In this document: positions 1 through 64,000 of the stretch, one piece after another | Position numbering within the stretch: the stretch's first letter is position 1 | Layout of the letters: each line of letters begins with the position of its first letter | From: Eledone cirrhosa | Taxonomy: Eukaryota | Reading direction: 5' to 3' | Length of the DNA stretch: 64,000 bases | Assembly: GCA_964016885.1 (NCBI GenBank) | Contig: OZ024740.1 | Span: 99,138,001 to 99,202,000, forward strand | Notes under the pieces: generated by a model | The model's input: the letters and a program-made list of their open reading frames with translations, nothing else | Told to the model about the DNA's origin: nothing | Database searches by the model: none | Made by a program: the position numbers and the translations under genes

Positions 1-3000
1 GTAGCCCGGTGTTGCTCTGTTTTTTCATTTGCTATGGAAAGTTACATACAGGTAAACGTGGCTTGAAAGCGAATAAGGTTATCAATTAAGTGCATACAGC
101 AGTTGAACCGGTTATTAAACGTTACGAACCAATTAGCATTTTGGTCAATCAATGATGGGTTAATAATCTTCCAATAGCGAATTTAGTAGACCAAAGTTGC
201 AAGATGGTGGCCCTGATGCCGCTCGGTGTCAGATCTGTCCGCCATGGTATACCCTACCAGGAAATAGTGTTCCAGACGGCATAGCTCCAACACCTCCAAC
301 ACCTGCACCAACATCTATAGCACCTCTTTGTAGACGTTATTGTGTGTCATCCCTTGAGGAGTGTAAGCAAAAAGTCCATTCCTGCTCCCTACGCGGGAAC
401 AGGCAACATAAATTGGCCATGGGAGAAGCATGGCTTCACCAAATTGATGCCTGCCACCGACAATGTTTGCCCTTATGATTTGTTAATGGGCATGGCAAAA
501 CATGGTCTCACCGGGAACAGGGATCGCCGGAAATCGAATGGGATATCTGACGCCGAGGCGTAAAGGTTCATCCTTGGAATGAAAACATTCTACCCTCTTC
601 TGTACCCCGTTAAAATGGTGGGCTCAATCAAGTGCGGTGTCAGTGACTTGACGAGCATGCGAGTACCGTTGCATTGCTTTGGTGGACACAAGTTCCTTAT
701 TAGCATAATGGGACAGCCAACCCTAAGCTTAATAATGTGAGGTGGGAGCCCTGGGGGCTCAAAGGAATTTAATAACTCAGCCGGATAATTAACGATATCG
801 TCGGGTTCTGACGTCCGGTCGATAGATTTGAAGATGTGCTCTTGACCGGGAATTTTCTCAATCAGCTGCTCGTTAATAAAATTAACCATGGTATTTTTCG
901 GAGCAAGGATGGCTCTTTTGCTGAGCCAATCGAGGTTTCTAAAGTTAGATGAGACATTAGGAAAAACTGCTTCCCTAGGTCAGAAGGGCTGCTCACAATG
1001 TTGCCCAGGGAGTCGATTGCCCTTGTGATCGCAGGGACCTTGCCCTCACCAAGTGCTAAAATGTTCAGAGCAAATGCTGCACATATGTTGTAACCATGCA
1101 AATGTGCACGCATATTTGTGCTCAGGTACAAACTCTTCACCTGGATCCACAACATGGGCGACTTAAGGCAGGCACGCACTTCATTAGCTCTTGTGTCTTT
1201 GGGGATGACAGGCAGCGTTTGCCGAAAATCCCCTGATAGCAGAAGGGTTACGCCACCCATAGGAGTCCTAGAATCCCTAATGTATTTCAGGTCCCGTCCA
1301 ATGCCTGAAGGGCACCCTTGTGTGCCATGGTGCACTCATCCCAAACAATGAGGCAACATCTTTTGAGAACCAGAGCTTTGTGTGAACTCTTGCGGATATT
1401 GCATGTTGGTGTCTCAGTTTTTACTAAATCAAAGGGGAGTTTAAAGGTTGAATTTGCTGTCCTGCCTCCCGGCAGCAAAGTAGCAGCGATCCCGGACGAT
1501 GCAACGGCCAATGCAACTTTTTTCTCCTGGCGAATCTTAGCGAGAATAAATTTCGTTACAAAAGTTTTTCCGGTATCCTCAGGAGCGTTTTTTATTGGGG
1601 GGATCCGTTGTTTATTGGGGGAGGGGGCGGGGGGCGTTTTTATTTGAGTGGAGAGGGCGTTTTTTATTTGCAAACCGTTTTTTATTGGGGGGTTGTCCGT
1701 TTTTTATGGGGGGGGGGGTCTGTTTTTATTTGGAATCCGTTTTTTATTTGGGGGAGTGTCCGTTTTTTATGGGGATGGGGACGTTCTTTATTGGTGGGGA
1801 TCCGTTTTTTATTTGGGGGGTCCGGTTTTTATTGGGATGGGGTCCGTATTTTATTTGGGGGGGTCCGTTTTATTGGGGGGGAAAAGGGTCCGGTTTTTAT
1901 GAGGGGATGATCCGTTATTTAGGGGGGATCAGTTTTTTATTTGCGGGTGGGGGTCCATGTTTTGTCGGAGTGGGATCCGTTTTTATTGGGGCGGGGGGGG
2001 GGGGTATTGAGGAGGGGGATCACCCAATTCACACTTTTGAAGCAAAGTGGTAAAGAGTTCCCGTAGACCTTTAGATGATTTCAACAAAGCACCCTCTGCT
2101 AAAGTGGAATCCCATTGCCCGTTTTACAAATGTACCGCAAGCTGTACGATGGCGGGGTGCTGTTGGTGTAGGGGTAAACCAAATAGGCGCCAAAACGCTT
2201 CATTGCTACTGATGTACCGCTCCGCCAGGTGCTGTGACCGCGTCCCTGCTATTTTCAGCTTGAAATGCGAACATTGCGGCATCAGAGCCCTTATTTACAT
2301 ATTTGCATATGTATTTTATCGACTTGACTGAGTTGGAAAACTCAACGTTGATGTGGGCGTTGAACATCTTCAAGAGAAGCGGACAGTAAGGGACCACCCA
2401 TCTATTGTCGACTTGACCTCCCTTTACTGTTGTGGTGAAGTCACCGTTCTCGGACGGTCTCCGCCTGTACAGAGGGTACCCGTCGCCACCAGTCTGAGTC
2501 TGTTCAACAAATTTTATGGGTATCCCTTACTGCACAACCCCCCCCCCCCCCCTTTCAGACACGTAGGATGCTCATTAGGACCCGACGCACACGGACCATG
2601 ATAACTTTGACGATGTCATGTAATTCCTGGTCAGTTGCTGGGTTAGGGATTTCAGCTGAAATGAAGCTGTGTATGGCATTTGAATTGATTTTATCAGCTA
2701 ACCAAATCAAAATGTGAGCATGTGGCAGCCCTCGTTTTTGCCATTCGACGGTGAACATGTCACATTTTACAGCCCCAAATACCTGATCCTTTTTTATTAA
2801 AGCCATGAGTTTAGCCAGTTTCAGTCTGAACACTCTGGCAATAAGGTCATATCTGTTCGAATAATTTTGCCCAGGAAAAGGTTCACGGGTTACATTCCGA
2901 TTCATATGTCTATAGCATTAATCTGTTATATGAAGTGTTATTTTTACGGGTTGTTATTTGCAATAAGTCGATTGAAAATGCCCCATGTAAGCCGTATGTC

Positions 3001-3396
3001 AATACGGAACGCTCAATATGGAACGCTCAATACGGAACGCTCCACTGCAGTGTTGTCATATAGGGAGTGAAGAGCGACAGAGAGAGTAAAGCAGTTAAAT
3101 TATAGAGAGAGGGAATATACGGAACGCTCCATTTGATCATATACACCGTTTCTCTCTCTACATTATTGTCATATAGGGAGTGAAGAGCGACAGAGAGAGC
3201 AAAGCAGTTAAATTTTAGAGAGGGGGAATGATCATGATCGATGTTTGCTCTTATTGTTGATGGATTTGAAATTATTTTGCCTCATGTCCTTTTTCTGACC
3301 GAAAGCAATAATTGTCCCGACTTTGAATAGAATCCGTTGGAAATTGTGGACGTGCATAGGTTACAAACCTTATATATATATATATATATACATCTT
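1..3396 (-). mobile_element. Helitron copy 1, internally deleted RepHel, 3' terminus just outside the window
   Basis: Minus-strand ORF pieces carry the Rep HUH motif (VEWQKRGLPHAHILIW, 2555-2905), the Y2 motif (KYICKYVNKG, 2206-2397) and PIF1-type helicase motifs (GKTF, ASSGIAATLLPGGRTA, IVWDE, GDFRQTLPVI, CNGTR). Colinear with the copy at 14318-18055. Confidence 0.93.
1585..2020 (+). repeat. G/T-rich minisatellite, ~20-nt unit GGGGGGATCCGTTTTTTATT, inside Helitron 1
   Basis: About 20 degenerate tandem units are visible. It is absent from Helitron copy 2. Confidence 0.85.
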
Positions 3397-4071
3397 TCTT
3401 TCATATTGCTTTGATTGTTGATTATTTAAGTAATTAATTCGTCATTGAGCCACATCTTGAATGGTTGCCAAAAAAACACATATATATGGCTCTGTCTAGT
3501 TTATGTATATGTAAACCTCTATATTAGATATACTCCCGTAAGGTTGAGTTAAACTTTAGGCCGTATTCGGCTGCGGTTTCTAGCAACCAGCCTACTCGCC
3601 GTCAGGCACCAATCACAAGCTTTCTGACTTGACCACTGGCCATGTGAAAGTTCTTAGCCATTTTGAATTCGTTTCTGGCGGGGATCATTTAAGAAAAATC
3701 TTTGTCCAATTGAGTTTGTTTCCTGTTTCGAAACTTCGGATATTTCCAAAAATCAAATGAAACACCATGGGGTAGAAACATAATTTTGGTATGTTTATCT
3801 ACATTCTTTCTTCTAACTTTGATTTTGTACCTAATTGTATATGGTTAGCTATATGTCCAGTCAATTTCTACCGGCTATAAGAAATACTAGGTAAATCTTC
3901 TGTGGCTGTTGATCGCGGATAAAATAGCTATCATATTTTTATCTATTGTTTCTTCATAGGTACATTTTAAACTTATAGCCTCGTTTAACTGATTTTTTAT
4001 GTGGTTGATTATGCTGAATGGGAGGAAAAATACTGTATATATTTTATCAAATGATTCTATGGACTTACTTT

Positions 4072-5768
<1,697 letters not shown>

Positions 5769-5823
5769 TATATACTTATATTTTTATATATATACGAATA
5801 TATAAATACATATATATATACAC

Positions 5824-5903
<80 letters not shown>

Positions 5904-5997
5904 GTATATGTATATATATATATGTGTATATATATATGTATATATATGTGTATATATATATATATGTGTATATATATGTGTATATATATATGTATAT

Positions 5998-6025
<28 letters not shown>

Positions 6026-6028
<3 letters not shown>

Positions 6029-9000
6029 GTTTTGCGAGGTTTTTGATATGAAATCGTATGTCGAAACAAATATTGTTATACTTGGGGAGGGTCATATTTG
6101 TGTAATATTGCCAGAATTAATAACAGAACACACTCACTGTTTGGTTGGTTTTCGCTTCTGTGTCTTTTATATCGGTAATCTAATTTATTCGGTCCTCAAT
6201 GTTGCCATTGACTGACCAACGGTCAAAAACACAGATACAGTATAGACACAAACACATATATATAGTTTATCAAAGTTCTTTCGTTGCACATCTGCAACAT
6301 CGTCAATGGTGATATTGTTTCCTCCCGTTGCATTGTATTTTCTACGCCATCTTTATTTAGTCTGTTTATATATTTATTTATTTGTTTATTTTATTTTGTC
6401 TACTTTGCGCATGCGTTTGCGTGTGTGTATAGTGTTTTGTTTGATGTGTGTTCGTGATTGGGTGACTGTGTATTGGTTAATGTATTGTATATTTACTAGT
6501 GTGTGTTTATATGTGTTTGTTGTTATTGTGCTTGTGTATGTATTTATTTATTTATTTATTTATACTTCTCTTAGGTCAGTGTTGTTTGTTTGGGTGTTGT
6601 TATTCCATTCATTCTTTCTGTTTAGCCTTGGCCTTCTATGTTCTATTTCAATGGCCTCTCTGATTTTCCTATCTGCTGGGTCATTTCTATGTTTAGATAT
6701 TATGCTAATTTCTATGTTGTCTATGTTACCGTGGTGTTGTTGTCTGGCATGTCCGTATAGTACTGAACCGTTTTTTCGTCCTTTTAGTTCCCCCCAGTGT
6801 TTATCTATCCTTTCACCTATGCTACGTGCTGTCTCGCCTATGTATGTTTTTGTCATGTTTCTGCAAGTACCCTCTGTACATCTTATGCTATAGACTACGT
6901 TTCTAGTTTTACAGTTTATCCGGGGGTTTACCTTACATATGATACATTTCCTATTAGTACAGTGGGTTTTCTTAAAAGGGTAGCTTTTGCTGATCAGAGA
7001 TTTTATGGTGGTTCCTGACTTTTCTACCACCTTAATTTTTAAGTGGGTCTTTCTCAGGGCCTTTCTACACTGGTTAGCTAATTTCCCTCCAGGGGTAGCG
7101 TCCACAAACATGACACTCTGGTATATCTGGTTGTCGTACCATGAGGTGGCTTTCCCTATCTTATGCCTAGCCCTATCTAAGCTATTCCATGATTTGATCC
7201 TGTATAATGGGCAAATTCATTTCATGTCCAGTTCTATAAGGGTCTTATACTTCTCCATGGCTCCTTCGTATACTCTGATTCTGTCTCTTTGGTTGTAGCC
7301 AGAGAACTGCATGCGGTTGATGAAGTGTTGGATGTGTCTTTCCATTTCTGTTGGGTCGCACATGCGGGACACATTCTTCATCACTCGTACCAAATCTGCG
7401 ATCAGAATATTAAACTTAGCACTACTGGACATTGCTGTGTTTTTGAGTATCAGGTATTTGGAGGCCATGGGTTTAGCATAGTGTGAGTGGAGAATTTGGG
7501 ATCTCTCGTCTATAGCGTTTTTCCAGAGTTCCGTGTCTAATACAGGTAGTCTATTGTTAGGGTGTTTGGATGGGTAGTCGATAGTTACAGTTATACTCTG
7601 GTGTATGGAATTAGCTATCTGCTGGATGCTTTCCATTGTGCTACGTTCTAAATCAAACTTGTTAGTGCTCTCTAGTGGGGATGCTCTTATAACTATATTG
7701 ATATGGTCTACATAACGAGAGTACATGATGAGGTCAATGGAGCTATCATTAAGGAGATCTTTAAGTCTCCCTTCACACCATACCATAAAAAGGTTGGCAA
7801 CATCACCAGCTATGTTGAGGCCAATGGCTGCTCCCTCAATTTGTCTGTAGATCTTCTCGTTGAACTTGAATATGTGGCCCTTTAGGGTAGTTTTGATACT
7901 AGCCCCTATTGCATGTGCGTCCATTTTTCTTACCGGATCATTGTTTTTGGGGGGCCCGTATAGCTTTGCTCCACCCAATCCACCTTCCCATGGGAGTCTT
8001 TTTAGCCATTGAGGTTATGGTGGGGGTCTACCTCTTATGGGTCTACTGGGGCAGAAACGTCTAAGGTCATGGCTGTCTAGGTAGTCAGTGTCGTAGGTAA
8101 GTCTATGTAGGAGGCCCAGTTCGTCTGTGTCGACGTCACAGAACTCCACCTCACTCTCAATGATCATCTCCACACATTTTTCCACAGCAAAATCAATGTT
8201 AATGGATGGGTACACTGATACCACATCCATGCTGCCTATTATGCAGTTGGATAGGTTCCTGTTTGTGTGCACTCACTGGTTCTGCTGAGGAGGTCCTCTG
8301 TAGTGTCACATACATCTGGGGACATCTTGATTATGGGGCGTATAACCATTGAGAGGAAGTAGGAGATCCTGTAGTTGCTAGCTATATTTGCTCCGCATAC
8401 GTTTCTTGCTGGTGGTCCTGTTGTCGGATCGTAGACTGTCTTGTGGTCTTTGCAGAGCCCATACAAGGGTGGTATGCCATTGTTAGACGCCTGGAAGTTG
8501 TTGGCAGTGCGTCTGCCTGGCTTTAGAATGTCGGTCCACATCAACATGTGAGCGTTGAGGATTTTCTCTCTCCCATCATATATTTGCTGTGTAATTTCGC
8601 TCCTGTTGGTGATGTAGGGTTGCATAGCCTTGATGTAGTTCGGTATGCTATCTATTGACATCCTACCAGACTTATCGGTGGGTAGACATACTACCTCACC
8701 ATCTCTTGTGCGCTGCTTGAGGCTAACCAAGCCTTCTACAGGTTTCCTCCCAAGTTATTGTGCCTCTGGTCGGCTCTGTCAATTAGTATACCGGTCTACT
8801 ATTTGACAGATCTTATTTCTAGCTATGGTGAACTGTGCCTCTGTCTCGTCATCTATTTGTTGTGGTACGCAAACTCTTTTATTAAAGGGTAACCTCGTAG
8901 GATAGATATTACCCATCTTATATATTTTGTCAGCTGGGTTGAAGAATAGTTTCTCTAAAGGTTTGTCATTATATCTATCGTCATAGTTGTATGTGATGCT

Positions 9001-9463
9001 ATTATTGTTATTATGGTGGTTGTTGTTGTTCCTATCATTAGCATTATTATTATTGTTATGATTGCTAGATGTATTGTTGCTGTGATTGTTAGATGTATTG
9101 TTGTTATGATTGCTAGATGTATTGTTGCTGTGATTGTTAGAAGTATTGTTGTTATGATTGCTAGATGTATTGTTGCTGTGATTGTTGTTTACTTCACCGT
9201 TTTTGTTGTTGTTACTGTTATTTCTACCATTGTGGTTGTTACTTTTATTATGTTTCTTGTTTTTGTTGTGTCTATCATTAATGTTGCTACATGTATTATT
9301 TCTATTATTACCGCTGTGGTTGTTGCCGTTATTGCTGCTGCTGTGTCTGTAGTTAATGTTTCTATTATTATTATTATTGTGGTTGTTGCTGTTTTTCTGT
9401 CTATCGTTAGTATTATTACCATTATTACTATTTCTCACTTTCCTGGTATTGTTATTGTTATGA
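6026..9463 (-). mobile_element. Penelope-like element, near full length, frameshifted RT plus GIY-YIG endonuclease
   Basis: ORF pieces 8779-9463 (Asn-rich), 8239-8730 (PTDKSG, PPLYGLxKDHK), 8015-8272 (SMDVVSVYPSI), 7217-7978 (QIEGAAIG, RYVDH instead of YVDD) and 6560-7111 (NVVYSIRC...YIGETARS, LNRKNEW). The 3' UTR runs to (TA)n. Confidence 0.93.
9010..9190 (-). repeat. Coding minisatellite (21/24-nt units; NHSNNTS / SNHNNNTS) in the Asn-rich N-terminal region of the PLE
   Basis: Tandem GATTGCTAGATGTATTGTTGCTGT / GATTGTTAGATGTATTGTTGTTAT units, in frame with the PLE ORF. Confidence 0.8.
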
Positions 9464-9464
9464 C

Positions 9465-9587
<123 letters not shown>

Positions 9588-9651
9588 TTATGTATGTATA
9601 TATATGTATATATATATATATACATATATACATATACATACATATATATAC

Positions 9652-9828
<177 letters not shown>

Positions 9829-10290
9829 AATATTTACACATACACCAATTAAACAAAGCCACAGGTATATATGTGTTTTGGCAACTATTCACGATGTGGC
9901 TCAATGAAGAATTAATAAATTAAATAAGCAGCGCAAAATACTATAGAATAAAGCATGTCCAGAGAATTATTTGATATTATATATACATCATCTCTACTCC
10001 CAATCAGCATAATTAACCACACAAAAAATCAATTAGAGCAGGCTATAAGAATAAAAGACACCTAAAAGAAACAGTAAATAAATACGCCACAGCAGCGTCT
10101 TCGCGGCCAACCGCTATAGCATATTTACCCAGCCTTTAAACAGCACGTGGAAATTAATTAAATATACGGTCAACCATACATAATTAGGTAAAAATTAAAG
10201 TTAGAAATGCTTATATACATACCAGGATTAAAACACTAAATCCCGACCATGGGTTTCGCACACATTTTGATATATTATATCTATATGTAT

Positions 10291-10669
10291 TACTTGGGGA
10301 GGGTCATATTTGTGTAATATTGCCAGAATTAATAACAGAACACACTCACTGTTTGGTTGGTTTTCGCTTTTCGCTTCTGTGTCTTTTATATCGGTAATTT
10401 AATTTATTCGGTCCTCAAAATTGCCATTGACTGACCAACGGTCAAAAACACAGATACAGTATAGACACAAACACATATATATAGTTTATCAAAGTTCTTA
10501 CGTTGCACATCTGCAACATCGTCAGTGGTGCTATTGTTTCCTCCCGTTGCATTGTATTTTCTAAGCCATCTTTATTTCGTCTGTTTATAAATTTAGTTAT
10601 TTGTTTATTTATTTGTTTGTTATAACAATATTTGTTTCGTCACACGATTTCATATCAAGAACCTCGCAA

Positions 10670-10675
<6 letters not shown>
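10291..10675 (-). mobile_element. 3' UTR fragment of the 6026-9463 PLE family with an inverted terminal tail
   Basis: 10291-10620 matches ~6079-6390. 10622-10675 is the reverse complement of ~6026-6080. Confidence 0.85.
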
Positions 10676-10714
<39 letters not shown>

Positions 10715-10743
10715 TAACAGATTTCATATCAAGAACCTCGCAA

Positions 10744-10819
<76 letters not shown>

Positions 10820-10823
<4 letters not shown>

Positions 10824-10955
10824 TAAAATAACAGATTAAAGTTTAAGCAAAGAGTCGCTGCTTTCACCCTTAACGGGATCTTGGTTCTTATATATTTGAT
10901 ATATATTTAACCTTATTGAGCCCTCTTTGGATTTTAGTCTTCAAATTTATTATTA
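10820..10955. mobile_element. Short inverted-junction fragment of the 4266-5685 PLE family (another fragment at ~19615-19715)
   Basis: 10820-10882 matches 4359-4420. 10883-10955 is the reverse complement of ~4270-4344. Confidence 0.8.
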
Positions 10956-10974
10956 TTTCTCTCTCTCTATATAT

Positions 10975-11095
10975 AGGAAAATGTTCAAGACCCCAACGTC
11001 AGAGCTCAGGTCGTTTCGACGGCTAATAGCAGTCGAAACGGCTTGAGCTCTGCTGTCGGGTCTTGAACATTTTCCTATTACACACTCTACTACCC

Positions 11096-11161
<66 letters not shown>

Positions 11162-11357
11162 TATGTATATATATATATATATAAATATGTATGTATATAT
11201 ATATATATATATATGAATATGCATGTATATATATATATGTATGTATATATATATGTATATGTATCCATATATATATGTTAATGTATATGTATATATATAT
11301 ATATATGTGTATATATATATTATATATATACATATGTATATATATATACACACACAT

Positions 11358-11420
<63 letters not shown>

Positions 11421-11548
11421 ACGAAGGAAATGTGGTAAGGAACCAGGTGGACCATAACGCACCAAGTACTCAATACTTGAGGTAGTAGAGTGGATAATAG
11501 GAACCAGTAAGACCCCGACAGCTGAGCTCAAGCCGTTTCGACGGCTAA
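10975..11548. repeat. Inverted-repeat fragments carrying a hammerhead 3' half (GAAACGGC...GCUGUC), probable PLE pLTR remnants
   Basis: Hairpin at ~10978-11072. 11478-11548 is reverse-complementary to ~11025-11098. Confidence 0.55.
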
Positions 11549-11580
11549 TTCATTTATATATATATATTTATATATATATA

Positions 11581-12085
11581 TATAATCAAGGTTTAGCAAA
11601 TAAGAAAAAGTTTAAAAATAAATGTTAAAAAATTAACTTACTTACTATTGGTCGTTCTGACTGCTGCTAGTTATAGTGGTAGCCGACTGACCTCTCTGCC
11701 TCCGCCTCTATCTTTACACTCGGCCCTTGAAAAAATTGATTCCACTGCATTTATTCTCATCTCGGGAACAATTTTAAATAGTGCAAGTTCGTAATATGAA
11801 TTCGGGAATTTTATATTCTTCGAATGAAAAGATCCTTCTGACGAGAGTTTTTCTTTGCAACGGATGCCGTATGGACTCCGTTCATTTTTGAGACTCGAAA
11901 CCGATTCGGTAAAGGTAACTATAGTAAGTAAGTTAATTTTTTAAAATTTGTTTTGAAACTTTTTCTTAATTGCTAAACCTTGATTATATATGTTCTGGCT
12001 CGTTAATTTATTAACCTGCCATTGAACCACATTGGCATATGGTTGGACAATACATGTGTCCCTTAGCGCCTTGTGCGTGTAGGGA
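11581..12085 (+). mobile_element. Diverged single copy of the 483-bp hammerhead element, with an inverted 3' segment at its left end
   Basis: Aligns by eye to the 53.3-54.9 kb unit. 11581-11648 is the reverse complement of ~11921-11988. Confidence 0.85.
11834..11915 (+). ncRNA. Type I hammerhead ribozyme
   Basis: CCUU-CUGACGA-GAGUUUU...GAGACUC-GAAA-CCGAUUCG-GUA-AAGG. Intact core and all three stems pair. Confidence 0.88.
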
Positions 12086-12120
12086 TATATATACTTTATT
12101 ATATATATATATATATATAT

Positions 12121-13191
12121 TAGTTTAGCGAGGTTTTTTATATGAAATCGTGTGTCGAAACAGAGAAAGACCCACTTAAAAATAAAGGTGGTAGAAAAGC
12201 CAGGAACCACCATAAAATCCCTGATCAGCATAACCTACCCTTTTAAGAAAACCCACTGTACCAATAGGAAATGTATCATATGTAAGGTGAACCCCCGGAT
12301 AAACTGTAAAACTAGAAACGTAGTCTATAGCATAAGATGTACAGAGGGTACTTGCAGAAACATGACAACAACATACATAGGTGAGACAGCTCGTAGCATA
12401 GGTGAAAGGATAGACCAACACTGGGGGAACTAAAAGGACAATAAACGGGTCAGTACTATACGAACATGCTAGACAACAACATGACGGTAACATAGACAAC
12501 ATAGAAATTTGAATAATATCTAAACATAGGAATGACCCAGCAGATAGGCAAATCAGAGAGGCCAGTGAAATAGAAATTAGAAGACCAAAGCTAAACAGAA
12601 AGAATGAGTGGAACAACAACAACACCCAAACAAACAACACTGGCCTAAGAGAAGTATAATTAAGTAAATAAATAAAATAAAATAAAATGAAATAAGATAA
12701 ATAAATACATACACAAGCACAATAACAACAAGCACATAAACACACACTAGTCACCCAGCAGACACAACACTATACACACTAGTCACACAGCACACATAAC
12801 ACTATACACACACACAAACGCATGCGCAAAGAAGACAAAATAAAATAAACAAACAAGCAAATAAATAAATAAATATATAGACAGACTGAATAAAAAATGG
12901 CGTAGACATACAACACAACAGGAGGAAAAAATATAACACCACTGACGATGTTGCAGATGTGCAACGAAAGATTTATGTAAATTATGTAAACTATATATAT
13001 GTGTTTGTGTCTATATTGTATCTGTATTATTTTTGACCGTCGGTCAGTCAATGGCAACATTGAGGACCGAGTAAGTTAGATCGCAAATATAAAAGACAGC
13101 GAGAAGCGAAAACCAACCAAACAGTGAGTGTGTTCTGTTATTAATTCTGGCAATATTACGCAAATATAACCCTCCCCAAGTATAACAATAT
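12121..13191 (+). mobile_element. 5'-truncated copy of the 6026-9463 PLE (GIY-YIG plus 3' UTR) with an inverted tail
   Basis: ORF 12152-12433 is near-identical to 6560-7111, then frameshifted. 12121-12162 is the inverted 3' tail. Confidence 0.9.
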
Positions 13192-13209
13192 ATATATATA
13201 TATATATAT

Positions 13210-13778
<569 letters not shown>

Positions 13779-13995
13779 GATAACAAAAAGTCGTTATAGG
13801 TAATCCACTTAGAGGTTATGAATACTTCTTATTATGGATAGCTTTATATACGGCGTTGCTTGACTCAACAAGAGGTTTACGTAGATGACGAGTTTATGAC
13901 TTCATTTGTATTCCTATGTAGGTTTATCTTGGAGTAATATAATTGAAAAAGTGGTGAATAACATGGTCAACAGTACAAAAAAGGGGATTTATTTG

Positions 13996-14105
13996 CAGTC
14001 TAACAATTGTTTCACTGATAGAGTTGTCTAGAAATTGCTGATCACTAAAAGCAATGCCACTCAATTTTAAATACGATGTTAACTCTTCTATATCATCGTA
14101 AACTG
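13996..14105 (-). ncRNA. Long-stem-II hammerhead with degenerate core
   Basis: CAGUUU-ACGAUGA...AGAGUU/AACUCU...GAAAC-AAUU-GUU-AGACUG. The core reads CCGAUGA in the inverted arm at ~19307. Confidence 0.6.
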
Positions 14106-14914
14106 ATCAAAACATATATGTGTAAGCGGCAAATTTACAAATTCAAATTACATCATCAATAATAATATTAATAATAAAGATATAGAGAGAAAAGGAGGAA
14201 GAAAGAGAGATAGATACAGTAAAGAAAGAAAGGAAAGGAAGGAAAAAGAAAAAGCGAAAGAAGAAGAAAAGGAGAAATTATTATAGATAGAAATATAAAG
14301 AGAAGATATATAAAATACTAGCAGTTTATCCCGGCGTTGCTCTGTTTGTTCATTTGCTATGAAAAGTTACATACAGGTAAACAAGGCTTGAAAGCGAATA
14401 AGCTTATCAATTAAGTGCATCAAGCAGTTGAACCGGTTATTAAAAGTTACGAACCAATTAGCATTTTCGACAATCAATGATGGGTTAATAATCTTCCAAT
14501 AGCGAATTTAGTAGACCAAAGTTGCAAAACGGTGGCCCTGATGCCGCTGGGTGTCAGATCTGTCCGCCATGGGTGACCCTACCAGAAATAGTTTTCCAGA
14601 CGGCATAGCTCCAACACCTCCAACACCTGCACCAACATCTATATCACCTCTTTGTAGACGATATTGCGTGTCATCCCTTGAGGTGTGTAAACAAAAAGTC
14701 CATTCCTGCTCCCTACGCGCGAACAGGCAACATAAAGTTGGCCACGGGAGAAGCATGGCTCCCTCAAATGGATGCCCGCCACCGACAATGTTTGCCCTTG
14801 TGACTTGTTAATGGACATGGCAAAACATGGTCTCACCGGTAATTGGGATCGCCGGAAATCGAACGGGATATCTGACTCCGAGGGGTAAAGGTTCATCCTT
14901 GGAATGAAAACATT

Positions 14915-16546
14915 CTACCCCCTGACGCACCCCGTTACAATGGTGGCCTCAATCAAGTGCGGCGTCCATGACTTGACGACCATGCGAGTACCGTTGCATT
15001 GCTTTGGTGGACGCAAGTTCCTTATTAGCATAATGGGACAGCCAACCCTAAGCTTAATAATGTGAGGTGGGAGCCCTGGGGGCTCAAGGGAATTTAATAA
15101 CTCAACCGGATAATTAACGATATCGTCGGTGTCTGACGTCCGGTCGATAGATTTGAAGATGTGCTCTTTACCGGGAATCTTCTCAATCAGCTGCTCGTTA
15201 ATAAAATTAACCATGGTATTTTTCGGAGCAAGGATGGCTCTTTCACTGAGCCAATCGAGGTTTTTAAAGTTAGATGAGACATTAGGGAAAACTGCTTCCC
15301 AAAGATCAGAAGGGCGACTCACAATGTTGCACACGGAGTCGATTGCTATGCCGCCCTTGTCATCCGCGGGGACCTTGCCCTCACCAAATGCTAAAATGTT
15401 CTGAGCAAATGCTGCAGTAATGTTGTCACCATGCAAATGTGCACGCATATTTGTGCTCAGGTACAAACTCTTCACCTGGAACCACAATATGGGCGACTTA
15501 AGGCAGGCACGCAGTTCATCAGCTCTTGTCCCTTTGGGGATGACAGGCAGCGTTTGCCAAAAATCCCCTGATAGCAGAAGGGTTACGCCACCCATAGGAG
15601 CCGTAGAATCCCTAATGTCTTTCAGGTTCCTGTCCAATACATGAAGGGCACCCTTGTGTGCCATTGTGCTCTCATCCCAAACAATGAGGCACCATTTTTT
15701 GAGAACCAGAGCTTCATGTGAACTCTTGCTGATATTGCATGTTTGTGTCTCAGTTTTTACTAAATCCAAGGGGAGTTTAAAGGTTGAATGTGCTGTCCTG
15801 CCTCCCGGCAGAAAAGTAGCAGCGATCCCGGATGATGCAACGGCCAACGCAATATTTTTCTCCTGGCGAATCTTAGCGAGAGTCAATTTCGTTACAAAAG
15901 TGTTTCCGATGCCCCCAGTAGCATCGAAAAAGTAAATACCTCCAGTCTGGTGTTGGACCGCGTCAATGATAGTTAAATAGGCCAACCTCTGGTCCGACAG
16001 AAGTTTGGGCTCATTTTCCTCTAAGTATTGGGAAAGAGATTCGATGTCATATGCTGTTTCCCGCAGCAAATCCGGGGCCAACGTGTTTGCTTCCTCTCTG
16101 ACGGTTGACGGCAAGCCATAAGTCGCCAACTCACTCCCAGCCATGTCGAGGAGGGCGTCCTCGATATCAATGAGTACCCTGTTGTAGATAATGTCGCTGT
16201 AACCAACTTCCACTGAAGGATACTGCTGATGAGCCAGACGTAGGAACTCCTCAGACATGAAGTCTCTGTACTTGACCCATAAAGATTTGTGATCACGCAT
16301 TTCACACTTTTTAAGCCAAATGGCAAAGAGTTCCCATAAACCTTTAGGTGATTTAAACAAAGCACCCTCAGCTAAAGTAGAATCCAATTGCCAATCATCT
16401 TCTAAAAGACCACGCTTAAAGCAGGCTTCCCGGTACGTATCACATATTTCTACATCAACAGTTTTGAGGTCCTGAAAACTTTGTGGGCCTACAACTTCAT
16501 GCAGAAGAAGGCGGAGATGAAAGCACTCATGCTGACTTGGGGGCAC
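14915..16546 (-). pseudogene. Helitron PIF1-type SF1 helicase region (543 aa open, Walker A mutated)
   Basis: DATGGIGNTF replaces canonical DAPGGTGKTF. Other motifs are present (IVWDE, GDFxQTLPVI, LSTNMR, CNGTR; RxQLPV...FAMSINKSQGQT in 14639-14896 after a stop). Confidence 0.9.
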
Positions 16547-16867
16547 AGTGTAAACTCTTCCAAGAGAGCTGTCAAATTTGACACCAGGATGTCTTTCAAC
16601 AGCCTTACCTGACTTTCTTTACACCCAAGCGTTTTTCGACCATATAAAGTAGGATGGAACCTGGGGGTACACAATTGCTTGCGCAAATGTATCGAACTGG
16701 CAAAGTTTGAAGAAACCCGTCAGAGTGGTCTCTCTCAGATCAGCGGCCAACTTGGCGGCGGTTTGGCCCGTAAAGTAAACCCTTTGCCCATTTTCCAAAT
16801 ATACTGCAAGCTGTACGATGCCGGGGTGCCGTTGATATAGGGGTAAACCAAATACGCGCCAAAAAGC

Positions 16868-17498
16868 TTAATTGCTACTGATGTACCACCCCGCCAGGTA
16901 TTCTGTGACCTCGTCCCTGCTATTTTCAGCTTGAAATGCGAACATTGCGGCATCAGAGCCCTTATTTACATATTTGCATATGTATTTTATCGACTTGACG
17001 GAGTTGGAAAACTTAACGTTGATGAGGGCGTTGAAAATCTTCAAGAGAAGCGGACAGTAAGGGACCACCCATCTATTGTCGACTTGACCTCCCTTTACTG
17101 TTGAGTTGAAGCCACCGTTCTCGGGCCGTCTCCGCCTGTATAGGGGTACCCGTCTCCACCAGTCTGAGTCTGGTCAACAAATTTTTTTGAGTATCCCTTA
17201 CTGCACCCCCCCCCCCTTTTTAGACACGTATGATGCTCATTAGGACCCGACGCACACGGACCATGTTAGCTTTGACGATGTCATGTAATTCCTGGTCAGT
17301 TGCTGGGTTAGGGATTTCAGCCGAAATGAAGCTGTCTATGCCATGTGAATTGATTTTATCAGCTAACCAAATCAAAATGTGAGCATGTGGCAGCCCTCGT
17401 TTTTGCCATTCGACGGTGAACATGTCACATTTTACAGCCCCAAATACCTGACCCTTTTTTATTAAAGCCATGAGTTTAGCCAGTTTCAGTCTGAACAC
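16868..17498 (-). pseudogene. Helitron Rep (HUH-Y2 endonuclease) fragments
   Basis: EWQKRGLPHAHILIW (17220-17498) and SIKYICKYVNKGSD (16868-17068), broken by deletions and frameshifts. Confidence 0.9.
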
Positions 17499-19429
17499 TC
17501 TGGCAATAAGGTAATGTCTGTTCGAATAATTTTGCCCAGGAAAAGGTTCACGGGTTACATTCCAATTCGTATGTCTATAGTATTAATCTGTTATATGAAG
17601 TATTATTTTGCAGGTTGTTATTTACAATAAGCCGATTGAAAATGCCCAGATAAGCCGTATGTCAATACGGAACGCTCAATACGGAACGCTCCACTGCAGT
17701 GTTGTCATATAGGGAGTGAAGAGCGACAGAGAGAGTAAATCAGTTAAATTATAGAGAGAGGGAATATACGGAACGCCCCATTTGCTCATACACATTGCTT
17801 CTCTCTCTGCAGTGTTGTCATATAGAGAGTGAAGAGCGACAGAGAGAGAGTAAAGCAGTTACATTATAGAGAGGGGGAATGATCATGATCGATTTTTGCC
17901 CTTATTGTTGATGGATTTGAAATTTGTTTGCTTCATGACCTTTCCCTGACCACAAGCAATAATTGTGCCGACGTTGAACAGAATCCGTTGAAAATTGTGG
18001 ACGTGAATCCGTTACAAATCTTAACACACACATCTTCAGGTTTTTTATATATAGATGATGGTATATAGATGAGAGACAAACGTAAATAAGAATAAACGTA
18101 TGATAGAGAGAAGAGAAGAAGGATAGAGGGACAAATAGATGAATAAACGTTAATTCGTCAATAAATGTAAATAAAAATAAAATATATATATAAAAAAATT
18201 ATGAAAAAATTATGAAATTATGGTAATGTTTAATATATTTATGTGTGTATTGGTTATTTTAATAAATAAATAAATTAATTAGTTTTAAATTATATTATAT
18301 GATAAAATAGAATGACAGATATGAGATAAATTTAGGGAGAGACATTAAAATAAAGAGTGAAAAAATATATATATATAAAAAGAATGTAAATATAAGAGGT
18401 TTTGATGTTGTTCTTTGATAGATGATGACAATTATAGTTATAATTATAATGATGATGATGATGTTGATAATGTGAAATCATAATAGATCCAAGTGGTACA
18501 ATTTGATTTATGGAGTAGATGAGATGGAATTAGGCTGGTCTAAAGTTCTCAAATTTAGTTGCTGATTTATGGCGACACAAAATGTTTTTTTCAATTCCAT
18601 AACCCAGATTGTACCACTTGGATCTATTATGATATCACATTATCAACATCATCATCATTATAATTATAACTATAATTGTCATCATCTATCAAAGAACAAC
18701 ATCAAAACTTCTTATATTTACATTCTTTTTTTTTATATATATTTTTTTACTTTTTTATTTTAATATGTCTCTCCCTAAATTTATCTCATATCTGTCATTC
18801 TATTTTATCATATAATATAACTTAAAATTAATTAATTTATTTATTTATTAAAATAACCAATACACACATAAATATATTTAACATTACCATAATTTCACCA
18901 TTTTTTCATAATATTTTTTATATATATATATTTATTTTTATTTACATTTATTGACGCATTAACGTTTATTCATCTATTTGTCCCTCTATCCTTCTTCTCT
19001 TCTCTCTATCATATGTTTATTCTTATTTACGTTTGTCTCTCATCTATATACCATCATATGCTATATATATCTTCCTTTCTTTATATTTCTATCTATAATA
19101 ATTTCTCCTTTTCTTCTGCTTTCTCTTTTTCTTTTATGTTTCTTTTTCCTTCTTCTTCTGTTTCTTTCCTTTCCTTTCTTTCTATACTGTATCTATTTCC
19201 CTTTCTTCTTCCTTTTCGCTCTATATCTTTATTATTAATATTATTGTTGATGATGTAATTTGAATTTGTAAATTTGCCGGTTACACATATATGTTTTGAT
19301 CAGTTTCCGATGATCTAGTAGAGTTAACATCGAATTTAAAATTGAGTGGCACTACTTTTAGTGTTCACCAATTATTAGACAACTCTATCCCCTTTTGTAC
19401 TGTTGACCATATTATTCTCCACTTTTTCA

Positions 19430-19605
<176 letters not shown>

Positions 19606-19714
19606 TCTATATATATTTTAATAAGTATTTGCTCTAAGGTTCTTATATATTTGATATATATTTATCCTTATCGAGCACTCTTTGGATTTTAGTCTTCAAA
19701 TTTATTATTTTTAC

Positions 19715-19819
<105 letters not shown>

Positions 19820-19822
19820 TTA

Positions 19823-19859
<37 letters not shown>

Positions 19860-19862
<3 letters not shown>

Positions 19863-20463
19863 GATAAATCTACCAAGAGTTTACGGTAGTGTCCAATCCG
19901 TATGAAGAACTCAATGTATTCCGGATATCATGGAAAGAAGAGATGCAATGAAAAACGACTTTCGGTGAAAGATAAACGGTATACAGAGTCAAGATAAAAT
20001 ATTAAACAAATAATGAACAAACAATTCCTTATATTAAACAAAAAAAGTTCATTATTTAACGATCGTTTCTAGGATATATATGTGTTATAATTGGTATGCA
20101 TATTCAACAGATCTATGTACAAAATTATACAAAATTATACAAATTATCAAGATTAAATATACATACCAAACACATATATACGCCGTCTTCAGAAATAATT
20201 ATTTCTGAAGACGGCGTATATATGTGTTTGGTATGTATATTTAATCTTGATAATTTGTATAATTTTGTATAATTTTGTACATAGATCTGTTGAATATGCA
20301 TACCAATTATAACACATATATATCCTAGAAACGATCGTTAAATAATGAACTTTTTTTGTTGAATATGCATACCAATTATAACACATATATATCCTAGAAA
20401 CGATCGTTAAATAATGAACTTTTTTTGTTTAATATAAGGAATTGTTTGTTCATTATTTGTTTA

Positions 20464-20470
<7 letters not shown>
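19860..20470. mobile_element. Foldback PLE-pLTR-like fragment; spacerless palindrome centred at 20198/20199
   Basis: Arms ~19995-20198 and 20199-20470, with a ~70-bp internal duplication in the right arm. Each arm contains a hammerhead. Confidence 0.8.
20198..20346 (+). ncRNA. Type I hammerhead with ~115-nt stem II (mirror copy 20051-20199, - strand)
   Basis: AUUAUUU-CUGAAGA-[UAUAUAUGUGUU...AACACAUAUAUA]-GAAAC-GAUC-GUU-AAAUAAU. The base of stem II is mismatched. Confidence 0.72.
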
Positions 20471-20522
<52 letters not shown>

Positions 20523-20852
20523 GCACACAGATATCCACGGTAAGTTGTGGGGTCCAGTCTGCATGAAGAACTCAATGTAATCCATATGTTGAAAATGTTG
20601 TAGGTTAAAATAAATGCCGGAAAACAATAAAACATTAAAAGGAAAACAGATTCATGATATAAGTTAAAACAATGAAATAAAAAATCAAGTCATTAGAAAT
20701 ATACTTCATTGTTTTACGATTGTTTCAAGGTGATGATAATACATCGTAACTATACTTCGATATCGATCTATGTAAGGTTAGTTACAAAATACCAGATAAA
20801 GAGAATATTTACTTACATGCATATCACCAGCTGTTGTCAAAAGCTATAATAA

Positions 20853-20949
<97 letters not shown>

Positions 20950-20954
20950 ATATA

Positions 20955-23860
20955 TAAGAAGTTTAGCAGATGCAGAAATACATATACCGAAATATACTGT
21001 ATTTCGTACGGGCAGGAAGGACAGAACTCATGGCGGGGTTGCTCTGTATATCCGTGAAGATGTCACACCAATTGTACTGTTGACACATTCAAACTCAGTC
21101 TGTGACACACTGATAATACATATGAACCAACTAAAACAGTAATATGTCACATATCCGCCGCCCGATGCCCCCAGTCATGAGTGTAAATTTGAGGATAGCC
21201 TCAGTAGGATAGAAGAGGTCCTTGACATACTAGACCAGGGTCTGAACATTCTACTGCTGGGAGACTTCAACTTGCCAAAGGTCAAATGGCCTGAGGTCCA
21301 CCTCCTCCCTGGAATGACGTCAATAGAACAGAGACAGACGGAATCCCTGATGGCCCTCACACACAGGCTGTTCATGGAACAAGCAGTACTCCTCCCAACA
21401 AGAGGCGAAAATGTCCTCGACCTCTGTTTTACAAAAAACGAAGTGCTCCTCCACAATGTAAAGGTGATACCAACAATTTTCTCGGATCATAACCTAGTAG
21501 AACTAATGATCCGAGATAACCAACAGAGACACAACCATCAAGAAGCACCAGGACGTTATCTAGCCTTAACTTCTACAAGGTTAACTGGAAAAAGATCAAG
21601 AGAGAAATCCGGAAGCAAATATGGAGCGAAAACACCGCCACACAAGACACCAACACACAATTTCAACACTTCATGACAACGATACACACTATATGCAAAA
21701 AGTTTGTCACGGAGAAAAATGCAAACAGACACAAAAATCTTATTCCCAGAGATAGGAAAATCCTTATGAGACGTAGAACCAAGCTCTCAAACCAGTTGAA
21801 TGCACAACAAGAAATCAAAAACAAGAAGGAATCATATTTGAAACGTGCACTACTAGACACCGAGATTGCACTCAAACTTTCCCATTAAAATGAGAGGGCA
21901 AAGAAAGAAAGCAGGGCCATAGAAAATATTAAAACAAACCCTAAGGCCATCTTTAAATTTGCAAAAGAAACTGCCTCGGTACACTACAAGATTGGGCCAC
22001 TCTTCCATACAGACGGTTCATTAACCGAGAATCCCCAAGAGAGATGTGAAATACTGAACGATCAGTACAAAAGTGTGTTCACATGTCCACTGAGGCACCT
22101 GCAAATAACAAAGCCAGAGGAGTTCTTTGATGCCACACCACTACATGAAGAAATGGCGACCACCAACCAGACATAACGGAGGAGGATGTGGTATACGCCA
22201 TAGATGAAATTAGAACAGACTCAGCTGCTGGACCTGATAGATTCCCAGCAGTCTTCTGAAAAATATGTAAACGGGTCTTAGCAACTCCACTGAAGACGCT
22301 CTTCAGAAGCTCCTTCGCTAGCGGTATACTACCCAGGGAGTTGAAAGAAGGCACAATATGTCCTATCCATAAAGGAGATAGCAGAGCGGAGGCCAATAAC
22401 TATAGGCCAGTCTCCCTGACGTCGCATATCAGTAAGGTCATGGAGCGAGTCGTCAGAAAGAAACTGATCACTTTCCTTGAGGAAAATGACCGCCTGACTA
22501 GCACGCAGCATGGTTTCCGCCCAGGAAGAAGCTGCCTTACACAGCTGCTACATCACTACGTCTGGGTACTGAAACAACTACTAGACAGCTCACATGTGGA
22601 CGTGATATATCTTGACTTTGCGAAGGGCTTTGACAAGGTCGACCACGGAATATGTCACAAACTACACGGACTCGGCATAACTGGAAAAGTAGGTGAGTGG
22701 CTGCATGACTTCTTAAAGGACAGAAGCCAGACAATCGCAGCAAACGGGGCCCTCTCAAAGGAAACATCAATAACAAGTGGGGGGCTCCAAGGGACAGTCC
22801 TGGGACCACTACTGTTTTTGGTGGCTCTCTCAGACATGCACTCTGTAGTACATACAACAACATCCCTCACTAGCTATGCTGATGAAACTAAGGTAGCACA
22901 GCAAATCAAAAACACGGCTGACGCTACCCTTTTACAACAGGATCTGGATGTCATATACAAATGGGCGGAAGAAAACAACATACAGTTTAATGCTGCCAAA
23001 TTCCAAGCCCTACAATACAAACCTGCAAATACAAATACAGTACAACACAGATACGCAGGACCAGGAGGGACCGATATCCCCGTGTCAAAATCGATACGAG
23101 ACCTGGGTATAGACATGAGCGATGATGCATCTTTTTCCTCACACATCATGAAAGTGGCGACAATGTGCAGACGACTCGCTGGCTTGATCTTGAGGACTTT
23201 CCGGACAAGAGACCGAGTCAAAATGTTGACATTATGGTGGATATTTGTCCTAAACCGCCTGGACTATTGCTCCCAGTTGTGGTCACCTCATAGTGTCAAA
23301 CTAACGAGGGAAATTGAGGCAATCCAGCGAAGCCACATCAAGAGGATTGCCACAATGAAGGAGATAAGCTACTGGGAGAGGCTAAAAGAACTGAACCTCT
23401 ACTCCTTGGAACGAAGACCGGAGAGATACGCAGTAATCTACATGTGGAAAATCCTGGAGGGCCTAGCACACAACTTTGGGAATTGGAGCTGGACCAACCT
23501 TCGAACAGGATGGCACTGTGTGGTGCCAAAGGTCCCGTCTTCCACATCTAGAATAAGGAGCAGATATTGCAATAGCCTGGAATCCAAGGGCCCTCAACTG
23601 TTCAACAATCTGCCGAGGGATCTGAGAGATCTGCATGGTGTGGAGGTGGATGTCTTCAAGAAACATCTCGACACCTTGCTATCCGGGATCCCGGATGAGC
23701 CCACATCAAGGCACACGGGAAACCTAAAGGCAGCAGCAACAAACTCCCTCTTACACCAGTGGCCAACCAATACAGGCTGGAGATAAAATGTGTAGCAAGA
23801 AGGGCGGTGTCCCAGCATGGCCTCAGCCAGATGGCTGGAACAAGTAAAAGAGTAAAAGAA
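20955..23860 (+). mobile_element. CR1-group LINE, 5'-truncated, APE endonuclease plus RT, decayed
   Basis: APE motifs (GGVALYI, GDFN, PTRGENVLDL, SDHNLV) and RT in 22341-23786 (NYRPVSLTS, QHGFRPGRSC, YLDFAKGFDKV, QGTVLGPLLF, YADE instead of YADD, LNLYSLERR). Short (GTAAAAGA) tail. Confidence 0.92.
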
Positions 23861-23889
23861 TATATATATAGAGAGAGAGATATACATAT

Positions 23890-26800
23890 AGATAAAAAAT
23901 GAAGATTAACATGGTTGGCTGTACAATAAAAGCTTTATTTAATGTACTGACAATTGTTTCATTGATCATGTGGGTCTAGAGTTTGCTAATCGCTTGATGT
24001 TGCGTTATTCGATCTCCAATACATTATTCACCTCTGGTCAACACATCAGAGCATGTAGATTGGAAAATAATTCCCTCGAGGCAAGACTTATATAGAGAAA
24101 TAGCGTATAATTAAAACAATAACATCAAAAATAAAATAGCGTATAATATAAACAATAACATCAATAATAATCCATGTATAGTAAATAGGTAGAAAAGTTA
24201 CAGATGTAAAAAGTAAAAGTAGAATAAAAGATAGGGTACATAAAAAAGTAAGAAAATGAGAAAATGGAAAATATAAAGAGATAAATAAATAAATAAGTGA
24301 GATCGTGTAAGTACATAGTAGTAGTTTTTGAGTAAGTGTTCTTATAAGGATTCGTTGGTGGGAAGCTAGAATTGAGATGTACATAGATACGTGTAGAGGG
24401 TGCGATAAAAGAGACAATAAATTAGAGATTAATTGTTGGATGTATGTATGATATTTATGGGCTAGGGATGACGGAACATTTGATAAACACTCGTTGTAAA
24501 TGTTTTGCTGATTGTTCTATCTTAATGGGGTTGATGTTGTTTCATGGAGAGTGGGTGAAAGAAATGTTCAGAGATTTATGATCCAGTGACCAGTTGGCCG
24601 TTTGATAGCTAATAACAGTGCGATGGTGTGTATTCTATATGTTAAAATCTAGGTAGGTCAGTACTAATTTTGGGATTGCTGGTTCAATTCATGGTGGTTT
24701 AAAGTTTGTGAATCTAGTAGCTATTTTATGTCTACAGAAAATAGACCTTTCTATTTTGCTGTTAAGCAGCATCTCATCGTACCTTAAAATATGAAGTAGT
24801 TCTAAATTAGAAAGCCCGTAGTGGGACATACCGTTGCTGTAGGCTTTCGTTACCGATAATTTTGACCAGCTAATCTTATATTCTAGGTTTCTCTCCTTAA
24901 GCTGCCAGATTTTATTGGCAAGCATCGTAGAGTTCTCCACTGCACGGTTCTTCATGGAGTGTCTGGGACGTACCCCCTTTTCTTAAACTCCCCAGACGTG
25001 GAACCTATCTAGTGCCAGGTAGAATTGCCTAAATTCACAGTACACCGGTATACCATACTTGAATCCAGGCATCTATTCCGTAGTGGGCACTTATCCGGTA
25101 GGTGGCAACATACAATTTGAGGTTTTATTTTGTGCAGGTTCATCGTTGCAGTTTTGTAAGTTGTTGTGGGTGGGTTGGGATTTAGGCCTATTAATGTTTA
25201 GTTGTGATGTGTTCCGATGCGTTTGTGGTTGTAGTGTTGTTATGTGTTTGTATTTTATATTTGGTGCTATTGTGCGCGTTGTTAGGTTAATTTCTTTAGA
25301 TATTTTTTTGTGGTTGATCTTACGTATGTGCGATTCTATGTTGGCTGCAGTAGAATATGAAAGTTTTATAATTTTTCTATTGGAGATGTTATTGGTATTT
25401 GTGTAGTGCAGGGAAGTGCTTATCTATTAGTTTAAAGAATGTAGAAGGTAGTTTAGTTTTTATAGAGTTGAATATTGGATTGAACCAGAGGTACTTTCTA
25501 TCTCTGGATCTTCTATAGTTTTTTGGGGTCCTTATATTAGTGTTCTGTTCGGTTATTTTTGGTGTTCGTTGTCTAACTCTATGTTTAGTTATGCTTGCTA
25601 TTTCTATATGAGTGGGTAGTGTTGCTGTTGTCAGGTTTGTTATTGTTGTCTGTATCTAGTATGTATTCCAGTTTCTCTTTATGTCCAGACTTATGTAAAG
25701 CTATGTTATATTAGTTTGCGTGTTCGTTAAACATTTTTAGGTTCGAAGATAGGCGGGATATTCTGAGGGATATATTATGTGCTATGGAGTTAATTATGGA
25801 TCGGGGGTGGTTTGACTTATAACTAATGTATGCTAGATTTTCGTTAATCTTATGGAAGGGTTCTATAATCCTGTGTTTAGGTTGAGAGTTACACCTAAGA
25901 CATTTGCTTTTTTAGAGTTAAGTTCGAAAGTGATACATAGGCCTAGTTTCTTGAAGAATACTCTAATGTTTTTTCTTAATCTTTCCATGTTCTGATTATT
26001 TAAGTTTTTGGCTAGAAGGAATGTATCGTCTCTGTAAATTCCTCCTTTGTGGTTATTGAATTCCTTATCTGAGTCGTTAGATCCCATTCCTTATCTGAGT
26101 CGTTAGATCCCATTGTGATATCGAAGCTATTCTGTCTGTTTTTTCGTTCCCAGTAACTATTTTCGAATCTAATGATAGTCGTTCTAGCAGCTAGTATTAT
26201 TTTAATTTCGTCCAAGGTAAGGTCCGAATTTGTTGGGGCGAAGGTTAGCGCTTTACCCAGGGTGACTGGGGATATGGATGATTAGTAGTTAATAATATCG
26301 AATTGTATGAAGTTAGATGTATCTCTACTGTTTATTTTGCTGAACCAGTCTATTGTTTCGTTAGTGTTACCCCATAGCTTAATTACTAGTTTATCCTTAA
26401 TTTGTGCGATTACTCTATCTAGTCTATACTTGCTAATTCTACCGATATCCTACTTAGATGGGCATATTAATCTAATTGTGGGGTCTGTTTCGAAACTATT
26501 TTTGTGATCCTTTAGGTTAAATGTGGGGTTACAAGGGGTTAGAGGCCCGGTTCTATCAGATATTTTCAGTCATTTTACTATGCTAGGTCATTCCTTATTA
26601 ATGCTAGTGAGGGCAGATTCTGTTGTTTTTTTTTGTATCTTTTGTGCAATTCCCGGCGTATAAAATTATTGTATGTATTGAGGCTCATGGTGTATACCTT
26701 TGATGTTTTGTCTGCTTTTACTATAATACCGTTTATCACAAAAATCATGATCCTGCAGAGTGGCGTTTGTTTATTGACTCTAGTAGACGTGCATTGTTGT

Positions 26801-26975
26801 TGTTTGCAATTTGTTGTGATGTGTTCGTTTTTTTAATTTAGTTCAACCTATCATATTCATGAGGTCGAGTTCAAAGGCATCAAGGTAGGGGTTATTTAGT
26901 GGATTTTTGCAGGTTTTGAATCCGTATTTTTCCCTAGTAAATTCATCCGTGTTATTAGCGTGTCCCTATGTGTTA
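23890..26975 (-). mobile_element. Penelope-like element, decayed RT plus GIY-YIG and 3' UTR
   Basis: FDITMGS (26012-26215), GGIYRDD (25863-26087) and GIY-YIG C-terminus LANKIWQLKE...LLNSKIERSIFCRHK (24689-24955). Confidence 0.88.
23945..24053 (-). ncRNA. Long-stem-II hammerhead, core mutated at position 9
   Basis: UGCU-CUGAUGU-GUUGA...UCAAU-GAAAC-AAUU-GUC-AGUA at the PLE 3' end, in sense orientation. Confidence 0.62.
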
Positions 26976-27034
26976 TATATACTATATATATATATATAAT
27001 ATATATATATCATATATCATTATATATATATATA

Positions 27035-27400
27035 CACATAGGACACGCTAATAACACGGATGAATTTACTAGGGAAAAATACGGATTCAAAACCTGCAAA
27101 AAATCACACTAAATAACCCCTACCCTTGATGCCTTTTGAAACTCGACCCTCATGAATATGATAGGTTGAACTAAATTAAAAAAAACGAACACATCACAAC
27201 AAATTGCAAAACAACAACAATGCACTACTAGAGTCAATAAACAAACGCCCACTCTAGCAGGATCATGATTTTTGTGATAAACACGGTATTATAGTAAAAG
27301 CAGACAAAACATCAAAGGTATACACCATGAGCCTCAATACATACAATAATACCGTTTATCACAAAAATCATGATCCTGCAGAGTGGCGTTTGTTTATTGA
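27035..27400 (+). repeat. Indel-rich inverted duplicate of ~26670-26975
   Basis: Reverse complement of the PLE 5' edge with many single-base insertions. Confidence 0.85.
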
Positions 27401-27409
27401 CTATATAAT

Positions 27410-29659
27410 AAATGAGTGTAACAGATAAAATTCCTGGGGCTGAAAATCATAGACCCGAGGACGACCGACCATCTAGCATCTTCCACTTTAGCCGGTCGCC
27501 CTCAAGTGCTGGCCATTCGGCCTACTTAAGGTTATCTGGTGAGGGGGCTAAAGCTTATAGTGTGCTACTAACCTCCCGGTCAAAGGGAAGAAAAACAGAA
27601 AGAAAGAGGAAGAAAATTCAACGTTAATGTCATGCTACAAGAAAAAAAGACAGAAAGAGGAAGAAAAGTCAGCATTAATGTCATGCTACAGTCAGGCCAG
27701 GAATTGCCGCGAAACAAAGTTATTCTAAAGGACCCGTATTTTAACAGAGGTATATATTATAACAGAGGTATATATACTGGGGGTCTACATGGTATAATGT
27801 GTGAACGGAAGATTGGAACGTTAAATTTTTGTTTAGATTTATAGGATGAAGTTAAAAAAATTAAAGATTAACATTATAAAATAAAAAAATTAGATAATTG
27901 AAAATTAAACAGTTTAAACATTTTTTTAAGGTTTTGGGTTGCGAGGTTTAGTTAAAGAAAGAGTCTTTTATGAAGAATCTCTAATTGTATTATAGAGATC
28001 CTTGATAAGTAATCCGCGTGGGATGTAGAGTAAAGATTATGTCCTTGTTTAGCAGTCAAACAGCATGGGGCGACTGCAGACTCCGGCCAGCCCATCCTAA
28101 CCTCGTGTCAGCCATTCCGAGTGAGATCGCCTAGCGAAAGATATGGAAATCAATTTTTCCAAGCACTCTAGGAATGTATTCCAGGCTTCAGGTGTGCTAG
28201 TGGGAAGTCAGCCATCGTCGTTAGGCCATCGTTATACCAAACGAGTACTATTAATTTACACAGGAGGGGATTGGCAGTATCGGTAGAGAGTCGGACGCCA
28301 TGCTTTCCAGCATAGTTACATCCCTTTACGATCTGAGTTCAAATCCCACCGAGGTTGACTTTGCCTTTCATCCTTACGGGGTCGATAAAATAACGTACCA
28401 GTAATGCACTGGGTAATTGCTGGTCTTGTGCCTAAAGTAGAAACAATTAATTTACACAGGAGGGGGATTTGTTTAAGTAGAGGGAGGCATGATACAGCTA
28501 ATAGTTATGATTAGGCCTATAATTTAAAGGTACTATATGGCGGTCAAAAAACGGCTGCGCGGCGGGCCCCGGGGCGAATCAACCCGCTCCGAGTAATTTC
28601 ATTTACCGAAAGAAGGGGAAATTTATTTTTCCAAGCACTCAAGGTAGGCATATGCACCAGAAGGCCGGTCTCGCAGCCAGGAAAACCAACACAACAGTCG
28701 GATCATCGCGTGTAATCAATTGTAAAACTCGATGAAAAGCGCAAATAGACTATATCTAGGTCCCCGGGTAGTCCGGGTAATAGGTATTGTTGTTCTCAGG
28801 GGGATATATTCTAGTGTCGTGTTCTAATGGGTACAAGCGAGTAAAAATCCGAATAAAAGGAATAAAAAATACATGGATAGATAAAAGTAGAATACGTAGA
28901 TAAAAACACATTAATAATGTAAAAAGGTAGAAATATATAAATAAACAAATAAAAATAACTAGAGTGGTGGTGGAGTAAAATGGAGAAATCAAAACACAGG
29001 AGAAATACAATATAGTTCAAGTTGCAGTTAAATAATGCATATAGATATGGAAATGGAATCAGTGAGTGTTCGAGTCTGAGAATTCAATGAGAATTACAAA
29101 GGTCCTGAAGTATAGGGCAGAGGATTTAGTCAATACAGTACAGTACAATACAGGTGATGGTATAATCCGTAGAATTTTGTCGAAGTCTGAATATTCCGAG
29201 AGGGAAGTAGCATTGGATCAGGTGGGCGGTAGACAAAGCGCAGAGTAGCCAAAATCCGAATGGTAATTAGATCGAGTCAGTCCCATTCATTATTACATCT
29301 GGAAGTGCTCAACATTTCAGGAGCATTATTTATTTAGGTTTGAAAGTTCACCATTGGATAGAGCTGGTCAATTCCGTATGGTCAATCTTGATGTAATAAT
29401 ATGGAGAGTACTCAACGTAAAGCAGCTCAACCGTCTTCGTTTGTGTAGTTGGTGGTGCGAGTACGGAGTTAAACATTTTAATAAAATAAAAGGAGACTGG
29501 ACTTGTGTAAATCCTTGAAAGGTTTATTATATTATGATCATTTCAATGACAAGGTTTCGTATGAATCCGGTGATATCATCAGGTATTCGAAATATAATAA
29601 ATGAATGTAAGAGATTCATTTATTCAAGAAATTCATGGGGCTGAAAATCATAGACCCGA

Positions 29660-29665
<6 letters not shown>
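27410..29665 (-). mobile_element. Unclassified ~2.25-kb non-coding element with a short terminal direct repeat and a hammerhead core, possibly PLE-derived
   Basis: AAATTCxTGGGGCTGAAAATCATAGACCCGA at ~27428 and ~29630. Minus strand 29544-29588 reads CUGAUGA-UAUCACCGGAUUCAUAC-GAAAC-CUU-GUC with a weak stem I. Confidence 0.45.
28270..28445 (+). mobile_element. tRNA-derived SINE with a Nin-like central domain and ~19-20-bp TSD
   Basis: A box TGGCAGTATCGG, B box GAGTTCAAATCC, body GACTTTGCCTTTCATCCTTACGGGGTCGATAAAAT..GTACCAG. Flanked by ATTAATTTACACAGGAGGGG (28250 and 28446). Confidence 0.9.
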
Positions 29666-30499
<834 letters not shown>

Positions 30500-30505
30500 T
30501 ATATA

Positions 30506-30557
<52 letters not shown>

Positions 30558-30561
30558 CATA

Positions 30562-33512
30562 TGTAGGAGGTGAGTTTATTGTAGCACAATAAAGCAATGC
30601 AAATATCGGATAAGTAGCACTCCACAGTTTATAGGACTGGAGTATAAATAATATAAGATCAAAAGATGGTTAAAAGAGTTCCATGTATTTTTTTATGCTC
30701 ATTTCAAAAACAAATATCTTCATGGAATGACATTTGCGTTCTCATCAGATAAAATAGGGAGACATGATATGAAGCTTAAAAAGCACTTGCGAGCAGTGAA
30801 GTGTTAAATCAACATATGAAAAAGTAAGATGGATATATGAGATTGGGAAAAAAAGGAGGAGGGGGGAAGGAAAAGGTAAGGTAGGGGAAGAAAGAAAAAA
30901 GGATTACGAGGGAGCAGTATAAGAAGGTAGGATGAGAGAAGAGGAGAAATGAGTGAAAGAGAGAGGGAGATAGCCTTTAATACTGAGAAACACTTTCTCA
31001 CAGAGAAAATTAAAAAAACCGTTGTAAGATAATACATAATTTAAAAAAAATATTGAAATTAAAAGTTAATGAGGTTTATGAATGGTTATGTTTATGATTA
31101 AAGAAAAAGGAATTAAGAATAGTATTTATTTAAGGTTTATATATTGAAGAGTTTAATAATATGTACGAAAAGGAATTTTTTAATATGTATTATTAAAATA
31201 AAAATATTAAGGATATAAGGTGAATGAAGAAGAGATTAAATGAATTATGAACTTAGAGGAATTAGTTAGGGTTTAAGTTTGTTTTTATGTATTGTAATAT
31301 GAAAAAGTAAATAATAGGTTTAATACGAGCACGAAAGAAGAAAAATTTAAGGAAGAAAAAAAATAACGTCAAAAAAAAAATATATGTTTACAAAATTTAT
31401 TAATGGTAATATTAGTATATATTAAAAATATAGTTTGTATGGCCAAGAATATTAGGAAAATGCTATAGTGAGTAATAATATGAATTAAGAAGTAATTGAG
31501 AAGTAAAAGTTACAGATTAAATATTAAAAATTAAAAAAAGAAAAAGGGAAGAAAGGAAAAAAGGATAAAAAAGAAGAAAAATAGGGGACCGCTAACGACA
31601 TAGAATGAGTAAATTGTATAATATAATATACTGAAATAAGGTCGAAAGATGGGTATATTTGTAAAAGATATAAAAACGTTTGAGAAAAGAAGATTTTAAA
31701 CTAATTAGGTATTGAGATATTAGCTGTATACTTTATGGAAAGTTCTATGGGATTTATGCAAGTAGAGCGAAAATAATTCCGTACGTCTATTTATTATAGA
31801 ATTAAAATTAGAGATAATGGTAAATTTCTCGGCTAGGCAGAGATTACATATTCTGGATAGGGAAGAATTCTGGTAAGGAGAGGCGTTGCAAACCTTCCTC
31901 CAAGAGATGTTGTAATTAATATTTTTGTCTTTTAAGGACCATATGAGTTCTGAGAGTGCCGTGTTAGTTCTTTTAAGTTGGTATTTAAAAGACGAATTGG
32001 GATTATAAAATCTTGCTTTAAAGGAAGTGGAAGTGGAACCAAAATAGGTAAAAGAATTAGTACCATTTATAACCTTACATTCATACACTAAATTTTTCTC
32101 AAGACATTGGTTATTAAGAGGACATTTAGTTCTAACAGGGCAATTACAATTACGATTAGAGAAATTACCAGAGTTATTAACAAGTGACCTAGTATTATTT
32201 ATAGATTGGATTGGAGAAGTTATTTATGATAGGTACTATAGTTTCCTGATTTAGATTGGTGTTATGAACATTCGACAAAGTTACGTTTGACGTCGTATTT
32301 AAATTTACTGAATCTAGCCTAGAGTTAACATTGACATCGGTTTTACTATTGCTATTATTATGACGCTCAGTGTTGGATGGATATCATTTATTATTTAATA
32401 TTTTATTATTATGTTTAAAGATGTTGGAAGTGGTAAAATAAGAGAATTTGATTGTATGTTTGTTAAAGATCTTACTATAGATATGCGAGGGAGGGAAGCA
32501 TTTATCTAGGCCCTAAAAAATAGTTTAGGAATATTACTAGTAATAGATAGAGAAAAAGAAGCGTTGTACCAAATCATATTTTTGTATCTAGGTCTTTTAT
32601 TTAAGTTATTGGAATATTCATAACTAACTATTTTACTATAAGTCCTTCGGCGGTTGGTTTCTTTACTGTATTTAATTTTATCAGGATAACCGGCTTTGGA
32701 AAGCGCATTATTATAATAATTGGCATTAGCGTCGAAGATAACTTTATTAGATAATAGATTTGAGATTATTTTTTCAACATTACTTACTATAGCATTTTTA
32801 ACGTTAGTGGGGTGGTTAGATTTAAAATTAACATAATTTAGATTATCATTATCTTTATGGTAAGGGTAATATAGGCCGGTGTCAAGATTAAGGGATATAT
32901 CCAGGTAGGTAGCTGGTTTGACGTTGTTTTCAAATTCAATTTTTAGGTTAGTGTGCTTAATAGATCAAGTATATTATTCTTAATCATATTAAGGTTAACT
33001 AAGTTACAGTTTAAGACAGTAAAAAGGGCATCGTTACGTTAAGTTCCACCGCGAAGTTGAGGAATTTTCCGATTTAAAGAATTCAAAATAAAGATACCAA
33101 TCAAGTCCGTCAATTGCGCTGAATCCAACGAACCCATTGTGATAGAAAAATTGTTGGAAGTATCAGCTCTAGTCCAATATTCCTTGTTGAATTGCAGGAT
33201 AGTTTTTCTTGCGGTGAGAATGATGTAAAGTTCATCTGTGGTAATGTCAGAATATTGAAATGCGAAAGATAGAGCGTTGTTGAGGAGTGAAAGCGAAATA
33301 GAAGAATAGTAACTGGCAATGTCAAACTGAATAAATTTTTGTTTGTTTTTATTATTCAGGTCATTGAACCAGTTAATTACATCAGATGTACCAATCCATA
33401 AATTTAAGTTAGAAATAGAGCAATTAGAACGAACCTGTGGGATAATTCTATCCAAGATGGATTTACTAACAACCCCCAGATCTGATTTAGAGGGGCGATT
33501 AATCTAACAGGC
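30562..33512 (-). mobile_element. Penelope-like element, 5'-truncated relative of the 39789-45677 family
   Basis: RT piece 33039-33455 (IQFDIASYYSSI, ITMGS), CNC-x5-CPL knuckle and GIY-YIG 31720-32088 (YECKV...YFGSTSTSFKARF). pLTR with a hammerhead at 30686-30756 (-). Confidence 0.92.
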
Positions 33513-33569
33513 ATATTACAATACATAAAAACAAACTTAAACCTTAACTAATTTATTTAAGGTTTATAT

Positions 33570-34066
33570 ATTAGTTTTGGTGACAAACACAGTGAAGGAG
33601 GCAGAGGATTTGATGCAGGAGGTGGAGACTGCGTAATGGGTGTGGGGCTGAGAATGAATGAGATAAAGACAAAATATCTGGTAGAGAATATTAAGAAGCC
33701 AGAGAAGATTACTAATGTAGGCAGGAAGCCGCTAGAATTGGTTGAGGACTTCCTGATCTGGGTGCAAATATTGGGAATACGGAAGTTGATGTGGTCAAGA
33801 GGAAGAGCAAAGCCTGGGCGGCGTGCCACAGCTTGAGATTGGTGTGGAGATCGGACCGTCGTAAAGACCTGAAGATCCCCCTCTTCGTTGCTGTAGTGGA
33901 GTCTGTGCTGCTGTACGGGACTGAGACTTGGACCCTGACCAAGAAACTCGCTCAGATAATGGATGGGTGCTACACGAGAATGCTGAGGATAGTGCTGAAC
34001 ATTAATCAGTATACACTGAGGATGAAGAACTCAGACCTGTACAAGAGCCTCCCAAAAGTCAGCTAA
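33570..34066 (+). pseudogene. RTE-clade LINE RT C-terminal fragment
   Basis: VGLRMNEIKTK...RKSKAWAAC...VESVLLYGTETWTLTK...DGCYTRMLR. Confidence 0.85.
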
Positions 34067-34091
34067 AAAAATGTATATATATATATATATA

Positions 34092-35485
34092 CAAGTGGTA
34101 ACACAACAGTTAGTTCATCATACCGAGAACAATTGTTTCACCTTAGCGGATCCTCAGCTCGTAATGGACATGGTTATACGGACAGCCGTATGAACGCGCA
34201 TGTGCAGAAACGGTCACTTCACGCAGGCAATATAAAACTGCGTGTGAGAGGTGTAAGGGAGATAACTGCGAAAGTCCGAAAGGTTCTAGTTGATAAGTAA
34301 ATTAGGACGTTGTTGTTGTTCAATCCGGAGCTTTGTAGTTATGTAAGAGGTGTTTCCAGACATGTGGGCAACGAGTGAAGAAATCAAATTTTGGTTTAGG
34401 CAATCGCTATTGCGTAATCTCTTTAGAATATTTATCCGTTCATCAATACATAGTCCACAAGACGGATTGCCCCTTGCGTATGGCTTGGACTTAGTGATGG
34501 CTTTCCATTGAATGGAGTAGTTTATACTTGAGTACTTGAGCGACCATACGTGGCTCGCGAGTTTCGAGGATGATCGTTTGTCCGGGTATCTAAAGGTCGA
34601 CTGATGGTTCAGGAAGCGTTCCTTAAATCGGCCATCCGCCATTCCCACATAGGATTTGACCTCCTGTGGTTGATTTGATCGGGTGGAAGTGACCACAGCT
34701 TCATAAATTACAGCGGGTGTCTTGCATTGCTCTTAAAGGGGTCAAACTTCAAGCTTTCTGCAAGAGCACCTTGGTGGTTTGTTGCTCTTAGGGCTGTTGG
34801 TGATGTGGGCCTTCATATTCTTAGCGCAGGAGTACCCTAGTTTTACCTTTGTGTCTGTTAAGGATGGAGTGGTATTTGTGACCTATGGGAAAGTGTCTAT
34901 CTAAGAGGGCTTAAGATTTTTCCTACATTAGTTTTAACGTTGGGTGAGAAGGGAGGAGAAAACCAGATAGTTTGTCTATTGTTGCGCTTTCTTTTCTTAC
35001 TGCTGTTGTTGTCAGTGGGAGAGTAAGTGATAGGTTGCGAGAAGCCGCTGTTAGCTAACGCGGTGTTATAGTAGCGTGCCGCTCTGTCAAAGATAGCCTT
35101 ATTAGAGGAGAGGTTGGAGATTCTAGTACTTATATTATTTAAGAAGTTTCTGAAAACAGTGGAGGGTGGCATGAGTCCTTGTGAATGAAATTGAGTTTTC
35201 GTTAAGCTTATGGAAGGGACAGTAAGTGTGTGTGCGAAAGTAATGTCTAAGAAATATACACTAGAGAGGTTAGTAGCTACTGTAATCCTAAGTCCTAACT
35301 CATTGATGGTAGAAGTTAAGTCTTTTTAAAACTGGTAGAGGTCGTGACCACTTTTATGGCTCGATATGGTCAGGCCATCCGCGGTATATTCCCGTGTGGA
35401 AGTCCGGGAATCTAGCACGTAATATGTCTACAATAAATAGGCCAACCAAGTCACATACGTCTGCACTGTCAAACGATCCCATGGA
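34092..35485 (-). mobile_element. 5'-truncated Penelope-like element (RT thumb plus GIY-YIG)
   Basis: 34897-35172 (ISTRISNLSS, IWFSPPFS) and 34286-34696 (YVGMADGRFKERFLNH, CGLCIDE). Confidence 0.9.
34124..34161 (-). ncRNA. Minimal type I hammerhead ribozyme (38 nt)
   Basis: CGAG-CUGAGGA-UCC-GCUAA-GGU-GAAAC-AAUU-GUU-CUCG. Palindromic stem III; lies in the PLE 3' UTR. Confidence 0.85.
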
Positions 35486-35611
35486 GACGCGGAATAGTTC
35501 TGAAGTGGTTAACTTCTTTGGCCAGGCTACCAAAAAACCAACCCAAGCAGTGAGTGTGCTCCGGTAATATTTCTGGCAATATTATAACAATATGACCATG
35601 CCCACAAGTAG

Positions 35612-35704
<93 letters not shown>

Positions 35705-35789
35705 ACACATCTAGTTGAAGTCAAACTCAATTATCTGCCCACTCCCATACACATCACCTGCTCAGCCCATAAAAATTGGATATGCTTGA

Positions 35790-36220
35790 ATCTAACCACC
35801 CACAAAGCTGTACCATGACATAAAGCACAAAGTCCACCATGTATGCTGATCTGATGTCATAACAATAAACCCAGTCCATTCTATAAGGTGATCGTGATAG
35901 TGATAGGAGAAAAAAGCACCCTGTCCACACTGTAAAGTGATCATGCAGGTGACACGAGAAAAAGCACGCAGTCTAATTGTAATGGGATGTGCTGGCGGCA
36001 AACCAAAAAGCACCCAATTCACAGTGTAAGGGGGTCATTTTGGTACACTGGGCACTCTGTGCTATAGGTGTTGTTAGAAAAAGCATCCAGCTATAGAAAC
36101 CAAGCAAAAATACAAATCTGTATGAGCATAATATGGCCTCCAGGCCTGACTAATTTCCTCACATGACAAGCTGTTTAACCTATACAAAAATGGAAACTAG
36201 ATCTTAAACAATGATGATCA
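35790..36220 (+). mobile_element. RTE-related SINE with tandem ~35-40-nt modules and a (GAT)n tail; relatives at 39245-39492, 48430-48527, 55005-55186, 55375-55708, 58415-58706 (+) and 58115-58355 (-)
   Basis: Repeated AAAAAGCACCCAGTCCACACTGTAAAGTGG modules, GTTAGGAAGGGCATCCAGCTGTAGAAA, and a CCCATGCTAGCATGGAAAA..GGACGTTAAA(TGA)n end. Confidence 0.75.
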
Positions 36221-36232
36221 TAATTATAATGA

Positions 36233-36956
36233 CTAGCAGAAAAACCACCCTTCGAGTGGTTTTCTGCTAACATATGTAGTGTGTATATTGATATTATACA
36301 CAAATATATATGCGTGTAAATAAAATGGTAATTGACAATATAAACAGAAATTGAACACAGTCTGTGTTACACTGTCTTCTGTAATCAGTTACGTAATCCA
36401 TGATACATTTAAAAAAAGACGATATTATATATAAACTGCATTAGGAGAAAATTAGTGACGGAAATATATGCGATTATAAGTGTTATAATATAACGGCCGC
36501 TAACCGGATCATCATCATCACCATCATCATCATCATCGTTTAACGTCCATCTTCCACGCTTGCATGGGTTTAAATGTGTTGACATTTGACAATTTTAAAG
36601 AAGTGAATCTTTAAATAAGCTATAAAATATATTTAATCAACAGTCACGTAATTTAGTACATAAATTATGTAATATTCATTAATGATTGGCAGTATCGGTA
36701 GAGGGTCGGACGCCATGCTTTCCAGCATAGTTACGTCCCTTTACGAGCTGAGTTCAAATCCCGCCGAGGTTGACTTTGCTTTCCATCCTTACGGGGTCGA
36801 TAAAATAAAGTACCAGTAATGCACTGGGTAATTGCTGGCCTTGTACCTAAAGTAGAAACAATTATTTATTCAAAGTAATCCAACTTATTTTACAAATGGG
36901 GTAAAAACATATATTCTGGATGCAGTCCCGCACTCCTTTCTTTATTATAGTTAAGA
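36233..36956 (-). mobile_element. Probable small non-autonomous Helitron
   Basis: Minus strand starts TCTTAACTATAATAAA and ends with a hairpin plus CTAG (36233-36270). Flanks are A|T. Confidence 0.55.
36684..36860 (+). mobile_element. tRNA-derived Nin-like SINE, second copy
   Basis: Near-identical to 28270-28445. Confidence 0.9.
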
Positions 36957-36984
36957 TATATATATATAAATATATTTATCAAAA

Positions 36985-37560
36985 GTCCCACCACCACCAC
37001 TTCCTATCTCTGGCCATATTGGGCCATGTGGGGCCTAAGTATTAGGTCAGGTCATCATGCCATCTTGCTCATGGTCACCCTCCGATTCATCTCCCTGCCT
37101 TAGTGTCCACTCTATTGCTCTAAATGGCCATCTGTTTTCTTTGAGATGAGAGATGTGGCCAGCCCATCTATGTTTGTCTTTTTTGGTGGTCTTGATTATG
37201 TCTTTCATTCCAGTCTGCTTCTGAATCCTTGTGCTGTTCTTCTTGTCATGAAAGTTGATATCAAGCATGATTTGTTCAATTTTAGGTTGGTCCACTGCAA
37301 GAAATTTCGCAGTGAGTATGTTGAGTGTTCATGTCTCACTTCCATAAATCATCACCAGCAAAACATGTTCATTAAACAGCTTTCTTTTGGTTTCAATTGT
37401 TGATTTAGGATATCTAATGATATTATAAACTGTTCCAGAATTCACCCAGCCATGTACAATCCTTCCTTTGACCTCCAGAAGTAGGGCACAATATCTTGCA
37501 ATGGTAGTTCTATTTACAGTAGCTGGTGAGTGTTTGGCATGGCTGTTAAACATAACCTTG
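36985..37560 (-). pseudogene. RTE LINE 3' fragment
   Basis: KRKLFNEHVLLVMIYGSET and KHRWAGHISHLKENRW...EWT. Confidence 0.8.
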
Positions 37561-37958
37561 TTTTCCTAAGATGGATGGTAAGGCCTATTATGTGGTTCAG
37601 TCAGTGTGGATGGCATTGAGCATTTCCTCCAATTCTTGTGGTGTATGGGGTATTGAGATAATGTCATATAAATATATATACATGCATGGTCCCATACCTC
37701 TTGTGAAAGTCGCAGGCATACCATATTGACATACCCCTTTTTTCCCATTCAGTGGCTTTATACACCTCATTCTTAGATTATATTAAGTAACCAATATTAT
37801 GGTGACACATCTATATCTATTTCAATTCGAAAATTTGCTCGCCATGTTCCAAACATATTTCCTCTCTCTATATACAATATAGAGATGTTTAAAGGGTAGG
37901 CCGTATGACAAGTAGGTTCATTGCTAGAAGAAGCAGTTAGTTATCACCTATATATATA

Positions 37959-38081
<123 letters not shown>

Positions 38082-38463
38082 ATTTATGTATATATATATG
38101 TATGTATGTATCATCATCATCATCATCTTCGTTTAACGTTCATTTTCCACGCTAGCATGGGTATATATATATATATATTTATATATATATCATCATCGTC
38201 ATTATTGTTTGATGTTTTGATGTATATCTTCAACGCTGGCAATGGTTGGGCGAGTTTGTCCCATTTTGGGCAGGTTGGGTTGGGTGACAGTGTCTCACTC
38301 GTATGTATATATATATATGGTAAGAATATTTTCGAAACAGCGAGTGGGTTTGAAATTATTAGAAATGTAAGCTATCGCCGTATTTTGACTAAAGAAATTA
38401 AAGAAATTATTTAGCCTGAGAGTGGGGTTAAGAACCCTCGGAGAAATGCAAAAAGATGAGTAT

Positions 38464-38535
38464 TGACGTACATGGGAGTTGAACCCACATCTTTGGTTAT
38501 CCGGACCACTGTGCTACCATTTACACCAACACATC
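38464..38535 (-). pseudogene. tRNA-like sequence (SINE head or tRNA pseudogene)
   Basis: Acceptor GATGTGT/GTACGTC, A box TGGTGTAAATGG, T arm GTGGG-TTCAACT-CCCAT. The anticodon loop CCGGATA is non-canonical. Confidence 0.7.
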
Positions 38536-39725
38536 ATATATATATGTATTTTCAATTTATAGGGAAATTCGTATTTTCTGGCATCTTTACATGTCTACGT
38601 ATTAGAAATGTGAATATATTTATAAACAATGGTGCAGTCTTGTTTACACACACTATATTTATACAGATATAACTTTATCACACTCTTTGGCTGCTAGCAC
38701 ACGTCTCACTGTGTGTAAATACCCATATGTAATTGACGTCTGAGAAGAGTACTCAATACCGTAGTAGATTTTAAACATTCATTTTATTATGGCTAAATAG
38801 TGAGTTTTGTTACTCTGGAATTTTGCCTGCTTCTCACAGGTTCTTGTCTGATGACTCTGTGAGAGACAGGTAGGGCACCGGAGTCATATGACTCGCTATT
38901 TATCCTTTATAAGATGATTATATATATAACAATATATAACGTCATTACCATAACAGAAGTCTGATGAGTTTTTGATTCCATAGTTGAGCCAGATCGAACC
39001 TTGAGCTAATGAATCGTGAAACGCACATCACACCTCAGTAAGGAAAATTTGACACCTCGTCCATATTATTATTAACATTACACTCTTCGATGCGGTTGAT
39101 ATATTTGTGTGTTTATATACATAAAGTGTGTATGTATATGTATGATATGTGTATGTATATTACATATAAGGAGTATGTATGCACACACATATTTATATAT
39201 GTGTACATGTATATATATATGTATATATATATATGTATATTATACTGGTACCACAAAATATCCAGCCCACACTGTAAAGTGGACGTGTAAAAGACATGGC
39301 AAAAAGAACCCACCATACACTGTCAATGTGGTTGGCATTAGGAAGGGCATCCAGTCATAGAAAACCTGTCAGAAACTCTCTTATATAAGTGAGACAAGGT
39401 CACCCGACCCAACTTGCCTCTGGGTGGGACAAATCCGTCTGACCCATGCTAGTGTGGAGGATGTACGTTGATTGATGATGATGACGATGATGATATGTAT
39501 GCATATTGGACAATGTTGGAAAATAACGGTAACAACGGTTGATAATTATAAATAATATCTTAGGAAATCATGTGGACGACAAGCCACCTATTTACATCTC
39601 CATGTGTGTTTTCCTGCGTTTTTCTAAGCTAGAAATTATAGCAATCGACTGTTGTTACAGCTTTTTTTCTACATTTCAGATTCCCACATTTTCAAATTTC
39701 AAATCACCCAAAATTTCTATAATTC

Positions 39726-39793
<68 letters not shown>

Positions 39794-41845
39794 ATCAAAA
39801 GATGGTTAAAAGAGTTCCATGTATTTTATTATGCGCATTTCAAAAACAAATATCATCATGCAATAACATTTGTGTTTTCATCAGATAAAATAGGAAGACA
39901 TGATATGAAGGTTAAAAACACTTGTGGATAGTGCAGTTTTAAATCAACATATGAAAAGTAGTTTTAGATTGATGTGTGATATCGGGGAAAATTTTTTTTG
40001 AGGGGGGTGGGGGTGGAAAGGATGAAAAAGAGGAGGAGATGAGAGTAAAAAGTGGAGGGAGAGGAGTATAATGAGGAAGGATGAGATAGGAGGAGAGATG
40101 GGTGATATATAGAGAGACAGATAGCTTTTATAACTGAGAAAAATACATTGTTTTACATAGAGAGGTAGAAAAACCGTTGGAAGATAATGAATAAATTAAA
40201 CGAATTTGAAAAGTAACGAAGAGAAAAATAATGTAAAGTTAAGGTTTGTATATTGAAGGGTTTAATATGTGCGATGAAAAGAAATTGTTAATATGTATTA
40301 AGAATAATATTTAAGGGTTTAATAATATGTGCGATGGAAAGAAAATGTTAATATGTATTAAGAATAATATTTAAGGGTTTAATAATATGTGCGATGGAAA
40401 GAAAATGTTGATATGTATTATTAAAAAAACAAAAGTAATGTAAGTAAGGATATATTGTGAAATGAGCATGAATAAGTTAGATGAAAGTGAGAAAAAAATA
40501 ATGAATAGAGGATGAATAATCTAGCGTAAAAAAAAAATGTTTATGTTTACGAAAGATTTTTTCAAGGTGATATGAAGTAAGAATATATTGTATTGTGTAA
40601 TAATTGTTTCTATGTTAGGCACAGTGAGAAAAGGTACCGATTAGGGGTTAGAAATTAAAAGAAAAAGAAAAGAAAAGGAAAAGGAAGAAAGGGAAGTGAT
40701 AAATAGGAGTGATATAGAATGAGTAACAAGTATAATAATGTATAATAAATGACTTTGAAATAAGGTAGAAAGATGGGTATATTTTTAAAGAAGTATATAT
40801 ATATATGTGCCTTTGAGAAAAGGATTCTAAATTGATAAAGTTTAGGATATTAGCTGTATACTTTATGGAAAGTTCTGTGGAATGTATGCAAGCAGAGAGA
40901 AAACAAGTCAGTGCGTCTATTTATTATAGAATCTAAATTAGCTATAATGGTAAATTTTTCATTTAGACAGAGATTGCAAGTCTTCGATAGAGAACTGTTT
41001 AAGTATGAAAAGCAGAAGAAACCTTTTTCCAAGAGATGTTATATTTAATATTTTTGTCTTTCAAGGACCATATGAGTTCTGACAGAGCCGTGTCTGTTCT
41101 TTTAAGTTGGTATTTAAAAGACGAATGATGATTATAAAGACGAGCTTTAAAGGAGGTGGAAGTGGAGCCAAAATAGGTGAAGGAATTGGTGTCAGTTATA
41201 ACTTTACGTTCGTAGATTAAGTTTTTATCAAGACAATAGTTGTTGAGAGGACATTTATTTTTAGCAGGGCAATTGCAATTGCTCATCTCACGATATATCC
41301 TTACTTACATTACTTTTGTTTTTTTTAATAATACATATCAACATTTTCTTTCCATCGCACATATTTTTAAACCTTTAAATATTATTCTTAATACATATTA
41401 ACATTTTCTTTCCATCGCACATATTATTAAACCCTTAAATATTATTCTTAATACATATTAACAATTTCTTTTCATCGCACATATTATTAAACCCTTCAAT
41501 ATACAAACCTTAACTTTACATTAATTTTCTCTTCGTTAATTTTCAAATTCTTTTAATTTATACATTATCTTCCAACGGTGTCTCAACCTCTCTATGTAAA
41601 ACAATATATTTTTCTCAGTTATAAAAGCTATCTCTCTCTCTCTATCACACATCTCTCCTCTTATCTCATCCTTCCTCATTATACACCTCCCCCTCCACTT
41701 TTTACTCTCACCTCCTCCTCTTTTTCACCCCCCACCCTCAAAAAAAAATTTTCCCCAATATCACATCAATCTAAAACTACTTATCATATGTTGATTTAAA
41801 ACTACACTATCCACAAGTGTTTTTAAGCTTCATATCATGTCTTCC

Positions 41846-41916
41846 TATTTTATCTGATGAAAACACAAATGTTATTGCATGATGATATTTGTTTTTGAAA
41901 TGCGCATAATAAAATA
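41846..41916 (+). ncRNA. Type I hammerhead in the pLTR (copies 45479-45549 on +, 39822-39892 on -, 30686-30756 on -)
   Basis: UAUUUUAU-CUGAUGA-AAACACAAAUGUUAUU...GAUGAUAUUUGUUUUU-GAAA-UGCGC-AUA-AUAAAAUA. Palindromic AUGCGCAU stem III. Confidence 0.88.
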
Positions 41917-42123
41917 CATGGAAATCTTTTAACCATCTTTTGATCTTATATATTATGTATACTCCAGTCCTACAAACTGTAGAGTCCTTCTTATCCGATA
42001 TCTGCATTGCTTTATTGTACTACAATAAAACTCACCTCCTACATTAACTTGCTCCTTAACGGTTGAGCGCTAACTCTCATATTGGATACCTTTTGATGGT
42101 CCTTTACCTTTTTCTTCTACAAC

Positions 42124-44511
42124 ATGGATTATTACAACATAACCAATTCAACTAAAGACATTCCTATACCTGGTAAATCTGAATTCACCAAACTTCTAAT
42201 TGAAAAAACTGACTCCTTTGTAAGAAGACTTAGATGGATAGCTTATTTCTATGACCAGCACCTAAAAGGGAACTTCTATACCATGCACCATAACTTCCTC
42301 GATCATCTATTTAATTCTAGAAGAAATCCTCCTTCCAACAAAAATCTAGTGCAATTCGAGGAAGAGTTAACAAATATTATAAAAAAATCTTAAATTCAAG
42401 AGATAGCCTTACAAAGGACAAGAGCACCTTGTAAATGTCAAAAACACAATTTCAAACCTAAATTCTTCAAAAAATGTTTTAGTCCTCTCTGACAAAACCA
42501 ATAATTTATATGGTATTTCCAAGGATAATTATAACTACCTTATCCTAAAGGAACTTAGGAAAAAATATCCTAAAACCAACCATGATAATTTAGAATCCAT
42601 AAACTTTGAAGCCTCTGAGATTATGTCAAAACTTGGCATCGGAAAAAAGACAGAACCATTCCCTACAAGAACTCCGAGGATAAATCTCAAGGATCACAAA
42701 AACAATTTTCGCACTGAACTACCTGTTAGATTAATCGCCCCCTCTAAATCAGATCTGGGGGTTGTTAGTAAAGCCATCTTGGATAGAATTATCCCACAGG
42801 TTCGTTCTAATTGCTCTTCTTTGAACTTAAATTTATGGTTTGGTACTTCTGAAGTGATTGGCTGGTTCAACAAATTGAATAATAAAAACAAACTAAAATT
42901 TGTTCAATTTGATATTGCCAGCTACTATTCTTCTATTTCGCCTTCACTTCTCAACAATGCTCTATCTTTCGCATTTAAATATTCTGACATCACCACTGAT
43001 GAACTTCACATCATTCTCACCGCACGTAAAACCATCCTTGAGTTCAACAATGAATATTGGACCCGAGCTGATACCTCTAACAACTTCGACATCACAATGG
43101 GAGCATCCGATTCATCCCAATTGACAGATTTAATTGGTATCTTTATTTTGAACTCTTTGAGTCGGAAAATTCCTCAACTTCGCGGTGGAATTTATCGTGG
43201 CGATGGACTCTTTACTATCTTAAATTGCAACATAGTTAACCTTAATATTATTAAGAACAATATACGTAATCTCTTTAACCAACATAACCTAAAAATTGAA
43301 TTTGATAACAGCATCAAACTAGCTAATTTCTTAATCTTGACACTGGCCTATATTACCCTTACCATAAAAACAATGAGAACATAAATTATGTTAATTTTAA
43401 ATCTAACCACCCTACTAATATTAGGAATGCTATAGTTAGTAATATTGGAAAAAGAATATCTAACCTATCTTCTAATAAAAACATCTTTGATGCTAACGCC
43501 AATTACTATAATAACGCGCTTTCTAAAGCCGGCTATCCTGATAAAATCAAATATAATAAAGAAACAAATTCTAGAAGATCTTACAGTAGAATAATTAATC
43601 ATGATCATTCCAATAACTTTAATAAACTACCTAGATACAAAAACATAATCTGGTATAATGCTCCTTTCTCCATCTCTATTAATAATAATATTCCTAAATT
43701 ATTCTTTAGTGCTTTAAATAAATGCTTCCCTCCCTCACATTTATTATAGTAAAATATTTAACAAACACACTATAAAATTTTCCTATTCGACATCCTCCAA
43801 CATTTCCAACATTATCTCTAAACACAACAATAAAATACTAAATGCTAAATCTCTTCCTTCCAATACTGAATATCATAATAATAGTAATAGTACTCCCGAC
43901 GTCATTGTAAACACTAGGTTAATTTCTGCAAACCCAAATATAACGTCAAACACAACTTCGCTAAATGTTCGTAATCCCATTCTAAATCAAGAAACTATAA
44001 TTCCTATAGCAAATAACTTGTCCAATCCAATTCCTTCTATAGATAACACAAGGTCACTCGTTAATAATCTCTCTAATCGCAATTGCAATTGCCCTGCTAA
44101 AAATAAATGTCCTCTCAACAACCATTGTCTTGATAAAAACTTAATCTACGAATGTAAAGTTATAACTGACACCAATTCCTTCACCTATTTTGGCTCCACT
44201 TCGACCTCCTTTAAAGCTCGTCTTTATAATCATCATTCGTCTTTTAAATACCAACTTAAAAGAACAGACACGGCTCTCTCAGAACTCATATGGTCCTTGA
44301 AAGACAAAAATATTAAATATAACATCTCTTGGAAAAAGGTTTCTTCTGCTTTTCATACTTAAACAGTTCTCTATCGAAGACTTGCAATCTCTGTCTAAAT
44401 GAAAAATTTACCATTATAGCTAATTTAGATTCTATAATAAATAGACGCACTGACTTGTTTTCTCTCTGCTTGCATAAATTCCACAGAACTTTCCATAAAG
44501 TATACAGCTAA
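42124..44511 (+). pseudogene. PLE RT/GIY-YIG ORF, frameshifted
   Basis: STKDIPIP...FVRRLRW N-terminus, LKDHK, VQFDIASYYSSI, FDITMGA, IYRGD instead of YRDD, CNCPAKNKCPL, LIYECKV...YFGST. Confidence 0.92.
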
Positions 44512-45672
44512 TATCCTAAACTTTATCAATTCAGAATCCTTTTCTCAAAGGCACACATATATATATATATACTTCTTTAAAAATATACCCATCTTTCTAC
44601 CTTATTTCAAAGTTATTTATTATACATTATATAATACGTGTTACTCATTCTATATCACTCCTATTTATCACTTCCCTTTCTTCCTTTTCCTTTTCTTTTC
44701 TTTTTCTTTTAATTTCTAACCCCTAATCTGTACCTTTTCTCAATGTGCCTAACATAGAAACAATTATTACACAATACAATATATTCTTACTTCATATCAC
44801 CTTGAAATAATCCTTCGTAAACATAAACATTTTTTTTTACGTTAGATTATACATCCTCTATTCATTATTTTTTTGTCACTTTCATCTACCTTATTCATGC
44901 TCATCTCACAATATATCCTTACTTACATTACTTTTGTTTTTTTTAATAATACATACCAACATTTTCTTTCCATCGCACATATTATTAAACCCTTAAATAT
45001 TATTCTTAATAGATATTAACTTTTTCTTTCCATCGCACATATTATTAAACCCTTAAATATTATTCTTAATACATATTAACAATTTCTTTTCATCGCACAT
45101 ATTATTAAACCCTTCAATATACAAACCTTAACTTTACATTATTTTTCTCTTCGTTAATTTTCAAATTCTTTTAATTTATACATTATCTTCCAACGGTGTC
45201 TCAACCTCTCTATGTAAAACAATATATTTTTCTCAGTTATAAAAGCTATCTCTCTCTCTCTATCACCCATCTCTCCTCCTATCTCATCCTTCCTCATTAT
45301 ACTCCTCCCCCTCCACTTTTTACTCTCATCTCCTCCTCTTTTTCATCCTTTCCAACCTCCTCCCCCCCTCAAAAAAAAATGTTCACCAATATCACACATC
45401 AATCTAAAACTACTTTTCATATGTTGATTTAAAACTGCACTATCCACAAGTGTTTTTAACCTTCATATCATGTCTTCCTATTTTATCTGATGAAAACACA
45501 AATGTTATTGTATGATGATATTTGTTTTTGAAATGCGCATAATAAAATACATGGAACTCTTTTAACCATCTTTTGATCTTATATATTATGTATACTCCAG
45601 TCCTACAAACTGTAGAGTGCTTCTTATCCGATATCTGCATTGCTTTATTGTACTAGAATAAAACTCACCTCC

Positions 45673-45731
<59 letters not shown>

Positions 45732-45839
45732 GTGATTTTTTTTTTTTTTTTTACAAAAGGAAAATTAGCCGAGGTGTCCTACACGAGTGAAAGTATAAAG
45801 AAAAAAATATGAAATCGAAAATGCAACTGGAGTCTTATT

Positions 45840-48240
45840 TAAAAATATATATATATATATTTATTTATAAGAGAGTATTGAAGTTTGCTTGAAGCATTGT
45901 GGAATAATAAGGTAAATTTCTTTAAGTCGTTTGGAAGCCTCGACAATGCAGATGGGTAAATCTCCAGGTAACAAGATCCGGTGGTGGAGAGAGAGATGTA
46001 AGTGGGTGTACGTTGAGATGCGTGGCGTGTATAAGACTGTAACGTGTAGAGGAATGAAGCAAAGAGCATAAAGGATAAAAATAAAAATAACAACACGAGA
46101 AAGTGTTACCTTGGGAGAGATTTAATTGTCCCTATATATTTCGAATTCACATCCATCAACTGGGTTTTTTTTCGGGGGGGGGGGGGAGAAGGTTGTCTGT
46201 CGGAAAGGTGCGAAACGTGTCGTCCGCTATTCGTTTATTTGAATATCTGAGGCATTCAGCAGAGCGCGCGTGTGCGTGAAATGGGGTCGGCCAGGCAGAG
46301 GTCAGCGGCCGAAGTAGTTCTTTCAATTGTGGGAGTGGGGTGGCGCTAGCTGTCAGTCCATTCTCTGCCTGTTTGGTGAATGTTACTGTGTGTGTGTGTG
46401 TGTGTGCGCGTGTGTTGTTGTCTCGCTTGAGTGTGTGAGTGTGTGCGTGTGTTGTTGCCTGTTCCTCTGTATTGGCAGTGTAGTATGTTCGTATGGTAGA
46501 ATGCTACTGCGTGTGTTGCTGCATCGTTTGTTAACTTAAACAAACCACCTCATTTCGCTTCTCTGGGATCGGTTGTTTAATTGTGGCCCTAGGCGTTTGA
46601 TCCAAAGTGCTTCCTTGATACGTAACGTGCCGACGTTTCTTTCTGTCGCTAGAATTGTGACAATGGACCTTCCGTCTTTGTTTCCGCATTTGGCTATGTC
46701 TTTTCGGAAAGACGAGGCCCTGGTTTTAGTGTGTTCCTTGACCCGGATGTGCAACGGCCGGATTGTGCTACCTATATAGTATTGGTTGCACTTGTTACAT
46801 TCTATCTTATACACGACGTATGTCCGTAGGCAACAGTTCGCATGGCGCATCGGGCAGTCTCTGAGTGAGCACCGACAGTTGATTTCCCGGGTTTCCTGGA
46901 GAGGCATCTTTGCAGGGAGAGGCCCGAGTGGGCCAGGTGGATGTCGAGGCCCTCCCTCCGTATAGCCTTGCGGATAGCGTTGGTGGTATTCTCGCCCAGG
47001 TGTGGCATTTTAAGAAAGCACTTGCAATGGGTGCCTCTCTGTCTCTTGTATCTGGTGTCTCCTACTCTGTCTGTGATTGAGGTAGGGTACCCGTTCGTCT
47101 CCAGCACCTCGAGGAATCGCTTGGTATGAGGGACACCACTCGCGGGATCGCTGCATCTGTTTTTGATTCGCACGATCTCGTTCGTGATGTATCCTCTTTT
47201 GGCACTGTTAGGGAGGGCTGACTTGTAGTGAACGAATAGGTCCCTGCAGGTTGCCTTTCGGTAGATGTTGCAGTGGATCCCTCCTTGTTCCGTGATGTTG
47301 ATTCGGAAGTCGAGAAGGGTAAGTGACCCGTGGTCGTTGGGGTGTTCAACACTGAAGTCAATGTTCTCGTCCGTGTTGTTGAACGTCTCATAGATTCTGT
47401 TCGCCATGTCTTGGGAAGATGTGAGGATGAGGATATCGTCCACGTACCTCGAGAAAAAGGCGACGGCGTTGGGTTGGCAGGCGTTGAGTGCCTTGCGCTC
47501 GAGGCTGTCCATGTAATAGATCGCTAGCACACCCGACAGGCTTGATCCCATGGGCAGTGCCGAGGTTTGTTGGTATGTTTGGTCAAGGAATCCGAAGTAG
47601 GTGTTGTCGACGACGATGGATAGGAGTTGGTGGATGTCAGTGGTGGTGTGCCCAAAGCAGTGTAGGTCGGTGGATTGGACGCGTTCCATCAGTATATTGA
47701 CGGCCGGGAGCGCCGGGACCGAGGTGTAGAAAGCGACTACATCAAGGCTGAAGGCATATTTGTTATTCTTTCTGGTGTCGGGATCCATATGATGCAGGCG
47801 CTTCAACACCTCCCCGGAGCTGTTAACGTGTCCCGGCAAGGTGTCTAAGATGGCCGTTGACCTCTGCATGACCGACCCCATTTCACGCGCACGCGCGCTC
47901 TGCTGAATACCTCAGATATTCAAAACAACGAACAGCGGAGGACACGTTTCGCACCTTTCCGACAGAAAACATCCCCCCCCCCCGGAAAGAAACCCCAGTT
48001 GATGGATGTGAATCCGAAATATATAGGGACAATTAAATCTCTCCCAAGGTAAATCTTTCTCGTGTTGTTATTTTTATTTTATCCTTTACGCTCTTTGTTT
48101 CATTCCTCTACACGTTACAGTCTTATACACGCCACGCATCTCAACGTACACCCACTTACGTCTCTCTCTCCACCACCGGATCTTGTTACCATCTGCATTG
48201 TCGAGGCTTCCAAACGACTTAAAGGAATATATTTATTTAG
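45840..48240 (-). mobile_element. Penelope/Poseidon-type PLE, 5'-truncated, with an inverted 3' UTR copy
   Basis: RT 46802-47850 (SLDVVAFYTSVP, LPMGSSLS, RYVDDIL, LLDF, YRK), frameshift near 46885 into GIY-YIG (VVYKIECNKCNQYYIGST, EALWI...PQLN). 47852-48225 is the reverse complement of ~45920-46310. Confidence 0.93.
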
Positions 48241-48308
48241 TTCCTTTACCGGTTTCGCAGTTCTTCTGCTTTTCAAAAGTAGAGTTGAGATGGAGGGTCT
48301 GTGGTTTT

Positions 48309-48349
<41 letters not shown>

Positions 48350-48824
48350 ATGATATGTATGCACACAAATATTTATATATGTGTATATCATTATGATGTG
48401 TGCATGTGTGTATATGTATATTTGTATATTATACTGGTACCACAAAACATCCAGCCCACACTGTAAAGTGGATGTGTAAAAGACACGGCAAAAAGAACCC
48501 ACCATACACTGTCAATGGGGTTGGCAATTACTCTGTGTGGATTTCAGAAAGATAGGTGTAATTTCTTCATATCTACAAATTATGTTCAAATATTATGTGT
48601 AACAGTTTGTACGAAAAGTGGAAGCCGTAACGGCTCTCACTTTTCATGAAGACAGCTGTATATTTGTTGTATAATTATTTATTTTTGTGTGTATGTGACT
48701 TGTAACTGTGTTAAAGATTCTATGTATCAACCATTACAGTTCTCCCTTCCCACCCACACCACATTCGGTATACATGTCCGATGCTGTATGCTATTCACTC
48801 CCTCGTGCATATATAATAGAATAG

Positions 48825-51800
48825 ACAAGGGGTGGACGGAGGCTCCGTAAGCCGTAATGTAGGCAACACGTCTAGGAGAGCTAACACTCCAAATAAACTG
48901 GTGTGGGGTAGAGAAGTCCCCTAAGTCCAGTAAGACAACTTCCCTAGTGCTGGTGGTATGAATAAAAACACCCAGTCCAAGCTGTAAAATGGAGGGGTAG
49001 ATATGGCCTCTGAGTCCAGTAAGACGACCTCTCTAGTGCTGGTGGCACAAATAAAAGCACCCAGTCCATGCTGTAAAGTGGTGCTTGTGTTAGGAAGGGC
49101 ATCCAACCAGTATATATACTACTACCAAAATCTATGAGTGCAACAAAGAAATTTGCAACAACTGCGTAAACAGCAATAATACTAACCATGTTAGGGCTGC
49201 ACACGGTAGTGGAGTGACTGGTGCGGCTATGTGCGAGAACCCCCCGACCGTCATCAAGCAATCGCACAAAAACAACTGCATAAACAGCAAAAATACTAAC
49301 CATGTTAAGGCTGCGCACGATGATGGGGTGGTTGGTGAGGCCATATATGAGAACCCCACGACCGTCATCAAGCAATCGCACAACAGGAAAAAGAATGGGA
49401 CGTCGCATCTGAGAGTTGCCACACTTAATGTTGGCACTCTAACAGGTAGATCTGGTGAGATAGCGGCGATGCTGGAGAGAAGGCATGTGGATGTGTGCTG
49501 TGTGCAAGAGTTGAGATGGAGAGGTGCCTCTGCAAGACTAATCGCAGGCAAAAATCATAGTTATAAGATTTTCTGGGTGGGTAATGATGATGGGTTAGGT
49601 GGGGTGGGTATATTACTGACTGAGAGATGGATCAATAAGACAATAGAGGTAGTTAGAGTTAGTGATAGAATAATTAAGCTTAGATTAGCTGTAGGCAAGA
49701 GACTACTGACAATCATCTCTGCCTATGTTCCCCAGGCAGGCCTATGTAAAGAAGAGAAAGACTGCTTTTACGAGCAACCTTTACAGACAGCCTCAATGAC
49801 AGAGGACAGAGACATCGTTATGCTAGCAGGGGACTTCAATGGACATGTTGGACAGCTCCAGGATGAATACACTGGGGTACAGAGTGGGCACGGTTACGGC
49901 TCGAGAAATGAAGAAGGAGTGAGACTTCTTGAATTTTGTGATGCAAATGCACTAACCACGTGCAACACTAACTTCCAGAACCCTACCAACAACCTAATAA
50001 CCTACAACTCAGGTGAGCACATAAGCCAGATTGACTTCCTGCTAGTTAGACAGCGAGACAGACAGATGGTGTCAAATACTAATGCATATCCTGGGGAAGA
50101 ATGTACCCCACAGCATAGGTTAGTCATTAGTGATATCTCAGTAAGCAAGAGAAAGAATGAGACATACAGGAAGGTGTGGAAAAGAAAGGTCTGGAAGCTA
50201 AAAGACCTTCCATTAATATATAAATTAGCAAAGCCCTTCAAGACCTGTGTGACGAAAATGAAGACAATTTAGAGTTGTAGGACATAGATGATAACTGGAA
50301 TTTCTTGCGTGAGAATTTATTGCAGGCTAATGAAGGAACTTGTGGTTGGGGCAGAGCTTCAACCAGACAGAGAGTGACCTGGTGGTGGAACAGCACGGTA
50401 GATAGGGCCATTAGAGACAAAAGACTAGCATGGAAATCTCTGAACCATGGTGGGAGTAGAGACGGATACACAGCCACTAAGAGAGAAGCTAGACGTCAGG
50501 TATACTTAGCACGCAGGGAGGCTGAGAGTAGGAGGTTTGCCAATGTTCTGCGACGGGAAGATCAGAGACGTGCGGTGTTCCGCATTGCGAGGCAGTGAGT
50601 CAGTGCAAATCAGGATGTTGTTGGAGATAAGTGTGTCCGGGATGATGCCGGTGTACTTAGTGTCACGAATGATCAAAAAAAGGAGGCCTGGAAATGTCAT
50701 TATGAGAGACTGATGAATGTAGAGAATGAATGGGACAGAGAGGAATTTCCCCAGTAGACCCGACAGAGGGACAAGCTATTGAGTTTGACGAATTTAGGGT
50801 ACAAGAGGCAATTAAGGAAATGAAGAATGGTAAGGCTGCTGGACCGCCAGGTATAGTTGCTGAGATGCTGAAGGCATCAGGAGGAGTAGGTACTAAACTT
50901 GCTGCATGCATCATTAATCAAGCTATATATGGTGGTGTCATACCCAAATACTGTTGCAGCAGTATTCTCATAAATAGCTAGAAAGGTAAAGGCGATGCTC
51001 TAGAGATTAACAATCATAGGGGCATAAAGCTGATTGATGGATCAGGTTATGAAAGTGGCTGAGAGAATATTAGCGCAACTGATTAGAGAAAGGGTCAAAT
51101 TAGATGAGATTCAGTTTGGTTTTGTGCCTGGGAAAAGTACAACAGATGCCCTCTTCTTAGTGAGGCAACTACAAGAGAGGTTCTTAGAGAAGAATAAGCC
51201 ACTATACTTAGTTTTTGTTGACCTAGAGAAGGCCTTTGATAGGGTAGCCCAATTTGTCATCTGGTGGTCTTTAAGGAAACTAGGTGTTGAGGAATGGCTT
51301 GTGAGGACAGTGCAAGCTATGTACAGGGGTGCTGTCAGTAAAGTAAGAATAGGAATGAAGTTTAGTGAGGAATTCCAGATACAAGTAGGTGTGCATCAAG
51401 GATCGGTCCTCAGCCCACACTTGTTCATTATAGTCCTCCAAGCCATAACAGAGTAGTTTAAGACTGGATGCCCATGGGAACTTCTCTATGCTGATGATCT
51501 GGTTCTTATAGCAGAATCAGTAGAGGAGCTATAGAATAAATTCTGGCTATGGAAAAAGCAGTTGGAATCAAGAGGCCTGAGAGTGAACCTAGCTAAGACA
51601 AAAGTGTTGATAAGTAGAAGAGAGGACAAAACTCTGATTCCATCAGGGAAATGGCCATGCTCGATATGTAGGAAAGGAAATGGCATTAATTCCATAAAAT
51701 GTACGCAATGCAGGTCTTGGGTACACAAGAGATGTAGTGGGGCAGCAGGCAAACTAACAGGTAGGGGAAACTACGTATGCAGTAGATGTACAGGGAAAGA

Positions 51801-52206
51801 TGGCAGTAGTAATCGCAGTGATAGACTCATGGGCAGCAACTGCAGAAGATATGCGATAGCTGGTGAGAAATGAAGCAAGTATGCTCCGTTTGCATGTGCA
51901 ATGTCAATGTGCGTGAACGACCAAGCATAGACGAGTTGAGAAAGAAACTGGGTATAAGAGGGATAAGTTGTGGTGTGCAGGAGATAAGGCTGAAATGGGA
52001 TGGACATGTGATGCGCATGGAGGGTGACCGCTGGGTAAAGAAATGCCAAGAATCCCAGCAGAAGGAAGACGCAATAGAGGTAGACCACGAAAAACAGAGG
52101 CGGAGGTGGTGAGAGTAGACCTCAGATCTCTGAAACTCACCGAGGAGATGACGAAGGGCCGCAAGCAGGGAAAAGTGGACGTCAAATGATGATGATGACG
52201 ATGATG

Positions 52207-52207
<1 letters not shown>
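48825..52207 (+). mobile_element. RTE LINE, near full length, decayed
   Basis: 5' UTR; APE 49214-50272 (VATLNVGTL, CVQE, GDFNGHVG, IDF, QHRLV); RT (QFGFVPGKSTTDA, FVDLEKAFDRV, GVHQGSVLSP, YADDL); Cys/His finger; (TGA)n tail. Contains stops, frameshifts and an internal deletion near 51.8 kb. Confidence 0.94.
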
Positions 52208-52238
<31 letters not shown>

Positions 52239-52284
52239 ATAGGTGTATAGGTGCACGATTCTTTATTCCTTTATTCTTATACTA

Positions 52285-52580
52285 TATCATCATAATCATC
52301 ATCATCATTTTACGTCTGCTTTTCCCTGCTTGCAAGGGTGGGACGGGAACTGATTCTGGCTTGATTTCTACAGATGGATGCCCTTCCTAACACCAAACGC
52401 ATTTACAGTGGGTACTGGGTGCTTTTTTGCCGTGGCGCCTCCACGAGCACTTTACAGTGGAATGATAGGGACTCCAGTCTCTATCATCTCATTTCTACAG
52501 CTGAGTAAACTGGAGCAATGCGAAATAAAGTGTCTTGCTCAAGGAAACAACACATCACCCGTTCTGAGAATTGAACTCAT
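52285..52580 (-). mobile_element. SINE: tRNA B box, CORE-like domain and RTE-type tail
   Basis: Minus strand GAGTTCAATTC...CCTTGAGCAAGACACTTTATTTC...GTTAGGAAGGGCATCC...(GAT)n. Confidence 0.7.
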
Positions 52581-52600
52581 ATATATATGTATATATATAT

Positions 52601-53210
52601 ATGGTAGCTGCCAACTCGTTTTCGAGTACGGCCACTACTTTATATCCATGTAGGAGAACCCTTACCAATGTGCTGAACGAGTGTGACTTTTTAGTCCAGC
52701 CAGCAACTTGAAAACTCTGGTACAAACACTACACTTGTGACAATTACTGACACATAGTGCTGGGCCCATGGTACCATGTGATGACAAGTGCAGAGAGATC
52801 TCCAGATATAAAGCAATGCCTGTGCCGTGAAGCTTTTATAGTGAGCAAAGGCACTGCACAAACCAGTCCCACTCTCTTAACCAAGATGATATTTACCAAA
52901 AAGAAGAACAAGTCAACATCATTGGATACCATCAGGGTTGCAGGTGTTATATCAGAGTTTTCCTTATCCTAGAATTCTGCCTTGACAAAGGCTAAGGGGT
53001 CATCTCACCCAGTGAATTTGGATGGCCATTGACTCTTAAGAGCTCTTTTGCCCTGTGACAGATTTTGTTTTTAGTCCTGCAGGATGTCCAAAGTCACCCT
53101 CCTCACCGAGAAACCTTGGTGGGGTTGCAAGTTTAGTCGCCAATGACCCGACCATGAGACAGGTTGTACTGGGATATATGTTACCAGTAGCATCAACTGG
53201 TGACCTGACA
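52601..53210 (-). mobile_element. ~610-bp non-coding repeat resembling an RTE 5' UTR (copies 61544-62136 and 62154-62763)
   Basis: Three copies with shared endpoints. The minus-strand motif AAGGCAGAATTCTAGGAxAAGGAAAACTCTGA resembles GGCAACACGTCTAGGAGAGCTAACACTCC in the RTE 5' UTR at ~48865. Confidence 0.6.
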
Positions 53211-53236
53211 TACATATACATACATACATACATACA

Positions 53237-53272
<36 letters not shown>

Positions 53273-54896
53273 TATGAAATACGTCCCTTCACGCACAAGG
53301 CGCCAAGGTACGCATGTATTGTCCAACCAAGTGCCAATGTGGTTCAATGGCGGGTTAATAAATTAACGAGCCAGAACAAATATAAACAAGGTTTAGTAAA
53401 TAATGAAAAAGTTTCAAAATAAATTTTAAAAAATTGACTTTACCTACTATAGTTACCTTTACCGATCGGTTTCGAATCCCAAAAATAAAACGGAGACCAT
53501 ACGGCCTTCGTTGCAAAGAGAGATTCTCGGCAGAAGGTTCTTTTCATTCAAAGAATATAAAATTCCTGAATTTAAATCACAGACTAGCGCTATCAAAAAC
53601 TGTTCCTGGGATGAGAGTGGATGATGTAGAACAGGTTTATCAAGGGCCGTAGCAAAGATAGAGGCAAAAGGAGGTAGGTCAAACTAGACACCGCTGTTGC
53701 CAGCAGCAGTCGGAATGACCCGGTTTGTTCTCAACGTTAGTGGAGGTAGTAGTAATATGAAATACGTCCCTTCACGCACAAGGCGCCAAGGTACGCATGT
53801 ATTGTCCAACCAAGTGCCAATGTGGTTCAATGGCGGGTTAATAAATCAACGAGCCAGAACAAATATAAACAAGGTTTAGTAAATAATGAAAAAGTTTCAA
53901 AATAAATTTTAAAAAGTTGACTTTACCTACTATAGTTACCTTTACCGATCGGTTTCGAATCCCAAAAATAAAACGGAGACCATACGGCCTTCGTTGCAAA
54001 GAGAGATTCTCGTCAGAAGGTTCTTTTCATTCAAAGAATATAAAATTCCTGAATTTAAATCACAGACTAGCGCTATCAAAAACTGTTCCTGGGATGAGAG
54101 TGGATGATGTAGAACAGGTTTATCAAGGGCCGTAGCGAAGATAGAGGCAAAAGGAGGTAGGTCAAACTAGCCACCGCTGTTGCCAGCAGCAGTCGGAATG
54201 ACCCGGTTTAGTGATTTAGTCTGTGATTTAAATTCAGGAATTTTATATTCTTTGAATGAAAAGAACCTTCTGACGAGAATCTCTCTTTGCAACGAAGGCC
54301 GTATGGTCTCCGTTTTATTTTTGGGATTCGAAACCGATCGGTAAAGGTAACTATAGTAGGTAAAGTCAATTTTTTAAAATTTATTTTGAAACTTTTTCAT
54401 TATTTACTAAACCTTGTTTATATTTGTTCTGGCTCGTTAATTTATTAACCCGCCATTAAACCACATTGGCACTTGGTTGGACAATACATGCGTACCTTGG
54501 CGCCTTGTGCGTGAAGGGACGTATTTCATATTACTACTACCTCCACTAACGTTGAGAACAAACCGGGTCATTCCGACTGCTGCTGGCAACAGCGGTGGCT
54601 AGTTTGACCTACCTCCTTTTGCCTCTATCTTTGCTACGGCCCTTGATAAACCTGTTCTACATCATCCACTCTCATCCCAGGAACAGTTTTTGATAGCGCT
54701 AGTCTGTGATTTAAATTCAGGAATTTTATATTCTTTGAATGAAAAGAACCTTCTGACGAGAATCTCTCTTTGCAACGAAGGCCGTATGGTCTCCGTTTTA
54801 TTTTTGGGATTCGAAACCGATCGGTAAAGGTAACTATAGTAGGTAAAGTCAATTTTTTAAAATTTATTTTGAAACTTTTTCATTATTTACTAAACC

Positions 54897-54903
<7 letters not shown>
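53273..54903. repeat. 483-bp hammerhead-bearing tandem plus inverted array (retrozyme-like or pLTR-only PLE derivative)
   Basis: Units 53273-53755 and 53756-54209, then ~1.4 inverted units at 54217-54903. Near-identical and flanked by microsatellite. Confidence 0.92.
54265..54348 (+). ncRNA. Type I hammerhead (copies 54748-54831 on +, 53938-54021 on -, and 53455-53538 on - with core mutation A6C)
   Basis: ACCUU-CUGACGA-GAAUCUC...GGGAUUC-GAAA-CCGAUCG-GUA-AAGGU. Confidence 0.92.
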
Positions 54904-54982
<79 letters not shown>

Positions 54983-56119
54983 AATATATATGCATACATT
55001 GTTTCCACACTGTAAATGTTATTGGTGTTCGGAAGGGCATCCAACAATAAGAATCCCACCCAAAATACAGTACTGCCTGAGCAAGCTATGGCGCAGCCAA
55101 CTGGCCTGACATGTCTTATAATGTGGACGACTCATCTAACCCATGCAAGCATGGCAAAATAGACTTTAAATGACGATGATGATGACATCTAGACACACAT
55201 ACACACATAAACATTTATATATATATATATCTGTGTGTATTTATACAGAAACCCTGCCTTCCTATGTGTACAGGCTGAAGCATATATATAGTATACACCA
55301 CCTTCACCCCCACCTCATCCTTTCCTCTTACTTCTCACATCATAACAGTCCACAGATCACACACACCGATATACCCACCAAAGTCCCCAGCCCACACAAT
55401 AAAGTTGTCATGATGGCAACACAACAAAAATCGCCTGGCCCACATAGTACAATGTCTGTGTAGGTGTCAAAAAACCACCCAGCCCACACTGCAAAGTGGT
55501 CATGTAATTGCCATGACAAAAAGCACCCAATACTCATTGTAAATGTGGTTGGTGTTTGGAAGGGCATCCAGCTGTAGAAACCAAGCCACAATCATTTGTG
55601 TATGAGCAAGGCATAGTCATCTGATCTGGCTTGTCTCACAATGTGACAACTTGTCTAATCCATGCTAGCATGGAAAAATAGATGTTAAACGGTGATGATG
55701 ATGATGATGTGAATATATGTATGAAGGTTATTTCTCACTATTATACTGGAAATGTCAACAATGAATGATAGCTAAAATTATCAATCAAGGAATTATAGAG
55801 AGAAATAGAGTAACTTATACAAAGTTAGTGCTATGTAGATTTTTAGTAAAGCTACCGAAACTAAGATTGCGTCACCATTAATTTCGCCCTTACATACAGG
55901 CTCCTGATGCACAAATATTGACTTGGTTGCTTGATCTACACATGCATGAAAATTTACACCATGCTGGATTGGCAATAGACCTATTCATTTACTAACAGGT
56001 AAATAATAATTTATCTTTTCAAAGAAGCTCTCTCATTAAAACAAATTTCTTCAGTATTGTCCATTTTATGTATTAAAATGGCCATTGATGTATTATCAGT
56101 GAAAACCACAGTATATATA

Positions 56120-56870
56120 TCATCATTTAACATCTAGTCTCCATACCACTGTACTTTTGGAATTCCCTTCTTTACTGCTAATTAGATAATCTAGATAACT
56201 AAAGCTATTAAATATATCTGGAATGTATTCTGAGCATTTCATGAAGTTTATTTTACATCATACAGGTATCTTTTCCTGTGTTTCTGCAACATATGAAATC
56301 TATTTTCGTCTTAAAGAGGTACACCATATGAAATTCCTGCCTTCTTTTCTGTATATTGTGTATAACAACTTATCTGTTGGAAGTAGATTTGTGTGTTCTT
56401 ACCTGCAAACAGATGCTTTAGTCTTTGCTAAATTTGATTTGAGGTCACTGAATTCAAGTTTTTATCTTCTAAGTTTGGCATTTCTTCTCTAAATCTTCGA
56501 ACAAATCAATCATGTGATCGAGGGTATTGGCATACTAGATTCCCGCAGAAAACCAGGCTTCAACTACTCTGTTATCGCCTGGAAAAATCTAAAAAATAAG
56601 AGAGGGTTGATAATTGTGTCCTTGATGTACAACCACCTGCAGGCTAAATTATTCACTGAACTCATTACTAACCTTTACCTTGTAAATAACAACCTCTTAT
56701 AAACCATTTTGTTATCTATTGTTTCATAAGCAACATCAGACTACAAAATGGGATACCTTGCCAAATGCCTTCTCCATTTTTCTAAGTGGCCCCTCTTCCT
56801 CTTATCAGTCACAAAGGCAGTGTACAAGATTATTAGTGCTGATTTCCCTCTTCTGACTAGGCAAAAAAAA
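56120..56870 (-). pseudogene. Highly decayed RTE RT remnant
   Basis: Minus strand gives LYTAFV...MEKAFGKV (compare LYLAFVDLEKAFDRV) and a GATGTTAAATGATGA-type tail. Confidence 0.45.
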
Positions 56871-57026
56871 TAAAAAAATTATGCCAGTTTTACTACACTT
56901 GAGAGATTGAAGGATTCTCTGTGGTTACATGACTTCCTAGAAACTTGTTTCCTCCTTCACATTATACACAACTGTTTTACAAAACGGGTAGGTAACTATG
57001 GAAGATATGGTACTAAATAAACTATA

Positions 57027-57211
57027 CAAGGGTCAGCAGGAAAGTTCATAAGCTGATTATGAAGGAGTAGTTCAAGAACTATGAAATCTAGCATGCATTA
57101 ATTTCAATATCTGCTTTGTTGCTTTCCATGGACTGTGTTGAAAAATAAACTTCATTTAGTCATTCCATGAGAGTATGTTGATCAGCCAAGGAACTTTTCA
57201 GCTGATCCTCG
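57027..57211. mobile_element. Tc1/mariner-type MITE
   Basis: Imperfect ~30-bp TIRs (CAAGGGTCAGCAGGAAAGTTCATAAGCTGA; right end reverse-complemented CGAGGATCAGCTGAAAAGTTCCTTGGCTGA) flanked by TA. Confidence 0.75.
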
Positions 57212-57459
57212 TATGTGGAAAAAATAGGATGGTCATGTGGGGAATGTCTTTAATCATATGTCTGTTGAACCAAACTTGACCTGAGACTGAACAATAACTA
57301 TAATTGTGTTAGTTGCATTGATATTACTCTTATAAAATTATTTTCTTTCTTCTTCATTAATTTGATTTCAGATAATTAATGTATGTTATTAGTAGATGTG
57401 GTCACAACAGTGGTGGCGTCAGCAGTACTGGTAGTACTAATGGTCCAGGAAATGGAGAA

Positions 57460-57513
57460 AATAGTAATAGTAGTAGCAGCAACAGCAGCAGCAGCAATAG
57501 CAGAAGCAGCAGC

Positions 57514-57580
<67 letters not shown>

Positions 57581-57588
57581 ATAGCAGC

Positions 57589-57644
<56 letters not shown>

Positions 57645-57661
57645 CAGTAGTAGTAGTAGTA
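57460..57661. repeat. (GCA)n/(GTA)n trinucleotide microsatellite
   Basis: Direct reading. Confidence 0.97.
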
Positions 57662-58077
57662 TTGGACAAAGATAGATAAATAGAGATTCTGAAAGACAAA
57701 AAATATATCGGGTGCAAAGGTGTAAATATTATTAAAATAAAATATTATTAAAATAAAATATTATTAAAATATATAAATAAATAAATAAATAAATAAAAGC
57801 AAAACAAAACTGAAAACTACCACAAAAACAACAACTAACAAAAGCGGAATTGAGAAGAGATAATGAAATAAAATCTGGATGTAATTAGCAATTACAAATA
57901 GATTTCCTCATTTGCAGACATGAGTACATTTAAATTTACAGCTGTGTCACATTTTATAATGATTAACTTGTAACTCAAACACCTGCAAATGTTACAGTAG
58001 TAAAATGATGTTTAAAACCTACAACATAGTGAAGAGAATGAATGAGTTATAAATATACACACACATATTTATATTTC

Positions 58078-58116
<39 letters not shown>

Positions 58117-58366
58117 TCATGATCATGATCATCATCATCGTTTAACGTCCATCTTCCCCGCTAGCATGGGTCTGGACTGGAATTGTCCCACTTGAGGCAA
58201 GATTGGTTGTCTTGCTCAGGACTGTCTGGTGGGTTTTCTATGGCTGGATGCCCTTCCTAACACCAACCAAGTTTACAGTGTGGACTGTGAGGTTTTTACC
58301 GTGTTACCTACACGACCACATTACAGCGTGGACTGTGTGTTTTTTTGTCGTGACCCTTTTTTTGTC

Positions 58367-58417
<51 letters not shown>

Positions 58418-58714
58418 ATATGCCCCACACACTCGCACTACAAAGTGGTCGTGGAGGTGCCATAGCAAAAAACCACCCAGCCCACACTGTAAAGTGGACG
58501 TGAGGCGCCACGGAAAAAAAGCATCCAGTACTCACTGTAAATGAAGTTAGTGTTAGGAAGGGCATCCAGCTGTAGAAATCAAGCCAGAATCAGTTCCTGT
58601 ATGAACAAGACAAGGTCAGCCGCCTGGACACTGCCACAACAGGACAACCCGTCTAACCCATGCTAGCGAGGAAGAATGGATGTAAGACGATGATGATGAT
58701 GATGATATACATAG

Positions 58715-60363
58715 TTGATGTACCAGGTCATGAAAGTAACACAAAGTTATAGCACAGTTGATTAGGGACCGGGTGAAAATAGATGAGATGCAATTTGGGT
58801 TTGTAGCAGGAAAAGCACCACTGATGCCCTCTTCCTTGTGAGGCAGTTACAGGAAAAGTCCCTAGCTAAAAGTAAGCTGCTCTACCTGGCATTTGTCGAT
58901 CTGGAGAAAGCCTTTGACAGAGTTCCCCGTGCTATAATCTGGTGGGCTTTTAGAAAACTAGGAGTAGATGAAGGCTTGTGAAAGCTGTACAAGCTATGTA
59001 TAGGGAACAGTGAGCAAAGTTAGGATTAGCAATGACTATAGCGAGGAATTTAGCATACAGGTCGGTGTCCACCAGGGCTCTGTTCTTAGCCCTCTCCCAT
59101 TCATCATAGTTTTGCAGGCAATAATAGAGGAGTTTAAGACGGGATGTCCATGGGAACTCGTGTATGCAGATGATCTTACATTTATAGCTGAATTTATGGT
59201 AGAAATAGAGAAGAAATTCAGAACATGGAAGCAGAGGCTAGAAAGAAAGAGTCTCAAAGTCAATCTGACAAACACTAAGGTCCTTTTAAGTAGACGAGAA
59301 AACAGAACCCAGATCCCCTCAGGGAAATAGTCTTGCTCAGTATGTAGGAAAGGTGTAGGTAGGAAGTCCATCCTCTGCCCTAAATGCAAACAATGGATAC
59401 CCAACAGATGTAGTGGGATGTCAGGAAGCTTAACTAAGAATGTAGGCTTCACATGTAGCAGCTGCGCTGGAACAGCATGCCACAAACAGCCACGGGAAAC
59501 AAGTACCACCAATCTCTGGGAAGGCTCTGTAGAAACAGTAGACAGCTTCTGCTACCTAGGTGACTGAATTAGCAGCGGAGGTGGGTGTTCAGAAAGTACA
59601 ATAACTAGTGTAAGAACGGGTTGGAAGAAGTTCAGGAAGTTACTGCCACTGCTAGCAGCAAAAGGCTTTTTCCTCAAAATTAAAGGCAGACTATATGATG
59701 CATGTATACGAACAGCAATGTTACATGTTAGTGAGACCTGGGCGCTGTCTGTAGATTAGAAAGAAACAAAGCCTGCATGCTCCGATGGACGTGTAATAGT
59801 AATATATGCAAACGGCAAAGCATAAACAAACTGAGAGAGAGACTGAGCTTAAGAGAAATCAAATGCTGTGTGCAGGAGAGGATGTTGCATTGGTATGGAC
59901 ATGTGATGCATATGAAGGATGACAGCTGCATAAAAAGGTGCAAAGCACTAGAGGTTGATGGAAGTCGTGGAGTGGGGAGACCCAAGAAGACCTGGGATGA
60001 GGTGATAAAAGCCCACCTTACACAATTACACCTCTCAAATGTGGTGACAAACAGCCATGACCTCTGGCATCACGCAGTAATACAGAAGACCCGACCCCCA
60101 TGGGTACAAGACGAATCTGAAGCATATAGAACATATGCCCCACCCCCTCCCACTGAAAAGTGGTCATCGAGGTGCCATGGCAAAATAGCACTCACTGTAA
60201 ATGAGGTTGGTGTTAGGAAGGGCATCCAGCTGTAGAAATCAAGCCAGAATCAGTTCCCATATGAGCAAGGCATGGTCAGCCAACCGGACACTGCCCACAA
60301 CAGGACAACCCTTCTAACCCATGCTAGTGAGGAAGAACGGACGTAAGACGGTGATGATGATGA
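58715..60363 (+). mobile_element. 5'-truncated RTE LINE (RT to 3' tail)
   Basis: QFGFV, AFVDLEKAFDRVP, GVHQGSVLSP, VYADDL, Cys finger, WYGHV, RGVGRPKKTW. Ends in a SINE-like module and (GAT)n. Confidence 0.92.
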
Positions 60364-60366
60364 TAC

Positions 60367-60399
<33 letters not shown>

Positions 60400-60429
60400 C
60401 ATATATATACATATATATATATACATATA

Positions 60430-60465
<36 letters not shown>

Positions 60466-60538
60466 TATATATATATAAATGTAAGTATGTATGTATACGT
60501 ACATACATATATGTATACAGACGTACAGTAGCATGCAT

Positions 60539-60637
<99 letters not shown>

Positions 60638-60789
60638 CAGGTACACATACATATATGTACGTATCAGTTTAGCGGACGCTTATTATAACGCCCGCTTTGT
60701 TCGTTTGTAAACAAACTGAACAGCCTGAATTTATGCCGTACGGTGTTAAGGCAACCACGTCACCTTTTTGTTCAACACTGACACAGGAA

Positions 60790-60830
60790 CGATGTACTAG
60801 TTTCAAGCTTGTTAGCTATCATCAGCACCG
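60790..60830 (-). ncRNA. Minimal type I hammerhead, 41 nt (copies 61253-61293, 62968-63008, 63489-63529 on -, 63814-63854 on +)
   Basis: CGGUG-CUGAYGA-UAGCU-AACA-AGCUU-GAAAC-UA-GUA-CAUCG. Palindromic ACUAGU stem III. Confidence 0.9.
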
Positions 60831-60905
60831 TATACCCTTCTGCCAGATGGTTGAACGTTCGAAAGTATATACTTTCCTTATGAAAATTAACGGCTGAGCA
60901 ACCTA

Positions 60906-60913
60906 ATTTGCAT
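60906..60913. promoter_or_regulatory. Octamer motif ATTTGCAT in each direct unit (e.g. also 61369-61376)
   Basis: Exact match about 75 nt upstream of the ribozyme on its sense strand. Function not shown. Confidence 0.35.
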
Positions 60914-61064
60914 ATCGAGTGAGTTCGGTCAGGCGTACCGAGAACGATAAGTTGTAATAAAATGAAAACGAAAATTTCATTTCTCACTCTTAGTACGGCA
61001 CTTACTTAAATGTAAGTATGTATGTATACGTACATATATATATGTATACAGACGTACAGTAGCA

Positions 61065-61100
<36 letters not shown>

Positions 61101-62777
61101 CAGGTACACGTACATATATGTACGTATCAGTTTAGCGGACGCTTATTATAACGCCCGCTTTGTTCGTTTGTAAACAAACTGAACAGCCTGAATTTATGCC
61201 GTACGGTGTTAAGGCAACCACGTCACCTTTTTGTTCAACACTGACACAGGAACGATGTACTAGTTTCAAGCTTGTTAGCTATCGTCAGCACCGTATACCC
61301 TTCTGCCAGATGGTTGACCGTTCGAAAGTATATACTTTCCTTATGAAAATTAACGGCTGAGCAGCCTAATTTGCATATCGAGTGAGTTCGGTCAGGCGTA
61401 CCGAGACCGATAAGTTGTAATAAAATGAAAACGAAAATTTCATTTCTCACTCTTAGAACGGCACTTACTTAAATGTAAGTATGTATGTATACGTACATAC
61501 ATATATGTATACAGACGTACAGTAGCATGCATATATATATATATGGTGGCTGCCAACTCGTTTTCGAGTACGGCCACTACTTTATATCCATGTAGGAGAA
61601 CCCCTACCGATGCGCTGAACAAGTGTGACTTTTTAGTCCAGCCAGCGATTTGAAAACTCTGGTACAAACACTACACTTGTGACAATTATTGACACATAGT
61701 GCTGGGCCCATGGTACCATGTGACGACAAGTGTAAAGAGATCTCCAGATATAAAGCAATGCCTGTGCCGTGAAACTTTTATAGTGAGCAAAGTCACTGCA
61801 CAAAGCCAGTCCCACTCTCTTAACCAAGATGATATTTACCAAAAAGAAGAACAAGTCAACATCATTGGATACCATCAGGGCTGCAGGTGTTATATCAGAG
61901 TTTTCCTTCTCCTAGTATTCTGCCTTGACAAAGGCTAAGGGTCATCTCTCCCGGTGATTTTGGATGGCCACTGACTCTTAAGAGCTCCTATGCCCTTTGA
62001 CAGGTTTTGTTTTTAGTCCTGCAGGATGTCCAAAGTCACCCTCCTCACCAAGAAACCTTGGTGGGGTTGCAAGTTTAGTCGCCAACGACCCGACCATGGG
62101 ACAGGTTGTACTGGGATACATGTTACCAGTAGCACCATACATACAAGCATACATGGTGGCTGCCAACTTGTTTTCGAGTACGGCCACTACTTTATATCCA
62201 TGTAGGAGAACCCCTACGGATGCGCTGAACGAGTGTGACTTTTTAGTTCAGCCAGCGATTTGAAAACTCTGGTACAAACACTACACTTGTGACAATCATT
62301 GACACATAGTGCTGGGCCCATGGTACCATGTGACGACAAGTGCAGAGAGATCTCCAGATATAAAGCCATGCCCGTGCCGTGAAGCTTTTATAGTGAGCAA
62401 AGGCACTTCACAAAGCCAGTCCCACTCTCTTAACCAAGATGATATTTACCAAAAAGAAGAACAAGTCAACATCATTGGATACCATCAGAGTTGCAGGTGT
62501 TATATCAGAGTTTTCCTTCTCCTAGAATTCTGCCTTGAGAAAGGCTAAGGGGTCATCTCTCCCTGTGATTTTGGATGGCCATTGAAACTTAAGAGCTCCT
62601 TTGCCCTTTGACAGGTTTTGTTTTTAGTACTGCAGGATCTCCAAAGTCACCCTCCTCACCAAGAAACCTTGGTAGGGTTGCCAGTTTAGTCGCCAACGAC
62701 CCGGCCATGATACAGGTTGTACTGGGATACATGTTACCAGTAGCACCAACTGGTGACCTGACATAATATATATATAT

Positions 62778-62811
<34 letters not shown>

Positions 62812-63242
62812 CATACAGGTACACATACATATATGTACGTATCAGTTTAGCGGACGCTTATTATAACGCCCGCTTTGTTCGTTTGTAAACAAACTGAACA
62901 GCCTGAATTTATGCCGTACGGTGTTAAGGCAACCACGTCACCTTTTTGTTCAACACTGACACAGGAACGATGTACTTGTTTCAAGCTTGTTAGCTATCGT
63001 CAGCACCGTATACCCTTCTGCCAGATGGTTGAACGTTCGAAAGTATATACTTTCCTTATGAAAATTAACGGCTGAGCAGCCTAATTTGCATATCGAGTGA
63101 GTTCGGTCAGGCGTACCGAGAACGATAAGTTGTAATAAAATGAAAATGAAAATTTCATTTCTCACTCTTAGTACGGCACTTACTTAAATGTAAGTATGTA
63201 TGTATACGTACATACATATATGTATACAGACGTACAGTAGCA

Positions 63243-63336
<94 letters not shown>

Positions 63337-64000
63337 CAGGTACACATACATATATGTACGTATCAGTTTAGCGGACGCTTATTATAACGCCCGCTATGTT
63401 CGTTTGTAAACAAACTGAACAGCCTGAATTTATGCCGTACGGTGTTAAGGCAACCACGTCACCTTTTTGTTCAACACTGACACAGGAACGATGTACTAGT
63501 TTCAAGCTTGTTAGCTATCATCAGCACCGTATACCCTTCTGCCAGATGGTTGAACGTTCGAAAGTATATACTTTCCTTATGAAAATTGACGGCTGAGCAG
63601 CCTAATTTGCATATCGAGTGAGTTCGGTCAGGCGTACCGAGAACGATAAGTTGTAATAAAATGAAAACGAAAATTTCATTTCGGTACGCCGAAAATTTCA
63701 TTTCGGCTCGCCTGACCGAACTCACTCGATACGCAAATTAGGCTGCTCAGCCGTTAATTTTCATAAGGAAAGTATATACTTTCGAACGTTCAACCATCTG
63801 GCAGAAGGGTATACGGTGCTGATGATAGCTAACAAGCTTGAAACTAGTACATCGTTCCTGTGTCAGTGTTGAACAAAAAGGTGACGTGGTTGCCTTAACA
63901 CCGTACGACATAAATTCAGGCTGTTCAGTTTGTTTACAAACGAACAAAGCGGGCGTTATAATAAGCGTCCGCTAAACTGATACGTACATATATGTATGTG

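Follow-up and report, generated by a model that had tools for sequence, protein, structure and literature searches.

A dispersed hammerhead repeat with a carried (TA)n tract in Eledone cirrhosa bears the insertion ends of a Penelope-like retroelement

Here, we describe a dispersed, non-coding hammerhead repeat from the genome of Eledone cirrhosa, which we consider likely to be a non-autonomous Penelope-like retroelement (PLE) of the non-LTR retrozyme class, a circular monomer RNA probably being copied in trans by a Penelope-type enzyme. We place the probability of this reading at about 0.8. In those features that can be tested, the family works as, and belongs to, the non-LTR retrozymes, mobilized in the manner of a non-autonomous PLE; cleavage, circles and the enzyme are postulated.

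The repeat lies at the right-hand end of the window, by which we mean the whole 64,000-nucleotide stretch of contig OZ024740.1 that was analysed (Table 1). All five hammerheads reported in a first-pass annotation of this DNA are present. Four of them lie on the minus strand, the fifth is on the plus strand, and the reported unit spacings of 463 and 521 nt are both correct, being set by the length of the TA tract (27 versus 85 nt). The (TA)n tract had also been assigned to the unit itself, and rightly: conserved unit sequence flanks it on both sides and copies end elsewhere, at two fixed sites. The outer end of the left arm, at 60476, would represent the first reverse-transcription start. Beyond the window, the right arm continues through a 79-nt TA tract to a tailed end at window-equivalent position 64208 (locus L031); the left end of this insertion is at unit position 375 and the right end at 315. 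No ORF of at least 150 aa occurs within 60477-64000, and the RT and GIY-YIG ORF of an autonomous PLE is thus absent there. The element that splits one of the internal tracts consists of two copies of ~610 nt that are 95% alike, with a third copy at 52603-53195. BLAST revealed no similarity between the present repeat and the other hammerhead family of the window (53275-54906). We take the neighbouring elements to be Neptune-like and RTE-like, labels that rest on motifs rather than on a tree. The first-pass annotation overlooked the inverted fifth copy, the two-arm structure, the tail, the element inside the tract and the extension past the window.

Table 1 Features of the insertion at the right-hand end of the window
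Feature	Position	Strand	Remarks
Flanking TA-type tract	60363..60475	.	Inferred target site; adjoins a decayed RT-coding element at its (GAT)n end
Left arm, outer end	60476..60537	-	'Short' site (unit position 375), without tail
Internal (TA)n tract	60538..60632	.	95 nt
Unit 1, non-TA part	60633..61068	-	436 nt; reference for unit positions 1-436
Type I hammerhead 1	60789..60831	-	Predicted cut after 60795
Stretch between the two terminal sites	60947..61006	-	60 nt (unit positions 315-374); PLE-type tail, internal copy
Internal (TA)n tract	61069..61095	.	27 nt; predicted tip of long RNA hairpin
Unit 2	61096..61531	-	Contains hammerhead 61252-61294
Unrelated 1.28-kb element	61545..62760	.	Later insertion splitting an internal TA tract
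Unit 3	62811..63246	-	Hammerhead 62967-63009 with broken loop III palindrome
Internal (TA)n tract	63247..63331	.	85 nt
Truncated unit 4 (positions 1-351)	63332..63682	-	Hammerhead 63488-63530; left arm inner end
Head-to-head junction filler	63683..63702	.	20 nt
Inverted right arm	63703..64000	+	Unit positions 309 down to 12 in window; hammerhead 63813-63855

It is the inverted two-arm structure, together with the tail, that identifies the insertion mechanism. Ends were mapped in 128 non-redundant loci, comprising 47 core loci taken in genome order, 23 best BLAST matches, and 28 and 30 loci from further searches. Outer ends map to two fixed positions separated by 60 nt, ~375 (short) and ~315 (tailed) in unit numbering, and not to the TA tract, where they should lie were TA only the target of the element. 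Sixty-four of 67 parsed two-armed insertions combine one short with one tailed end (64/66, P = 3e-17 under independent ends); the exceptions are one short/short insertion (L183), one tail/tail insertion at a rearranged locus (L174) and one unclassed. The 64 include a segmental duplicate (L070) and leave aside L068, L148, L160 and L200, which were parsed as single ends and by eye possess a short end and a tail. Unpaired ends comprise 38 tailed, 27 short and one other. The tail is indifferent to side (37 versus 27 between the two sides), and the sense 3' ends of both arms face outward. A subfamily of ~78% identity, with a period of ~423 nt and short tracts, follows the same end rule. The arms meet in head-to-head junctions, of which we collected 90, at scattered unit positions and with variable truncation; 39 have an overlap of 1-8 nt and 21 contain filler. 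Junctions at first seemed over-represented at the TA tract, but by our arithmetic their number there matches the fraction of the unit that the tract occupies, and we give the excess no weight. One short and one tailed end, joined head to head, constitute the signature of PLE inversion with a tail at one end (PMC8557442, PMC3846280), and we therefore read the family as a non-autonomous PLE.

The family is large and dispersed. The 26-nt ribozyme core has 13,684 exact matches genome-wide on both strands and a reversed control has 0, so the hammerheads are not chance occurrences. Copies reside on many contigs at 97-99% identity. The first 100 core matches resolve into about 47 loci across 50.6 Mb, which scales to about 6,000 insertions and about 17,000 internal tracts, both lower bounds because only exact cores were counted. 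Arrays mostly contain 1-8 units, the longest having at least 14 (L168 and L169, whose array ends lie beyond the stretches retrieved), and natural monomers measure 420-506 nt, with up to 521 nt in the window. Long arrays grown in place at a few loci, as expected of a satellite, are not what we observe; hence the label 'satellite' given in the first-pass annotation does not suit a repeat of this kind. Contigs with three other species labels cover 22-30 of 30 unit bins.

Each hammerhead spans 43 nt, rather than the 41 nt first assigned to it, with a helix I of 6 bp that extends further through internal loops, a helix II of 4 bp that is capped by a tetraloop and begins with U-U, and a helix III reduced to a single A-U pair beneath a palindromic tetraloop. 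The ribozymes had been described as minimal. We take the minimal type I (PLE-type) class to be defined by a reduced helix II and atypical helix sizes, a contrast drawn in PMC7229834; the 4-bp helix II with its tetraloop and the extended helix I argue against that assignment. No hammerhead in the region reaches the Rfam gathering score, and an E-value scan returned weak HH9 matches (E 3.1) in three of the five copies and otherwise TA-driven miRNA noise. Helix III alone is computed at +6.0 kcal/mol and the intermolecular palindrome duplex at -4.8 kcal/mol. Among 113 copies from 28 loci chosen independently of the ribozyme, 107 have kept the palindrome of loop III. Axolotl ribozymes with such a helix III cleave better as dimers than as monomers (PMC7229834), and on these calculations dimer-assisted cleavage through the palindromic loop III is plausible here. 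In Xenopus, a preprint (10.64898/2026.07.22.740005) reports that eight of nine predicted elements failed to cleave.

Folding predictions give the RNA of the unit a strong structure, accompanied by compensatory changes, in which the (UA)n tract forms a hairpin tip of free length. For the monomer from cut to cut the predicted fold scores z -8.8 and places (UA)n at the end of a long hairpin; without the TA hairpin the ribozyme strand retains z -6.1, compared with -2.1 for the opposite strand. Circular folds of natural monomers gave z -6.6 to -13.1 for the seven monomers obtained from eight loci tried. In 20 young units, nine of 76 consensus pairs have changed on both sides, a count inflated by related sequences. 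The changed pairs include the long-range helix that starts the tail, which is G-C in 13 and A-U in seven of the 20 units.

The first-pass annotation had held that the core varied only at the tolerant position N7. This is correct for the catalytic core of the five copies, the copy at 62967 being changed in loop III as well. As evidence of constraint it carries little, given that the five copies are 98% identical and that the core mutates about like the rest after insertion. Private changes occur at 13 of 2199 core site-copies and 417 of 52940 elsewhere, and 10 of the first 100 matches of one genome search have a core change other than N7; such a rate is expected of copies that are dead on arrival. 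Inherited variation, by contrast, avoids the core: in 28 loci picked without reference to the ribozyme, 0 of 11 core columns vary in at least three loci, against 113 of 298 outside (P = 0.008, calculated over related and hence non-independent copies). Free mutation of the core, an outcome named at the outset as a refutation, is seen after insertion and not in what is inherited. An earlier count (3/43 versus 76/298 columns) was set aside as biased, 47 of its 69 input loci having been picked by exact core. CpG decay was also considered as the source of N7 variation and rejected, since 58 of 286 copies have the other N7 letter and only one has the mirror change at G8.

The two arms of an insertion appear to be copied mostly from the same template. 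In 36 insertions with comparable arms, median divergence between arms is 2.0%, versus 5.1% between loci, and 17 private alleles are common to both arms, whereas shuffling gave a mean of 0.58 and a maximum of 3. A further 224 private alleles are unshared, as expected if they arose after insertion. Inner arm ends coincide with the cut site in six of 180 cases (8.7 expected) and are scattered without any pile-up, which identifies the template as a ligated circle or an uncut multimer and not a cut linear monomer. Arms that cross the cut site are expected from either template. Less probably than from a circle, the PLE machinery copies from a linear RNA that reads through a tandem array and stays uncut; the ribozyme would then serve another step or hitch-hike. 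Uncut RNA was the main substrate in vitro, insertion being independent of ribozyme cleavage (PMC11167929). In addition, 49 alleles are common to only some units of an array, and the window's own array holds both N7 letters, being one of two such loci among 62 with several copies; for such an array a single circle is insufficient without later change. Against the linear template stands the uniformity of the TA tract. Two tracts of one locus differ by no more than 2 nt in 22.5% of pairs, compared with 8.3% for tracts of different loci, and one length is shared by all units across both arms at L077 (5/5) and L166 (7/7). Yet tracts drift before point changes accumulate: at L168 they range over 52-62 although unit-private substitutions are zero. 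This uniformity moderately favours a circular template, and the retention of the core in inherited variation and the structure of the entire monomer likewise speak against a linear one.

A second question concerns the origin of the inverted arm, which on our reading follows from two primed nicks. Self-priming, in which one template folds back, has been proposed for Adineta Penelope elements (PMC3846280); it fits the haplotype shared by the arms and the palindromic overlaps of more than 8 nt at eight of 90 junctions. We nevertheless regard fold-back as unlikely. Arms stop within 5 nt of the same position at only eight of 90 junctions, the tailed arm is the longer in just 31 of 62 insertions so that either arm may exceed the other, and fold-back alone leaves the fixed 60-nt offset unexplained. 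Moreover, in two insertions (L063 and L096) the tailed arm of the repeat is joined directly to the untailed end of another family.

This second family ends, in a long copy, in a GIY-YIG-type ORF, which matches a PLE-like ORF of the window at 48% identity across 91 aa; its clade naming is based on motifs and on this match, not on a tree, and Pfam did not recognize the GIY-YIG pieces. The family has 6,611 exact short ends adjoining TA and, in a sample of 30 by our own reading, the tail sequence was on the other arm in 27 and a second short end in none. A GIY-YIG-coding PLE family thus shares its target and end rule with the ribozyme repeat. The L063 and L096 joints fit two RNAs within one insertion, which would name the driver, while deletion between neighbours could also give two such cases. 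A search with the junctions as queries yielded nothing of this type beyond the queries themselves and otherwise more non-coding copies. A narrow search for an autonomous element sharing the sequence of the unit found none, with 0 matches to a loose-end motif from other species' contigs.

The inference that the element targets (TA)n, made first on the window alone, holds across the family. Of 200 outer ends, 192 adjoin 6 nt or more of TA and 171 adjoin 10 nt or more, against a baseline of 5.3% of positions in 20 arbitrary 10-kb stretches. Target-site duplications are masked by the TA target. The outer TA would be older than the insertion, which one case, L162, reveals directly. Internal tracts range from 5 to 251 nt (median 39), and 147 of 149 inter-unit spacers contain at least 12 nt of pure TA. 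Beside the tract, 33 and 62 nt alternate purine and pyrimidine at 0.91 and 0.87, compared with about 0.5 elsewhere, and for this reason the TA hairpin as a whole is probably a target site that was captured and has partly decayed. The suggestion that carried tracts seed new landing sites is also upheld: 12 of 390 internal tracts contain foreign inserts, and at L162 a tract of one insertion encloses a second, complete insertion of the family, which has a short and a tailed end of its own and differs from the first in haplotype. By rough arithmetic, one self-insertion per 17 kb of tract is close to the genome-wide rate per TA base, indicating that carried tracts are ordinary targets.

As the repeat carries its own (TA)n, it was proposed that it could help to spread microsatellites. 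A tract present in every unit and reused as a target speaks for this, yet that a satellite here takes (TA)n to new genomic places we consider very improbable. Copies are dispersed in short arrays and, with almost all ends already in TA, the notion of new places is largely refuted. TA tracts in the genome number about 2.3 million, as estimated from 151 found in 200 kb with a very uneven spread of 0-25 per 10 kb; to this total the carried tracts, about 17,000 as a lower bound, add an estimated share of less than 1%, within existing TA loci. The family hence does not explain the microsatellite load of the genome.

An artefact of assembly, or of fold-back in long reads, is a barely credible source of the inverted arms and arrays: TA-rich inverted repeats do assemble poorly and the window array's own junction is without read support, but the 375/315 asymmetry is fixed, the nested insertion carries two haplotypes, arms have their own mutations, and opposite-strand joints occur in raw RAD-seq reads of three other samples, a restriction-biased source whose read ends, cut at restriction sites, are uninformative about element ends. 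A further read run, of unspecified kind, covers the unit and was left out of the analysis.

Our preferred reading, a circular RNA copied by a Penelope-type enzyme, can be set out as a sequence of steps. A tandem copy would be transcribed and cut by its hammerheads, which probably act as dimers that pair at the palindromic loop III; ligation of the resulting monomer of 420-520 nt would then give a circle. Structure prediction and covariation suggest that this RNA adopts a conserved branched fold in which (UA)n tips a long hairpin, leaving tract length free. A PLE protein with RT and GIY-YIG domains would then nick both strands of a genomic TA run; here the target is observed and the enzyme proposed. 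Each nick may prime reverse transcription, the two arms starting from different ones of two fixed RNA sites separated by 60 nt and mostly on the same template, a cause we put forward for the ends observed, with cDNAs spanning from a fraction of a unit to many units and running straight through the ribozyme cut site. The cDNA ends would join head to head by microhomology or filler, as the junctions suggest, and failure of one arm would produce a single-armed insertion. Each insertion adds some three TA tracts to a locus that already consists of TA, and these tracts later receive insertions of other elements and of the family itself. It is tempting to speculate further that a circular ribozyme RNA with a captured TA target is rolling-circle copied by a dimeric Penelope enzyme whose subunits are obliged to use different start sites, with arms drawn even from different RNAs, and that TA loci grow by nesting; this fuller account we offer only tentatively.

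Much of this is recognizable from known systems, and the retrozyme class, the tail, the inversion and TA targeting are already in print. Newt satellite 2 and the hammerhead 'satellites' of schistosomes and crickets consist of tandem units whose weak helix III is believed to require dimerization; the present repeat differs from them in forming dispersed insertions with PLE ends. Animal non-LTR retrozymes (PMC7229834, 10.64898/2026.07.22.740005) resemble it in their short, non-coding tandem units with one type I hammerhead each, their strong predicted structure and their thousands of copies. In PMC7229834, axolotl HHR_Amex1 also has a one-pair helix III closed by a palindromic tetraloop and HHR_Amex2 a U-U at the base of helix II. 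A unit of 420-521 nt exceeds the 150-450 bp given there and falls within the 51-972 bp given in the preprint. The present repeat departs from animal retrozymes, as those sources present them, in the length-variable (TA)n of its unit, in inserting into TA runs and in its two inverted arms plus tail; neither 'microsatellite' nor 'inverted' appears in the main text of PMC7229834.

Close parallels are also the endonuclease-positive PLEs of the Neptune, Poseidon and Naiad types, for which PMC8557442, PMC3846280 and PMC11167929 describe partial tandems, a head-to-head inverted copy with variable inner truncation, a tail at one end, a microsatellite target and a hammerhead in the repeat. Relative to these accounts, the present repeat is ORF-less and forms whole-unit multimers of up to 14 or more, an autonomous relative was not found in our search, and its tail is 60 nt rather than the published 30-40 nt. 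The in vitro work of PMC11167929 defines the tail as the stretch between two RT start sites, and found both strands nicked and extended at AT-rich DNA, a dimer being predicted. Non-autonomous Chlamys elements such as MRC1 (PMC8557442) are likewise non-autonomous PLEs with multicopy head-to-tail insertions, in a clade biased to microsatellites; they differ in a 3' end that resembles autonomous families, and their clade targets (CA)n or (C)n, mostly without canonical hammerheads. Our literature search found no prior report of a carried, length-free TA hairpin, of a near-strict one-tail rule on a retrozyme or of nested self-insertion, although the supplements of the preprint may hold TA-containing families. 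Nor did it return a matching account of PLE insertions with mixed arms or twin priming, of microsatellites being carried or seeded, or of rolling-circle copying, within a search that covered the subscription literature poorly.

The origin of tandem and inverted PLE structures, and of their microsatellite bias, has been named an open question (PMC8557442). The PLE origin of animal retrozymes has so far been drawn from co-occurrence and sequence similarity, the available text of 10.64898/2026.07.22.740005 linking the two by co-occurrence and pLTR similarity and not by insertion ends; the family described here displays PLE insertion ends directly. A tail that is 'often at one end' becomes a near-strict rule (64/67), as predicted by a model of a dimer with two start sites. 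The carried TA tract illustrates how a target sequence can become a tolerated part of a structured RNA and feeds nested insertion. With its thousands of young copies, the family constitutes a large natural test set for the PLE mechanism.

The TA-tract retrozyme is the dispersed hammerhead repeat that we read as a probable non-autonomous Penelope-like element (PLE). In two mixed-arm insertions (fetched loci L063 and L096, at locus positions 2858 and 2320), its tailed arm is joined to the untailed end of a second PLE family. This family, found at L102-L131 and L115:1-1520, is abundant, with 6,611 exact short ends, and has a tail of 80 nt; its insertions are mostly hairpin-like, about 200 nt long and placed in TA, and its long copy ends a GIY-YIG-type ORF. 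In other cases (L030:828, L090:1631, L093, L013:1950 and L075:1976), the partner of a retrozyme inner end is the truncated end of an RTE-like element (a label based on motifs) or a piece of a PLE ORF, abutting it directly or with a short TA stretch in between. Either template switching or deletion could account for these fusions.

An element of ~610 nt recurs within the TA tracts of the retrozyme family, being present in 4 of 12 foreign inserts, and in one case lies inside the tail of another PLE. A search of this element for a hammerhead found none. Among the retrozyme arrays, those at L168, L169 and L170 each hold at least 14 units, in sequence that does not span both ends of the array, and L142 appears to switch subfamily inside a single array.

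Other hammerhead repeats and PLE remnants share the window (see table). A separate hammerhead family at 53275-54906 matches the retrozyme in build, with two head-to-head arms within a TA run; about 105 nt of unit separates the outer ends of its arms, helix II of its hammerhead is long, and an 83% relative occupies 11650-12085. Short two-armed relatives of the decayed PLE lie near 29700-30400. One broken PLE-like region has an RVT_1 match at 46805-47911, and the tRNA-like match probably represents a short repeat's head portion.

Features located in the window and fetched loci
Feature	Position	Detail
~610-nt element, sometimes tandem	61545-62760, 52603-53195; L110, L172, L187, L195, L021	
Decayed PLE	39776-45677	RT-like and GIY-YIG-like ORF pieces, 42407-44362
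Its hammerheads	41846, 45479	inverted copy, 39822
Broken PLE-like ORFs	6560-8754, 31720-33503, 46536-47911	
Helicase-like ORF	14915-16618	
Hammerhead-like motif	34124-34161	
tRNA-like match	38464-38535	Rfam RF00005

The two terminal sites of the retrozyme unit, at 60947 and 61007, both fall within A/C/U-rich stretches that are unpaired in the predicted fold; a short motif immediately internal to the site is common to the two. They are reminiscent of the AC-rich start of reverse transcription described for a PLE in PMC11167929.
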